64,000 bases of DNA from Spirochaetia bacterium (GCA_963675665.1 OY776510.1:1696001-1760000); one strand, 5' to 3'; shown: positions 1 to 64,000, counted from the stretch's first letter. Translations and numbers: made by a program. Notes: generated by a model not told the origin, from the letters alone.

Positions 1-87
1 TTTAGTATAGGAAATAACAGAAAAGGTACGCCAGGAACCCTTGCTGTTCTGACATTTCCATTTAGAAATGATTAGGCGGATTATATT

Positions 88-765
88 ATGGCAGAAGAAA
101 TCCTGTCTCCATTGTTTAAAAAGGCTACTGCAGATCTGGTCTATCTTCTGGACAGGGGCTACCCTGTAAAACAGGTTGTGGAACTTGCAGGCAACCGGTA
201 CAGACTGAGTTCTGTCCAGAGATCGGTTTTGCGCAGAGGCATAGCGGCTGCGGATATTGCCGGCAAAAGGAAAGCAAAATTCATATCTGCAAACGACGTT
301 GCCGGGCAGTCCCTTTCAATCGACAGTTGTAATGTCATTGCCGTTGTGGGCAATTACCTGAACGGCTTTTTTGTCTATCTTGCAGCGGACGGGGCGGTCA
401 GGGACGCGGCTGAGTCAGGCGGAGTTTTCAGGGACGGCGAAAGACGCCGGAAGGTTGTGAGGCTGGTTGTTAACGCGCTTGCGGATTTAAAGCCGGACGG
501 AATTAATTTCTATATAGATGAACCCCACGCGCACAGCCGGGACCTTGCCGGTGAACTCAGGGAAGAATTACGCCTTCGCGGGCGGTCTGCGGAGATTAAA
601 CTTGTCAGATCTGCCGACCGGGTATTGAAAAACGTTTCAGGCATACTTGCAAGCGGAGATTCGGAGATCATCGATGCTGTCGAACGTGTATTTGACCTGG
701 CAAGATATATTTTAGAGAAAAACTTTGATATTAACCTTCCTGAAGCAGGCAGTGATATTTTCTGA
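88..765 (+). CDS. DUF434 domain-containing protein (PIN-like fold)
   Basis: N-terminal 'DLVYLLDRGYP...VELAGNRYRL..QR..LRR' and later 'IDEPHAHSRDLA', 'ASGDSEIID' match the DUF434 pattern. Confidence 0.8.
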   Translation: MAEEILSPLFKKATADLVYLLDRGYPVKQVVELAGNRYRLSSVQRSVLRRGIAAADIAGKRKAKFISANDVAGQSLSIDSCNVIAVVGNYLNGFFVYLAADGAVRDAAESGGVFRDGERRRKVVRLVVNALADLKPDGINFYIDEPHAHSRDLAGELREELRLRGRSAEIKLVRSADRVLKNVSGILASGDSEIIDAVERVFDLARYILEKNFDINLPEAGSDIF

Positions 766-818
766 AAAAAATATGGGGACCTCTTGTAGTTAACTCCGAT
801 AATTTTCAGTTAAGTTAC

Positions 819-885
819 TTGACAAAAAATGTTACTATTGTTAATATAGTTAACTAAAAAGTTAAGAAGGTTAACTATATTAACA
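819..885 (+). promoter_or_regulatory. sigma70-like promoter overlapped by a 16-bp perfect inverted repeat (candidate MarR operator)
   Basis: TTGACA at 819-824, TG-n-TAATAT at 839-847; TGTTAATATAGTTAAC (839-854) and GTTAACTATATTAACA (870-885). Confidence 0.65.
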
Positions 886-913
886 GCAAATAATCTGAAG
901 AGGAGTGAATTAA

Positions 914-1515
914 ATGTCAGGTAAAGCGTTAGATGAAAGAGTTTTTCATGTCGGAATAAACGGGATCAGAAGGGCTGTCCAGTTAACATCGGTTGTACTG
1001 ATGTCTGCTGGTATTTTAAAATTAAACGGTTACACTTTTGCGGCTGGATATGCCCTTTCGGTTTTATTCAGGAACTGATTGGAGAAATCGGCAGGAAGTT
1101 AGTTCCCGGGCTGAATTTGAGGTTTTCTCCGTTACAGGCAAAACTGAAAATGTTGAGATATTTTATTCTGGGTGCTGAAATACTGCTGATGATAATTTTG
1201 ATTAGAAACGGAGCCGCGGTTCCTGTTTATCTGAAAGCCGCTGTTGCCGCAGCAGCGCTTGTTTTAAATCTTTTTTCTCAAAGATTTTTCTATAAATATC
1301 TGTGCCCGATCGGCAGCCTTCTGGGCCTGACTAATTTGTTTAAAATCTTTGCAGTTAAAAAAGAGGCGGAATGTCTGAATTGTCTGAAATGCGAAAGCAA
1401 ATGCATTATGAATGTGCCGCTCGCAGAAAAGGGCAATAACCGCGACACGGCCTGTATAAGCTGTTTAAGATGTATTGACGCCTGTCCGGGCAATAAAGAA
1501 TATTTGCATTTTTAG
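914..1515 (+). pseudogene. 4Fe-4S binding membrane protein (NapH/MauN-like polyferredoxin), frameshifted
   Basis: AGGAG RBS plus ATG at 914 opens a frame that stops near 1078. The FCGWICPFG motif (1036-1062), YLCPIG and CxxCxxC clusters lie in the different frame of ORF 1117-1515, which has no upstream start. Confidence 0.7.
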
Positions 1516-1538
1516 TTAAGTATGTTAATATTATTTTT

Positions 1539-2006
1539 ATGATTGGAAATGAAAATGCATACAGAATGGCTGAAAGAGTTTTATGGCTGATTGAGGAATA
1601 TATTGCCATTGCGTCTATTCCTAAACATTACGGGACCGATATGAGTTTTCATCGTCTGGATATACATCTTATTCATACTATAGGCAATAATCCGGGAATA
1701 AACGTGACTGAACTGGCTAAAAAACATTCAATAACCAAAAGCGCCGTCTCGCAGGCGGTAAAAAAACTTGAGAAGAGGAATTTGATTGAGCGGTACCAGA
1801 GTCCGGAAAACCGTAAAGAGATATTGTTCAGATTGACTGACGATGGGAAAACCGGGTTTGAGGCGCATAGAGATTACCATTCAAAGACCGAGCAGGTATA
1901 TATTGATGAACTTGCCCGGCTTACTGAAGAAGAGGCGGCAGGTGTTCACAAACTTATAGAAATTCTGTCTCAGAGAGCCGGTAATATAAGAAAAGAAAAT
2001 TCCTGA
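1539..2006 (+). CDS. MarR family transcriptional regulator
   Basis: 'IHTIGNNPGINVTELAKKHSITKSAVSQAVKKLEKRNLIER..SPENRKEILFRLTDDG'. Confidence 0.9.
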   Translation: MIGNENAYRMAERVLWLIEEYIAIASIPKHYGTDMSFHRLDIHLIHTIGNNPGINVTELAKKHSITKSAVSQAVKKLEKRNLIERYQSPENRKEILFRLTDDGKTGFEAHRDYHSKTEQVYIDELARLTEEEAAGVHKLIEILSQRAGNIRKENS

Positions 2007-2036
2007 TAATAAAGTGAACGGAACAGGAAGATTAGT

Positions 2037-2657
2037 ATGAGTAAAAATGAAAAAAATCTTAATAAAAAATCATGGATGGGCGGGATCTTTCCTGCAATAT
2101 ACGACTACTCGATGAAAGAAAAAGTTATCCCGAAGAAACTTAATGCGTCATTCGGGTTACATAATAAAGTTATTCTTGATGAGCTGGCGGTTGCAGACGG
2201 CCGGCTGCTGGAACTGGCGGCAGGAAGCGGAAACCTGGCAGATCTTCTCAGCAGCAATATTGAATACTGCGGTGTGGATATCAGCAGAAATCTGCTCAAA
2301 AGGGCGGAGAAGAGATTTGGAAAAGCAGGTTTTAAAGAATTCAGATTGTATCAATGCGGAGCGGAATCTCTTCCGTTTGAAAATTCCTCATTTGATTTCT
2401 GTGTCTGCAATCTTGCATTGAATTTCTTTGATGATATGGACAAGGCAGTAAAAGAGGCTTCAAGGGTGATGAAAAACAACGCTGTGTTTTTCGGAAGCGT
2501 TCCGGTCCCCGAACGCAATAAAAAGAATACTGTTATCAGGGGGAACCTTCTGACAGAAGAACAGTTGAGAGAACTATTTCAAGACAATGGTTTTGATTTT
2601 CAACCGATAGATACTGAGAACGGAGCAATCCTGTATTTTCGGGCAATACGCGTTTGA
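2037..2657 (+). CDS. class I SAM-dependent methyltransferase
   Basis: 'LLELAAGSG', 'GVDISRNLL', 'AESLPFENSSFD'. Confidence 0.85.
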   Translation: MSKNEKNLNKKSWMGGIFPAIYDYSMKEKVIPKKLNASFGLHNKVILDELAVADGRLLELAAGSGNLADLLSSNIEYCGVDISRNLLKRAEKRFGKAGFKEFRLYQCGAESLPFENSSFDFCVCNLALNFFDDMDKAVKEASRVMKNNAVFFGSVPVPERNKKNTVIRGNLLTEEQLRELFQDNGFDFQPIDTENGAILYFRAIRV

Positions 2658-2746
2658 TAATATCAGTTAAAAGTTTTTTCTTATAAAATTTGCTTTCATT
2701 GTTCCGAATTCCTATAATTAAAACGAGTTAATAAAGGTTTCCAATA

Positions 2747-3700
2747 ATGAAAGTGAATTTGTCATTTATCGGTAGATTATTTCTCTTATTGCTGATGGGG
2801 ATCTCACCTCTTTTTTTTAATTGTTGTTCAAAAGAAAAAACGGTATTAACTCTTGACACCGGAGAGCAGGAATCCCGGATAAAAGAACAGCAGGAAAGTG
2901 CGGGTGGTTCTGTCCTGAATATTGCAATCGGCGCTATGCTCTCTCCTGAAGTAACAAGAATTTATTATACCGAGATGCTTGAGATAGTTGCTGAAAAAAT
3001 GGGCAGCAGTTTATATGTTCATCAGCGAAGAACATATACAGAAATTAATAATATGGTTGAGTCCCGGACGGTTGATTTGGCCCTGGTATGTACCGGCGCA
3101 TATGTGAAAGGTCACGAAGATTTTAATATGGAAATTCTTGTTGTACCGGTATCAAAAGGTGAAACCGTATACTATTCATATTTTATTGTAAATAAATCAA
3201 GCGAAATTGATTCATTAGCCGATTTAAGGAATAAAACCTTTGCATTTACCGATCCTCAATCAAATACCGGGTGTCTTATTCCAACTTACACACTATATTT
3301 AATAAACGAGGTTCCTGAGACTTTTTTTGATAGTACCTTTTTTACATACAGTCATGATAACTCAATAAAAGCTGTAGCCGAAGGACTGGCCGACGGAGCC
3401 GCAGTAGATTCTCTTATATGGGATTATCTGAATGAAGAAGATGACCCCTATACTGCCGCAACAAGGATAATAGCTAAATCCGAACCTTACGGTATTCCTC
3501 CTGTTGTTGTTCATCCTGATCTTGATCCTGAGAAAAAGCGGCAGTTGAAACAGATCTTTATTTCTTTACATGAGGATGCTGCTGCATTTACCAGTATGAA
3601 AGAAATACGCATTGAAAAATTTGTCGAAGGCAGTGATTCAATGTATCAAAATGTAAGAACAATGATCGAAAGGCTGAATCCCGGAGAACCTGATGGTTAA
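2747..3700 (+). CDS. PhnD/SsuA-type substrate-binding lipoprotein
   Basis: lipoprotein-like N terminus; 'YYSYFIV', 'LRNKTFAFTDPQSNTG', 'SHDNSIKAVAEGLADGAAVDS'. Confidence 0.85.
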   Translation: MKVNLSFIGRLFLLLLMGISPLFFNCCSKEKTVLTLDTGEQESRIKEQQESAGGSVLNIAIGAMLSPEVTRIYYTEMLEIVAEKMGSSLYVHQRRTYTEINNMVESRTVDLALVCTGAYVKGHEDFNMEILVVPVSKGETVYYSYFIVNKSSEIDSLADLRNKTFAFTDPQSNTGCLIPTYTLYLINEVPETFFDSTFFTYSHDNSIKAVAEGLADGAAVDSLIWDYLNEEDDPYTAATRIIAKSEPYGIPPVVVHPDLDPEKKRQLKQIFISLHEDAAAFTSMKEIRIEKFVEGSDSMYQNVRTMIERLNPGEPDG

Positions 3701-5048
3701 GCGGGAAATTTTTATTAGAACGGCAATTTTAATCTCGATTATGATTATCAGTATAATTCTTGTATTCAGCTTCTTTATGGTACGGAACCACAGAATCGGA
3801 GTAAAAAACCGTATGCTCTCTTTTGGTGTGCTTGTAGCCGGTGAGGTTGAACGCTTTATTCAATGGGACGACAGATTGGCCGCTGATACTACCCTTGCCA
3901 AGGTAATGGAAACCAATCAAAATTATGAATATCTTTTTATATTAATTAACGGGCTGGTTTTTGCTGATACCTTTAACGGTGATGTTCCTTCAGATCTTCT
4001 TGCACATGGAGTTGAATATCCGGCGCAGGCTTACTATTGGGAATTTAAGGATAATACAGGAAATGTATATTTCGATTATGTTATACCTGTAATGTCGACA
4101 AATGCAATACTCAGAATGGGAGTGATGCAAAGAAGTATTGATCAGCATCTGGCACCCGCTTTGGTATCGATAGTCTCTATCGGGGCTTTTGCCCTGCTGA
4201 TAGGAATTCTTTTGTCCTATCGGATAGCAGTTTCCTCAACAAGGGAAATAACGCTTTTAGCAGATGTAATCCGTAAATATAACAGTAATAACACTCCCGG
4301 CAGTAGTTCAGATACTGGATTTTACAATTCCATATTATTAATTCCAAACCTCATAGAGTCATTTCAGAATCTGGCATTTGAAAGAAAATCGGCAGAGGAA
4401 AATTTAAAGCAGTCTCTTGAAGAGAAAGAAAGCCTGCTGGCCGAGATTTTTCATCGAACAAGAAACAACATGCAGGTCATCAGTTCTCTTTTGTATATTC
4501 AGGCTGAAAAATACTCTGATATCAATGTGGACAAGATTGTTGAACAAACAGATAACAGGATACAGGCAATGTCCCTTGTTCATCAACTGCTGCATGATAC
4601 AAATCAGATTACATCAATAAGTTTGAAAGAGCTGGTAATTTCTGAAGTGTCTTTCCTTTTCCAGAGATACAGTGATTTATCAAGAGAAATATCTTTTGAG
4701 AATAATATCGGGGATATAACCCTGTCTTTCGATATGGCCATACCGTTGGGATTAATTTTAAATGAACTTGTATCAAACTCATTATTACATGCGTTTCGTG
4801 ATAAAGAAACAGGATCGATAAAGATTAAAATAAGCAGGCCAAAGATAAATAGAATATCCATTATTTATTCGGATAACGGGACAGGTCTTCCGGAAAGTAC
4901 TGGTGAGGATGAAACATCCTTTTTCGGATTAAAACTGGTTAAACATATAGTGCATGATCAACTCAATGGAATACTCAGGATGAAGAATTGCAATGGTTTT
5001 TACTGTCATATTTATTTTGACTATACCTGCTATTCTGCAAGAGGCTAA
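3693..5048 (+). CDS. membrane sensor histidine kinase (HisKA_2 type)
   Basis: two TM segments; H-box 'EIFHRTRNNMQVISSLL', N-box 'LILNELVSNSLLHAF', 'DNGTG'. Confidence 0.9.
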   Translation: MVKREIFIRTAILISIMIISIILVFSFFMVRNHRIGVKNRMLSFGVLVAGEVERFIQWDDRLAADTTLAKVMETNQNYEYLFILINGLVFADTFNGDVPSDLLAHGVEYPAQAYYWEFKDNTGNVYFDYVIPVMSTNAILRMGVMQRSIDQHLAPALVSIVSIGAFALLIGILLSYRIAVSSTREITLLADVIRKYNSNNTPGSSSDTGFYNSILLIPNLIESFQNLAFERKSAEENLKQSLEEKESLLAEIFHRTRNNMQVISSLLYIQAEKYSDINVDKIVEQTDNRIQAMSLVHQLLHDTNQITSISLKELVISEVSFLFQRYSDLSREISFENNIGDITLSFDMAIPLGLILNELVSNSLLHAFRDKETGSIKIKISRPKINRISIIYSDNGTGLPESTGEDETSFFGLKLVKHIVHDQLNGILRMKNCNGFYCHIYFDYTCYSARG

Positions 5049-5339
5049 ACCGATATGGTTACTGTTTTCAGAAAGCATCCGACCCTGTAAAGTTTCTGAT
5101 GCTTATATTTTAGAAACATTCAGGATTTAAAGACAGATAGCATCCCTCTGCTGAAAAGTAGAAATTAAGCTGTAAGGTTATGAATGTATCTCTGAACTTT
5201 CGAATACCATCAAACAGTATAGGTTTCAAAACCATTATCTCCGAAATAGAATCAAACAGCGCCTGCTGCATTATTTTCAATGATGTGTTATACAGCACAT
5301 GGTTTTGACTGTTTTTTTTTAAGTACGCTCTGCATCCAT

Positions 5340-5630
5340 TCAATCATTTTCTATAAAAAAAGCTCTTGATTTTGTGCTCTTTTCTCTTAAGTCTTTTATT
5401 AGTTCATACTCTTTTGAATAAAAACAATCCTTGGCATCTTTCATTGAATTAAAAGAAATAATTATTACACGATCAGGTTTTTCTCCGGAATATTTTGTAA
5501 TTTTTTCACTTCTCACAAGATATTCACCATTATATGATTGAATTATCTTCACAACTTCTTTTAAATATAAGTTGTACAGATGTTTGTTATTAATTTTTTC
5601 AATCAAAGCTACAAATACTACCTTATTCAT
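5340..5630 (-). CDS. DUF1330 domain-containing protein
   Basis: 96 aa; 'YNGEYLVR', 'RVIIISFNSMKDAKDCFYSKEY..IKDLR'. Confidence 0.8.
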   Translation of the reverse strand: MNKVVFVALIEKINNKHLYNLYLKEVVKIIQSYNGEYLVRSEKITKYSGEKPDRVIIISFNSMKDAKDCFYSKEYELIKDLREKSTKSRAFFIEND

Positions 5631-5771
5631 CCTTCAAATCCTTTTATTAACAATTTGATTGATTTATAATTTTGACTTTTCTACGAAGTCTCGGTTTCTG
5701 TGTTTGAATTATCCAATATTTTTAATTATTAAATAAATCTCAAAAAGGATTACCATCAGTGCAAGCAAAAA

Positions 5772-5885
5772 ACCGATATAATATAATACTTCGATATACT
5801 CACATATATCTACTCGCTTTTTTTTGAAGTTACCATAAAACGACTCAATCCTTGCCATGTTGTGTCAATTACCTCGGCGAGTCAT
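5772..5885 (-). pseudogene. IS3-family transposase (integrase core) relic
   Basis: minus strand reads MTRRGN*HNMARIESFYGNFKKKRVDICEYIEVLY, resembling IS3 'MSRKGNCxDNAxxESFF..LK' and 'IFEYIEVFY'. Confidence 0.6.
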
Positions 5886-6156
5886 GTTTCGTTCGGGATC
5901 GTGGTTCCTGCAAAATCTAACCCTGTCGTCACTAACAAATTATGAACTCTGGTCTTATATCCTTCGGTCTTTTGGTCCAGAAGGCTTTCTGTTGTTACCG
6001 ACGGGTTGCCATGGCTAAATGTACGGCTCATATTGCCAAGAAAGTTTTTAAGTCTTTTCCGTTCCGGGAAAGTTTTTATTTTCCCGGAAACGCAGGCCCG
6101 GAATCTATCCGCATCCGATAATTTCGATTTTATTTTCTTCTCATGTTACTATCCCC

Positions 6157-8040
6157 TTATAGTCCGATACGGTGCTTTTCTGTCTGTACATCCGCACACC
6201 AGTTCCCGACATTCCACTTCCCGAATGCACCAAGGCCCCCAAGCTCGTTGTTTCCGTAATATACAGGTACATGCACGATAGAAAGGCCGTCGATGGCGCT
6301 GGCTTTCCTTAGGGCTTCTTCCAAGGATTCAGGTGTTCCGCCGGCAGTGAATCCTGTCACTCCTTCGACGGCTGAAGCAAGTCCGGCGTAATTAACAGCT
6401 ACTTTGTCGTCCGTCCTGTATTCGTTATCGTATTGCGCTTCCTGCAAAGATGAAATAGCTGACATCCGCCGGTTGTCGAAGAGGATGATCATGGCTTTTA
6501 GTCCGTGCTCAACAGCGTCGATGAGGATTTGGGGATTCATCATGAAGCTGCCGTCCCCGGTGAAGGCTATAGGATAATCCGGTTCCGGAACGAGCGCTGA
6601 GGCGAGCAGGGCCGATACTGCGAAGCCCATGAAGGAGGCTCCCGTATCTGTGAAAGTCCGACCGGAAATCTCATCGCAGCAGATCTGAAAGCCGTTAGCC
6701 TGGACGTCTCCCGCGTCGAAATACTTGACAGCTCCAATCGAATCAGCGAAGTCGACCGCAATTTTAATTGCTGCAGGCTGTGTCAAAAGAATTTTGCCGA
6801 ATTTCTCATCGGGGAGAGCCGGAGTTTCAAAGCGGAGTTTTTTAAATTCCTCCCATTCCCGACGTTTCTCTGCGCAGGTTTCCTGCCATGTGTTGAGCGT
6901 TCCTGAATCCTTCCCCGTCCAGGCACCAAGCACGCTGTTTAATCTGGTAAGAATTCTCTCCGCGTCTCCAGGCAATGCCAGAGTTCTGTTGTACTGGGCA
7001 AGATCATCGAGATTCGTATTAATGGAGATGATATTATTCGCTTTGGGAAAACCGGTACCCGAGCTGTCCCACTGGCATACACCCCGTGCTCCGATCGTAA
7101 CGAGGAGATCGCATTCCGTCATGGCAAAGTTTCCGCAGATTGATCCTTTAGAGCCTCCGACGGCCATATTCCTTCGGTCCGAGGAGGGAAGAAGTCCCGG
7201 AATTACCGGACCGTGAACATAAACCGCCCCTGTGAGATCGAGGAATCTCTTAAGCGTATCGGAACGTACGTTTCTGGCGCCTCCTCCGGTCTTTACAGTT
7301 ATTCGTTCGGCGTTACGAAGGAGCCTGACTGCGGGTTCAAAGGCTTTATCGTCAGCGCAGACTTGTGGAGGAATAGTCGAACGCACGGGAAACTCCAGAA
7401 GATTAACCGCACGTGATATCAGGGGCTGGATATTCATCGGCATTAGCATGTAGAAGGGTTTCTCCCCCGCCGGATTATGGACGGTCGAGGTCCCCCGTTT
7501 CAAGGCCGTGAAGATCGCTTCCGGCGTATGGAGGGTGTAGGCAGGGCCCATGGTTCCGGAAAGGCGAAGGAAAAGTTCCTGTTCCCGCCGGGGTATCTGT
7601 TGCATGTTAGGCCCTTCTCCATGGGTTGTCTCGTCACCGAAGAGGTAATAAATCCCCAGTCCGTTGGAAAGGGGAGTTAGGGAGCCTGCAAGAGCGTGAA
7701 GGGCTCCCGGGCCGATGGAAGTGAAAACTGCCGGGGTGATCCCGTAGTGCCACCGTAGGGCCGCTGCGGCATGGGAAGCCTCAACCTCGTGACGCACTTG
7801 AACGGTCTTCAAGACTCCGGCTTCTTCGTAAACACGCATCACTTCACCCAGATCGGTAGAGCCGTGCCCGAAGATGCCGATGAATGTGGTAACCCCCTGA
7901 TTTGCGAGGCCCAGGATGATTGCCTCGCTGGTGTTGAGATCCTGAAACTGATCGAGTTCACCTGCTGCGACAGCTTTTCTCAAAGTACCGTAGGTTTTCA
8001 GGGCTTCCGCCCGTTTTCTTCTGTCTGTATTCATGGTCAT
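6157..8040 (-). CDS. ThDP-dependent enzyme, IolD-like
   Basis: 'GIFGHG', 'RHEVEASHAA', 'TSIGPGA', ThDP motif 'GDGSFMMN...DNRR', 627 aa. Confidence 0.75.
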   Translation of the reverse strand: MTMNTDRRKRAEALKTYGTLRKAVAAGELDQFQDLNTSEAIILGLANQGVTTFIGIFGHGSTDLGEVMRVYEEAGVLKTVQVRHEVEASHAAAALRWHYGITPAVFTSIGPGALHALAGSLTPLSNGLGIYYLFGDETTHGEGPNMQQIPRREQELFLRLSGTMGPAYTLHTPEAIFTALKRGTSTVHNPAGEKPFYMLMPMNIQPLISRAVNLLEFPVRSTIPPQVCADDKAFEPAVRLLRNAERITVKTGGGARNVRSDTLKRFLDLTGAVYVHGPVIPGLLPSSDRRNMAVGGSKGSICGNFAMTECDLLVTIGARGVCQWDSSGTGFPKANNIISINTNLDDLAQYNRTLALPGDAERILTRLNSVLGAWTGKDSGTLNTWQETCAEKRREWEEFKKLRFETPALPDEKFGKILLTQPAAIKIAVDFADSIGAVKYFDAGDVQANGFQICCDEISGRTFTDTGASFMGFAVSALLASALVPEPDYPIAFTGDGSFMMNPQILIDAVEHGLKAMIILFDNRRMSAISSLQEAQYDNEYRTDDKVAVNYAGLASAVEGVTGFTAGGTPESLEEALRKASAIDGLSIVHVPVYYGNNELGGLGAFGKWNVGNWCADVQTEKHRIGL

Positions 8041-8675
8041 TCTCCCCGGCCCAATCTGAATTCAAGGGCCTGCCGCAGTTCGTTGTCCTCGATAGTGTCC
8101 GGTTGAAGCAGTTCTGCGATACCGGGATAGGTAAGGCATCTGTTCAGTATATCTTCCGGCATCTTCATGACTATTTCGGGAAACGGCCTGTGACCAAGGA
8201 TTGAAAGGTCCGACAGGTTTTTCCGTGATTGCGCCTGGGATTCCTTCCTGTGCGACGGATAACCACAGCCCCGTTCGACACTGAAGAAACGGTCGAATAT
8301 GAAGTTCAGATTGACATCTGCTGCCCAGCCGTAGCCCTGGTTGAGTGCCAGTGCCACAGCATTGCCCCCGTTGATCTGGGCGAACAGCCATGCGTCCAGG
8401 CTGTCGAGGATGTGTCCGCAGAAAACACCGGGATACTGCATCGCCGAATTTAGGTATCCCTGACCGGTTCCACAGCCTCCCACAACGAAATCAACCCGTC
8501 CGGCATTAAGAAGCAGAGCGGTAAGAAAACCGGTATGGATATAGGTCAGTTCCGGCAGAGCTCCATTTTTCGTCATTCCCGCGTTGACAATCTTATGCCC
8601 GCGACCTTCCAGCGCTGTAACTACTGCAGCGTTTTTGTCTGCGGAACTCGTTTCGTTAATGACAGCTATTGTCAT
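8037..8675 (-). CDS. RpiB/LacA/LacB family sugar isomerase (DhuI-like long form)
   Basis: 'IAVINETS', 'LTYIHTG', 'GCGTGQG', 'FAQINGGNA', 'GYGWAAD'. Confidence 0.85.
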   Translation of the reverse strand: MTIAVINETSSADKNAAVVTALEGRGHKIVNAGMTKNGALPELTYIHTGFLTALLLNAGRVDFVVGGCGTGQGYLNSAMQYPGVFCGHILDSLDAWLFAQINGGNAVALALNQGYGWAADVNLNFIFDRFFSVERGCGYPSHRKESQAQSRKNLSDLSILGHRPFPEIVMKMPEDILNRCLTYPGIAELLQPDTIEDNELRQALEFRLGRGE

Positions 8676-8687
8676 GGCAATTCCTCC

Positions 8688-9632
8688 TTATTTTCGACCC
8701 AGGATGCGTTTTACAGCTTCCTCAATATTTTCTGTATTGATACCCAGGCTGCTGAAGATTTCCTCGTTTTCTCCCGATTCCATGAAGATATCCGGGAATC
8801 CGAGGCGTGTGAGGAAGCAGGGCTGGTGTTCCGAGAGGACCTCCGCAACCGCTCCCCCAAGACCTCCGATTATGCTGTGGTTCTCCACAGTAATAATGTG
8901 TCCGCAGTCTCTTGCCGCCCGGATGATAATATCCTTGTCCAGGGGCTTGATAGTCCCCATGTGAATGACACGGACCCTGATACCCCTCCGCTCCAGGTTT
9001 TCTGCTGCCGTCAGCGCTTTCGGAGTCATCATGCCTGTAGATACGACGGCAATATCGTTTCCGGTATGGATTTCAAGTCCCTTTCCCAGTTCCATCTTGT
9101 AGGACTCCGGAAAGATTACAGGGACGGGGCACCGGACGGTTCTGATATACACGGGACCCGGTGTTTTAAGGGCGAGCATGACGGCACTGCGGGTTTCCAC
9201 CGGGTCTGCAGGAATCAGAACCTTCATATTGGGCATGGCCCTCATAACGGCAATATCCTCCACGGAAGAATGTGTCGCTCCGGCTTTTCCCGTTGGCAAT
9301 CCGCCATAAGCACCGTTGAGTTTAACGTTTAGCGCCGGATAGGCAACGGAAACCCGTATCTGGTCGGCGGCCCGTTTTGCAAGGAATACGGCAAAGGTTG
9401 ACACGAATGGCGTCCAGCCATTGGTAGAAATACCCGCCGCCATTCCCACCATATTGGCTTCAGCTATACCGCACTGGTAAAACCTGTCCGGATAAGCTTC
9501 CTTGAAAAAGTGTGTCTGGGTAGAAGCATTGACATCCGCATCGAATACCAGGAGGTTTTTGAATTCCTCTGCCGCTTCCACCAGGGCTTTCCCAAAGGCC
9601 ACCCGAGAAGCGATCATATCACCTATTTTCAT
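8688..9632 (-). CDS. transketolase C-terminal (pyrimidine-binding) subunit
   Basis: 'GIAEANMVG', 'GATHSSVEDIA', 'TVENHSIIGGLG'; GAGGAGG precedes ATG at 9632. Confidence 0.9.
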   Translation of the reverse strand: MKIGDMIASRVAFGKALVEAAEEFKNLLVFDADVNASTQTHFFKEAYPDRFYQCGIAEANMVGMAAGISTNGWTPFVSTFAVFLAKRAADQIRVSVAYPALNVKLNGAYGGLPTGKAGATHSSVEDIAVMRAMPNMKVLIPADPVETRSAVMLALKTPGPVYIRTVRCPVPVIFPESYKMELGKGLEIHTGNDIAVVSTGMMTPKALTAAENLERRGIRVRVIHMGTIKPLDKDIIIRAARDCGHIITVENHSIIGGLGGAVAEVLSEHQPCFLTRLGFPDIFMESGENEEIFSSLGINTENIEEAVKRILGRK

Positions 9633-10467
9633 TACATGCCTCCTCAATGATGTTCAGTTCGGTCATGGCAGCTTTGTATTCGGTGTCGTTCGGGGATTTG
9701 CCGTGCCAGATATATTTCCCTTCCATGAAAGACACTCCTTTGCCTTTAACTGTATGAGCCAGAACCATGACTGGCCCCGATTTGGCGATTTCACAGGCTT
9801 TTTCCAGAGTCGGCACCAGTTCAGCCATATTATGACCATCACATTCCAGCACGCTCCAGCCGAAAGCCCTCCACTTGTCCCCTATCGGCTCGAGATCGGA
9901 GGTGCCCTTTACCGTATCAGCCAGCTGGACTTTATTGTAATCCGTTATGGCTATAAGTTGTTGTATACGGTGTGAACCTGCATATAGAGCCGCTTCCCAT
10001 ACCTGGCCTTCCTGCATCTCGCCATCGCCGAGAAGAACAAAAACCCTGTATTCCTCTTTATTACGTGCTGCACTCAGTGCCATTCCTATCCCCAGGGAGA
10101 TTCCCTGTCCAAGGGAGCCTGTGGAAATATCAACCCCGGGAGTCTTATGCATATCCGGGTGGCCCTGTAATCTGCTTCCGTACCGGTCGAAGGTGTTTAG
10201 TTCCTCCTCTGGGAAAAACCCCCGCAGAGCCAGGACCGAATAATAACCGGGAGTGGCATGACCTTTGGAAAGAATGAACCGGTCACGTCCTTGTTTATGG
10301 GGAATTCGAGGATCAATCCGCATTATGTGAAAATACAAGGCTGTCAGAATATCCGCTTCTGACAGGGAGCCGCCAGTGTGCCCGCAGCCTGCTGTATGTG
10401 TGGTTTGCAGGATGGATCGACGAACCTGGATGGCTGTTTTTTCAAGTTTGTGAATAGTATTAATCAA
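9619..10467 (-). CDS. transketolase N-terminal subunit
   Basis: 'GHTGGSLS', 'DRFILSKGHA', 'LQGHP', 'STGSLGQG', 'GDGEMQEGQVWEA'. Confidence 0.9.
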   Translation of the reverse strand: MINTIHKLEKTAIQVRRSILQTTHTAGCGHTGGSLSEADILTALYFHIMRIDPRIPHKQGRDRFILSKGHATPGYYSVLALRGFFPEEELNTFDRYGSRLQGHPDMHKTPGVDISTGSLGQGISLGIGMALSAARNKEEYRVFVLLGDGEMQEGQVWEAALYAGSHRIQQLIAITDYNKVQLADTVKGTSDLEPIGDKWRAFGWSVLECDGHNMAELVPTLEKACEIAKSGPVMVLAHTVKGKGVSFMEGKYIWHGKSPNDTEYKAAMTELNIIEEACNENR

Positions 10468-10493
10468 AATAGTAACTCCTTATATGATCAATA

Positions 10494-10527
10494 TGCGTAT
10501 TATGAAGTATTAATGCGGATAATGCAA
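10494..10527. promoter_or_regulatory. tandem candidate IclR operators
   Basis: TGCGTATTATGAA and TGCGGATAATGCAA in the divergent intergenic region; related sites at 11834 and 11928. Confidence 0.55.
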
Positions 10528-10586
10528 TACAAAATTAAAAAAAATAGGATATTGTGCCCAATAAAATAATTCTTTATAATGTTGAC

Positions 10587-11363
10587 ATGAGTGCTGAAGA
10601 GACATCTATCATACAATCAGTCGACAGAGCAATGATTCTTCTTAAAGCCGTTGCTTCGAATCCTCAGAAAGGGAAAACACTAAACGAGTTAACCGCTTTT
10701 CTTGGAATTGACAGGAGTTCAATTTTCAGATCCTTGACAACCCTTATTAAGCACAATCTTGTAAGACAAGATAAAGCTACTAAATGTTATAAACTGGGAT
10801 ACGGCGTATTTCAGCTTGCTGGTGCTCTGCGTGTACAGGACAAACTCACTGAAGTGGCCAGACCTTTCCTCGTCAAACTGGTGGAAAAAATCGGTGAAAA
10901 TGCTCACCTTGCAGTTCGGTCGGGTAATTTATCAGTTTTCATAGATCGCGAACAGGGAAATAAAACATTGACCGCGAATACCGACCTGGGAGGTACTGAA
11001 GAATTATATTGTACTGCAGTTGGCAGGTGTCTTATATGTAACATGAATATGGAACAATTACACGAACTTTACTCACCTGGTGAATTTAGGGCTTATACTG
11101 AAAATACAATTATCAGTTATGAACAACTGTATGAAGAACTCTGTAATGTAAGAGAAACGGGATTTGCAGTGGATAATGAAGAATATGAATATAATATTAT
11201 TTGCTTGGCTGGTCCCATATATAATTTTGAAAATAAAATAGAAGCAGCTATTGGTGTTTCCGGACCGAAGTTGAGAATTAAAAATAGAATTGATGAAATT
11301 GGTTCTTATATAAAGGAATTAAGCGAGGAGTTGAGTGCTCTTCGAGGATATCAAGGAATATAA
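10587..11363 (+). CDS. IclR family transcriptional regulator
   Basis: 'IQSVDRAMILL', HTH, 'YCTAVGRCL', 'GFAVDNEE', 'AAIGVSGP'. Confidence 0.9.
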   Translation: MSAEETSIIQSVDRAMILLKAVASNPQKGKTLNELTAFLGIDRSSIFRSLTTLIKHNLVRQDKATKCYKLGYGVFQLAGALRVQDKLTEVARPFLVKLVEKIGENAHLAVRSGNLSVFIDREQGNKTLTANTDLGGTEELYCTAVGRCLICNMNMEQLHELYSPGEFRAYTENTIISYEQLYEELCNVRETGFAVDNEEYEYNIICLAGPIYNFENKIEAAIGVSGPKLRIKNRIDEIGSYIKELSEELSALRGYQGI

Positions 11364-11833
11364 TATATTGAATCCAATTACAGCTGAAGAAAGTTGTTGA
11401 CGGAGTAATTAATGAAAACTTTATACTGTGCCTGATTAAACAGCTATCATCAAATGATGTTAGTGCAGAGCACCCCTCCCTCATAATTGTCCTTTCTGTG
11501 TATTTCGATGGTATTACACTGGAGCGGATCAGTCAGGAATATCATTGTTCTGACTGTAATAGTCGTTTCTGATGCCAATTGATGCCGGGCTGAGACATAT
11601 AAAAGTACCGCTGATACTTCCACCACATTTATGCTGTAGAAATCCTGCTTCACTTAACCCTTTGTGGATTGTTTTGGTTGAATGGGGCATGGTCTTTTCT
11701 CGTTTGATCCATAACTGCCGTAAGGCGGTTCCTTCGATAGCTTTTAATTTGGTTTGCTCATTCTCCCTGATCTTGTAGATTTAGGGCTGCAGAGCGTCTC
11801 TGTCCTTTTTCTGTTAAAAAATATAAATATAAC

Positions 11834-11940
11834 TTGCATAATACGAAAAGCCATGTCATAATAAGCAACAGATGGGTTTCTTATAATCATTGAATAAGGT
11901 TAAAATGAGAAATTGTATATTTGCTGTGTATTAATACGCA
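11834..11940. promoter_or_regulatory. candidate IclR operators upstream of ABC operon
   Basis: TTGCATAATACGAA (11834-11847) and GTATTAATACGCA (11928-11940) are reverse complements of the motif at 10494-10527. Confidence 0.5.
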
Positions 11941-12026
11941 TATTTTTTAAAGGAGGTGAGATCTTTTAGGGTAAGTATTAGTATTCTATTTTGATTAATT
12001 CTAAACTAATTTATTGGAGGATGTTA

Positions 12027-13448
12027 ATGAAATCTACAATTCGGAAAAATTTTTTTATGATTATTGTATTATTATTTATTTCTGTATCAATATGGGCTGG
12101 AGGAAAGCAAGAGGGAAAAGCTGTAATAGAAGACGACATTGACCAGAATGTTGAGTACATAACAGGTACATACCCGCCTCTTATAGCAGACAAGCCTTTT
12201 GCCGGAACCGTAATCACTTTTCCCGCCTTAAAGGGATGGGCGAGTTTTCAGCCGGCAATGGATCTGACTCCTGAATTTGAGGAAATGACAGGGATAACGA
12301 TACACTATGTTGAATTGCCTGGTTCAGAAATAATATCAAAACAGCTCTTGGAATTGTCACAAGGTATGAAAACTTTCGACTTTGTGCATTCCTGGGCCAG
12401 TGCATATGGCAAGTTTTTTGATTATGTTGTCCCAATTGATAACCGAATAATCCGGGATTGGGGTAGTGTGGATACATATTTGGATTCCTTCTTTGAACTT
12501 CATCAAAATACCAAGGGAGAGGATGGGAAGTTTTATTGGACTCCTTTCCATGCAAACACACAAATCTGTACGTATCAAGTAAGATTATTCGAAGATCCCA
12601 AAGAGCAAAAAGCTTTCAAGGACTTATATGGTTATGAGCTTGCTCCTCCGGAAACTTTTGAACAATTCATTGATATTGCATCATTTTTTAATCGTCCGGA
12701 GGAAGGGCTTTACGGATTCGCTGCGAATTGGGTAGGCGGAGATGGAAATTGCTCATTTCTTCATTATTATTTAGCCTCAGGATTCGATTTGCTTGATAAC
12801 AACTATATGCCGACAATGCGAAGTCCGGAGGGTAGGGCTGCTGCTTTAAAAATTGCCCGATGGATGCAGGACTCTATATATAAAGATGGTTATACCGCAC
12901 CAGACTCTATCTCTTTTTCTACCGGACAAATTTTTGATTATTTTTATAGTGGTTCCTGTGCTATAGCGTTTGGATGGCTATCAGATTATTGGTCGTTTAT
13001 TCAGGATAATAAATCCACCAGTAGTATAGGGGATATTGGAGCTTTTGCTTTACCTTCACCGACGGGTGCGAAATCAGGGGGATATGCATCATGGCATGTT
13101 CTTGGACTGAATAAATATTCCGAAAAAAAGGATGCCTGCTGGGAATTCATAAAGTGGTTATTAAATGAAAAGCAGCAACTGGCAATGGCGGGAGGACAGC
13201 TGCCTCCAATAAAAGAAATTGCTTATAAGACGTCTGTAGAGCCCGGTGGTATTGACCCAAAAGCACTATATGATGCATTTTATTACGCTCATCTTCCTTA
13301 TCAAATTCCTGAGTTGTCATTGATCACCACACGAGCAGAAGAATTATTGACTTCTCTTTTAGCAAACATGATGACACCCGAAGCATTTGTCGATGAGTTT
13401 GTAATAGAGATTGAAGAAAAACTGATAGAGTATGGATATATAAAATGA
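12027..13448 (+). CDS. carbohydrate ABC transporter extracellular solute-binding protein (CUT1)
   Basis: signal peptide ending 'WAGGKQE'; 'EFEEMTGITI', 'PPETFEQFIDIASFF', 'ACWEFIKWL'; GGAGG precedes ATG 12027. Confidence 0.85.
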   Translation: MKSTIRKNFFMIIVLLFISVSIWAGGKQEGKAVIEDDIDQNVEYITGTYPPLIADKPFAGTVITFPALKGWASFQPAMDLTPEFEEMTGITIHYVELPGSEIISKQLLELSQGMKTFDFVHSWASAYGKFFDYVVPIDNRIIRDWGSVDTYLDSFFELHQNTKGEDGKFYWTPFHANTQICTYQVRLFEDPKEQKAFKDLYGYELAPPETFEQFIDIASFFNRPEEGLYGFAANWVGGDGNCSFLHYYLASGFDLLDNNYMPTMRSPEGRAAALKIARWMQDSIYKDGYTAPDSISFSTGQIFDYFYSGSCAIAFGWLSDYWSFIQDNKSTSSIGDIGAFALPSPTGAKSGGYASWHVLGLNKYSEKKDACWEFIKWLLNEKQQLAMAGGQLPPIKEIAYKTSVEPGGIDPKALYDAFYYAHLPYQIPELSLITTRAEELLTSLLANMMTPEAFVDEFVIEIEEKLIEYGYIK

Positions 13449-14341
13449 GTTCCTTTATCAATAAGAAATTCAGTTTTTGGGTAGGGCTATTATTAGCCCT
13501 ACCATTTATTTACTTAGGATTTTTCTATTTTATGCCAATAATACGACTTGTGATTTTAAGCTTATTAAGATATGAACCGGCTTATGGTGTAAAGAAGTTT
13601 ATTGGAATAAAAAATTATTTGGATATATTTACGGATCTGAATAACATCAAAGTTATTTTTAGAACATTCCTGTATACCGGAATTTGTGTGTTTTTCTCCT
13701 TTTCCTTCGGATTGCTGTTTGCTCAGTATACAATTACATTAAACGATACATTCTCTGATAAATTGAGTACAACGTTTAGGCAAATTATTATTTTGCCTAT
13801 GATTCTTATACCCGCAGCAGCAGGCGTATTATGGGCTTTTGCATATACAGAACATTACGGATGGGTAAATCACATTCTATCGGGATTAGGTATGAAGACT
13901 TTTCCCTGGCTGGTCTCGAATAAGGCTTTTTATTTGGTAATGCTGGCTGATATTTGGGGATGGACGCCTTTCATGTATTTAATTTTATTAGCAGGTTTAC
14001 AATCAATGAACAGAGAGCCAATTGAAGCGGCTAAAGTTGACGGGGCTTCTCCAATGCAAACTTTCTTTCTGGTTATTTTGCCGATACTTCGTCCAATTAT
14101 TAGTATCGCCTTGGTAATTAAAATATTAGATACTTACAGAGCCTTTGACTACCTATGGATTATGACCAAGGGAGGGCCCGGTGATCTATCAACAACTTTA
14201 AATATTATAACTTATAAAACTGCATTCCTGAATCTGAAGTTCGGTAAGGCCAGTACATATGGCGTTATCACTCTGCTTTTTCCTCTTGTTTTTATAAACA
14301 TTTTTTTATTATTACAGCGAAATAAAAAAGGAACAGATTAG
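13445..14341 (+). CDS. carbohydrate ABC transporter permease (MalF-like)
   Basis: EAA loop 'EAAKVDGAS', 'MTKGGPG'. Confidence 0.9.
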   Translation: MSSFINKKFSFWVGLLLALPFIYLGFFYFMPIIRLVILSLLRYEPAYGVKKFIGIKNYLDIFTDLNNIKVIFRTFLYTGICVFFSFSFGLLFAQYTITLNDTFSDKLSTTFRQIIILPMILIPAAAGVLWAFAYTEHYGWVNHILSGLGMKTFPWLVSNKAFYLVMLADIWGWTPFMYLILLAGLQSMNREPIEAAKVDGASPMQTFFLVILPILRPIISIALVIKILDTYRAFDYLWIMTKGGPGDLSTTLNIITYKTAFLNLKFGKASTYGVITLLFPLVFINIFLLLQRNKKGTD

Positions 14342-15187
14342 ATGAATAAGAAAGGATTCAAGAAAATATTATTATTGATACCATTTTTAATTATTGTAAT
14401 ATATACAATTTTCCCTTTTCTATGGTTTTTTATCGCTTCATTATCAAAGCCCGGGACTATTCCTAAAACATTATCACTACCGGACAGGCTAAGTTTCGAT
14501 GCATATTTTGCAGTGTTATCAAAAAGGTTTCAAATTGAAAACGGTTCAAACATTTGTATAACTTCGAATATTCTGAATTCGATTATTGTAGCGGCGCTAA
14601 CAGTTATTCTGTGCCTTTTGATTTCTATTGGAGCTGCTTATGTATTTTCCAGATATAATAGAAGATATATTAAATTCGGATTCAACTCTCTTCTTGTAAT
14701 AAGAATGACACCAAGTATTTCATTAACTATACCAATATTTTTATTCTTTGCAAAATTAAATATTGTTGATAAATATATTGGCCTTGTTCTAATACATACT
14801 CTTCTCAATATGCCGCTTGCAATTTGGATGATAAAAGGTTTTATTGATGCAATTCCCATCGAACTTGAAGAACAAGCGTATATAGACGGGTCTTCATTTA
14901 TGAATATATTAATTAAAATAATTATCCCGTTAGCCGCTCCGGGAATTGCGGTTTCCGCATGTTTCATCTTTCTTGGAAGTTTTAATGAATATTTATTCTC
15001 GATTGTATTATCAAGAGGTTCTATTGATACACTTCCTTTAGCGATTGCATCTTTTCAGGCGGATCATAAGGTCTTCTATAATGAGATGGCCGCGGCTACT
15101 TTTATTTCCATGATTCCTTTGACATTGTTCTTTTATTTAATGGGCAAGAATATAGTTAAAGGTATCAGCATGGGAGCAGTAAAATAA
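14342..15187 (+). CDS. carbohydrate ABC transporter permease (MalG-like)
   Basis: 'IPIELEEQAYIDG', C-terminal 'GISMGAVK'. Confidence 0.9.
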   Translation: MNKKGFKKILLLIPFLIIVIYTIFPFLWFFIASLSKPGTIPKTLSLPDRLSFDAYFAVLSKRFQIENGSNICITSNILNSIIVAALTVILCLLISIGAAYVFSRYNRRYIKFGFNSLLVIRMTPSISLTIPIFLFFAKLNIVDKYIGLVLIHTLLNMPLAIWMIKGFIDAIPIELEEQAYIDGSSFMNILIKIIIPLAAPGIAVSACFIFLGSFNEYLFSIVLSRGSIDTLPLAIASFQADHKVFYNEMAAATFISMIPLTLFFYLMGKNIVKGISMGAVK

Positions 15188-15224
15188 CTTTATATTCGAA
15201 AATAATTATTTTGGAGGAATAAAT

Positions 15225-16289
15225 ATGAATACGAAGGTGAAGGTCGGAATAGTAGGCCTTGGAAGGATATTTGATTTAAATTGTAAAGGATATTTAGATG
15301 CTGAAAACGCAGAGGTTGTTGCTCTATGCGAAAATAATAAAGAGTCATTAGAAAAACGAGGACTAATTTTCCCTTCGGCAAGAAAATATGAGTCTTTTGA
15401 AGATTTTCTGCAGGAAGATTTAGATATTGTTGAGATATTAACCCCTCATATAGTCCATAAAGATATGGTTATAAAAAGCCTGAAGTCCGGGAAAAATGTT
15501 AGTGTACAGAAACCCATGGCAATGAATGTGAAAGAAGCAGAACTGATGGTAGCGACAGCAAAAGAGGAAAATAAAATATTAAAAGTATTTGAAAATTTCA
15601 TCTTTTATCCCCCACTGGTCAAGGCAAAAGCACTTCTGGATGATGGGTATATTGGGAAACCGATTCATTTCAGAATTCAATTCATTTCCGGATATAGCCA
15701 ATATGCCTGGAATGTACCGGTTCAAACATCTAAATGGAGGACTGAATTATTTAAACAAAAGAAGGCCGGGCCGTTAGTCTTTGATGACGGTCATCATTTA
15801 TTAGCTGTGGCATTATGGCTTTTCGGCGATCCAAATGAAGTATTTTGCACTATAGATTCAACTGAAGAAAAAAGTGGGAAAGTGTATGATGCTCCAGCTA
15901 CTATTGTATGGAAGCATAAAAATCCAAAGGTACATGGTGTTTGTACATTTAGCCGTTCCGAGAAATTTCTGATGAACAGTAAATATTATGCCTGTAATGA
16001 AAAATTTGAAATTATTGGCGAGAAAGGAATTATTATTGTTAACAGGGCAAGTGGGAAGTTTATTAATGAACCGGTTATAAGAATATATAAAGATGGGAAA
16101 ATTGAAGACTTCCATGATATTGAAGATGACTGGGGAAAGAGTTTTTATTATTCAACGAGGAATTTTTTAGATTTTTTCTCCGGTAAGACTAATAAATATG
16201 AATTAACAGGAGAACAAGGTCTGGAGGTTATGAAATTTCTTGATATGGTTCAAGAATCTTCAATTACAAAGAAAGCAGTAGTACAATAG
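15225..16289 (+). CDS. Gfo/Idh/MocA family oxidoreductase
   Basis: 'VGIVGLGRI', 'ILTPHIVH', 'VQKPMA', 'DDGHH'. Confidence 0.9.
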   Translation: MNTKVKVGIVGLGRIFDLNCKGYLDAENAEVVALCENNKESLEKRGLIFPSARKYESFEDFLQEDLDIVEILTPHIVHKDMVIKSLKSGKNVSVQKPMAMNVKEAELMVATAKEENKILKVFENFIFYPPLVKAKALLDDGYIGKPIHFRIQFISGYSQYAWNVPVQTSKWRTELFKQKKAGPLVFDDGHHLLAVALWLFGDPNEVFCTIDSTEEKSGKVYDAPATIVWKHKNPKVHGVCTFSRSEKFLMNSKYYACNEKFEIIGEKGIIIVNRASGKFINEPVIRIYKDGKIEDFHDIEDDWGKSFYYSTRNFLDFFSGKTNKYELTGEQGLEVMKFLDMVQESSITKKAVVQ

Positions 16290-16819
16290 TTATTGTGAAA
16301 TAGAGATTCTCAGACAGTTATTTCTATAACATTTTAAGATATGATTTTTATCAAAAAAGGAGAGATGGTTAATTTTTAATATTGCTACCTGGTTGCTGGA
16401 AGGATATTGAAACAAATATACTCTCATATCTATAAAAAGAAGAAATCTCCTCCGTAAATTAAGTAATTACGGCAAGTAGAAGAAGCTTTGTCAGGTTTTC
16501 AGGTATGGTTATCAGCAGGCAGGATGGCAGCCTCAAATTCTTTTGCACTTTTATTTCTGATCCTCGGGAGGCCGTTACTCTGGCCTCCTTTTATCAATAT
16601 GCATATTCTTAATACAGGTCGATACTCAAGTAGCATTTTAAACCCTATTTGGGTCCTCCAATATGTTTAAGCCTGTTTGCCGTCAACAAGATGGCTGATT
16701 CTTCATCAGGAGAATCCCCGATGTCTTTAGCCAGTCGTCTGATTTTTCTTACTATTTTTTCTAACTCATTTTTTAATATTGGTTCTCCGGATTCTTATTC
16801 CTGTGCATTAACGAGTATA

Positions 16820-16860
16820 AAAAAAGACTGTACAACACTTCGTGTTATCCAGTCTTTTTT
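16820..16860 (-). terminator. intrinsic terminator (possibly bidirectional) following a tRNA fragment
   Basis: AAAAAAGACTG...CAGTCTTTTTT stem with inner AACAC-TTC-GTGTT. Confidence 0.65.
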
Positions 16861-16885
16861 GGGGTCCACTAGGACTTGAACCTGG
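16861..16885 (-). other. tRNA 3'-end fragment (att-like integration scar)
   Basis: minus strand CCAGGTTCAAGTCCTAGTGGACCCC = T-arm plus acceptor 3' strand; no D or anticodon arm upstream. Confidence 0.6.
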
Positions 16886-16949
16886 TAGGCATGTTTACAT
16901 TTACTTCGACTTTTATCAGTCCGATTCTTATAACTTAATATAACACAAT

Positions 16950-17055
16950 TAATTACATTTAGCAATGGCTGTATTTTTTTGGAGTATTTTCGGCAATTTT
17001 AACTTGTTTACAATGTCAGAACTGAAGTCAGAGTTGAAGATTTTTCATAAAATGT
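16950..17055 (+). repeat. 106-bp imperfect direct repeat, copy 1
   Basis: aligns without gaps to 42077-42182 with 12 mismatches by hand count (~89%). Confidence 0.85.
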
Positions 17056-17581
17056 CAAAGATAATGTCAGGATTTATGCTGTGTACGTCGTCAAATAATT
17101 CATACCAATCATATCAATTTTTTCAGCTATAGATTTTGCATCATTGAGAATTATGGGTGACGAGATAGTTGGACCTTTCAATTAAATAAAGAGTATCAAG
17201 TGAAGGATTTCAAAAACTGGGTATTTTTGGAAGAATTCTTTAACCGCTTTCCCGATGTGGATTGAAGTAAAACTGAAAAAAGTACAGTGTGTATTATGGA
17301 ATATACGAGAAATTGCTAAAGAGAATTAAAACTATCATAATATTAGTAGATAAGAAAGAAATTATGTTATTATTTCTATGTAAGGCAGAGTTACGGAAGT
17401 TATAATTATCCTTATTTAGTTTTTCTTTAGACTATTGAGATATTGTATTCACAAAAGCATATAAAATCAATACAAATCAAATTTTTTAGTTAAAAATTGC
17501 TTGACATAATGGAATGTGTGTATTTAGATTGTATTAATATAAATAATACTTAACAGGTATGGAATGTGTTGGGAGATTAAT

Positions 17582-19018
17582 GTGAGTAGTGTATTTTTAT
17601 CTATTGATTCAGGCACCAGTTCAATCAGAGTTTCCTTTTTCAGTGAAGAAATAGTTTTAATTGCATCTGAGTCTATCGAAAGATCTGTAAATAGAAAATT
17701 TTCAGCAGAACAAGAATGGGATTATACGAGGAAGTTGATAAGAAGGATTATAGAAAAGAATCCCGGCTATAAGATTAAGGCAATAGCTGTCTCTCAGTTC
17801 TTGTCGTGGGTAATGATTGATAAAGATGGTAACCCTTTATCAGATGTAATTATGTATACAGATCAGAATTTAAAAGAATACACAGAATATTTGTCAAAGA
17901 ATCCACTATTAGACTTTTATAAAAAGACTGGAAGAGATATATCTGCCGATATGCCTATATTTGAGTTGATAAGGATTAAAAATGAAAATAGGAGAATGTA
18001 TGATAAAATTTATAAAATGATTCCTGTTAAAGATTACATAAATTTTAAATTAACAGGAGAAATTTTTTCAGATTATACTTTTTCCTGTTATGGATCGGTT
18101 TTTAATATAATAACAAAGGATTATGATGATGAAATCCTGTTATCATTTAATATTGAAAAAGATAAATTCCCCGAATTAAGAAAGTGCAACAGTATTATAG
18201 GAATGGTAAATGGTAAAGTCGCAAGCGATATTGGCCTTGCTGAAGAAATACCGGTTGCAGCAGGTGGGCCTGACGGGAGCATCGGAATAATCGGAATCGG
18301 TAATACAAAAAAAACAAGTGCCGTAAGCATTATGGGCACAACAGATGTATTTTTTGCAAATAGTGATAGCTGTTTAATAAAAAAAATAGGAAAGGAACTT
18401 GTAAAGAATATTCACCCTCTTGAAGATAATTATCTTTTAGGTGGTCCTATGGGGTTTTCTGGAGGTACTATTAATTGGTTAATTAAATTTCTTAACGGCC
18501 AGTATTCTTTAGAAAATTTAAATGAAATAGCTGAGGATATTCCACTAGGTTCTGGAGGAGTAATGTTTATTCCAGGATTGACTGGTGAGAGGGCACCATT
18601 TTGGAATCCAAAAATTAAAGGAAGTATTATAGGGTTGCAGCCTTATCATAATGCCGGTCATATGTTTAGAGCTATTCTTGAAGCTAATTCGTTTACTACA
18701 TTAAAAATAATCGAAATAATTAGATGTCAGGGAGCAGATGTTAATAATATAATTACAGGTGGTGGTGGGAGCAGGAGCAATTTGTGGATGCAGATAAAAG
18801 CAGATATTACAGGAATTCCTGTTATGGTTTCGTCAGAAAAAGAGACCACTTCTAAAGGAAATGCTATTATAGCGAGTTTAGCTGTAAATAATAGATCAGT
18901 TATTCCGGAACCACAAATTCGACATGTTTTTTATCCGGATAAGGAAGTTCATGAAAAGTATCATGAGTCTTATAATTTATATTTGAAATTTATTAAATTA
19001 ATTAATGAAATTTATTGA
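17582..19018 (+). CDS. FGGY family carbohydrate kinase (xylulokinase-like)
   Basis: 'SIDSGTSSIR', 'AGGPDG', 'SIMGTT', 'GERAPFWNP', 'GGGSRSNLWMQIKADITG'. Confidence 0.9.
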   Translation: MSSVFLSIDSGTSSIRVSFFSEEIVLIASESIERSVNRKFSAEQEWDYTRKLIRRIIEKNPGYKIKAIAVSQFLSWVMIDKDGNPLSDVIMYTDQNLKEYTEYLSKNPLLDFYKKTGRDISADMPIFELIRIKNENRRMYDKIYKMIPVKDYINFKLTGEIFSDYTFSCYGSVFNIITKDYDDEILLSFNIEKDKFPELRKCNSIIGMVNGKVASDIGLAEEIPVAAGGPDGSIGIIGIGNTKKTSAVSIMGTTDVFFANSDSCLIKKIGKELVKNIHPLEDNYLLGGPMGFSGGTINWLIKFLNGQYSLENLNEIAEDIPLGSGGVMFIPGLTGERAPFWNPKIKGSIIGLQPYHNAGHMFRAILEANSFTTLKIIEIIRCQGADVNNIITGGGGSRSNLWMQIKADITGIPVMVSSEKETTSKGNAIIASLAVNNRSVIPEPQIRHVFYPDKEVHEKYHESYNLYLKFIKLINEIY

Positions 19019-19064
19019 ATTTTAAATGTAATGGTTAATTTAAATAATATTGGGAGATGAATAA

Positions 19065-19799
19065 TTGGTAGATAGAAAGAGAACAAATACAAATCCATTA
19101 TATCATACTATAAAGGAAGATATAAAAAAGCAGATTCATGAAGAGATTTATAGGCCTGGAGATTTCATCTCTACCGAAGGAGAACTTTGCCGACAATATG
19201 ATGTAAGTAGAGTTACTGTGAGACGTGCTATTGAAGAACTTATAGACGAAGGTGTATTGAATCGGGAATCTGGAAAAACGGCACACGTAGCAGAGAAATC
19301 TATTCCTAGAAGCTTGAATCAACTTGGTGGATTGCATGAAGAATTATCACGAGATGGTATCAAATGTTCATCGTTTATTCTAAATTCTGAAAAGATAAGG
19401 GCAGATTCAATTATGGCTGATAATCTAAAAATAAACGAAGGAGATTGTTTGCATCGGGTAGAACGTCTAAGATATGCTAATGGAACTCCTCTCTCTTATC
19501 AGATCTTATATTTAGTCGATAAATCCTGTCCAGATCTTGACGTTCAGAAATTAGCTACAAAATCTTTATTTGAGACATTGGAAAAAGAGTATAATCTTAA
19601 AATTGAATATGCGACACAGACTATCTCTGCTGCATTAGCAACTTATAAGCAAGCTGCTCTTCTAGAGCTTCCTGAACGAACATGTATGCTTTGCATAAAA
19701 CGTATTACATATCTAAAAGATGGAAATGCGATTGAATATTCTGAAAGTTTTTATGTAGCAAGTAAATATAATTTATCAATGACTTTGCAGCGGAATTAG
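19065..19799 (+). CDS. GntR family regulator (HutC/UTRA type)
   Basis: 'PLYHTIKEDI', 'TEGELCRQYDVSRVTVRRA', C-terminal UTRA-like 'ERLRYANGTP'. Confidence 0.9.
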   Translation: MVDRKRTNTNPLYHTIKEDIKKQIHEEIYRPGDFISTEGELCRQYDVSRVTVRRAIEELIDEGVLNRESGKTAHVAEKSIPRSLNQLGGLHEELSRDGIKCSSFILNSEKIRADSIMADNLKINEGDCLHRVERLRYANGTPLSYQILYLVDKSCPDLDVQKLATKSLFETLEKEYNLKIEYATQTISAALATYKQAALLELPERTCMLCIKRITYLKDGNAIEYSESFYVASKYNLSMTLQRN

Positions 19800-19852
19800 C
19801 AATACATGTAGCCATAATTATAACAATTACAATACAAATGTAATAAAAAGAG

Positions 19853-19900
19853 TTGACAGGTAAGCAATCCTTATTGTATTGTTATTGTAACATAACAATG
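19853..19900 (+). promoter_or_regulatory. promoter with candidate GntR operator
   Basis: TTGACA followed by ATTGTATTGTTATTGTAACATAACAAT; similar layout recurs near 35376-35422. Confidence 0.5.
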
Positions 19901-19911
19901 AGGGTATAATA

Positions 19912-21570
19912 ATGAGTGAACAGTATAAAGGGGGACAGTTAGTAGTTAAAGTCCTCGAAGAAAATAAAACAAAAGTAGTATTCGGTATTCCCGGAGGACA
20001 AACTTTAAGTGTAACGGATGCGATATATGATACAGATATCAGGTTTATAAATACACGACATGAAAATGGTTCAGCCTGTGCGGCAGATGGTTGGGGGCGC
20101 CTGACTGGAGAACCCGGAATATGCCTGGCAACAACCGGATGCGGAGCATCAAACCTGATAACCGGTTTAGGCGGAGCATACAGGGATTCTAGTCCGGTAA
20201 TTGCGTTGGTATTTCAAAATAAACTACCTGACGCAGGAAAAGGTGATGCGCAGGAGAGTAATCATGAAGCTTTATTCTCAAGTATATGTAAGCAGTACAT
20301 CCCGGTAAGATCTGCCGGCAGTGTGGTATGGGCAATGCGTGAAGCCTACAGGGTTGCAAAAACCGGCAGGCCCGGACCCGTTGTCGTTGATTTGTATAGA
20401 GATGTTGTTGAAGATCAGACAGCAGGATACGAGTATGTGGACCCAAAAAGTTACTGTATACAAAGCAGGGTTAAGCCAGATGACGAAGAAGTAAAATCAG
20501 CAGTTAAAGCAATAAAAGACAGTAGCAAAATCTGTGTTTGGTGCGGTAATGGCGTTAAACTTTCAGATGCATCGGAAGAAGTAATGAAACTGTCTAAAAT
20601 AACCAATGCGCCGGTAGTTACAACCTATAACGGGATTGCATGCATCCCCGGAGAATTTGAAAATCTGATAGGTCCGAGGAGCCGGCATGGTAGTGTCGTC
20701 ACCAAGGCCGCAATAGAGGATGCAGATTGTATAGTATTGGTAGGCTCGACACTGACGGCGATAAGCACAAACCGTTGGAGTATAAAAGCTAAGAATATAA
20801 TCCAGATAGATATAATCCCTGAGAACATAGGCAGACATTATCCTGTATCGGTAGGTGTGGTCGGAGATGCGAAGAAAGCATTAACCGCGATAACTGACGG
20901 TTTGGTAAGTGCCGGATTCATTGGTGAAGAAGCTTTCCTTCAGGAACTGAAAAGTAAAAAGTCAGAATGGGAAAAGAAAACAGTATCCGGGGCGATAGCG
21001 GATAAGACAGCGGAGCCGGTGGCGCCGATAGCTTTTGCGAAAGAATTTGAGAAGGTACTATCTGAGAACAGTGTTTTAGCGGTAGACGCGGGAAATCCCG
21101 GGGCATGGACGCATATAATAAAATTTCCGAAAGGAACTTCCTATATGAAGCCGGTAAATTTTGGGAACATGGGTTTTGCTCTTCCGGCTGCCTTGGGGGC
21201 AAAGGCTGCTGCACCGGAAAAAGAAGTAATAGCGTTGTTGGGTGACGGGTCGCTTGGAATGACTCTGACGGAACTGGAAACAGTGGCCCGGGAGAAACTA
21301 AATATCATAATACTTGTATTGAATGATGATGCGTATGGAAATATCAGGCAGGAAGAGCTTTTTAAGACCGGAAAGGAACGGTACATAGGAGTTGATTTCA
21401 CTCGGGTTGATTATGTGGATGTAGCAAAGGCGCTTGGATGTGATGGAGCTGTAGTACGAAAAGCAAGCGACTTATCTTCCGCATTTGCGCAAGCCCGTGC
21501 GTCGGAGAAGCCCTTTATGATTGAAGTAAAGTTCGATGGTAGCTATACTATTTGGCCTGAAGCTTTCTAG
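19912..21570 (+). CDS. ThDP-dependent enzyme, acetolactate synthase large subunit-like
   Basis: 'VFGIPGG', 'TRHE', 'GRPGPVVVD', ThDP motif 'GDGSLGM...LNDDAYG'. Confidence 0.85.
   Translation: MSEQYKGGQLVVKVLEENKTKVVFGIPGGQTLSVTDAIYDTDIRFINTRHENGSACAADGWGRLTGEPGICLATTGCGASNLITGLGGAYRDSSPVIALVFQNKLPDAGKGDAQESNHEALFSSICKQYIPVRSAGSVVWAMREAYRVAKTGRPGPVVVDLYRDVVEDQTAGYEYVDPKSYCIQSRVKPDDEEVKSAVKAIKDSSKICVWCGNGVKLSDASEEVMKLSKITNAPVVTTYNGIACIPGEFENLIGPRSRHGSVVTKAAIEDADCIVLVGSTLTAISTNRWSIKAKNIIQIDIIPENIGRHYPVSVGVVGDAKKALTAITDGLVSAGFIGEEAFLQELKSKKSEWEKKTVSGAIADKTAEPVAPIAFAKEFEKVLSENSVLAVDAGNPGAWTHIIKFPKGTSYMKPVNFGNMGFALPAALGAKAAAPEKEVIALLGDGSLGMTLTELETVAREKLNIIILVLNDDAYGNIRQEELFKTGKERYIGVDFTRVDYVDVAKALGCDGAVVRKASDLSSAFAQARASEKPFMIEVKFDGSYTIWPEAF
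19913..21439 (+). repeat. 1527-bp near-perfect direct duplication, copy 1
   Basis: matches 31037-32563 (offset 11124); only one substitution seen (G20230 vs A31354). Confidence 0.95.
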
Positions 21571-21748
21571 AGAAGAGTGTTTTGAAAGAACAAAATAGAA
21601 GAATAAAACTTGTAATCACATATGATGCTATCAGAACTATGGTGATGGTTAAGTGCTCTGCTAATATGTGGTTCCCTGAAATGAAGTGGCTTGATGCAAA
21701 ACTTATATTACAGTCGGCAATACTATAAAAAAATATTGGAGGATTTTT

Positions 21749-22654
21749 TTGGAAAGGAAATCAAAACAGACTACAGTTGAGGAAGCTGTTTCAATAATTG
21801 AGTCTGGTTCAAAATTGGCAATTGGCGGATCTCTTATACGTAAAGCTCCTATGGCACTTGTAAGAGAAGTTGTTAAACAAAAAAAACGAGATTTAACTTT
21901 GTATAGTTGGTCGGCTGGGATGGACTTTGATCTATTAATTGGTGCAGGTTGTGTAAAGGAAGCTTGGTCTTCATACTGCGGCTTGTTTCAATTCGGTATG
22001 GCTATGAATTTCCGGCGCGAAGTTGAGAGCGAGAAGGTGCGGTTTGTTGATCTGAGCGAAACATGCGCTAAAGATAAATTCAGGGCTGCCGCGTTTGGTA
22101 ACACATACTGTATTTCAAAAGTCCCGTTACATACAAGCCTTATGGAAAATGAAGAATTTCAGAATATTGTAACTTGTCCATTCACCGGCGAAGAATACGT
22201 AGCGATGGAAGCATACCATCCTGACGTAGCCATTCTGCATGCCCATAGAGCGGATAAATACGGAAATGTTCAACTTGACCCGATACGGATGATGGATAAT
22301 GAATGTGATATTATGATAGCAAAATCTGCGAAAAAGGTGATTGTTTCTGTTGAAGAAATAGTGGATGAGTCAATAATAATAGAGAATCCTACATGGACCG
22401 TACTTCCCAAGTTTTTTGTTGATCATGTAGTAGAGATACCTTTTGGTGCACATCCGAATTCATGCGATACATTATATGATTTTGATATGGAACACGGAAG
22501 ACTTTATCGTGATTACAGTGTTTCTGTAGATCAATTCCAAAAATATTTAGAGGAATATATTTTTTCATGTCTTAATCATTCTGATTATATAGAGAAATGC
22601 GGCGGTATAGATTCTTTTAGAAAATTGAGTAGATCAACGGTGGAGGATAATTGA
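21749..22654 (+). CDS. family I CoA-transferase-fold subunit A (GctA/CatI-like)
   Basis: 'LAIGG...PMALVREV', 'DLLIGAG', 'CPFTGE', 'PDVAILHAHRADKYGN', 'PFGAHP'. Confidence 0.85.
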   Translation: MERKSKQTTVEEAVSIIESGSKLAIGGSLIRKAPMALVREVVKQKKRDLTLYSWSAGMDFDLLIGAGCVKEAWSSYCGLFQFGMAMNFRREVESEKVRFVDLSETCAKDKFRAAAFGNTYCISKVPLHTSLMENEEFQNIVTCPFTGEEYVAMEAYHPDVAILHAHRADKYGNVQLDPIRMMDNECDIMIAKSAKKVIVSVEEIVDESIIIENPTWTVLPKFFVDHVVEIPFGAHPNSCDTLYDFDMEHGRLYRDYSVSVDQFQKYLEEYIFSCLNHSDYIEKCGGIDSFRKLSRSTVEDN

Positions 22655-23475
22655 TGGAGAGAGAATATACTTTAGCGGAGCTTTTGGCTGTGGAGGCCTC
22701 CAGATATGTTCAGGATGATGAGATGAATTTCGTTGGGATCGGAACAGGAGGAGAAGCTTGGGTTAGAGCTGTAGGTATGCCGACGGTTGGAGTATGCCTT
22801 GCTCAGCATAAACATGCACCGAATGCTACATTCATGATTGGCCCCGTATTGGATCCTCTTTTAGACGATATATACGTCCCTGATTCTAATTGGGAATATG
22901 ATTTAATTCATTGGCCTTGTAGAAGCCAGATACCTCTCGAAGATGCGTTGGGTATTTTCAGGCTTGGGAAAATTGGTTTGGCGTTCGCGTCAGCTGCTCA
23001 GGTAGATAAATTTGGGAATCTGAATATTGCTCGTATCGGAAGTAAAGAGAATATGAAAGTCAGATTGCCGGGATGTTTGGCTCAGACTGATCACGGAGCT
23101 TATGCTAAAAGAATTTGTGTCACAGTTAGGCACAATAAAAGAACACTAGTTGAGCACGTTGATTTCATTTCATGCGCAGGAAATGAAAATAGAAAAGGTT
23201 TGCCTGGAGGTGGTCCTGCTCTAGTGTTTACAGACAAGGCTATCATGGATTTTTCACCTGAAAATGGAAGAATGAGGTTAAAAAGTATTCATCCCGGAAT
23301 TGAAATAGAAGATGTGATTGAGAATACAGGTTTTGATTTAATTGTTCCGGAGAAGGTTGAAGAAACTCTGGCTCCCACAAAAGAAGATCTTGACCTAATC
23401 AGAAATGTTATTGATCCGAAGAAAAAGTTCTTGGAAGCACGTATAACACATGAAGCAGCAACACTTAATTGGTAG
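22651..23475 (+). CDS. family I CoA-transferase-fold subunit B (GctB-like; catalytic Glu not evident)
   Basis: 'AQVDKFGNLN', 'VRLPG', 'VDFIS', 'GGGP', 'LKSIHPG', 'NTGFDL'. Confidence 0.85.
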   Translation: MMEREYTLAELLAVEASRYVQDDEMNFVGIGTGGEAWVRAVGMPTVGVCLAQHKHAPNATFMIGPVLDPLLDDIYVPDSNWEYDLIHWPCRSQIPLEDALGIFRLGKIGLAFASAAQVDKFGNLNIARIGSKENMKVRLPGCLAQTDHGAYAKRICVTVRHNKRTLVEHVDFISCAGNENRKGLPGGGPALVFTDKAIMDFSPENGRMRLKSIHPGIEIEDVIENTGFDLIVPEKVEETLAPTKEDLDLIRNVIDPKKKFLEARITHEAATLNW

Positions 23476-23485
23476 GGGGGAAAAA

Positions 23486-24688
23486 ATGGGGGGAGCACTT
23501 TCCGGGATTAGAGTGTTAGATATTTCTAGATACATAGCTGGGCCATACTGCAGTATGCTGTTAGGCGATATGGGTGCTGATGTGATCAAAGTGGAAAAGA
23601 AGGGCTGTGGTGAGGATTCCAGGAGCATGATTCCATTTGCTGGAAAAGAAGGTGAAGAAAAGGTTAGTTTATACTTTACTCAATACAATAAAAATAAGAG
23701 AAGTGTAACATTAGATTTTAGAAATCCAGAAGGCATTGAATTACTTAAGGAAATGATTTCCAAAAGTGATGTTTTAGTTGAAAATTTTCGTCCAGGAACG
23801 TTAGGTAAAATGGGGCTGACAAAAGAAGTTCTTGAAAAAATCAATCCAAGTCTAATTACCGTATCTATTTCAGGATTCGGACAAGATGGTCCATATCGTG
23901 ATCGTGCTGCTTTTGACTGCATTGGACAGGTAATGGGCGGACTGATGAGTGTTACCGGCGAGCAAGACGGTGAGCCGTTATTAGTCGGCAGTTGGATAGC
24001 TGATTTTGCGACTGGTATTTATGCCGCCTTGGGTGCAGTTTCAGCGCTTTATAAAAGAAAAGAAACAGGTATAGGACAACAGATTGATGTATCGTTGCTC
24101 GAAAGTGTTATTTCTTTACTGGCAACGGCAATTCCTAATTATGTTGAAACAGGATTAAAACAGGAGCGTAGAGGGAACAGGGACAATGTTACCGGTCCGG
24201 CGAATCTATTTAAAACCAAGGACAGTATGATATATATGCATGCCGGCACAGATCCTCTATTTACGAAATTAGCCGAGTTAATGGGAAGAAAAGAATTAAA
24301 TGTTGATCCGAAATTCCACACTGCAAACGACAGGATGAATAATATAGAAGAAATTGAGGAAATTGTTCAAGACTGGATGTCAAAATATTCCACTGATGAA
24401 TTGGAAAGGATGCTTGTAGGTGTTGGGATTCCATGTTCTCCGATGGCTGATGTCGAATCTGTTATCAATAATCCACAGGTTAAACATAGAAAAGCTGTTC
24501 TATATAAAGAATATCCGGGGGTAGGAAAAATATCTCTGCCTGGATCTGTAATTAAAATGTCAAAAAATGAAAATGAAGAAATAAAATTACCGCCAAAATT
24601 AGGGCAGCATAATTTTGAAGTTTACGAAGAAGTTCTGGGGCTTTCAAATCAGGAAGTTAATAAATTAAAAGAGCAAGGAATAATATAG
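23486..24688 (+). CDS. CaiB/BaiF (family III) CoA-transferase
   Basis: 'ALSGIRVLDIS..IAGPY', 'NKNKRSVTLD', 'ENFRPG', 'SISGFGQDGPY', catalytic Asp in 'WIADFATG'. Confidence 0.9.
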   Translation: MGGALSGIRVLDISRYIAGPYCSMLLGDMGADVIKVEKKGCGEDSRSMIPFAGKEGEEKVSLYFTQYNKNKRSVTLDFRNPEGIELLKEMISKSDVLVENFRPGTLGKMGLTKEVLEKINPSLITVSISGFGQDGPYRDRAAFDCIGQVMGGLMSVTGEQDGEPLLVGSWIADFATGIYAALGAVSALYKRKETGIGQQIDVSLLESVISLLATAIPNYVETGLKQERRGNRDNVTGPANLFKTKDSMIYMHAGTDPLFTKLAELMGRKELNVDPKFHTANDRMNNIEEIEEIVQDWMSKYSTDELERMLVGVGIPCSPMADVESVINNPQVKHRKAVLYKEYPGVGKISLPGSVIKMSKNENEEIKLPPKLGQHNFEVYEEVLGLSNQEVNKLKEQGII

Positions 24689-24704
24689 TTTTAAGGAGAA
24701 ATTT

Positions 24705-25190
24705 ATGCTCGTTAAAGTAAGACAAGTAATAGATCGAATAATTGGAGCAATATCCGGAATATTATTTATAATTGCTGTCTGTGCCACACTAATTGGCATA
24801 TTAGACAGAACTTTCGGTCTGAATTTGAAAACCGTCTGGGCGGAAGAAGTTACAAGATATTCAATTATTTGGGCTATGTTTTTAATAGTAGGTATTTGTC
24901 TTAGAAGAGGATATCAAACTGCATTTACATTATTTCTTGATAAAATGAATGTTAAATTAAGGGCTTTATTTCAAATAATAATATATATACTTATTACTTT
25001 ATTTTGTCTGCTTTTATTCTATTATGGTATCAAATCCTCGTTTCAAAATATAAATCAACATTCGCCTGTTTTGCAAATCAGTATGACTTATCCATTCTTA
25101 TCAATTCCTGTTGGTGCGGCTTTATGCTTGTTTGAAACGGTATCGGGTATTTATGTAACAATTAGCGGACAACTAAGAGAAGGAATATAG
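24705..25190 (+). CDS. dctQ: TRAP transporter small permease
   Basis: 161 aa, 4 TM, 'WAEEVTRY'. Confidence 0.85.
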   Translation: MLVKVRQVIDRIIGAISGILFIIAVCATLIGILDRTFGLNLKTVWAEEVTRYSIIWAMFLIVGICLRRGYQTAFTLFLDKMNVKLRALFQIIIYILITLFCLLLFYYGIKSSFQNINQHSPVLQISMTYPFLSIPVGAALCLFETVSGIYVTISGQLREGI

Positions 25191-25192
25191 AG

Positions 25193-26485
25193 ATGATAGT
25201 ATCGCTCGGTATTTTTTTAATCCTACTTATATTAATTTTTATTGGGGTACCTATAGCATTCAGTATTGGGCTGGCGAGTCTTGCTACAATATATCTTTTC
25301 GATTTAGGTATACCGCTTACTCTTCTTCCTGCTAAAACATTTTCAGGAATGGATTCGTTTTCTCTCATGGCAATACCATTTTTTATTTTGGCCGGAGAAA
25401 TTATGAATAAAGCCGGTATTACAAGGCGGATTATTGATCTTGCTGATGCATGTGTTGGCTTCTTAAAAGGCGGCCTGAGTTATGTCAATGTCGTCTCCGC
25501 CATGCTTATGGCAGGAGTCTCCGGATCAGGAACAGCAGATGCCGCAGCTCTGGGTGTTGTTATGATTCCAAATATGGAAGAAAAAGGGTATAGTAAGCAA
25601 TATGCAGTTGCTTTAACGTCTTGTGCAAACACTATAGGTCCTATTATTCCGCCAAGTACATTATTAATTCTCTATGGTTATTATACAAATACTTCTGTAG
25701 CTAAATTGTTTATAGGTGGTATCTTCCCTGGGATTATAATGGGTCTTTCATTGATGATTGTTGCTCAGATTATTTGTAGAAAAAAGGGCTACAGGCAGGT
25801 TACTTCCAAGTTTTCAAAATCACATTTTAAATCGGCATTAATACGAGGATGGGTGGCATTATTAGCACCTACATTCATTTTGGTTGCTATTATACTAGGA
25901 TGGGCAACACCTTCTGAAGCAGGTGTTTTAGTGTGTGTTTTTGCACTTATTCTTGGTCTTTTCTATAAAACCATAAGATCTTTAAACGATATCAAAGAAA
26001 TTGTCATATCTGCGGCGAGATCAACATGTACAATTTTTACATTGTTAGCATTTTCCGGAATATTTGCAAATATTCTGGTCAGGGCGCATTTTCAGGGTAT
26101 GATTGTTAGTTTTCTACAAGGAGTAGGCGGTTCTCCTACAAGTATGTTGATTATGATTTCAATATTCATTTTTATTCTTGGTATGTTTGTTGATGTTACC
26201 CCAATGATTATCATGTTTTCTGCAGCATTTGCAGGAGTTGCTGTTTTAAATGGAATAAACATCGTACATTTCGGCCTTGTTTTTGTATTAATCTGTATGA
26301 TAGGTGCGGTCACCCCGCCAGTAGGAGGTTTGTTGTTTGTTACAACATCAATTGGAAAAGTTTCAATGCAGAAAGTCACGCCAGTATTAATTCCTTTTGT
26401 GGCTGTTCTTTTTGGTGTTGTAGTTCTATTAATATTTTTCCCGTCTTTAGTGACTTATTTACCTAATTTAATAATGGGTAATTAA
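25193..26485 (+). CDS. dctM: TRAP transporter large permease
   Basis: 'LMAIPFFILAG', 'SGSGTADAA', 'IIPPS', 'TPPVG'. Confidence 0.9.
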   Translation: MIVSLGIFLILLILIFIGVPIAFSIGLASLATIYLFDLGIPLTLLPAKTFSGMDSFSLMAIPFFILAGEIMNKAGITRRIIDLADACVGFLKGGLSYVNVVSAMLMAGVSGSGTADAAALGVVMIPNMEEKGYSKQYAVALTSCANTIGPIIPPSTLLILYGYYTNTSVAKLFIGGIFPGIIMGLSLMIVAQIICRKKGYRQVTSKFSKSHFKSALIRGWVALLAPTFILVAIILGWATPSEAGVLVCVFALILGLFYKTIRSLNDIKEIVISAARSTCTIFTLLAFSGIFANILVRAHFQGMIVSFLQGVGGSPTSMLIMISIFIFILGMFVDVTPMIIMFSAAFAGVAVLNGINIVHFGLVFVLICMIGAVTPPVGGLLFVTTSIGKVSMQKVTPVLIPFVAVLFGVVVLLIFFPSLVTYLPNLIMGN

Positions 26486-26511
26486 GATAAATATTATTTA
26501 TGGAGGATTTT

Positions 26512-27543
26512 ATGAAAAGAAATGGATTATTAGCGGTATTATTGATTTTATCACTTGTGATGTTTTTCAGTTGTGCAAAAGAAAAAACAGAAGCTGTTGC
26601 CGCAAGTAATGAAGAGTCTAAAGGGTTTGAGAAAATGACAATACGTTATGGTAGTATCTACAATGAAGATACTATTTATGGAAAATCTTTAAATAAGATG
26701 AAAGAAATTATAGAGAACGGTTCTGACGGAAATATAAAAGTTGATATTTTCCATGGGGGAACTTTGGGTTCCGAACAGGAACATGCACAAGCGCAAAATG
26801 CTGGCTCGATTGAGATGCTTTTTTCCGGAACAGCAGGTGTTGGATTGTATGTTCCTGCAACGGCAATATTCGAGACCTGGTACTCATTTGAGGATATAGA
26901 GCAGTTAGGAGAAGCTGTTAATATTCTATGGGATGTATTAGATAAAGAAATGCGGGATAATAATTTTAAATTGCTTGGGGCATACTATGATGGTCCAAGG
27001 AATATATTATCTAACGTAAAGATAACGAATCTTGACGAGTTGCAGAATGTTAAACTCAGATCTCCAGGTGCAAATGTATATGTAAATAGCATCTCTGCTT
27101 TGGGTGCACAGGCAATAGCCCTACCGTTTGGAGATGTCTATACAGCATTGCAGACTAATGCAATAGATGCAATGGAAGGTACTATTGATTCAATATATCA
27201 GCAAAAATTTTATGAACAGGGTAAGTATTTAATCAAAGATTCTCATGTATTTCAGGCATTATTTATAACTTATAATCTTAAAGCATGGAATGAACTGTCT
27301 GAATCTGCAAAGCAATTGATACAAAATGCAGTAAAAGAGAGCATGGACTATCAGATGTCCTTATATAATGACGTTATGGATGAAGAAATTGCAGCAATGA
27401 AGGAGAATGGTATTGAATTCGTTGAAATTACGGATAGAACTAAATGGGTACAAGCGGTAAAGCCGGCAACAGAAGCATATGTAAGTAATTACGGCGATGT
27501 CGGTAAAGCCATATACAAGGTAGTTGAATCATTTAGTAAATAA
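26512..27543 (+). CDS. dctP: TRAP transporter substrate-binding lipoprotein
   Basis: lipobox 'FFSC'; 'KLRSP' (carboxylate-binding Arg), 'PFGDVYTALQTNAID'. Confidence 0.9.
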   Translation: MKRNGLLAVLLILSLVMFFSCAKEKTEAVAASNEESKGFEKMTIRYGSIYNEDTIYGKSLNKMKEIIENGSDGNIKVDIFHGGTLGSEQEHAQAQNAGSIEMLFSGTAGVGLYVPATAIFETWYSFEDIEQLGEAVNILWDVLDKEMRDNNFKLLGAYYDGPRNILSNVKITNLDELQNVKLRSPGANVYVNSISALGAQAIALPFGDVYTALQTNAIDAMEGTIDSIYQQKFYEQGKYLIKDSHVFQALFITYNLKAWNELSESAKQLIQNAVKESMDYQMSLYNDVMDEEIAAMKENGIEFVEITDRTKWVQAVKPATEAYVSNYGDVGKAIYKVVESFSK

Positions 27544-27595
27544 GTTTTTAAACAATTCTCTTTGCTTTTATTTTGCGGAAGTAAAAAATTAAATA

Positions 27596-27748
27596 ATCGA
27601 TAGGCCGTTTTCTGTATTATAGCTGAAAACGGTTTATCGATATTTTCGTTTATGAAGCATTATGATCCCTTTCTTTTTAATATCTGTTGTATAGCAGAAC
27701 ATATCACTTAATGGCGGATTTCTAATCATGGGAATCCGCCACTTTTTT
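27596..27748 (+). terminator. two hairpins after dctP, the second an intrinsic terminator
   Basis: ATCGATAGGCCGTTTTC...GAAAACGGTTTATCGAT (27596-27641); TGGCGGATT...AATCCGCCA followed by CTTTTTT (27712-27748). Confidence 0.65.
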
Positions 27749-27804
27749 ATTGCTCATCTATTTACAATGTTAAGTACTTTTCTCCGTAAGCGGTAATTCT
27801 TACC

Positions 27805-29358
27805 CTATGCCTTAATCAGCCCAGGAGTCAGGTTGAACGGAAGCAGTGCTTCATAATCAGCCGGTGTTTTGCAATTTGGAAGCTGTCTGAAAACGTAGTA
27901 GAAATAATCATAGACCGAGAGGTTCTGCATTTTAGCTGATTCAACAAGGCTGTACAAAATTGCTGAAGATTCGGCGCCGTGTTCTGTATCAGAAAACAAC
28001 CAATTCTTCCTGCCAATCACAAAAGGCCGGATTGCGTTTTCGGCAATATTGTTGGACGGCGTAAGTAGCGGGTCTTCCAAATACAAGTTTAACTGCTTCC
28101 AATTATCCAGCGTATAAGCAATAGCTTTTCCGAAGGCAAGTGTCGGAGGTGTTTCAGCCGCATATTTTGTCAGTAGTTCAAATAACGATTTCAAAATCGG
28201 AGAAGACCTGTTCGCTCGCTTTTTATGAAACCCCTTTTTAGAAAAATCAGCTCTCAAATCTTCAAGCTCAAAAAGTTTCTTAATCAATTCGAGTATCTGT
28301 TTTACATCCGGAGATTTAGACAGTTCCCAATACTTGTAGAAATATCTGCGGGCATGCGCCCAACACAAAACATGCCGAATGGACTTATTCCCTTCATCGC
28401 TTAGTTTTTTCAATGCAGTATGATAAGCCTCATAATCATCAGTCTGCAGCCAGCCGGAATATTCTTGAAGAAAGTCATACGGAACTTTATGAGAGCGGCT
28501 TGTTTCATACTGGAATACGACCGATTTCTTATCAGGCTTACCCCCGAGAAATACCCACATCCAGGATTTATCCTGTGCTTTACGGCCTTTTTCTTTCAAA
28601 ACCTGTACCCGAGTCTCATCTGCGTTTATTACAGGCCCGTTTTTAATATTATCTTTAAGCAGTTCATATAGCGGCTTGCATCTTTCAGCGCATTTAATTG
28701 CCAATGTGCTCAGTGTTGCACGTGGAATATCCGCACCTATCGCATTCAACCTCTTACTCTGTCGATAAAACGGCAGCGCATATTCAAACTTCTCATTTAT
28801 AATCCATGCAAGCAGGCTTTCATCGGCAATACTTCCGGAAATGAGGTGTTTAATCCCTTCTGCTGTCTGTACTCCGGATGAATCATCAGTTGTTCCTTCA
28901 CAATTTCGGCAGACATATTTTTTCTTTATCTCACGTCTGACGACTACTTTCGCAGGAACGATGCAGAGTCGTTCAGATACATCTTCACCTATACAAACCT
29001 TCTCGGTACCACAGGCACAGGTTTTATCTTCTTCATCGATATCGTATTCAACAATCTCGCGAGGCAGGTCTTCAGAAAGCGCTTTTCTTCCCGAGTTCTT
29101 TCGAACTGTTTTTGTGTGGGCTTTTACTTCAAGGGTTTCTGATTCTATTTCATCCTGCTGCTCAAATGCGGAATCTTCTGCTTCGTTGAAAAGGGACGCC
29201 TGCTTCTTATCTTCACTGGTAAGTTTCTCAGATTTTGTTCCGAAGTGAAGAGTCTGCAGGAGGTGTACCAGTTCTTTCAATTCGGTAATCTGATTATCCT
29301 GATTTTGGACTGTTTGTTTGAGTTGAGCAATTTCGTTAAGCAAGGCTTCAGTACTCAC
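27805..29358 (-). CDS. tnpC: IS66 transposase TnpC
   Basis: 'FGTKSE', zinc ribbon, 'ADETRVQVL', 'LQTDDY', 'CWAHARR', 'NNIAENAIRPFVIGRKNWLF'. Confidence 0.95.
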   Translation of the reverse strand: MSTEALLNEIAQLKQTVQNQDNQITELKELVHLLQTLHFGTKSEKLTSEDKKQASLFNEAEDSAFEQQDEIESETLEVKAHTKTVRKNSGRKALSEDLPREIVEYDIDEEDKTCACGTEKVCIGEDVSERLCIVPAKVVVRREIKKKYVCRNCEGTTDDSSGVQTAEGIKHLISGSIADESLLAWIINEKFEYALPFYRQSKRLNAIGADIPRATLSTLAIKCAERCKPLYELLKDNIKNGPVINADETRVQVLKEKGRKAQDKSWMWVFLGGKPDKKSVVFQYETSRSHKVPYDFLQEYSGWLQTDDYEAYHTALKKLSDEGNKSIRHVLCWAHARRYFYKYWELSKSPDVKQILELIKKLFELEDLRADFSKKGFHKKRANRSSPILKSLFELLTKYAAETPPTLAFGKAIAYTLDNWKQLNLYLEDPLLTPSNNIAENAIRPFVIGRKNWLFSDTEHGAESSAILYSLVESAKMQNLSVYDYFYYVFRQLPNCKTPADYEALLPFNLTPGLIKA

Positions 29359-29396
29359 ATAAGAATTTTACCACGGTTAAATTCGAGTGTGAAGCC

Positions 29397-29741
29397 CTAA
29401 ACGCGGGAATAATTTAATTGCTTATGCGCTTTAAAGAAATCTATTCCATCAAGCAGCATCTTCAACTCTTCGAACTTTATCTCCCTCGCGTCTTCTTCCG
29501 TTTCCGGCCAGGGGAACTTATTCTTTTCAAGTCTTTTCTGCCAAAGACAGAATCCGTTCCGATCCCAGTAAACGATTTTAAGCAGCTTTCTTTTGCCGTT
29601 GCAGAATAGAAACAGACTTTTTGAGAACGGGTCGTTCTGCATTATATTCTGAATCTGCAGGCTCAGACCGTTCACACCTTTTCGTAAATCAGTTTTCCCG
29701 GGTCTGACGAAGTAACGGTATTCTGAGTAATCGATAATCAT
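29397..29741 (-). CDS. tnpB: IS66 accessory protein TnpB
   Basis: 'TDLRKGVNGL', 'LFLFCN', 'YWDRNGFCLWQKRLEK'. Confidence 0.95.
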   Translation of the reverse strand: MIIDYSEYRYFVRPGKTDLRKGVNGLSLQIQNIMQNDPFSKSLFLFCNGKRKLLKIVYWDRNGFCLWQKRLEKNKFPWPETEEDAREIKFEELKMLLDGIDFFKAHKQLNYSRV

Positions 29742-30037
29742 TCGAGCTCCCCGATTACTTTAAGAACTGATTTCAGCCCGGCTTCATCAAATCCGGCAGT
29801 TATTGATATTAAGAACTTTTTGGTTTTTATAACTATTGGGGCGGCTGAGAAGATTCCATTTGGTTTTATTTCAACAACTGAAGAACTTCCGGGTGCTTCC
29901 TGATTACCAATAATTTTCCTGTTTTTATAAAACGTGTTTGGATGAATCCCGATCTCTTTACAGAACTCTGGAATCGTCTTACCGCTTTGCTGTTGTTGCT
30001 CAATGACTTCTTCCCAATTATTTATTACCTTTCGCAT
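29738..30037 (-). CDS. tnpA: IS66 accessory protein TnpA
   Basis: 'W...QQSGKTIPEFCKEIGIHPNTFY'; first ORF of the element. Confidence 0.85.
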   Translation of the reverse strand: MRKVINNWEEVIEQQQQSGKTIPEFCKEIGIHPNTFYKNRKIIGNQEAPGSSSVVEIKPNGIFSAAPIVIKTKKFLISITAGFDEAGLKSVLKVIGELE

Positions 30038-30293
30038 TTATTTCCTCCTGGTTAATAATTCCGGAGGATAATACATTTTTATATTTTAGCAAGAAGGTAA
30101 GAATTACCGCTTACTCCTTATTTAATATTTAACAACTTTTCTTAAAACCCAGTTGTACATACTTAGCAATAAGTGAAAATCTCTGGTCTTTGGAAAAAAT
30201 AATAAATATTAATTTGACATATAAGGTATTATCATTATGATATTATAATCACAATACAAAAATGTATTGTGGAAAAAAATCTAAGGAGAAAAG

Positions 30294-31043
30294 ATGAAAA
30301 AGAGAATTATTGTATTGGGAGTGTTATTAACATGGTTGTTTATTTCACTGGGAGTATGTTTTTCAAACGGTGAACAGGAAGTATTAAAAGAGGCTCCTCA
30401 GACAATTGAACCTGAGTATGATCTATCTTCAGTACCGGTTCAGAAACATGATCCAAAATTTCCTAACGGGGCAGTACTATACTCTGACCTGAAGAATGTT
30501 ATAGGTGATATTAAGATCCAGAACAGAGAGTTGAAAATAGGTTTTATAATGAAATCTCTTGAAAATGAATACTGGTCAATCATGGCAGAAGGTGTAGAAG
30601 AAGAAATTGAAAGAATGAAAAGTTCCGGGGTAAATAATGTTGAAGTCACAATTAGATCAGCACAAGACGACTGTGATCAGGAAGGGCAATTAACTATTAT
30701 CAGAGATATGATAAACAAGAAATATGACTGTATCGTAGCTTTTCCGATATCAGATGCTAATTTGGTTCCCGGATTAGAAGATGCAATGGATGTAGGGATT
30801 CCTATTGTTACAGGATCAGTTGCTTATGATTCAGATCCGCATATTCCTTACTATATCGGATTAAGTTCATACGAGTCCGGCCGGCTGGTTGCCGAAGCCT
30901 TTTCAAAGAGACTAGGAAAAGAAGGTGGAGAAGTATCAATTATAATGGGAATACCTAATAATCCATCAGCAAGAGATCGGACTGCAGGATTTAACGATTG
31001 GGTGAAAGAACATCCTGAGAGTAATCTGGAAGTAGTTGAGTGA
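30294..31043 (+). pseudogene. sugar ABC (RbsB-like) substrate-binding protein, 3'-truncated
   Basis: 'IGFIMKSLENEYW', 'ARDRTAGF' then ends abruptly at 'LEVVE*' exactly where the duplicated ThDP sequence begins; C-terminal part missing. Confidence 0.75.
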
Positions 31044-33465
31044 ACAGTATAAAGGGGGACAGTTAGTAGTTAAAGTCCTCGAAGAAAATAAAACAAAAGT
31101 AGTATTCGGTATTCCCGGAGGACAAACTTTAAGTGTAACGGATGCGATATATGATACAGATATCAGGTTTATAAATACACGACATGAAAATGGTTCAGCC
31201 TGTGCGGCAGATGGTTGGGGGCGCCTGACTGGAGAACCCGGAATATGCCTGGCAACAACCGGATGCGGAGCATCAAACCTGATAACCGGTTTAGGCGGAG
31301 CATACAGGGATTCTAGTCCGGTAATTGCGTTGGTATTTCAAAATAAACTACCTAACGCAGGAAAAGGTGATGCGCAGGAGAGTAATCATGAAGCTTTATT
31401 CTCAAGTATATGTAAGCAGTACATCCCGGTAAGATCTGCCGGCAGTGTGGTATGGGCAATGCGTGAAGCCTACAGGGTTGCAAAAACCGGCAGGCCCGGA
31501 CCCGTTGTCGTTGATTTGTATAGAGATGTTGTTGAAGATCAGACAGCAGGATACGAGTATGTGGACCCAAAAAGTTACTGTATACAAAGCAGGGTTAAGC
31601 CAGATGACGAAGAAGTAAAATCAGCAGTTAAAGCAATAAAAGACAGTAGCAAAATCTGTGTTTGGTGCGGTAATGGCGTTAAACTTTCAGATGCATCGGA
31701 AGAAGTAATGAAACTGTCTAAAATAACCAATGCGCCGGTAGTTACAACCTATAACGGGATTGCATGCATCCCCGGAGAATTTGAAAATCTGATAGGTCCG
31801 AGGAGCCGGCATGGTAGTGTCGTCACCAAGGCCGCAATAGAGGATGCAGATTGTATAGTATTGGTAGGCTCGACACTGACGGCGATAAGCACAAACCGTT
31901 GGAGTATAAAAGCTAAGAATATAATCCAGATAGATATAATCCCTGAGAACATAGGCAGACATTATCCTGTATCGGTAGGTGTGGTCGGAGATGCGAAGAA
32001 AGCATTAACCGCGATAACTGACGGTTTGGTAAGTGCCGGATTCATTGGTGAAGAAGCTTTCCTTCAGGAACTGAAAAGTAAAAAGTCAGAATGGGAAAAG
32101 AAAACAGTATCCGGGGCGATAGCGGATAAGACAGCGGAGCCGGTGGCGCCGATAGCTTTTGCGAAAGAATTTGAGAAGGTACTATCTGAGAACAGTGTTT
32201 TAGCGGTAGACGCGGGAAATCCCGGGGCATGGACGCATATAATAAAATTTCCGAAAGGAACTTCCTATATGAAGCCGGTAAATTTTGGGAACATGGGTTT
32301 TGCTCTTCCGGCTGCCTTGGGGGCAAAGGCTGCTGCACCGGAAAAAGAAGTAATAGCGTTGTTGGGTGACGGGTCGCTTGGAATGACTCTGACGGAACTG
32401 GAAACAGTGGCCCGGGAGAAACTAAATATCATAATACTTGTATTGAATGATGATGCGTATGGAAATATCAGGCAGGAAGAGCTTTTTAAGACCGGAAAGG
32501 AACGGTACATAGGAGTTGATTTCACTCGGGTTGATTATGTGGATGTAGCAAAGGCGCTTGGATTGTGCAGTTATGAAGAAATAAAGAAGGTAAACCCTAA
32601 AATAATTATGGCAAGCATATCAGGTTTTGGTCAGACGGGTCCCTATGCAGAACGTCCCGGATATGATGCGGTGGCGCAGGCGATGAGCGGGCTAATGTCG
32701 TTAACCGGGCAGTCCGATGGCCCACCGACCTTAGGCGGAACTTTCTATATTGACTTTATTACTGCAATGTATTCGACGATTGGAATATTGTCTGCGTTGA
32801 AAGAAAGAGATGTTACAGGCAAAGGCCAGCATATAGATTTAACCCTTCTTGATAGCGCTGTTTCTGTATTGTTAACAGCTATTCCGGCTAAGGTATTATG
32901 TAATGAAACGATGGGGAGAGTAGGAAATAGAGATAGATATTCTGCTCCTGCTAATGCTTTTAAAACAAAAGACGGGGATTGGGTTATATTAATTGCGGGT
33001 ACTGATCAACATTTTAAACGTTTTGCTAAAATTGCAGAGCTTGAATATCTATTGGATGATATTAGGTTTTCTACCCATGATAGCAGACTGAAATATTCTG
33101 ATGAAATCGAAAGCATTGTAAGTGATTGGGTTTCAAAATTTACAACCGAGCAGATAATCGAAATGGCTTCTAAAGCTGAAATAACCTGTTCAAAAGTAGC
33201 TACGATAGATGATGTTATAAATAATCCTCAGCTAAAATATAGAAAAAAGATAATTAATATAGAGCATCAGAAAATGGGCACTGTTCCTATGGTGGAATTC
33301 CCAATTAATTTTTCAGATAATCCCTTTGTAGAAAAACGACCTGCTCCAATCCTCGGAGAACATAGTAAAGAGATTCTTCAGGAATTTCTGGGATTTGACT
33401 CTGCTAAAATTAGAGCACTGGAAGAATCCGGTATTATTCAAATTTCAGGAACGATTCATGAATAG
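31036..33465 (+). CDS. chimeric ORF: ThDP enzyme copy (aa 1-509) fused in frame to a CaiB/BaiF protein lacking its N terminus
   Basis: N part identical to 19912 protein except D107N; after 'VAKALG' it continues 'LCSYEEIKKVNPKIIMASISGFGQTGPY...PAPILGEH'. Confidence 0.8.
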   Translation: MSEQYKGGQLVVKVLEENKTKVVFGIPGGQTLSVTDAIYDTDIRFINTRHENGSACAADGWGRLTGEPGICLATTGCGASNLITGLGGAYRDSSPVIALVFQNKLPNAGKGDAQESNHEALFSSICKQYIPVRSAGSVVWAMREAYRVAKTGRPGPVVVDLYRDVVEDQTAGYEYVDPKSYCIQSRVKPDDEEVKSAVKAIKDSSKICVWCGNGVKLSDASEEVMKLSKITNAPVVTTYNGIACIPGEFENLIGPRSRHGSVVTKAAIEDADCIVLVGSTLTAISTNRWSIKAKNIIQIDIIPENIGRHYPVSVGVVGDAKKALTAITDGLVSAGFIGEEAFLQELKSKKSEWEKKTVSGAIADKTAEPVAPIAFAKEFEKVLSENSVLAVDAGNPGAWTHIIKFPKGTSYMKPVNFGNMGFALPAALGAKAAAPEKEVIALLGDGSLGMTLTELETVAREKLNIIILVLNDDAYGNIRQEELFKTGKERYIGVDFTRVDYVDVAKALGLCSYEEIKKVNPKIIMASISGFGQTGPYAERPGYDAVAQAMSGLMSLTGQSDGPPTLGGTFYIDFITAMYSTIGILSALKERDVTGKGQHIDLTLLDSAVSVLLTAIPAKVLCNETMGRVGNRDRYSAPANAFKTKDGDWVILIAGTDQHFKRFAKIAELEYLLDDIRFSTHDSRLKYSDEIESIVSDWVSKFTTEQIIEMASKAEITCSKVATIDDVINNPQLKYRKKIINIEHQKMGTVPMVEFPINFSDNPFVEKRPAPILGEHSKEILQEFLGFDSAKIRALEESGIIQISGTIHE
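31037..32563 (+). repeat. 1527-bp near-perfect direct duplication, copy 2
   Basis: matches 19913-21439. Confidence 0.95.
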
Positions 33466-34375
33466 TAATGGGATAACAAAAAGGAAAGATAAATGTCTCA
33501 GTATCAAAGATGCTGTGAAATATATAAAAAATGGAGACAGGATTGCTTTTGGAGGATTTGCTGTTTATCAACGACCAATGGCATTTGTTCATGAAATAAT
33601 CAGAGCAGAAATAAAAGATTTAAGAGTAGTAGGTGTTGTTAATGCAAATGAAGTCGATTTACTTGCCGGAGCAGGTTGTATATCAGAAATCGAAACATCA
33701 TATGTAGGTTTGGAAAAATTTGGGTTGGCAAGAAATTTTCGCAGGAAAGTTGAAGACAACAGTGTAAAAGTTTTTGAATATTCAGAACTTATGAGTTGGG
33801 ACAGATTCAGGGCTTCTCAGGAAGGGTTGCCGTATTGGCCGTCATATTATGTTGGAGGTTCTGATCTCTTAAAATATAATAAAGATATTAAACAATTTAC
33901 ATGTCCGATTACAGGCAAAAAAAGCTGGGCAATACCGGCAGCAGATCCGGATGTCGTTGTAATCCATGCGGCTGTAGGTGATAAATACGGGAATATACAA
34001 ATACCTCTTCGTCATATGCTGCCTCAGAGTTTAAATATTACATTATCACGTTCATGTTCAAAAGTTATAGTTACGTTAGAAAGAATTGTAGATACAGATG
34101 TGGTTAAAAGTAATCCGCATCTTACACTTATACCGGCATTTAAACCTCTTTGTGTGGTTGAAATCCCCTGGGGCGCTCATCCGACAGGGGTGTTGGGAGA
34201 ATATAATGTTGATGAAAATCATTTAACAGAATATGTAGAATCTTCTAAAACAGAGAGCGGATTTAAAAAGTATTTGGATAAGTATATTTACGGTTGTGAA
34301 GATTTTGATGGATATTTGAAAAAGATTGGGAAAGAGAACCTTAATAAAATAATTGATAGTGGAGACGTTTGTTAG
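33458..34375 (+). CDS. family I CoA-transferase-fold subunit A (second paralogue)
   Basis: 'IAFGGF..QRPMAFVHEI', 'SYVGLEKFGLA', 'CPITG', 'PWGAHP'. Confidence 0.85.
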   Translation: MNSNGITKRKDKCLSIKDAVKYIKNGDRIAFGGFAVYQRPMAFVHEIIRAEIKDLRVVGVVNANEVDLLAGAGCISEIETSYVGLEKFGLARNFRRKVEDNSVKVFEYSELMSWDRFRASQEGLPYWPSYYVGGSDLLKYNKDIKQFTCPITGKKSWAIPAADPDVVVIHAAVGDKYGNIQIPLRHMLPQSLNITLSRSCSKVIVTLERIVDTDVVKSNPHLTLIPAFKPLCVVEIPWGAHPTGVLGEYNVDENHLTEYVESSKTESGFKKYLDKYIYGCEDFDGYLKKIGKENLNKIIDSGDVC

Positions 34376-35196
34376 CTATGGAAAAATATTCTATTGAAGA
34401 ATTATTAACTGTAAATATTGCAAGAACTATTAAAGATGGAGAGATTGGTTTTACCGGTTTAGCTACAGGAAGTGCCGCTTCAATGTACATAACAGCAATA
34501 CCGTTAGCCGCTATGGTATTAGCGCAGAATATGCATGCTCCTAACCTGACAATTCTGCTGGCTGGTTGGATTCATAATCCGGATTTAAGTAAATTAACTT
34601 CTTTACCTGATTCAGAATTTGCTTCGGAGTTATTGAACCTGTCGTGTGAGGCCCAGATGATGGATTATCCGGGGCCATGGTCCCACCGAAGGGGAGATGT
34701 GAATTTCGGTTTTGGTTCAGGAGTGCAGGTGGACGTAGAAGGCAATATTAATAGTGCATGTATTGGAGGTTTTAATAAACCAAAATTATGGCTTGTCGGA
34801 TCAATTCTGTTACCAAAACATATGGCTCTTTTCGGCAGAGAATATATTATGATGCCGCACCATGATAAACGTAATTTTGTTGAAAAAGTAGATTATATTT
34901 CTGGTGTTGGTTATCCGGGTGGTCGAGATGGAAGAAAAGAGCTTGGGATGGAAACAGGCGGCCCCGAATATATTTATACTCCCAAATGCGTTTTTAGTTT
35001 TAAGAAAAAAACCGGATGAATTTATGTTAAATCAATACATAAAGGAATTACAAAAGAAGAGTTAAAGGATAACACAGGCTTTGAATTAGGAGATCTAAAC
35101 AATATTCCTGTAACCGATGAACCAACGGCAAAAGAATTGGAAATTATAAGGGAAGTTGTAGATCCCAGAGGAATATTATTTAAAAGAGAGATGTAA
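34369..35196 (+). pseudogene. CoA-transferase-fold subunit B with internal nonsense codon
   Basis: TGA at 35017-35019; the same frame continues 'IYVKSIHKGITKEELKDNTGFEL...EVVDPRG' to TAA 35194-35196, matching the C terminus of the 22651 paralogue. Confidence 0.85.
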
Positions 35197-35433
35197 ATAT
35201 CAGGAAGCGTATAGACATTAGGGAGAAAATAACAATTAAGGTTATAGCTAAGAATTGTTTCTAGTATTTTGAGAACCGTCACACAATAATTGCCTGTCAG
35301 GTGCCATGCATCCAAGCAATCAATAGTCGTATTTTATAATACAATAGTAATACATGTCATGGAATGAAAAAGTATTTGACAATATAATATACTCATTGTA
35401 TTCTGATTGTATCATCAAAAATAATATTTTGGT

Positions 35434-35640
35434 GTGACAGAATAGTACAAAGATAGACAATTGGTTGCCAAAGTTATGGAAGGACAAACACTTAGTGTAG
35501 TTGATGCTATTTAAGATACAAACCAGGGTCATACTTACCTGCCATGAAAACGTAACATTTTGTGCGGCGTAAGGAATGGGGGAGTGACGAGAGCACTGGG
35601 AATATCTGGCAATAACAGGCACGCGAGTCGAATGAGACTT
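35434..35640 (+). pseudogene. decayed 5' remnant of a ThDP enzyme gene paralogous to 19912
   Basis: reads 'VTE*YKDRQLVAKVME/GQTLSVVDAI*DT' versus 'MSEQYKGGQLVVKVLE...GQTLSVTDAIYDT'; later CATGAAAA..TGTGCGGC..TGGGGG colinear with the intact gene. Confidence 0.75.
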
Positions 35641-35660
35641 ATATGAAGGAGGTGAATAGG

Positions 35661-37172
35661 ATGGACAATAAAGAAAAAATATTAGAGTTGATTAATATCA
35701 ATAAATATTTTCCTGGAGTTAGAGCTTTAGAAAATGTTTCATTAACTGTAAATAAAGGTGATGTCCATGGAATAATCGGTGAAAACGGAGCCGGGAAGTC
35801 AACTTTAATGAAAATACTTGCTGGAGCAATAAAAAAGGATTCAGGTGAAATAAAGATTGAAGGAGACTATAAAGAGTTTGAAAAACCAATTGATGCATTT
35901 GATTCAGGTGTTGGAATTATTTATCAGGAATTAGAATTAATTAGACAATTTACCGCTGTTGAGAATTTTTTTCTTGGACGATGGAAGAAAACAAAATTAG
36001 GATTAGTAGATTGGGCCGGGATGAGGAAAGAGGTAGAAGAGTTTTATAAAAAATGGGATATATCGATTAACTTAAATGTTCCGGTTAAAGAAATAAGTAT
36101 TGCTCAATGCCAATTAATAGAAATAACCAAAGCAGTTTTTAATAAATCAAAAATAGTTATTATGGATGAACCTACAAGTTCACTTACCGACAAAGAGGTA
36201 GGTGTATTATTTGAGCTCATTAGAAATCTGAAAAAGAATGGTATAACGGTTTTATATATATCACATAAGTTAGAAGAAATTTTTGAAATTTGTGACAAAG
36301 TCTCAATATTTAAAGATGGTAAGAATGTTGCTGATTATGATATCGGTTCGGTTACAAAAGATCTGCTTGTCAAAGGTATGGTCGGACGCGAATTAAAAAA
36401 CTATTACCCGGAACGTGAAGGAAAAATTAGTAATGTGGTTTTAGAAGTTAAAAATTTGTCCAGTCAACAGGGAGTTAAGAATGTAAGTTTCAAAGTCAGG
36501 AAAGGCGAAATTCTAGGTTTCGCCGGTTTAGTCGGGGCTGGTAGAACAGAAACGATGAAGGCTTTGTTTTGTGCGGATAGACCAACAGATGGCGAAATTT
36601 TTATTGATGGTAAGAAAGTGAAAATAGGGAAACCAAAAGATGCAATAAACAATGGAATGGCATTCGCTACAGAGGATAGACGATATGAAGGATTAGTTTT
36701 ATGTCGAAGTTGTTCAGAGAATATTACTTTAGCCAATTTTCAGAGCATATCAAATTTATTCGGAATAATTGATTTAAAGAAGGAGGATGAAATAGCAAAA
36801 AAATATAAAAAGTCTTTGTCAATTAAAATGTCTTCTACAAATGTGAGAGCAGAGAATTTAAGCGGTGGTAATCAGCAAAAGCTTGTAATAGCCAAATGGT
36901 TAAATACGAATGTAAAGATTTTTATATTTGATGAACCGACTAGAGGGATTGATGTCGGTGCAAAATCTGAAATTTATAAAATCATGCGAGCGCTTGCCAG
37001 AAACGGAGCAGCAGTAATTATGGTTTCATCTGAATTGCCTGAAATACTTGGCGTAAGTGACAGGATCATAGTTATGAGCAACGGAGAGATTGTAGGTGAT
37101 TTGGATGCAATGAAAGCAACTGAGGAGAGTATTATGTCCTACGCTATAGGAGGGGGTGAAAATGAAGATTAA
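35661..37172 (+). CDS. sugar ABC transporter ATP-binding protein (RbsA/MglA-like)
   Basis: 'GENGAGKSTL', 'MDEPT', 'LSGGNQQK', 'DEPTRGIDVGAK'. Confidence 0.95.
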   Translation: MDNKEKILELININKYFPGVRALENVSLTVNKGDVHGIIGENGAGKSTLMKILAGAIKKDSGEIKIEGDYKEFEKPIDAFDSGVGIIYQELELIRQFTAVENFFLGRWKKTKLGLVDWAGMRKEVEEFYKKWDISINLNVPVKEISIAQCQLIEITKAVFNKSKIVIMDEPTSSLTDKEVGVLFELIRNLKKNGITVLYISHKLEEIFEICDKVSIFKDGKNVADYDIGSVTKDLLVKGMVGRELKNYYPEREGKISNVVLEVKNLSSQQGVKNVSFKVRKGEILGFAGLVGAGRTETMKALFCADRPTDGEIFIDGKKVKIGKPKDAINNGMAFATEDRRYEGLVLCRSCSENITLANFQSISNLFGIIDLKKEDEIAKKYKKSLSIKMSSTNVRAENLSGGNQQKLVIAKWLNTNVKIFIFDEPTRGIDVGAKSEIYKIMRALARNGAAVIMVSSELPEILGVSDRIIVMSNGEIVGDLDAMKATEESIMSYAIGGGENED

Positions 37173-38130
37173 GGAATATGCAGTATCTATTGAAAATAAA
37201 AAATTTAATACCAAAGATTTTTATAAAAAATATGGAATTTTAATTGTACTTGTAATGTTGATTATTATAGCCGGTATTATCGAACCCATATTTCTAAGTT
37301 CAAAGAATGTACTTAATGTATTGAGACAAGCATCTATAAATGGAATTTTAGCAATAGGAATGACATATGTAATTCTTAGTGGCGGAATAGATCTTAGTCA
37401 GGGCTCCATTGTTGGGCTTTGTGGAATGATTGTAGTTATGCTAATGCCGGAAATCGGAATGATTCCTGCTATAATAATAGCATTAATTTGTGGTTCACTG
37501 ATTGGTGTTTTAAATGGATTTTGTATTCATAATAATGTTCCAGCATTCATTATGACTTTAGCAGGATTAACTTCTATTAGAGGGGTTGCATATTATATTT
37601 CAAATGGACAGCCTTATTCAGCAACAAATGAAGCGTATACTTTAATAGGTCAGAGTTCATTACTACATATACCTATGCCTGTTATTATTTTTATAATAGT
37701 AGTTATTTTAGGCTATTTTATAGCTAATAGAACCACTTTCGGGAGATCGGTATATGCTATAGGGGGCAGTGAAGAAGCTTCACGACTTTCCGGAATAAAT
37801 TTACTTAAAACAAGGATAATTGTATATACGATCTCAGGATTTTTATCAGCATTAGCTGCGATTGTTTTAACTTCAAGATTATATTCATGTGATCCAACTA
37901 TTGGTGAAGGTTATGAGCTTGATGCAATTACAGCTGCTGTAATTGGCGGGACAAGTATGTCGGGAGGCGAAGGTAGTGTTCTAAAGACTGTAATAGGAGT
38001 TCTCATTCTTGGGATTCTTTCTAATATTTTAAATTTATTAGGTATAAGTCCATATATTCAGGAAATTGTAAAAGGTTTAATTATTTTCATTGCTGTAGCA
38101 GCGGATACCTGGAAAAAGGAAAAAATATAA
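37162..38130 (+). CDS. sugar ABC transporter permease (RbsC-like)
   Basis: 'GGIDLS', 'YAIGGSEEASRLSG', 'YELDAITAAVIGGTS'. Confidence 0.95.
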   Translation: MKIKEYAVSIENKKFNTKDFYKKYGILIVLVMLIIIAGIIEPIFLSSKNVLNVLRQASINGILAIGMTYVILSGGIDLSQGSIVGLCGMIVVMLMPEIGMIPAIIIALICGSLIGVLNGFCIHNNVPAFIMTLAGLTSIRGVAYYISNGQPYSATNEAYTLIGQSSLLHIPMPVIIFIIVVILGYFIANRTTFGRSVYAIGGSEEASRLSGINLLKTRIIVYTISGFLSALAAIVLTSRLYSCDPTIGEGYELDAITAAVIGGTSMSGGEGSVLKTVIGVLILGILSNILNLLGISPYIQEIVKGLIIFIAVAADTWKKEKI

Positions 38131-38197
38131 TTATCAATAGTTTGTTTATAATTTTTCAATGAAATTGAAAAATATTATTCATCAAGGAGGATAAAAG

Positions 38198-39196
38198 ATG
38201 AATTATTTAAGCATTAAGAAAATTAAGAGAAGGAGGATGACAATGCAGAGGCCGCTTAAAAGAATCTTGATTTTAGCCGCTCTATTTACTGTTGTTATCT
38301 ATAGTGGTTTTTGTGCAGGCACACAAGAAAGCAATTCTGAAGATAAAGTTGTTATTGGATTTGCTCAATCTCGTCTGAATCACCCTTATCGAGTTGCTGG
38401 TGTAGAACAGTTCAAAGAAGCAGTAACCTCTAACGGGTTTGATTGGGAAGTTATTGTTAGTGACGGACAAAATGATACTGCAAAACAAACAGCAGATGTT
38501 GAGGATATGATAGTACGAGATGTAGATGTTATAGTATTAAGTCCTATTTCAGCAGAAGCTCTTACACCAGTCGCAAAAAAAGTAATGGAAGCTGGTATTC
38601 CGCTCATACTCCTGGATCGTACTATATCGACAGATGATTATACGGTATTCATTGGCGGTGATAATAGAATGATTGGAGAAATAACAGCTGAAGAAATAGC
38701 TAAAAAAGCAAACGGGAAAGAAGTTAAAATTGTTCAATTACAGGGAACGCTTGGGGCATCTGCTACAGTTGATAGGGATGCTGGATTCAAAGATACGATA
38801 AAGAAATATCCGAATTTGGATTTAGTATATGATTTTTCAGCAAAATATGATCGTGCAACTGCTTTAGATGTAATGGAAGATGTTTTACAGAAAGAACAAG
38901 ATATTTTTGCAGTATATTGCCATAATGATTCAATGGCAATGGGCGCGATGACAGCCATTACTGCAGATGAAATAGACGATGTTCTTATTTATGGTGCAGA
39001 TGGGACAAAAGAGATTTTTAATGAAATTAAGAAAGGTACTGTAGCAGGAACCTGTGTTTATCCTACAGGGGCAAAAGAGGCTGTAGATATTATAGCAGAA
39101 ATTTTGCAGGGAAATGAAGTAAATAAGAAATACAGCGTAGATGTACCATATGTAAATATAGATAATGTTGACGCATTATTTGATCTCGGAATATAA
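38198..39196 (+). CDS. sugar ABC transporter substrate-binding protein (RbsB-like)
   Basis: 'IGFAQ', 'DGQND.AKQ', 'IPLILLDR', 'HNDSMAMGA'; alternative start at 38243. Confidence 0.9.
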   Translation: MNYLSIKKIKRRRMTMQRPLKRILILAALFTVVIYSGFCAGTQESNSEDKVVIGFAQSRLNHPYRVAGVEQFKEAVTSNGFDWEVIVSDGQNDTAKQTADVEDMIVRDVDVIVLSPISAEALTPVAKKVMEAGIPLILLDRTISTDDYTVFIGGDNRMIGEITAEEIAKKANGKEVKIVQLQGTLGASATVDRDAGFKDTIKKYPNLDLVYDFSAKYDRATALDVMEDVLQKEQDIFAVYCHNDSMAMGAMTAITADEIDDVLIYGADGTKEIFNEIKKGTVAGTCVYPTGAKEAVDIIAEILQGNEVNKKYSVDVPYVNIDNVDALFDLGI

Positions 39197-39213
39197 ATTC
39201 AGTATTATCTGTA

Positions 39214-39250
39214 ATTTGTGTAGGGGAATTTTACCATTCCCTACACAAAT
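39214..39250 (+). terminator. hairpin after the sugar-binding protein gene
   Basis: ATTTGTGTAGGGGAAT...ATTCCCTACACAAAT. Confidence 0.6.
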
Positions 39251-39569
39251 ATTGTGTCATAGAATATGTGTTTCTTTCTGTATGGACTATCGCTGCTGGT
39301 CGGTTAAAATAAAAAATTGCTATTAATTACTTGAAATTATAAGTAACCTTTTTTTATGGAAGTCTTTAAGAAGAAAGGAATTATATGTATGGAGAAGTAT
39401 AACACTTTCATGAATTTTTTAAGTAGTCATATTTCACGATGTATTTTGGAATCCGAGCATTTCCAAATGAAAAATCTATTCAAGTTAATGCTTTATTCTT
39501 GTTTTAAATTGTATAAAAAAGCGATATGAATTCAGGTACAAAAAGAATACATCAATGGGAGGTTATTAT

Positions 39570-40763
39570 ATGAGCAAAAAGGCTCTAGAGGGGATTAAAG
39601 TAATCGATCTTTCGCGGGTCATTGCCGGTCCTAACTGCACTATGATTCTTGGAGACCTAGGGGCCGAAATCATCAAGATTGAGAAAAAGGGAGAAGGAGA
39701 TATTAGTCGGGGTTATGAACCATTTTATAAAGGGGAGTCTACATATTTCATGACCTACAATCGTAATAAAAAGAGTGTTACTCTAGATTTCAGGCATGAG
39801 AAGGCGGTTGAGGTGCTTGAAAAGCTAATAGTAAATGCTGATGTCTTAGTAGAGAACTTCAAAGCAGGTACTCTTGAAAAGATGGGCCTTTCTCCGGAAA
39901 GACTGCTAGAACTGAATCCCCGTATTGTCATCACAAGGATATCAGGTTTCGGGCAGACTGGTCCGTATATGAATAGAGCATGTTTTGACGCGGTAGCACA
40001 GTCGTTGAGCGGTCTTATGGATATCACCGGAGAGCCAAAAGGAAATCCAGTCATGGTGGGGACTTATGTCTGTGACCTGATGGCCGGTGTATATGCCGCA
40101 GTCGGGACGCTTGCCGCGCTCAATTCGCGAAATAGTACCTGTAAAGGTCAAGTTGTAGATGTCGCTCTGCTTGATGCGGCGAGTGCGATGACACATTCGG
40201 CAATACTTAACTATTTCATGCTGGGATTAGTTATGGAGAGAAATGGCAACCAGGATAGGGCGGCGTGGCCTGCTAATTTTTACACCACTCGTGATGGCCG
40301 TATGGTGTTTATTCACGCTGGTCAAGACCCCGCATTTGCAAATCTTTGTAAAATACTAGGACGTGAGGATCTTTTAGAAAACGATGAATACAAATTTCTT
40401 TCAAACCGTAAGAAACATATAGATGAATGCGATACACTGGTACGTTCTTGGACGATGCAGAACGATCTGGAATTTATATTGGAAACATGCGAGAAAAGTG
40501 GACTACCGTGTGCGCCGGTAAATTCTATAGAGGAAATGATACATAACGAACAACTGATTTCAAGGCAGATGATTCGCGATGTTGAAGATGATAAATTCGG
40601 TACTATCAAGGCTAGTGGCCCGGTAATAAAAATGTCTGATACCAACCCCGATGTATATCGGCACGCTCCGCGTCTTGGCGAGGATAACCTTGAAGTTTAT
40701 ATGAAGGAGCTATGTATCACACGCGTGGAGTATGAGGAGCTTGTAAGCAGCGGCGCAATCTGA
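39570..40763 (+). CDS. CaiB/BaiF (family III) CoA-transferase
   Basis: 'ALEGIKVIDLSRVIAGP', 'NRNKKSVTLD', 'ISGFGQTGPY', catalytic Asp in 'YVCDLMAG'. Confidence 0.9.
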   Translation: MSKKALEGIKVIDLSRVIAGPNCTMILGDLGAEIIKIEKKGEGDISRGYEPFYKGESTYFMTYNRNKKSVTLDFRHEKAVEVLEKLIVNADVLVENFKAGTLEKMGLSPERLLELNPRIVITRISGFGQTGPYMNRACFDAVAQSLSGLMDITGEPKGNPVMVGTYVCDLMAGVYAAVGTLAALNSRNSTCKGQVVDVALLDAASAMTHSAILNYFMLGLVMERNGNQDRAAWPANFYTTRDGRMVFIHAGQDPAFANLCKILGREDLLENDEYKFLSNRKKHIDECDTLVRSWTMQNDLEFILETCEKSGLPCAPVNSIEEMIHNEQLISRQMIRDVEDDKFGTIKASGPVIKMSDTNPDVYRHAPRLGEDNLEVYMKELCITRVEYEELVSSGAI

Positions 40764-40843
40764 GTACAAAATAAAAAACAAAGAAACTATTTTAAAAAAT
40801 CGTCAATAATGTATTAATAATTTGTAGCGATGAAGCAATAAAA

Positions 40844-41881
40844 ATGCAAAAGAAAAGGAAATTAGCAATGGAACTTAAAAATTCAAGCATGGATAAAACT
40901 TGGAGAGATATAACCGATCCCAGGAGGGCTGAAACTGTGGATGATCTTGAAGCAGGCCTCAAGGAACCCGAATTCGAGAATCTGGAGATACCTGAGCATC
41001 TCGGCCCTATAAGTATTATAATTGATGACCACAAGGTCAAACGCTACTCTTTTGAAATTGACGATTATTCTCCGTGGTCGCTTGAGAAGAGTCCGTTCTT
41101 TGACGGGCAACGGATTGCGCAGGCTGGATTGCTTACGAACGATCTTTTACAGTTATTCACCTTGGTATACAGAGGAAGTCATGTGATCGGACTTCACACC
41201 GAAGAACAGATCTGGTTTGAAAACCCTGCAAAAATTGATGAGAAGATAGTACTGGATGGAGAGTATACAGAATCTTATATAAGTCGCGGACAAGGATATG
41301 TGGTAATGAATGCTTTGGCGAAGGGGGAAGACGGTCGTGTGATAGTGCGTCACAGGGGAGTGGAGATATTAAAAACGATACCGGGTAATATTGCAGGACG
41401 CTCGAGTACAGTGCCGGACGATCGCGTAACTGGAGAAATAGAAGAAGGAGCCCGTTTTATAGATAAAGCGTTCGATGATATAAAACAGGAAGATGCTCTA
41501 TATCCTGTGAATAAGGTCATAACTGCTGAGCAGGCGGCTGTGTTTTCAAGAGTGGGAGAGTTCGTTACCAATATACATAATAATCTTGAGAAGGCTAGGG
41601 AAGGAAACCTTCGAATGCCAATTGTTCAGGGCGCGCAGATGTTCTGTACATTGACACAGGTGCTAACGGGATTTTTTGGAAAGGATTTTTTCACCAGCGG
41701 ATGGTTGAGGACTAAATTCCTGGCGCCTGTGAAAGTATTTGAACCATTTAAAATATCTGGCCGTGTGACCGGAATAAAAGATCGTGAAAATGGGAAGAAA
41801 AAGGTGTCTCTTGAGGTGTGGATTAGACGTAGCAGCGATGAAAGACTTGCTGTGATCGGATGGGCAAGCTGTGAGATTTAA
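40844..41881 (+). CDS. double hot-dog (MaoC-like) dehydratase-family protein
   Basis: 'LHTEEQIWFENPA' in first half; 'NIHNNLEKAREGNLRMPIVQG' and 'TKFLAPV' in second half. Confidence 0.65.
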   Translation: MQKKRKLAMELKNSSMDKTWRDITDPRRAETVDDLEAGLKEPEFENLEIPEHLGPISIIIDDHKVKRYSFEIDDYSPWSLEKSPFFDGQRIAQAGLLTNDLLQLFTLVYRGSHVIGLHTEEQIWFENPAKIDEKIVLDGEYTESYISRGQGYVVMNALAKGEDGRVIVRHRGVEILKTIPGNIAGRSSTVPDDRVTGEIEEGARFIDKAFDDIKQEDALYPVNKVITAEQAAVFSRVGEFVTNIHNNLEKAREGNLRMPIVQGAQMFCTLTQVLTGFFGKDFFTSGWLRTKFLAPVKVFEPFKISGRVTGIKDRENGKKKVSLEVWIRRSSDERLAVIGWASCEI

Positions 41882-42076
41882 GGATGGATGTTAATAAAGT
41901 AATTATCAGTTTGTAAATTGATAAACTGACCGAAATTCAAGTTTTCATATCAGTGGATATTCTTATTGTCAGTTATATAGTACATAATGATCTTTTTCCT
42001 AAAACTGACTCCGGAATATGTTAGGAAATTGAAAACCTGTGTTAAAACTTAGCGGGAGACGAGATGAAAGGATCAG

Positions 42077-42182
42077 TAATTGCATTTAGCAATGGCTGTA
42101 TTCTTTTAGAGTTTTTTCGGATATTTTAGCTTGTTTACAATGTCAGAATTGATATCAGAATTGAAGATTTTTCTTAAAATGT
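42077..42182 (+). repeat. 106-bp imperfect direct repeat, copy 2 (ends at IS256 terminus)
   Basis: aligns to 16950-17055. Confidence 0.85.
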
Positions 42183-42917
42183 GAGCCTGTAAATACTTTT
42201 GTGTAACTGCAATTTTTTTTCATCGATGAATCGTTCTCCGTATTCAATCTGAAAGCGGTTCATCGCTGGTTTCCATTCTCGAAGCGGCATAGTCCATTTC
42301 TTGGATGCCTGTTGAACAGCTAAATATATCACTTTAAAGGCGGATTTGTCATTCGGGAATATCCGCCGGTTTTTTATCGCTTTTCTAATTACGCTGTTTA
42401 GTGATTCAATGGCGTTTGTTGTATAGATGATTTTTGTGATTTCATCCGGATAGTCAAATATGGCAATCAGGTTATCCCAATTGCGCCGCCAGATTTTACT
42501 GATTGATGCGTAACGGGAATCCCATTTTTTTTCAAATCGGGTGAGTTCATTCTCAGCATCATCTAAGGTTATTGATGAGTAAATCTGTTTGAGATCACCG
42601 GCCAACTCTTTCCGGTCTTTATAAGAAACATACTTCAGCGAGTTTCTGACCATGTGAACGATGCAGAGCTGTATTTTTGCTTTCGGGTATACAGCATTTA
42701 TAGCCTCTGGGAAACCAGTTAAACCATCAACGCTGAAGATGAAGACATCTTTAACACCACGGGTTTGAAGTTCAGTTAAAACACCCATCCAGAATTTTGC
42801 ACCTTCATTTTCAGATATCCAGAGCCCCAATAATTCTTTAAATCCTTCGGTGTTAACACCTAAGGCCAGATATACTGCTTTTTTGATAACTCTTTTATCC
42901 TGATGAACCTTAATTCC
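42183..42917 (-). mobile_element. IS256 family element, 5'-truncated by IS66
   Basis: terminal GAGCCTGTAAATACTTTTGTGTAAC at 42183; transposase C half 'KAVYLALGV..G.KELLGLW', 'DGLTGF', 'QLCIVH', 'IYTTNAIES'. Confidence 0.9.
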
Positions 42918-42989
42918 GTAACCGTCAAAACAACCGCACCTTATGTTGAACTCTGAAATCTATTAAACTCCGGGAAGCTGGAGGAAATA

Positions 42990-43304
42990 ATGAACAAGCA
43001 ATATACCGCTAAAGAGCGAGCAGACTATCTCACAGAATGGCGTGAGTCCGGGATGTCCGGAGGTCAGTTCTGCCGTGAGAATGATATACGGCCAACCACG
43101 TTTTATAACTGGACCAAACAAGAACGGCAGAAACAGAGAACACAAAAACCGGGTTTCGTAAAATTGCCAATGCTTGAAATACCTGCTGTGAAGAAAAATA
43201 TAATCCTCGAACACGGTGGTTGGAAAATAATCCTGCAGCCTGGATTCAGCAGAGAAGATGCAATGGCAGCGATGGACCTGGTGGAAACGAAAAGTGTTTC
43301 CTGA
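42990..43304 (+). CDS. tnpA: IS66 accessory protein TnpA
   Basis: 'WRESGMSGGQFCRENDIRPTTFYNW'. Confidence 0.9.
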   Translation: MNKQYTAKERADYLTEWRESGMSGGQFCRENDIRPTTFYNWTKQERQKQRTQKPGFVKLPMLEIPAVKKNIILEHGGWKIILQPGFSREDAMAAMDLVETKSVS

Positions 43305-43641
43305 TTTCTCCAAGATAAAGATATTCATAAAACCAGGCAGTACCGATATGAGAAAAGCAATAAATGGCTTATCTATGATAGTAGCTGATGAGCTTGAATC
43401 AGATCCACTATCAGGCAATCTATTTTTATTTTGCAATAAAGAGAGACGGAATTTGAAAGCTCTCTATTGGGATAAAAACGGGTTTTGTTTATGGCAGAAG
43501 AAACTTGAAAAACATCGCTTTCCATGGCCGAAAAATAATCAGGATGCAATAGAGCTGAAGCAGACTGAGCTTGACATGCTTCTAAAGGGTATAGATTTCT
43601 GGAATGCTCATACAGAATTAAAATATTCTGAAATAACATAG
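43294..43641 (+). CDS. tnpB: IS66 accessory protein TnpB
   Basis: 'TDMRKAINGL', 'LYWDKNGFCLWQKKLEK'. Confidence 0.95.
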   Translation: MFPDFSKIKIFIKPGSTDMRKAINGLSMIVADELESDPLSGNLFLFCNKERRNLKALYWDKNGFCLWQKKLEKHRFPWPKNNQDAIELKQTELDMLLKGIDFWNAHTELKYSEIT

Positions 43642-43685
43642 TATAAGGAATTTACCCTCGGATCAAAAAATGCTAGACTTAAGAT

Positions 43686-45197
43686 ATGGATGTTGAAAAG
43701 CTTCCTGAAGAAGTACAGCAATACATCAAAGATATTGAACGAAAATGGGCAACGAAATACCAGGCGCTGGAAGAGCGTTTCAAGCTTGAATTGTTCAAGA
43801 AATATAATCGTTCCAGCGAGAAAGACACAGCCGCTCAGATATTACTTTTTGATAGTGAACCGGATATTGCTCCCGAAGAAGAATCTGAAACTCAGAAGGT
43901 AGAATCCTATACCAAAAAGAAACCTGGTCGAAAGAAGATAAACGAGAATCTTCCCCGTGAAGAAATCCTTATTGATATACCCGAAGAAGAGAAGAAATGC
44001 GCTTGCGGAGCAGAACTGGTTAGAATAGGCGAAGAAATATCCGAACGAATAAAAGTTGTACCGGAACAGATGTGGGTAGAAAGAACCATCAGACCCAAAT
44101 ATGCCTGTAAGACTTGTGAAGGCAGCGGAGATGAAGATAAACCTGCGGTGCGGATAGCCCCGACTGCTCCCACAATCTTTCCCAAAAGCATAGTAACACC
44201 CGAGCTCCTTGCATTTTTGCTTGTAAATAAATATGTAGATCATTTGCCTTTCTACCGGCAGGAAAAGAGATTTGAGCGAATAGGGATCAGCATAAGCCGA
44301 CAGGATATGAGCAACTGGCAAAGACAGGCATATGAAGCTCTTATAATCCTGCTTGAACTGATGAAAGAACATCTGAAAACCGGTTCGGTTATGCAGATGG
44401 ATGAAACGAGAATACAGGTTCACAATGAACCGGATAGGCCTGCTACTCGAAACTCCTATATGTGGCTTGCCCGAGGGGGGCCTCCGGGGCAAGTTGCAAT
44501 TCTATATGAATATCATGAAACGAGGGGTTCTAAGAATATTCGCAGTTTTCTGGACGGATTCAGCGGCTATCTTCAGACTGACGGTTATGAAGCATATGTT
44601 ACAGCGTTGAAAGATTATCCAGATATAATTCATGCCGGTTGTTTTGCTCATGCAAGACGGAAATTCTTTGATGCATCAAGAGTATCCAAGAAACCTGGCA
44701 GTGCTGCTGAAGGGCTGAAATATATTCAGAAACTGTATTTGATAGAGAATGAACTCAGAGCTAAAAACTTAAGTGAACCCGAGTTTCTTGCAGAAAGAAA
44801 AAAGAAGGCAGAACCGCTATTGGCCAAGTTCAGTTCCTGGCTTGAGAAAAGGCAGCATAATGTTGTTCCTTCGACTGAACTCGGAAAAGCGATATCATAT
44901 ACAATTGGGCAATGGAGCAAACTTGTAAATTATCTTGAATCACCTTATTTGACTCCGGATAATAATGCCTGTGAAAATGCTATCAGGCCGTTTGTGTTGG
45001 GCAGGAAAAACTGGTTGTTTGCCGGCAGCCCAAAAGGTGCTGAGAGTTCTTGCGGGATTTATTCACTTGTTGAAACAGCAAAGCAAAACGATCTCAACCC
45101 TTATGTTTATCTGAGAAAAGTATTTACCGAAGCTCCGTTGATGAAGTCCAGTGAAGATTGGCAGGAGCTTCTTCCCTGGAATATTTATCTTAACTGA
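43686..45197 (+). CDS. tnpC: IS66 transposase TnpC
   Basis: 'MDETRIQV', 'LQTDGY', 'CFAHARRKF', 'DNNACENAIRPFVLGRKNWLF'. Confidence 0.95.
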   Translation: MDVEKLPEEVQQYIKDIERKWATKYQALEERFKLELFKKYNRSSEKDTAAQILLFDSEPDIAPEEESETQKVESYTKKKPGRKKINENLPREEILIDIPEEEKKCACGAELVRIGEEISERIKVVPEQMWVERTIRPKYACKTCEGSGDEDKPAVRIAPTAPTIFPKSIVTPELLAFLLVNKYVDHLPFYRQEKRFERIGISISRQDMSNWQRQAYEALIILLELMKEHLKTGSVMQMDETRIQVHNEPDRPATRNSYMWLARGGPPGQVAILYEYHETRGSKNIRSFLDGFSGYLQTDGYEAYVTALKDYPDIIHAGCFAHARRKFFDASRVSKKPGSAAEGLKYIQKLYLIENELRAKNLSEPEFLAERKKKAEPLLAKFSSWLEKRQHNVVPSTELGKAISYTIGQWSKLVNYLESPYLTPDNNACENAIRPFVLGRKNWLFAGSPKGAESSCGIYSLVETAKQNDLNPYVYLRKVFTEAPLMKSSEDWQELLPWNIYLN

Positions 45198-45201
45198 TTT
45201 T

Positions 45202-46413
45202 TCAGGGTGCGGTTGTTTTTACGGTTACGTATATACTTGAAATATGGGCCTTTACTGTACGTTCCTTAATGAGCAATGCCCGCGCGGTTTTCCCGATAGT
45301 CCACCCTGCCGTCAGGTATTCAAGCACTTCCGTCTCTCTTGAAGTGAGGTGATAGGCGGCAAGCAGTTCTCTAAACCCCGGAACGACTGTTCCGGTCACA
45401 AGAACGCCCAGAGGATCAGAAAACCGGTCAAAGATTGGCCTGACACGAAGGTCCACGGTCAAGACGCTGCCTCCGTCGTTACCGGAACGTGGAATTGTTA
45501 CGGTATGGAGATGTGAAGGCGTTCCCATTCTCCACTCGTTCAGACTTGAAAGCACCGGCGTTACCCTGTGTTCAATTATAAGATGCCTGCTTTCGGTCAG
45601 CATCTGTTTTTCGCCCAGGATCCTTTCGGCCTTGCCGTTCATGTAGGCGAGTTTTCCTTTAAGATCATAAAGAAGCACAAGATCCTCAACAGAATCAAGT
45701 ATGGTCTTTGTAAGCTGTTCAGGAGCAATTTGCAGGAAGCCGTATTTCCATATAGCATATAGCATTGTTAACACCCAGGGGCAGAAACACAGGGTTGACT
45801 GCGACGGTATGTCCCAGCCGGGAATGAAACCGTTTAGGTAATATTCTGCGAGTATTATAACTGCCAGTACTGCGGAAACCTTTGAAAGAACGGCTGCCTG
45901 CTTTTTCTCCCTTGCAAGACCGGCAGAATGTATATTCCTCAGGTAGAAAAATACGGGGACCATCCATGTAGACAGTGCGTATGCCATCCAGATCTTTTGC
46001 AGCGGATCCGTAACGGGCAGGTTCCAGAGTATCTCACCATCCGGAGAGATTGCCGGATCAAGACTTATCGGGTGAAAAAAGTTGATTACGCAGAAAATCA
46101 GGGCGGGAGTATAGAGCGCAAGAGCAAGTACATGCGGCATCGGCTTTCCGTACCGTATGGAATATGCGAAATGAAGGTTCAGCGGAAAAAACAGAAACAA
46201 GCCTATGCAGGAAACCGGCACAAGCACCCGAAGGACATCAAGGCTTACCGTGTTATATACAAAATATGCAAGAATGTTCCACTGGAACAATGCAAGGGCC
46301 GCAAGAGTAAGGATATTATGACTGCTTGTCCTCGGCCGCATCCGGCAAAGCATCAGAAACATCAGAAAATACAGTGTGGAAGAAACGAGGTTCAGCAGGC
46401 TGATGACAACCAT
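45202..46413 (-). pseudogene. 7TM sensor + PAS-like + LuxR HTH one-component regulator, C terminus clipped by IS66
   Basis: about seven hydrophobic segments; 'LTSRETEVLEYLTAGWT...LLIKERTVKAHISSIY' followed by IS-derived 'VTVKTTAP*'. Confidence 0.8.
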
Positions 46414-46534
46414 GGATTATTTTAATCCCTTTATCCTGAAAATCACAGAAAAATAAATATGTTTACCTGGGATATCAGTAAATTTAAAATAAAACGATCA
46501 TATTACAGGATGTAAATTCGCCTCAGCCGAGCCG

Positions 46535-46554
46535 TATTGTACCTTGGTACAATA
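46535..46554. promoter_or_regulatory. palindrome, candidate LuxR-type operator
   Basis: TATTGTACC-TT-GGTACAATA between the divergent regulator and lipoprotein genes. Confidence 0.55.
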
Positions 46555-46606
46555 TGCAGCTTTTTATTTCCGGCTTATAATTTAAGGTAAAAAAAGGGTT
46601 TATATT

Positions 46607-48322
46607 ATGAAAAAGATTTTTTGTTTTATTGCCGCGACACTTTTATTTTTCCTTTCTCTTGCAGGTTGCGTTGATACTCCTTCCATAGAAACTGCCGTTC
46701 TCTCGTTTGTTTTCAGGGCCGCCGACAACCCGGCTCTTTCAGAAGACGTTACCGCCGATCTATCCGGAACTTCGATAACGGCTTTATGCCCCGCCGGAAC
46801 CGATCTTACAGCGCTTGTGCCTGCCGTCACAGTTTCCGAAGGCGCCTCGATCTCTCCGGCCGGCGGAATGGCGCAGGATTTTTCCGGCCCTGTAAACTAC
46901 AGGGTCACGGCAGCTGACGGGGAATCGTATACGGATTATACTGTTTCGGTTTCTGCCGGATCCTTTACCCTGAGATCTTCAGTTAGCCGGCTGAAGTCAT
47001 GGTTCTGGTACGCCGACGCCGGCACGGATGATTTAACCTTCAGTATATATGAAGAGGACGGTCTGGACTGCAGCTGGACGGTAACGGTCGATGTGTCCTG
47101 GGCGTCACTTGATTCGGTATCCGGAAATCTTACAGGCAGCGCGGCGGCTCTTACATGCACGATAGATTCCGCCGGCCTTACATCCGGCACTCACAGCGGA
47201 ACGGCAGTATTCAGCACGGGCACAGGGCAGGACTTGACTGTCAACCTGACGGCGGTAGTAGCCGAGCCGATCCAGCATGTAATAGATACGGGACTTTCAG
47301 TCCCGTCAAGCATTTCAGCGGCGGACATAGACGGCGACGGCGATACCGACATTGCCGCAAGCGGTGGGGGAACATATCTTTATAAAAACGACGGTTCAGG
47401 CGGTTTCGGCGCAAAGGTAACCGTACAGGGGACAGCCGAGGGCGCGGGAGACCGTATGCGGATAGCCGATATGGACGGCGATAATGAGCTTGATATCATC
47501 AATAACTCGCCCGTCGGGGTCTCGCCGCAGTATACCCTTATCTGGTACCAGAACGACGGAAATGAAAACTTCACACAGAATAACATTCTTGCTACTTCGT
47601 ACTGCTACGGAATAGATACAGGAGATTTTGACGGCGACGGGCTTACTGATATCATCGGTTACAGGAGTCTTGGCGGAGGGTATTGGGCCAACAGTATCTG
47701 GATAAACGAGCTTGACGAGGCCTCTCCGGGCTGGAACGAACAGCAATATTACCTGACAACCTATGCCACATTGCACTGGTCTGCTGATATGGACGGGGAC
47801 GGGGACCTTGATATTGCCTGTATCTCTCAACCTTCCTACTATCGTGTATACTGGTATGAAAACGACGGCGCGTCTCCTCCCGGTTTTACAGGTAATTCCA
47901 TCATTAATACGGAAGATTCCATTTCAGCCATTTCTCCTCTGGATTTCAACGGAGACGGACATACCGACATTGCTGCAGTCGTTAACGGCAACCTGTACAT
48001 CTTTGCAAACGACGGCGCAGCCGAACCTTCATTCGCCGTACCTGACGACCCGGCGGCATCCGGACTTTCGTATTCATATTCACTGAATGCCGGAGACCTC
48101 AACGGCGACGGGCTGGACGACGTTATCATCGCATCAACGGCTTCGGACACGGTGGTTATCTGCCTCAGTACGGGAGAGACCGCTCCGGGATGGCCTGTTT
48201 ACACGGTTACTACCGGTTTCGATGCCGGCGAGGTGATTGCCCTTGACGCCGACTGCGACGGCGATACCGACCTTGCAGGGGTATCAATCGCCGGTAATCT
48301 TGTTGTCTGGTGGGAGCTGTAG
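46607..48322 (+). CDS. FG-GAP/VCBS repeat lipoprotein with N-terminal Ig-like domains
   Basis: lipobox 'LAGC'; 'QDFSGPVNYRVTAADG' (DUF5018-like); about seven 'D(I/M/F/L)xGDGxxD' repeats. Confidence 0.8.
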   Translation: MKKIFCFIAATLLFFLSLAGCVDTPSIETAVLSFVFRAADNPALSEDVTADLSGTSITALCPAGTDLTALVPAVTVSEGASISPAGGMAQDFSGPVNYRVTAADGESYTDYTVSVSAGSFTLRSSVSRLKSWFWYADAGTDDLTFSIYEEDGLDCSWTVTVDVSWASLDSVSGNLTGSAAALTCTIDSAGLTSGTHSGTAVFSTGTGQDLTVNLTAVVAEPIQHVIDTGLSVPSSISAADIDGDGDTDIAASGGGTYLYKNDGSGGFGAKVTVQGTAEGAGDRMRIADMDGDNELDIINNSPVGVSPQYTLIWYQNDGNENFTQNNILATSYCYGIDTGDFDGDGLTDIIGYRSLGGGYWANSIWINELDEASPGWNEQQYYLTTYATLHWSADMDGDGDLDIACISQPSYYRVYWYENDGASPPGFTGNSIINTEDSISAISPLDFNGDGHTDIAAVVNGNLYIFANDGAAEPSFAVPDDPAASGLSYSYSLNAGDLNGDGLDDVIIASTASDTVVICLSTGETAPGWPVYTVTTGFDAGEVIALDADCDGDTDLAGVSIAGNLVVWWEL

Positions 48323-48388
48323 AAGCGGCCGGCTTTCGGTGAATCGACTGTATGCAATTTAATTTTCATCGGGATAATGAACGCCTGA

Positions 48389-49396
48389 CTAGCATGATGA
48401 ACGAACAATCAGATTGGTTGGAATTCTGTATTCTTTTACAGGCATATCAACTTCATGAATCCTGTCAAGCAATACTTTCGCAGCTGTTTTTCCGATTAAT
48501 TCCCTGTCCTGGTTTACAGCAGTTATTGCGGGTGAAGTCATGGAAAGCCAGAAGGCATTGTCGAATGTGACGACAGCAACATCTTCGGGGAATTTGTAAT
48601 TGTTTTCCAGTAAGTAGCTTACGGCGCCTACAGCTGCCAGTTCATTTCCGCAAAGAAAAGCCGTTACTTTTTTTTCTTCAACGAGATATCGGGCCAGTCT
48701 GTTTCCATCGCCGCTTTTTAAGTCGTTCAGAAGCTGTGAACCTCCGCTTCCCGTCGTTATAAGATCATTATCAACCGGAATTCCATGCTTTTTCAATGCA
48801 CCTTTAAAACCGTCTATCCTCTCTTTCATTGTACCGTCCAGATGAGATCCTATAAATCCTATATTGCGATGCCCTTTCCCGATTAGAATTTCCGCACCTT
48901 TGAATGCCCCTTCATAATTCATAGACATTATACAGTCGCCTGCATATCCTTCAGGGATACGATCGAAAAATACACACGGACATCTGTTCCGGACCAGGGA
49001 TTCCAGATAACTGCAGTCCTGGCCAACCGGCGCAATTATCAATCCATCAACATTTTGCATCATAAGTCTCTCTATATTCTCTCTTTCGATTTCCTTGTCT
49101 TCATTTGAGTTTATATAGATAAGATAGTAGCCTTCCGACTTTAAAACTTTATCAATACTCAGTGCGATATCCATAAAGAATGAATTCGACAGGTTGGATA
49201 CAACAACTCCGATTAATTTGGAGCTGCCGCTTCTTAATGTTCTTGCAACCGGATTAACATTATAATTAAGATCAGTTATAGCCTGCAAGACTTTTTCGGT
49301 AGTCTCAGGATTTACTTTTCTGGTTTTATTGATTACATGGGAGACAGTTGATACAGATACATTTGCACGTTGCGCTACATCCTTCATCGAACTCAT
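48389..49396 (-). CDS. LacI family transcriptional regulator
   Basis: 'MKDVAQRANVSVSTVSHVIN' plus sugar-binding domain. Confidence 0.95.
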   Translation of the reverse strand: MSSMKDVAQRANVSVSTVSHVINKTRKVNPETTEKVLQAITDLNYNVNPVARTLRSGSSKLIGVVVSNLSNSFFMDIALSIDKVLKSEGYYLIYINSNEDKEIERENIERLMMQNVDGLIIAPVGQDCSYLESLVRNRCPCVFFDRIPEGYAGDCIMSMNYEGAFKGAEILIGKGHRNIGFIGSHLDGTMKERIDGFKGALKKHGIPVDNDLITTGSGGSQLLNDLKSGDGNRLARYLVEEKKVTAFLCGNELAAVGAVSYLLENNYKFPEDVAVVTFDNAFWLSMTSPAITAVNQDRELIGKTAAKVLLDRIHEVDMPVKEYRIPTNLIVRSSC

Positions 49397-49411
49397 AATA
49401 ACTTTCCTCCA

Positions 49412-49560
49412 GTTTACGCAATCGTTTTCCTATTACGATACACCAACTGAAATCGATCGTCAAGTTTATAGAATTAACTGTCCGATTTTTTAAAAATTTA
49501 ATTTGACAAATGAGAAGTCCGGGTATATGATAAGAAAATCGATTGCGCAAACGATTTTAT
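49412..49560. promoter_or_regulatory. candidate LacI operators and promoter
   Basis: GTTTACGCAATCGTTTTC near 49412 and AAAATCGATTGCGCAAACGATTTT near 49535; TTGACA at 49504. Confidence 0.6.
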
Positions 49561-49683
49561 GTTTAATATTCAAAATTGTGATTTGATTATCAAGATATCT
49601 TCGTTATGAAATATTAAATAATCAAATTGAAAACAAAAATTGTAAAATCTGTGTTTTAATGAAAAGAAGGAGTTAGGTGAGTT

Positions 49684-50619
49684 ATGAAAAAGATTTTTAT
49701 TTTATTGGTAATGCTTACATTGATAGTTTTTGGACTCTCGGCAAACGGCAAGAGTGAAGGTCCCGGGGGAATGAAAGTCGGAATGACTATACAGGACCTG
49801 AACAATCAGGTTTGGGCCTCAAGAGCAGTTGCCTTAAAAGCAAAGATTGAAGGCAATGGCGGCAGCTTTACTTATGTAGGTTGTGATAATAATGCGTCAA
49901 AACAGATTAGCCAGATTGAAAACTTTGTTTCAGCCGGCGTAGATATCATTATGGTTCATCCTGCGGACGATAGCGCCATAAATGCAGCTTTGACAAATGT
50001 TCCTGATAATATCAAGGTATTTGTATACGACAGTGATCTTGAAAACGGTGATGTACGTTTTCTGCTTGATAATTATGAAGCCGGTAAACTCATAGGAAAG
50101 ATGGCCGCGGAATGGATTAATGAAAAACTCGGCGGAAAGGCTGAAGTAGCAATTATAAACTGGCCTCAGCTGGAGATTCTTCTGGAAAGAGAGAACGGGA
50201 TAAGGGATTCGCTTGCAGCAATCTCCCCGAATGCAAAAGTTGTTGCGGCTGCTCCGGCTCTTACTCCTGCCGATGCGATTACTGCAGTAGAAACAATGCT
50301 TCAGGCTCATCCGAATATTCAGATTGTCTGTTCTATCGGAGGCGGCGGTGCTGCCGGTGCCAATGAGGCTTTCAAGGCTGCCGGAATGCTTAACGACAAG
50401 GTCGGGGTATTTGCATCAGATGCTACCACGCCTGAACTTCAGGCTATGGTTAACGGTGAGGCTTGCCGTTTTTCAATAATGTATACAGGAACTTCCGATG
50501 ATGCTGCTGAACTTATATATGGATGGCTTGATAAAATGTACAAGGGCGAAGCTATAGACAGCAGAGTCTACCATGTATTTGTTTCTGTAACACCTGAAAA
50601 CGCCAAGGATTATATGTAA
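49684..50619 (+). CDS. sugar ABC transporter substrate-binding protein
   Basis: signal peptide 'SANGKSE', 'KQISQIENF', 'DNYEAG'. Confidence 0.9.
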   Translation: MKKIFILLVMLTLIVFGLSANGKSEGPGGMKVGMTIQDLNNQVWASRAVALKAKIEGNGGSFTYVGCDNNASKQISQIENFVSAGVDIIMVHPADDSAINAALTNVPDNIKVFVYDSDLENGDVRFLLDNYEAGKLIGKMAAEWINEKLGGKAEVAIINWPQLEILLERENGIRDSLAAISPNAKVVAAAPALTPADAITAVETMLQAHPNIQIVCSIGGGGAAGANEAFKAAGMLNDKVGVFASDATTPELQAMVNGEACRFSIMYTGTSDDAAELIYGWLDKMYKGEAIDSRVYHVFVSVTPENAKDYM

Positions 50620-50633
50620 AATCTTTTTATGGG

Positions 50634-50659
50634 GGAGGATGATTTGATCATCCTCCTTT
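50634..50659 (+). terminator. intercistronic hairpin after the binding-protein gene
   Basis: GGAGGATGAT-TTG-ATCATCCTCC-TTT. Confidence 0.55.
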
Positions 50660-50686
50660 CTATTTTATACTGTGGAGATCGGAATT

Positions 50687-52213
50687 ATGCCGGAAACTAT
50701 AACGCCATGTCTTCAATTAAATGAAATCACAAAAATATATCCGGGAGTAGTTGCACTGGATAATGTATCATTTGAAGTTCTGCCGGGAGAAATTCATGCC
50801 CTGGTAGGAGAAAACGGAGCGGGAAAATCTACTCTTATAAAAACATGCTCGGGCGCTGAAATACCAAGTCAGGGTGAAATAGTTGTTAATGGAAAAGAAT
50901 TCAGTTCCATGACGCCGAAAATATCCGAGGAAAACGGTATCGCAGTCATTTATCAGGAATTTAATCTTGTAGGCGAACTGAGTGTTGCCGAGAATATTTT
51001 TCTCGGCAGAGCCCTTCGTAAAGGTATAGTTATTAATATGCCTGCCATGATCGCGGAATCCGAAAGAATTTTTAAACAGTTTGAGATAGATATTGATCCT
51101 ACCGGGCTGGTAAAGAACCTTACTGTCGGATATCAGCAGATAGTGGAGATAGCCAAGGCTATTTCGCTGAAAGCCAGGATCCTTATTATGGATGAGCCGA
51201 CTGCACCCCTGACAAAAGGCGAAACCGAACATCTGTTCAGCATGGTCGAAAAGCTTAAAAAATCAGGGGTTACAATTATTTACATTTCACACCGTATGGA
51301 TGAAATTTTTCGGCTCGCCGATCGGATAACCGTACTCAGGGACGGAAAAAAGATAGCAACACTGAATAAGAAAGATACAAATCTGGACGGGCTTGTAAAA
51401 TTGATGGTAGGGCGTGAGCTAACAGAAACATTTCCCGAAAGAAAAAATTATATCAAAGAAGAAGTGCTGCTTGAGGTTGAAGGTCTTTCCGGCAACGGAG
51501 TGAAGGATATCAGCTTCAAGGTCAGAAAGGGAGAAGTGCTTGGTTTTGCAGGCCTTGTGGGGGCAGGACGCACCGAAGTGGCGGAACTACTATTCGGATA
51601 TAAGCCGATTGAGAAGGGAGAGATCAGGTTTAAAGGCAAAAAGTTTCTGCCTGTCTCGCCCAGGCATGCAATAGATAACGGTATAGCGCTGTTGCCTGAA
51701 GATCGAAAAAAGCTGGGGGCACTGCTGGATTTTGATATCAAGGGTAATATAAGCAGCGCAATACTTCCGAGAATTTCCAGACTTTCAGTTGTAAATAAAA
51801 GAATAGAATCTGAAAAAGCTGAATATTATAAAAAAAGCATAAGGATTAAGGCTCCTGATCTTTTCGAAAAGATGAAGAACCTCAGCGGCGGAAACCAGCA
51901 GAAGGTCATTATTGCAAAGTGGCTTGCTTCGGAACCGGAATTGATAATCTTTGATGAACCGACCCGCGGTATAGACGTAGGTGCAAAGTATGAAATTTAT
52001 AAACTGATGAACGCCCTTGTTGAGCAGGGCCATACAATTCTGATGATCTCTTCAGAGATGGAAGAAGTCATGGGAATGTCCGATCGAATTATTGTTCTTT
52101 CCGAAGGCAGAAAAACAGGAGAACTGGAAAAGTCGGAATTCAGCCAGGAAAAAATACTTAACCTGGCATCGATAATTGAGGTCAGTAACAATATAGGAGA
52201 AGCAGTTTTATGA
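50687..52213 (+). CDS. sugar ABC transporter ATP-binding protein
   Basis: 'GENGAGKST', 'LSGGNQQK', 'DEPTRGIDVGAK'. Confidence 0.95.
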   Translation: MPETITPCLQLNEITKIYPGVVALDNVSFEVLPGEIHALVGENGAGKSTLIKTCSGAEIPSQGEIVVNGKEFSSMTPKISEENGIAVIYQEFNLVGELSVAENIFLGRALRKGIVINMPAMIAESERIFKQFEIDIDPTGLVKNLTVGYQQIVEIAKAISLKARILIMDEPTAPLTKGETEHLFSMVEKLKKSGVTIIYISHRMDEIFRLADRITVLRDGKKIATLNKKDTNLDGLVKLMVGRELTETFPERKNYIKEEVLLEVEGLSGNGVKDISFKVRKGEVLGFAGLVGAGRTEVAELLFGYKPIEKGEIRFKGKKFLPVSPRHAIDNGIALLPEDRKKLGALLDFDIKGNISSAILPRISRLSVVNKRIESEKAEYYKKSIRIKAPDLFEKMKNLSGGNQQKVIIAKWLASEPELIIFDEPTRGIDVGAKYEIYKLMNALVEQGHTILMISSEMEEVMGMSDRIIVLSEGRKTGELEKSEFSQEKILNLASIIEVSNNIGEAVL

Positions 52214-53166
52214 TTAATATAAAAACACAACTGAAGACATACGGTATTTACCTGGTATTTTTGGTTCTCGTAGTTTTTTTTGCAATAGCATCACCAAGTT
52301 TCCTGAAAACCGGGAATTTATTAAATGTTGCCAGACAGATCTCAATGATGGGGATTGCTGCAGTGGGAATGACGTTCGCTTTATTGCTCGGCGGTATAGA
52401 TTTGTCCATTGGTTCACAAATAACCCTGGTAAATATCGTAACAGCCTGGCTTATGGTCAACGGCGGAGTCAACCCGGTTCTTGCAACTATCATTGCTCTT
52501 GCAATGAGTTCGGGTATCGGTTTCTTTAACGGTTGGGTTATAGCCAATATCAAGATTCCTCCGATTATCGTAACCCTGAGCATGATGATTATTATTGAGG
52601 GACTGGCCTCCGTAATATGTCAGGGATTACCCATATTCGGGTTCCCCCAATCCTTTACTGTAATAGGGCAGGGGTATCTCGGCCCTATTCCGATACCGGT
52701 TATCATAATGGTTGTAATATTGTTTATTGGTTCCTTTATTTTAAACAAAACGTATTTCGGAAGATACTTTTACGCAGTCGGCGGTAATGCGGAAGCTTCG
52801 AATCTTTCGGGTATCAATGTAAACCGTGTAAATTATCTCGTTTATACTTTATCCGGTCTTTTTTCAGGGATTGCAGGTATAGTGATGCTTTCACGGACCA
52901 ATTCAGGGCAGGTCCTTTCAGGCAAGGGTTTTGAATTCGAAGTTTTAACGGCCTGTGTTATCGGCGGAGTCAGCGTCGTTGGAGGCGTAGGTAAAATATC
53001 CAATGTAGTAGCTGGACTGCTGATTCTGGGTGTTCTCAGCAACGGATTAATTCTTTTAAATGTCAGTCAGTTTACCCAGATGGTAATTAAAGGAAGCGTA
53101 CTGCTTCTGGCTGTAGCTTTCGACAGTATCCAGAGGAACCAGACTATTGTTTCCGCTAAAGAATAA
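52210..53166 (+). CDS. sugar ABC transporter permease
   Basis: 'GGIDLSIG', 'YAVGGNAEASNLSG'. Confidence 0.95.
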   Translation: MINIKTQLKTYGIYLVFLVLVVFFAIASPSFLKTGNLLNVARQISMMGIAAVGMTFALLLGGIDLSIGSQITLVNIVTAWLMVNGGVNPVLATIIALAMSSGIGFFNGWVIANIKIPPIIVTLSMMIIIEGLASVICQGLPIFGFPQSFTVIGQGYLGPIPIPVIIMVVILFIGSFILNKTYFGRYFYAVGGNAEASNLSGINVNRVNYLVYTLSGLFSGIAGIVMLSRTNSGQVLSGKGFEFEVLTACVIGGVSVVGGVGKISNVVAGLLILGVLSNGLILLNVSQFTQMVIKGSVLLLAVAFDSIQRNQTIVSAKE

Positions 53167-53321
53167 AGGTTTTCTATGATTGTTAATAATTCTGAATGAT
53201 ATCAAACAAACCGTGAAAGACAGAATTTTTTTGTCAGGTTAATGTTTCATAGTGTTCTGGATTTATCGTCCATAAATATTCTTTATTAAATACTCGACAT
53301 CAATACCAGTAAAAGGAAAAT

Positions 53322-54797
53322 ATGGAGACAGGTATGAAATTGGTAAAACTATCAAAAGATCTGCTTAATGAATTGGATAATAATGTTGAAATACCTCATT
53401 ATTCTCTGGAAACCAAGGCTAATATTATACTTCATCTGGGAGTCGGGAACTTTCACAGGTCTCACCAGGCTTATTACCTGAACAAAATGCTGCAGACGAA
53501 TTCCGTTGAATGGAGTATTTGCGGAGCCGGACTTCTACCGCAGGATAAAAAAATGAAAGTAGCCCTAAAAGCGCAGAATTTTCTATATACCCTTGTCACA
53601 CAGGAATTGAGAGAAGAAAATGTAACTGTAATTGGTTCGATAAGGGATTTTATTCATATTCCTTCTGAATTTGATAAATTTAAGGAAGTCTGTATTAGTG
53701 AGAATCTTAAAATAGTCTCTTTAACAATTACGGAAAAGGGGTATTGTTTTGATAACAATATGAATCTGGATTTAGATAATGAAAGTATAAAACATGATTT
53801 GTTCCGGATGGATGAAATCTCTATAAGTGCTATTGGAGTTCTGGCCTCTGGCCTAAAACAGAGAATGCTGAACGGCTCTGCTCCAGTTACGGTTATGTCC
53901 TGCGATAATATCCCTGAGAACGGATCTGTTTTAAAGAGAATACTTTTTCAGTATGTTGAGCAATTAAACGATAAGGAACTGCTTGATTATTTAAACCGAT
54001 CTGTTTCATTTCCCTGCACGATGGTGGACAGGATTACGCCTACAACAACCGAAGAGAAAAAAAACTATCTTGAATCACAATATGGCATCAAGGATGCCGT
54101 TCCCGTTTTTTCCGAGAAGTTTGTTCAATGGGTTATAGAGGATGATTTTAAATCTGGACGACCCGATTGGGAAATGGCCGGAGTCACTTTTGTGGATGAT
54201 GTTAGACCTTTTGAGTTGATGAAGATTCGCCTGCTTAACGGCGGGCATTCTGCTTTATCTTACCTTTCTCTTCTTGCCGGACACTATTATGTTGATGATG
54301 CCATGAATGATGAGTATATCAGGAATTTTGTCTTCAGTTATATGAATGAGCTGAAAACAACTCTTAATTCAATCGAAGCCGTGGATTATGATGAATATAT
54401 TCAGAATTTATTGCGAAGGTTTGCTAATCCTGCAGTCAGAGACAGGCTTCTCAGGCTTGCAGAAGATGGGTCTACCAAATTTTTAAATTGTACCATTGGT
54501 CCGCTTCTTACACTTCTTGAAAGAGGTGAACGAGTTCCAAATATCACCATAGCTCTCGCAGCATGGATAGTATACCTTCATCGATCGGTCGGTAACAAGG
54601 ATTTTGAAGTCAAGGATCCGATTGCAGCAAAATTGCAAAAGGCTGCAATTGATTCACAGGCAAATATTTCCGAATTTCTGGCGATTCAGGAGGTGTTTCC
54701 AAAAGAGATATTTCAATATGTAGATTTTATTGACCAATTAAGGAATATGATCGGGAAAATAAATGAAGAAGGAATAAAAAAAATCTTCGGAAATTGA
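53322..54797 (+). CDS. mannitol dehydrogenase family protein (UxuB/MtlK-like)
   Basis: 'HLGVGNFHRSHQA', 'TITEKGY', 'SCDN', 'MVDRITP', 'KIRLLNGGH'. Confidence 0.9.
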   Translation: METGMKLVKLSKDLLNELDNNVEIPHYSLETKANIILHLGVGNFHRSHQAYYLNKMLQTNSVEWSICGAGLLPQDKKMKVALKAQNFLYTLVTQELREENVTVIGSIRDFIHIPSEFDKFKEVCISENLKIVSLTITEKGYCFDNNMNLDLDNESIKHDLFRMDEISISAIGVLASGLKQRMLNGSAPVTVMSCDNIPENGSVLKRILFQYVEQLNDKELLDYLNRSVSFPCTMVDRITPTTTEEKKNYLESQYGIKDAVPVFSEKFVQWVIEDDFKSGRPDWEMAGVTFVDDVRPFELMKIRLLNGGHSALSYLSLLAGHYYVDDAMNDEYIRNFVFSYMNELKTTLNSIEAVDYDEYIQNLLRRFANPAVRDRLLRLAEDGSTKFLNCTIGPLLTLLERGERVPNITIALAAWIVYLHRSVGNKDFEVKDPIAAKLQKAAIDSQANISEFLAIQEVFPKEIFQYVDFIDQLRNMIGKINEEGIKKIFGN

Positions 54798-54872
54798 ATT
54801 GCTATAAAATTCCGGTACAACCGGTTTTAAGGTTTCACTGGTATTCTTAATATTTTTTTGTGATCGCAAAGA

Positions 54873-54889
54873 ACTTTACAATGCAAAGT
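54873..54889. promoter_or_regulatory. ACTTT-N7-AAAGT palindrome, candidate operator
   Basis: ACTTTACAATGCAAAGT; related sites at 55913-55946. Confidence 0.55.
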
Positions 54890-54910
54890 AAAAGTGATAG
54901 AATCAACTGG

Positions 54911-55513
54911 ATGGATATAGAAAAAGCAGTGGATCAGATTTCTGAAATTCACAAACATCTCGCAAAATCCGAAATTTTTTACGGATATAAACCCGGAGCG
55001 CTTTTTGCTGTAGGTATTGTTGCATTTTTGGTTGCTGCTCTGCAAACCTGGCTGATTGTCCCGGTCAATGAAATAGTCTTTTTGCTGCAATGGATGATTG
55101 TTGCCGGAATAATCATAATAATAATGGGCGGCAATATTACTTATAACTACCTGAAAAGCGGCAGCAACTTTGAAATACATCAGATGACAAAGGTTTTTCT
55201 TCAATTTGTACCAAGTTTGGCCGGAGGTTTTATAATAACTGCCGTGATGCTGTCATTACAGAATCCCGCGATCGAATTTCTTCCCGGAATCTGGGCTATT
55301 TTGTTCAGTCTCGGTATTTTCTCAATGCGGCCGTATCTTCCGCGTATTATTGGTTTTGTTTCACTGTTTTACCTTCTTGCGGGTGCGGTATTACTGAGCC
55401 TGGTAAAAATTGATCTTGGTTTTTCGCCCTGGGGACTTGGTCTGACTTTCGGCATAGGACACCTTTTTACAGCACTGGTTCTTTATCTGGATATTGAAAG
55501 GATTGTAAAATGA
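54911..55513 (+). CDS. hypothetical integral membrane protein
   Basis: about six hydrophobic segments; overlaps the HTH gene start (ATG/TGA coupling). Confidence 0.7.
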   Translation: MDIEKAVDQISEIHKHLAKSEIFYGYKPGALFAVGIVAFLVAALQTWLIVPVNEIVFLLQWMIVAGIIIIIMGGNITYNYLKSGSNFEIHQMTKVFLQFVPSLAGGFIITAVMLSLQNPAIEFLPGIWAILFSLGIFSMRPYLPRIIGFVSLFYLLAGAVLLSLVKIDLGFSPWGLGLTFGIGHLFTALVLYLDIERIVK

Positions 55514-55890
55514 AAAACTCTGATAATGGCGGCGGCCGGTTCGCGTATGAGGGGCTCGACAGGCTTATGCATGAAAAGGCCCGTTTAAGCATTATGACAT
55601 CGCTGTATACAAAAAGAGACGGCCATAATTTCAATGAACTGAAAAAACTGTGTACACTTACCGATGGGAATCTCAGCCGGCACATCAGTATTCTTAAAGA
55701 TGCCGGGCTTATAAAAGTAATTAAGGGATACGAAAAGAATAAACCCAATACAATCTGCCGGTTAACTGAAGAGGGGAGAAACAGGTTCCGGGAATATTTG
55801 AGCGAGCTTGAAAGAATCATAAAGGATGTTTCGGCTGCAGGAAGATATTCCGAGGCTGTAAACGAGCAGCATGGTATTTCGTCGGCATAG
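55510..55890 (+). CDS. winged-helix transcriptional regulator (HTH_34/MarR-ArsR-like)
   Basis: 'LDRLMHEKARLSIMTSL', 'LTDGNLSRH', 'LTEEGR'. Confidence 0.85.
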   Translation: MKNSDNGGGRFAYEGLDRLMHEKARLSIMTSLYTKRDGHNFNELKKLCTLTDGNLSRHISILKDAGLIKVIKGYEKNKPNTICRLTEEGRNRFREYLSELERIIKDVSAAGRYSEAVNEQHGISSA

Positions 55891-55912
55891 GAGCATTATT
55901 TTTTATATACAA

Positions 55913-55946
55913 ACTTTATTGTTTAAAGTACGTTGTATTGCAAAGA
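55913..55946. promoter_or_regulatory. tandem ACTTT-N7-AAAG sites upstream of dxr
   Basis: ACTTTATTGTTTAAAGT and ACGTTGTATTGCAAAGA. Confidence 0.5.
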
Positions 55947-55957
55947 TGGGAGATTTG

Positions 55958-57211
55958 ATGGAGAATATTTTTCCGGCTGATTGTGAAAAAAGCTATTCAC
56001 GCCATAATAATCATGGCGTATTTACTGTTGAAGATCACGGTTCTGCGTGTGTGGATACAGGTCCTGTATTTACTCTCAATTCCTCTGTTTATAAAAAAAA
56101 TAACAAGAGAAAAATTGCTCTTCTCGGGGCTACCGGCTCAGTAGGCGGGAGTACTTTAAAAGTAATTAGAGAACATTGTGATGAACTGGAACTTATCGGA
56201 ATCGCAGCAGGCAGCAGAGGTGAAGCACTGGATACAATTGCAAGAGAATTCAATGTGCGTAATACAGCGCTTTTCAGCCGCGACGGGTTTGAAGGACTGG
56301 AAAGGCTTGCAACACTGCCTGAAGCAGATATCGTTCTTGTGGCAACAACAGGCACCGTGGCCCTGAGAGCTGTACTGGCGGCGCTTGCCGCCGGCAAGGA
56401 TGTAGCTCTTGCGAATAAAGAGACAATGGTGGTGGGCGGGCATCTGGTAAAGGCAGCCGAGCGTTTATCGCCGGGCCGTGTATATCCGATTGACAGCGAG
56501 CATAATGCAATCTTTCAATGCCTGGAAGGCAACAGGGCGCACGGAAATGTTCAGCGATTGCTGCTGACGGCCTCCGGAGGAGCCTTCAGGGATATACCGG
56601 CAGAAAAACTTCAGGATGTTACTGTAGAGGATGCGCTCAGGCACCCCAATTGGTCAATGGGACCCAAGATTACCGTCGATTGTGCAACAATGGCCAACAA
56701 GGGGCTGGAAATAATTGAAGCCTGCAGACTTTTTGATATGTCTCCCGACCAGATTGAAGTTGTTATTCACCCGCAGAGTATTGTTCACAGCATGGTGGAA
56801 TTTTGTGATAATACAATTCTTGCCCAGATGTCGCTGCCGTCAATGACGTTTGCTATTCAGCATATTCTTTTGTATCCGGAACGCAAACCAGGCGTATATG
56901 AAGCAATTGATTTCACAAAGGCGTTGTCGCTGGATTTCAGTCCGCCGGACATGGACCGTTATCCCTGTCTGCGCCTGGCTCGTGAGGCTTTGATAACCGG
57001 AGAAGCATTTCCCATGGTTTATAATACAGCAAATGAGGCTGCGGTTAATGCATTTCTGAACAGGAAGCTTCCGTTTTCTGCAATTCCCGGGATAATTGAA
57101 GATACGCTTGAATCTTTTACAGGGGAATTACCGAATAATGTAGAGGACCTGTTTGAAGCTGAAAAAGAGGTATACGTCAAGGTTAAAAGTATTATATGCA
57201 ATTATACCTGA
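55958..57211 (+). CDS. dxr: 1-deoxy-D-xylulose-5-phosphate reductoisomerase
   Basis: 'LGATGSVG', 'LANKE', 'PIDSEH', 'HPNWSMGPKIT', 'NKGLE', 'HPQSIVHS', 'ANE'; start uncertain. Confidence 0.9.
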   Translation: MENIFPADCEKSYSRHNNHGVFTVEDHGSACVDTGPVFTLNSSVYKKNNKRKIALLGATGSVGGSTLKVIREHCDELELIGIAAGSRGEALDTIAREFNVRNTALFSRDGFEGLERLATLPEADIVLVATTGTVALRAVLAALAAGKDVALANKETMVVGGHLVKAAERLSPGRVYPIDSEHNAIFQCLEGNRAHGNVQRLLLTASGGAFRDIPAEKLQDVTVEDALRHPNWSMGPKITVDCATMANKGLEIIEACRLFDMSPDQIEVVIHPQSIVHSMVEFCDNTILAQMSLPSMTFAIQHILLYPERKPGVYEAIDFTKALSLDFSPPDMDRYPCLRLAREALITGEAFPMVYNTANEAAVNAFLNRKLPFSAIPGIIEDTLESFTGELPNNVEDLFEAEKEVYVKVKSIICNYT

Positions 57212-58359
57212 TGTTTATTACTGAACATATTCTTTGCTATAATAACTTTCTGAATCTCGTTAGTCCCTTCGTAGATTTGACACAGCTTTGCATCCCGCAT
57301 CATTTTTTCAACAGGATGCTCTTTTGAATATCCTTCGCCGCCCATCACCTGGACAGCATCCTCTGTAATCTTCATCGCCTTGTCGGTTGCGTAATACTTT
57401 GCCATTGCGGAAAGCATTGCCTGATTATCAGTATTATGGTCCACTGCAGAGGCGGCATTCCATATTAGAAGCCTTGAAGCTTCGATCCCGGTCAGCATTT
57501 CGGCAAGTTTGAATGAGATGCCCTGGTTTTCGGTTACAGGTTTGCCGAATTGTATTCGGCTATGGGCCCATTGTGAAGCGTATTCCCAGGAGGCGCGGGC
57601 ATTGCCCAGGGCAAGAGCTGCTATGGAGATACGTGTTCTGTTAAAAGTCTCCATTGCAGTTCTGAAACCGATGCCTTCGGAACCAATTAAAAAATCAACG
57701 GGAACCTCTGCATTTGTATATTCTATTTCATTTTGAACAGCCGCGCGTTGTCCCATCTTTTCCATCCGGCTGATGATTTTTATGCCCGGAGTGTCGGTCG
57801 GTAAAAAGAACGCGCTGATGCCTCGGGCTCCCTGTTGCGGATCTGTTTTTGCAAAGACTGTATGAAACCCGGCGATTTCTCCGTTAGTTATGAATCTTTT
57901 TCGGCCGTTGAGAATGTATGAACTGCCTTTCCTTATTGCTGTTGATTTAAGCCCGCTGATATCGGAACCGGCGTCAGGCTCTGTCAGGCAGAAGGCCCCG
58001 ATTAACCGGTTTTCAATAATATTTCTGAAAAGCCTTTTTTTCTGTTGTTCTCCGCCTGAAAGCAGAACGGGAAGCAATGCAAGCATGTGGGTATCTATTG
58101 TTATTCCCATACCGACGCATCCTGCGCCAAGTTCTTCGGAGCCTATAGCGGACTGAACGAAAGTTAAGCCGCCCCCGCCGTATTCCTTCGGCAGCGGTCC
58201 GTTAAATATTCCTGAATCCCATGCCCTTGACATTACTTCATAGGGAAATGTGCCTTCCCGGTCATGAAGCATTCTTGACGGTATAATATATTTATCTGAG
58301 AAAGCCCTGAATTTATTTTTGACTTCAAGCTGTGCATCCGAGAAAGAGAGATTTATCAT
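57202..58359 (-). CDS. acyl-CoA dehydrogenase
   Basis: 'FCLTEPDAGSD', 'LNGRKRFITNG', 'QVMGGEGY', 'IYEGTNEIQ'. Confidence 0.95.
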   Translation of the reverse strand: MINLSFSDAQLEVKNKFRAFSDKYIIPSRMLHDREGTFPYEVMSRAWDSGIFNGPLPKEYGGGGLTFVQSAIGSEELGAGCVGMGITIDTHMLALLPVLLSGGEQQKKRLFRNIIENRLIGAFCLTEPDAGSDISGLKSTAIRKGSSYILNGRKRFITNGEIAGFHTVFAKTDPQQGARGISAFFLPTDTPGIKIISRMEKMGQRAAVQNEIEYTNAEVPVDFLIGSEGIGFRTAMETFNRTRISIAALALGNARASWEYASQWAHSRIQFGKPVTENQGISFKLAEMLTGIEASRLLIWNAASAVDHNTDNQAMLSAMAKYYATDKAMKITEDAVQVMGGEGYSKEHPVEKMMRDAKLCQIYEGTNEIQKVIIAKNMFSNKHQV

Positions 58360-58366
58360 GTCCGGG

Positions 58367-58948
58367 TTATTCCTTTTTTTTGCCTCTGAATTTATTTCCG
58401 GACAACAGCATGCTGTCGCCGCCTTTTATAAGGGAAAAGATGCCGGTTACCAGAAGAAAAATACCGAACGCAAGAAGTGTGAATTTTATTAGCGTAATAA
58501 TATTCAGGACTGAAGCTGCCGCCGGATACTCCGAAGGCAGCAGCCTGTATAAAACAACGAGTATTAAATTCTCAACATAATCAAATAAAGCGGCTGAAAA
58601 CGGAATTGCCAGTATCCAGCGGTAATTATCAATTTCAGTATATTTTTTCCGGTAAATCATGCTGCATAAAACAGACAGCCCGAATGCGTATGCGGCGGGA
58701 AAAATAAAGTCGAGCATTCGTATCAGGAAATAAACATCTGCAGCATTTCCAAAACTGTGCAGTCTTTCATACGCAAAATCAGCTGTAAACCATACTGACA
58801 TATCCAGCAGGGTGCCGCCGGTAGCATCGACAAAGCGGGGAAGCATTGCATTAAAGCCTGTTTCTATTGCAATGATGAGTACGGCAAAAATCAGCACTGT
58901 GCTCAGTCGTGTAATTCGTGAAATGAAATTGGTAAGGTGCCTAATCAT
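58367..58948 (-). CDS. hypothetical membrane protein
   Basis: four hydrophobic segments; 'LDFIFP', 'FDYVEN'. Confidence 0.7.
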   Translation of the reverse strand: MIRHLTNFISRITRLSTVLIFAVLIIAIETGFNAMLPRFVDATGGTLLDMSVWFTADFAYERLHSFGNAADVYFLIRMLDFIFPAAYAFGLSVLCSMIYRKKYTEIDNYRWILAIPFSAALFDYVENLILVVLYRLLPSEYPAAASVLNIITLIKFTLLAFGIFLLVTGIFSLIKGGDSMLLSGNKFRGKKKE

Positions 58949-59124
58949 GATTTTATTTTAATAATTGAATGCTCTTCAATCAATATGTTAAACCTGTAAT
59001 ACTGATTTCTTTGCAGGCCAATTAAAAGTTGAAGTTGATAGTCGTTATTGTGTTATTTGTGCGTGGTATTGCACAAATGACCATTGTGGGTTACTATCCA
59101 TAAAAATAATTAGCTGGAGGTTAC

Positions 59125-61194
59125 ATGGAGGTTAGATTTGCTTTATATGCTGTGCTGGGAGGAAGTATTATTGCCCTTTTTTATGCATTGGTTAGAGCAC
59201 GCTGGATATTCAGGCAGGAAGTGAAGGACAAAAGATTGAGGCAGATTGGAGGTTATGTCTCGGAAGGCGCAATGGCCTTTCTAAGCAGGGAGTATAAGAT
59301 CCTCGTTCCGTTTGTTATTTTAATAGCAGCTTTTCTTGCAATCGGAAACCGGGGAGCAATAAAACTGCAGTCGATCTCATTCATACTGGGTGCAGTCAGT
59401 TCTGCTTTGTCGGGATTCATCGGAATGAAAGTTGCAACAGCAGCCAACTCCAGAACAACACAGGCAGCTTCCGACAAGGGTTTAAACGGGGCGCTAAAGG
59501 TTGCATTTTCAGGCGGCAGCGTAATGGGAATGAGCGTGGTCGGGTTGGCGCTTCTTGGCGTTTTTATTGTTCTTGCTGTAACAACAAGCCTTTTCGGGCA
59601 TTCAAGCGAGACACTTGCAGATACTATTCTGCCTATTATTACGGGGTTCTCACTTGGTGCATCTTCAATTGCATTGTTCTCACGGGTCGGGGGCGGTATT
59701 TTTACAAAAGCAGCAGATGTCGGAGCAGATCTTGTCGGGAAAGTAGAAGCTGGTATTCCGGAAGATGATCCGCGAAATCCCGCTACAATTGCTGATAACG
59801 TAGGTGATAACGTGGGAGACGTGGCCGGAATGGGAGCGGACCTCTTTGAATCTTTTGTAGGTTCAATTGCCGGAGCCATGATTCTGGGTCTTACCGTAAG
59901 CGCTTCTGAAGAAATAAAAATTAAGCTGATGCTTCTTCCGTTGCTGCTCGTTACTATCGGGGTGGTTGCGTCACTGATAGGTACTTTCTTTGTACGAACC
60001 AAACCCGGAAGTAATCCGCAGAAAGCGCTTAATGCCGGTACGTTCGGAGCCGGTGCCATAGCAGCAGTATTTGTATTTGTTTTGTTGAGATTTTATATCG
60101 GTAGTTCCGTTTTTAATAACGGGGCAGGAATGTATCATATATTCGGTGCAAGCGTAATCGGCCTAGTGTCGGGCGTCGTTATTGGATTGATGACCGAGTA
60201 TTTTACCGGAACTGATACGCGTCCCGTTACAGCAATAATGAAATCCTGTGAGACCGGTGCCGCGACTACGCTGATAACCGGCATGGGTGTAGGAATGCTT
60301 AGTGCGTTTCCCGCCATAATAATAATTACTGTAGCCATATGGGGCAGTTTCGGTCTTGCCGGTTTATATGGAATAGGAATTGCGGCAGTCGGAATGCTGA
60401 TTACTCTAGGTATCCAGCTTTCTGTTGATGCATACGGTCCGATTGCGGACAACGCTGGGGGGCTTGCCGAAATGTCGGAGTTTCCTCCGGAGGTGCGGGA
60501 TATTACCGACAGTCTTGATGCTGTAGGGAATACGACAGCTGCAATCGGTAAGGGATTTGCAATAGGATCTGCAGCATTAACCGCTATTATCCTTTTCACA
60601 TCGTTCAGGGAGCAGTCCGGAACTGAGACTGTTGATCTGACAAGTGTGCCTGTACTGGCGGGACTGTTGATTGGCGCGGTTATCCCGTATCTTTTCTCAT
60701 CAATGGCAATGTCAGCGGTCGGACGTGCCGCCTACAAGATGATTGAGGAAGTCAGGCGGCAGTTTCGTGAAAACCCTGGCATACTGTTGGAAGATGAGAC
60801 TCCGGATTACAAGAAATGTGTTGATATCAGTACACAGGCAGCTTTGAAAGAGATGCTGCTTCCCGGGGTGGTTTCAGTCGTTACCCCTGTTATAGTCGGA
60901 TTTACCGGCGGACCTGAGATGCTTATCGGGCTGCTTACGGGCGTAACCGCATCCGGTGTTGTTCTTGCAATTTTTATGTCGAATGCCGGCGGGGCCTGGG
61001 ACAATGCCAAGAAGATGGTTGAAGCCGGAGGCAGCGGCGGTAAGGGGTCGGAAGCCCATAAAGCTGCCGTGGTTGGCGATACTGTCGGTGATCCGTTCAA
61101 GGATACCGCCGGACCGTCGATAAATATTTTGATAAAACTTATGTCCATGGTGTCGCTTGTTATTGCACCTATGTTAAAATCATTCTGGGGGTAA
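59125..61194 (+). CDS. hppA: membrane-bound pyrophosphatase, K+-dependent (probably Na+-translocating)
   Basis: '[20 protein letters not shown]', 'DNVGDNVGD', 'GNTTAA' (Ala form = K+-dependent), '[11 protein letters not shown]'. Confidence 0.95.
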
Positions 61195-61197
61195 ACA

Positions 61198-61992
61198 ATG
61201 AAAGAATATAAATACGGCAATTATCTGTATATGATCTGTCATCCGAATCCGGCGCTTGTAGCATCACAGAGCGAACCCGAGAAGTTTGCCAGGCATTACA
61301 GCGCGGGTTCTACAAGGTATTATGACGGAAAAGTTCTGTTTGCCGAGCTGGATATTAATTTCAGGAATCCTTATTTTGATATAGAGCGCGGCCTTGAGCA
61401 GCTTGTTCCGCATGAGGACGGCCGGCCGAAAGCTACCAAGTTTATTTCAACATACCGGGTTCTGGAGCATGTAGATTTCGACAGCATAAAGAAGCTGTAT
61501 ATGGCTAATCCCGACGGATCCTGTTACGGGCTTGACCCTGTAGAATATGACAAGCAGCATAAACCTGACTTTTTAAGAATCTTTGCCGAAATAACACCGC
61601 TTAAAATGCTTGTGCTGTCCAGTTATGATTTCAGCCAGTACGGAAAATGGATAACTGATCCGTCAAACCCGAAGGGCGCCCCGAAGGTTCTTTATACCCA
61701 GTTTGATTTGACGATTGATGATTTTCTGGCTGATTTTGAAGCCAATCCTCTAATGCCTCCGCCGCTGCCTAGTATTCACCCTTCAAAACTTCGCGACGCT
61801 ATTTATGAGCTTAAAAGTGTTAAGGAGAAGGGTACCAAGGGGTTGAGTCTGGATATTTCCTTCAACAGAAAATCGTTCCGCCTGGTACGTCATGGGTTTA
61901 TGTTTGCTTCGCCTGAGAAGGAATTGTTTTTCCCGATGCCGTCTCTGGATAAAATTGAAAAAGATAACTATAAATTCTGGCGCAGTATGTGA
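61198..61992 (+). CDS. conserved hypothetical protein
   Basis: 264-aa ORF starting 3 nt after hppA, natural composition. Confidence 0.75.
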
Positions 61993-62107
61993 TATTATAT
62001 AAGCAGGAATGATAAAAGTTACTTTAACATTCTAAAGTTTGCAGGCAGTGCTCTGCAAGCTCTACAATTCTATTCCGTCCAACGAACGGGAAAATGAAGG
62101 AGAAAGA

Positions 62108-62356
62108 ATGGCAAGAAATCAGGTAAGTCTGTTGTTGGGAATTATTTTGCTTGCTGCTGGAATTGCGGCGGCTGCGTACGGATTCTATATGTATACGAAT
62201 CTGCAGAATTCGGTAATGAACACACTGGAGAAGGCTTTTGTCGGTAGCACCGAAGGCGAAACACAGGCTTTTATCTTTATTGCTGCAGGCGCTGTAGCGG
62301 CAGTACTTGGTATTGTCTTTCTCGCGGGAAAAAAGAAAAAGCGACGCAGACGCTGA
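62108..62356 (+). CDS. small two-TM membrane protein
   Basis: AAGGAG RBS, two hydrophobic helices, basic tail KKKKRRRR. Confidence 0.65.
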   Translation: MARNQVSLLLGIILLAAGIAAAAYGFYMYTNLQNSVMNTLEKAFVGSTEGETQAFIFIAAGAVAAVLGIVFLAGKKKKRRRR

Positions 62357-62357
62357 A

Positions 62358-62954
62358 ATGTTAAGCTGGCGTTTAAAACTGCTGCTGATTATTACATTAT
62401 TTATGCCGATCCTGGTCTTTGCCCAGGACGGAGGCGACACTTCCGTTGAGCCCGGACCCGGCGATTCGCAAATCGGCGATTCTCAAATTGCAGAAGAGGC
62501 TGATGAAAAAGTTGACGGTGAAGGGTTTACGGTAAGTATTGATTTCCGGACCGGTGTTGATGTAATCGGCATAATCCCCGGTATTCCGGCTGTTGTCGGG
62601 GTGCCGATGTCCATCAGTTCGGATTCTGTTACAATTGTTCCTCATTTCGGTTTTATTTACTATTTTGATGTATGGTCCGATTTACATAATCCCTACTATA
62701 TTCCGTTGGGCATAAGCTGTCTTTATAATCCGTTGGCGGTGGGCGGCGACGTGACATACTACACACCGGTGGGGGGAACAAATACCACCCAAATGCTTTA
62801 CGCTTCTGTTATTTCAGAGTTGAATATCCTGAAGAAAGAAAGATTCAGCCTTAATTTCGAGGTAAAATTCGGGCCGATGTTTATCTTCGATCCGACCGGA
62901 ACCAGGGTGCAGATTATGGTAGAGACAGTTTTTATTCCGCGATATAAACTGTAA
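62358..62954 (+). CDS. secreted or outer-membrane hypothetical protein
   Basis: signal peptide ending 'VFAQD', acidic linker with GDSQI twice, beta-strand-like C terminus 'PRYKL'. Confidence 0.65.
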   Translation: MLSWRLKLLLIITLFMPILVFAQDGGDTSVEPGPGDSQIGDSQIAEEADEKVDGEGFTVSIDFRTGVDVIGIIPGIPAVVGVPMSISSDSVTIVPHFGFIYYFDVWSDLHNPYYIPLGISCLYNPLAVGGDVTYYTPVGGTNTTQMLYASVISELNILKKERFSLNFEVKFGPMFIFDPTGTRVQIMVETVFIPRYKL

Positions 62955-63015
62955 AAACAGTTGACTAAAATCTTAAAATAATCTAAATTACCCAAGCATA
63001 AATAATTATGATTAT

Positions 63016-63099
63016 GCAGCAGTGGTGGAATTGGTAGACACGCTAGCTTGAGGGGCTAGTGGGCATTCGCTCGTGGAGGTTCAAGTCCTCTTTGCTGCA
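63016..63099 (+). tRNA. tRNA-Leu(GAG)
   Basis: GCAGCAG/TTGCTGC acceptor stem, D loop GGAATTGGTAGAC, anticodon arm CTAGC-TTGAGGG-GCTAG, long variable arm, GGTTCAAGTCC; CCA not encoded. Confidence 0.95.
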
Positions 63100-63111
63100 A
63101 ACTTAAATAAT

Positions 63112-63144
63112 GAGGTTGGTCTTTTAAAGATTGACCTCTTTTTT
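63112..63144 (+). terminator. intrinsic terminator after tRNA-Leu
   Basis: GAGGTTGGTC...GATTGACCTC followed by T6. Confidence 0.7.
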
Positions 63145-63248
63145 GATTCGGATGAAGGTTTGAACCGGAGTGTATGCTGGACGAAAGCGTTATTCCTTGA
63201 AGATCAAACGTACACCGACCAGAAGTCAGGTTCCCGGGGAACCTGATC

Positions 63249-63581
63249 TCATATAACAATCTCGCACTTCGTTTTTTCAGATCTGTTTTTCCGATTTAAT
63301 ATCTTGCGTGTCATGCAGACGATCCAGTTCCAGTGAAGGATAAAATGTCCGAGCACTCCCGCAGCCATCACGATGCTGCTGATGCTGTGCAGATCCTTGA
63401 TAACCCAGCGATCCATTCCGAGTATGCTTGCTGTGAAATGGATGTTTCTTCCACCCTGAAAGCCGCTGCCGGACGGCAGGAACAGCAGCAGAATACCGCT
63501 TAGAACAGACAGTAGAAAAGCTGCGCCTGTTGCTATATCGATTATATAGTTGATTGTTGATCGATTTAAACCTTTATTCAT
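63249..63581 (-). CDS. DUF4405 domain-containing membrane protein
   Basis: 'NYIID', 'SGILL', 'LHSISS', 'HFILHWNWI'. Confidence 0.8.
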   Translation of the reverse strand: MNKGLNRSTINYIIDIATGAAFLLSVLSGILLLFLPSGSGFQGGRNIHFTASILGMDRWVIKDLHSISSIVMAAGVLGHFILHWNWIVCMTRKILNRKNRSEKTKCEIVI

Positions 63582-63898
63582 AAAAAGCCTCCAGTATTTG
63601 CTTTACTGAAACATTAACTCCTCCGTGTGAATAAAATGTGAAGGGATCTTAATGATTTCATGAACATGGATTTATCAGGTGACGGTTCTATGAGCGGTGC
63701 CGGAATATCTGCAGAGAAATGAGATTTAAACCTTAATTGTCGACAAATAAAAAACATATTGTTGATAATTACAACATAAAAGGCGAAGACTGGACAATAA
63801 AATTTATTAATAAATTTATAAAACCTTATTCACTAAGTAATTATGTATGTAATAAAAAAGTTGACAAATAAAGATTATAGATTTACAATAGGCACGTA

Positions 63899-63910
63899 TT
63901 GGTTGACCAA
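63899..63910. promoter_or_regulatory. FadR/GntR-type operator candidate
   Basis: TTGGT-TG-ACCAA downstream of TTGACA (63861) and TACAAT. Confidence 0.5.
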
Positions 63911-63940
63911 AGGAAATTGAATAAGGTTATGGAGGTTATT

Positions 63941-64000
63941 ATGTGCAGAATAAGTAGAAAAGTACTGTTCTTTTTGCTTATGAGTATGTGTGCAGTCGGC
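63941..64000 (+). CDS. 5' end of a probable exported protein (runs off the window)
   Basis: GGAGG RBS, ATG, signal-peptide-like MCRISRKVLFFLLMSMCAVG. Confidence 0.55.
   Translation, partial: MCRISRKVLFFLLMSMCAVG

Follow-up and report, generated by a model that had tools for sequence, protein, structure and literature searches.

CoA-transferase-fold heterodimers without the beta-subunit nucleophile and with a conserved alpha-subunit glutamate: a probable uncharacterised subfamily

The two adjacent genes alpha-1 and beta-1 of a Spirochaetia bacterium encode GctAB-like subunits with a sharp signature: the nucleophilic glutamate of the beta subunit is lost and a glutamate of the alpha subunit is gained. 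The subfamily that carries this signature is probably monophyletic and uncharacterised. We lean, if only slightly, towards the view that alpha-1/beta-1 is a heterodimer of GctAB-type fold that transfers no CoA and in which alpha-Glu104 would serve as the general base of an IpdAB-like C-C cleavage. Known repurposed members of this fold are IpdAB, a hydrolase, and AibAB, a decarboxylase; the Glu-less subfamily would be the third and by far the more widespread. The window that was analysed comprises 64,000 nt of the Spirochaetia bacterium (GCA_963675665.1 OY776510.1:1696001-1760000), and all positions are counted from its first letter.

Signature residues of the two subunits

The gene for alpha-1 (21749..22654, + strand) encodes a GctA-like subunit of 301 aa (PF01144 CoA_trans, 2.4e-25) and overlaps that for the GctB-like beta-1 (22651..23475, + strand, 274 aa; PF01144 CoA_trans, 4.2e-11). 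The start of beta-1 is probably the ATG at 22654, since the identical database protein has 273 aa. Alpha-2 of the second pair in the window also matches PF01144, and beta-2, which has no Pfam match, is 33% identical to beta-1.

The best match of both window subunits in sequence and in structure is GctAB from Acidaminococcus fermentans (PDB 1poi), which has the alpha-beta order of the two genes and the Pfam family in common with them. Searched against the PDB, alpha-1 matched GctA (8.6e-34) ahead of AibA (3.7e-27) and IpdA (4.5e-20). A profile search with the beta subunits returned GctB (4.2e-50), IpdB (1.5e-30) and, as the weakest of the three by sequence, AibB (1.4e-17). The same three proteins were the top Foldseek matches of an AF2 model of beta-1 (mean pLDDT 82), with TMq values of 0.70 for GctB, 0.68-0.69 for IpdB and 0.64-0.67 for AibB. 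This structural comparison, which the original prediction had called for, confirmed the CoA-transferase fold.

In a HMMER alignment of beta-1 with GctB (1poi_B, E 1.5e-25), the beta-1 sequence HAPNATFMIGPV lies under YAPDCHIIVESG of GctB, and Gly64 is opposite the nucleophile Glu54. The profile alignment places the GctB Glu and Cys56 of AibB as extra residues in a column that is absent from the subfamily. Either way, beta-1 has no Glu at the place of GctB Glu54, and neither has beta-2, which reads HAPNLTILLAGWI and has Ala there. Both sequences thus bear out the predicted absence of the catalytic Glu. Following HAP, the nucleophile motif 'E[SAG]G' is missing; beta-1 reads 'FMIGPV' and beta-2 'LLAGWI', in contrast to the 'IIVESG' of GctB. 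The subfamily alignments revealed no conserved Glu elsewhere in beta: residue 35, within the insert, and residue 82, in the loop that follows, are variable. The beta Glu is the defining feature of a functional class I transferase, and the window pair is without it.

A second difference from GctB is an insert in both beta subunits, which had been predicted at about 10 residues. The profile alignment, in which the N-terminal 28-33 residues of IpdB are unaligned, puts its length at 11 residues compared with GctB and at 9 compared with AibB. It spans about residues 31-42 of beta-1 and is missing from the classical homologues, including the classical GctAB of the same genome. The AF2 model places it after the strand 25-28, where it lengthens the first helix at its start, and Gly64 ends the next strand (60-63). 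Because both loops of a beta-alpha-beta unit lie along one edge of the sheet, the insert, which belongs to the beta1-alphaA loop, should border the old active site, judging from the topology of the model.

The predicted Glu is present in both alpha subunits, in 'VDLSE' of alpha-1 and 'FEYSE' of alpha-2. Glu104 of alpha-1 aligns with an IpdA residue in which the PDB chains 6co6_A (E) and 6coj_A (A) differ; the equivalent residue is Gln in GctA and Gly in AibA. We take the IpdA residue to be Glu105, the catalytic base of that enzyme. Glu105 is reportedly described as catalytic in the IpdAB structure paper of 2018 in PNAS. In our data, the one indication of such a role is the change from E to A between 6co6_A and 6coj_A.

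IpdAB, the hydrolase that cleaves the ring of COCHEA-CoA in steroid catabolism (PDB 6co6, 6co9, 6coj and 6con), has the fold in common with the window pair, and also the combination of a beta Gly at the Glu54 position and an alpha Glu at the aligned position. PMC5380842 gives the beta residue at the GCT Glu54 position as Gly57 of IpdB. However, IpdAB is further from the window pair by sequence than GctAB and is not its nearest characterised relative, and of the signature residues it has only the alpha Glu and the beta Gly. That signature comprises, in beta, the 11-residue insert with Thr32, the absence of the Glu, and S114, Q117, H148 and D171, and in alpha Y76, R89 and E104. It is complete in beta-1/alpha-1 and likewise in beta-2/alpha-2. 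Counted more widely, the group-specific residues are T32, S114, Q117, Q145, H148 and D171 in beta and Y76, G78, A85, R89 and D187 in alpha. Beta-2/alpha-2 deviate from this set at two of the further positions only, where beta Q145 is replaced by Leu and alpha D187 by Asn.

The third solved relative is AibAB, the 3-methylglutaconyl-CoA decarboxylase of Myxococcus xanthus (PDB 5mzw and others). It has the class I fold but not the Glu (PMC7756340), and its beta subunit is a strong structural match in Foldseek; this suggests that the window pair might be a decarboxylase too, with a glutaconyl-type or beta-carboxy acyl-CoA as substrate. The stretch after HAP, 'VGSLDP' in AibB, also resembles 'IGPVLDP' of beta-1. 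We nevertheless regard such a function as quite improbable. AibB has Cys56 at the place of the Glu and lacks the insert, AibA has Gly at alpha-104, and this set of features (Cys in beta, no acidic residue at alpha-104) is not that of alpha-1/beta-1. AibB is also the most distant of the three by sequence, and a context of kinase, sugar transporter and ThDP enzyme does not suggest a dicarboxylate.

Conservation across relatives

A word-based protein search retrieved 402 relatives, 33 of which were aligned. Nineteen of these had the insert and no Glu, nine had 'E[AGSF]G' and no insert, and the remaining five, with neither, form another Glu-less lineage. Scanning genomes added 77 related loci, and the following counts of subunits cover those loci and the window. 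The Glu was absent in 89/89 insert-bearing betas, and 28 betas were classical; these group sizes are not natural frequencies, because the peptide pattern of the scan included Ser114 and Gln117, both signature residues of the Glu-less group, so that the sample is enriched for it. All partners of Glu-less betas had the alpha Glu (83/83). At the same position, the alphas paired with classical, Glu-bearing betas had His (23/28) or Asn (5/28). The same genome provides an internal control in a third homologue, the classical GctAB of a lysine-fermentation cluster: its beta reads 'ILFEAGG' and has no insert, and its alpha has Asn.

On a tree made without the columns of the insert and the Glu, the Glu-less label requires two changes, and the AU test does not reject a single clade (p-AU 0.24). 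Loss of the beta Glu and gain of the alpha Glu are therefore essentially one old evolutionary switch that was kept without exception. Since it is essentially one switch, the covariation of the two subunits demonstrates conservation and not repeated co-evolution. By record titles, the Glu-less group extends over at least nine phyla, among them Bacillota, Planctomycetota, Acidobacteriota, Chloroflexota, Actinomycetota, Methylomirabilota and Pseudomonadota. Over many phyla, and at an overall identity of 35-45%, each of the two subunits has kept many invariant positions, the new polar residues among them. That the arrangement was kept without exception at such divergence is evidence of selection on it. 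The claim of a distinct subfamily is well supported by the insert, the loss of the beta Glu, the invariant alpha Glu, the signature residues and a single clade that is not rejected.

It could be argued that the proteins are remnants of a CoA-transferase, catalytically dead and kept for a structural or regulatory role. The nucleophile is gone, after all, and in this genome paralogue 2 is in decay. The invariant positions just described make this very improbable, however, and the pair's placement in operons among enzymes is conserved as well.

Databases name the subfamily proteins 'glutaconate CoA-transferase subunit' or 'CoA-transferase', and the ESM Atlas has only generic 'CoA-transferase' clusters. 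The naming as CoA-transferase is probably a wrong functional call.

Gene neighbourhoods and a possible pathway

At locus 1, the genes for an FGGY kinase, a GntR/UTRA regulator, a ThDP enzyme, alpha-1, beta-1, a family III CoA-transferase and the TRAP components DctQMP follow each other on one strand. An IS66 transposase gene on the opposite strand comes after this row. The carbohydrate kinase (17564..19018, + strand; Pfam FGGY_N and FGGY_C) is nearest to xylulokinase: its top PDB match is the xylulose kinase 2itm (E 1.4e-41), and it scores 252.8 bits with NCBIfam XylB, under the cutoff of 380. The regulator (19065..19799, + strand; Pfam GntR and UTRA), a GntR-family protein with a UTRA effector domain, has homologues in 9 related loci. 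The acetolactate-synthase-like ThDP enzyme of 552 aa (19912..21570, + strand; Pfam TPP_enzyme_N, M and C) stays under the cutoff of every NCBIfam model that it matches. In the PDB it is closest to BbmA (8x3x, 4.6e-65), with acetolactate synthases next and HACL/OXC enzymes at about 1e-42. We considered a function as 2-hydroxyacyl-CoA lyase (alpha-oxidation of aldonic acids with recycling of formyl-CoA) for this enzyme and did not adopt it, because of this distance between HACL/OXC and BbmA with the acetolactate synthases (1e-65 to 1e-57).

Downstream of beta-1, the CaiB/Frc-type family III CoA-transferase (23450..24688, + strand; PF02515, 4.9e-120) matches the NCBIfam models of succinate-glutarate, formyl-CoA and mesaconate CoA-transferases at about 290 bits, all under cutoff. 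The TRAP transporter consists of DctQ (24705-25190), DctM (25193-26485) and DctP (26500-27543), all on the + strand. All three were called as ORFs, and DctP matches NCBIfam TRAP_S1; the homologous genes in the related locus L002 match the respective Pfam families. Against the PDB, the TRAP binding protein gave only matches of about 1e-30, to binders of many ligands, and therefore offers no clue to the substrate. This setting differs from that of IpdAB, which belongs to the steroid (KstR2) regulon and is listed with EchA20, IpdC, FadA6 and KstR2 (Table 1 of PMC5380842); the window has the GntR regulator, ThDP enzyme, family III transferase, TRAP transporter and kinase instead.

Neighbours were counted over the 67 loci with a Glu-less beta, a sample that comes from the pattern-biased scan. 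A CaiB-type family III CoA-transferase is encoded in 39/67 of them and a classical Glu-bearing class I pair in 22/67, so that one or the other bona fide CoA-transferase is found in 50/67. ThDP enzymes occur in 36/67 loci, FGGY or Dak1/Dak2 kinases in 23/67, ribose-type ABC transporters in 21/67 and TRAP transporters in 11/67, and 20/67 have two or more different Glu-less pairs. The 17/67 loci without a transferase include many short contigs. In a group of Dehalococcoidia and Syntrophales, the neighbours are unrelated to those of the other loci.

These counts bear on the question whether the Glu-less pair might still be a CoA-transferase, with a nucleophilic Glu that has moved from beta to alpha (Glu104) and forms the acyl-anhydride and the CoA-thioester from the other side of the cleft. 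The heterodimer has kept an invariant carboxylate together with the fold and the CoA-binding parts, its nearest solved relative, GctAB, is a true transferase, and the 17 loci without any other transferase would be accounted for. Yet a further transferase would be redundant in the 50/67 loci that already encode a bona fide one, which in 22 is a classical class I pair within the cluster. Moreover, IpdAB, with the same beta Gly and alpha Glu, did not transfer CoA between short acyl chains according to PMC5380842. We consider a relocated nucleophile unlikely. The non-transferase chemistry of the original prediction we infer, and only infer, from the alpha Glu at the IpdA position, the Gly of IpdB (PMC5380842) and the transferase alongside in 50/67 loci.

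The smallest clusters (L011-L013 and L016) contain a classical transferase, a ThDP enzyme and the Glu-less pair, followed in L012, L013 and L016 by an FGGY kinase; no redox enzyme was found among the recurrent gene families mapped in them. L012 and L013 are among the minimal clusters from Bryobacterales, and L012 also has a lactate-permease gene. Clusters from Azospirillum have genes for DhaK and DhaL at their end. Variable accessory genes encode a putative cyclase, Zn and Fe alcohol dehydrogenases, and enolase-superfamily, shikimate-dehydrogenase-like and faintly MaoC-like proteins. With its CoA-transferase, ThDP enzyme, Glu-less pair, kinase and transporter, the conserved module amounts to four or five defined proteins and suggests a catabolic pathway, which we could match to none of those described.

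The catalytic steps and the class of substrate that we infer are as follows. A hydroxy or sugar acid would be imported, by the TRAP transporter here and by a ribose-type ABC transporter or a lactate permease elsewhere, and the neighbouring family III CoA-transferase would make its CoA thioester. A supply of substrate by the adjacent CaiB/BaiF enzyme had been predicted, and it fits the synteny, with the CaiB-type gene present in the 39 loci counted above. The alpha/beta enzyme would then convert the thioester: the pair probably binds the acyl-CoA instead of transferring its CoA, with alpha-Glu104 as general base, and the most likely type of reaction is a C-C cleavage of the IpdAB kind, by retro-Claisen or retro-aldol chemistry. 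The ThDP enzyme and the FGGY or dihydroxyacetone-type kinase could turn the fragment without CoA into a phosphorylated ketose or triose.

It is also conceivable that the C-C bond is left intact by the pair, and that alpha-Glu104 merely shifts protons at C2/C3 of a hydroxyacyl-CoA; the pair would then be an isomerase, epimerase or (de)hydratase of acyl-CoAs. For such chemistry one invariant general base would suffice, the different Glu-less pairs in 20/67 loci could serve stereoisomers, and the C-C cleavage of the pathway could then fall to the ThDP enzyme. The family III CoA-transferase fold offers a parallel in alpha-methylacyl-CoA racemase. To our knowledge, however, no member of the class I fold performs such chemistry, and some loci already have a candidate hydratase in the faintly MaoC-like protein. 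We would not expect this reading to be the right one, and return to the preferred one, a C-C cleavage.

More tentatively, the pair may found a new family within the class I fold and mark an undescribed CoA-dependent catabolic route in many phyla, a larger claim that we put forward with more doubt than conviction. Along such a route, the CoA-transferase would thioesterify the transported hydroxy or sugar acid, and the Glu-less heterodimer would cleave the product by means of alpha-Glu104; beta-His148, beta-Asp171 and alpha-Asp187 possibly form a new polar or metal site. The ThDP enzyme would rebuild or trim the fragments to a ketose or triose, which the FGGY or DhaKL kinase would pass on to central metabolism. 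Since the recurrent gene families mapped in the minimal clusters include no redox enzyme, the route appears to have a redox-neutral core. Conceivable substrates that we considered are apionate, hamamelonate, quinate, AI-2 and isosaccharinate. Catabolism of sugar acids through CoA esters has a precedent, with other enzymes, in the deoxyribonate study of Price et al. (PMC6365646), whereas PMC9007349 offered nothing pertinent. A literature search with coverage of few subscription journals returned nothing on the subfamily, on an activity of its members or on a pathway with this set of genes.

The interrupted second paralogue

The second locus in the window has been rearranged. A gene for a sugar-binding protein (30294..31043, + strand; Peripla_BP_4) is truncated at its 3' end, covering positions 1-156 of the 258 in the profile, and breaks off at the start of a duplicated ThDP segment. 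There, a chimeric ORF (31036..33465, + strand; Pfam TPP domains and CoA_transf_3) combines a ThDP gene copy with the C-terminal portion of a family III CoA-transferase. The copy, 1527 nt long (31037-32563), has 1 mismatch to the ThDP gene at 19912..21570. The transferase part, fused in frame, covers positions 96-366 of the CoA_transf_3 profile, the first 95 being absent. In contigs of public runs the ThDP repeat forms a separate contig, with a depth of 24.5 vs 13.2-13.9 in the flanks and, in another case, 47.9 vs 26.6-26.7, which is about twice the flanking depth. Both junctions of the repeat were found in these contigs.

Next come alpha-2 (33395..34375, + strand; PF01144, 2.4e-18), the GctA-like paralogue with the 'FEYSE' Glu, and the Glu-less, insert-bearing beta-2 (34369..35196, + strand). 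The ORF of the latter is cut short at 35019 by an in-frame TGA (35017-35019), beyond which homologous C-terminal sequence goes on in the same frame to about 35196. The TGA stretch is identical in contigs of the runs X1 and X2, which come from one sample, and X4, from a second; one of these samples may be the source of the assembly. Because of the TGA in beta-2 and the chimeric ORF upstream of alpha-2, paralogue 2 is probably a pseudogene locus in this genome. The original prediction had placed the arrangement in both paralogues. Its features are indeed found in both, although the second is interrupted here; orthologues elsewhere are intact, such as a 270-aa orthologue of beta-2 (P0082). In other Bacillota (for example L005, L006 and L014), the two Glu-less pairs lie within one operon.

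Beyond beta-2, on the + strand, are the ATPase, permease and binding protein (38198-39196) of a ribose-type sugar ABC transporter (35643..39196; Pfam ABC_tran, BPD_transp_2 and Peripla_BP_4) and a second intact family III CoA-transferase (39555..40763; PF02515, 7e-123). They are followed on the same strand by the gene for a conserved module protein of 345 aa (40844..41881). The window copy has no Pfam match; it shares 73% identity with L005:10622-11656 and 55% with L053:10133-11143, and these orthologues have weak MaoC matches.

Duplication of the ThDP gene and interruption of beta-2

A segment of 1527 nt is present twice in the window, at 19913-21439 and at 31037-32563, and its first base is the second base of the start codon of the ThDP gene, which encodes the acetolactate-synthase-like enzyme of the first locus. 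The two copies differ by a single mismatch, an A at 31354 where the copy at 19913-21439 has a G, and this exchange results in Asn instead of Asp106. The duplication has produced an 809 aa chimera of ThDP enzyme and CoA-transferase. In contigs of public runs, the depth of the duplicated segment is about twice that of its flanks.

The paralogous beta subunit of the second locus, beta-2, is interrupted by an in-frame TGA (35017-35019). This codon closely follows a run of eight A; it is due to a substitution rather than to a frameshift. Transposases flank both loci (27805-29358, 42174-42830 and 43686-45197), two from the IS66 family and a truncated one from the Mutator family, which fits the rearrangements observed.

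Other CoA-transferase-fold proteins

GctB-like proteins that lack both the nucleophile (Glu54 in GctB) and the long insert were also found (P0076, P0078, P0094, P0100 and P0104; loci L071 and L072). They carry motifs such as 'FINTADTIDP', 'YINVSDSIDP' and 'FWGGLLAG'. Apparently, the nucleophile has been lost in more than one lineage of the fold. Elsewhere in the same genome, a lysine-fermentation cluster (L078, G000:C1:117000-133000) contains a classical GctAB-like pair and an AtoAD-like pair, along with genes for the subunits of lysine 5,6-aminomutase, for a beta-keto acid cleavage enzyme and for a thiolase.

Further genes in the window

What looks like another sugar pathway is encoded on the minus strand at 6157-10467. 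This gene group contains a second, divergent ThDP enzyme of 627 aa, which resembles IolD weakly and scores 133 bits where the cutoff is 715. Beside it are encoded an RpiB/LacAB-like isomerase and a transketolase that is split, and an IclR regulator lies opposite. Another gene (55871-57211), adjacent to that of a small HTH protein, encodes 446 aa similar to DXP reductoisomerase, and the N-terminal domain of this reductoisomerase-like protein aligns to the profile in two stretches.
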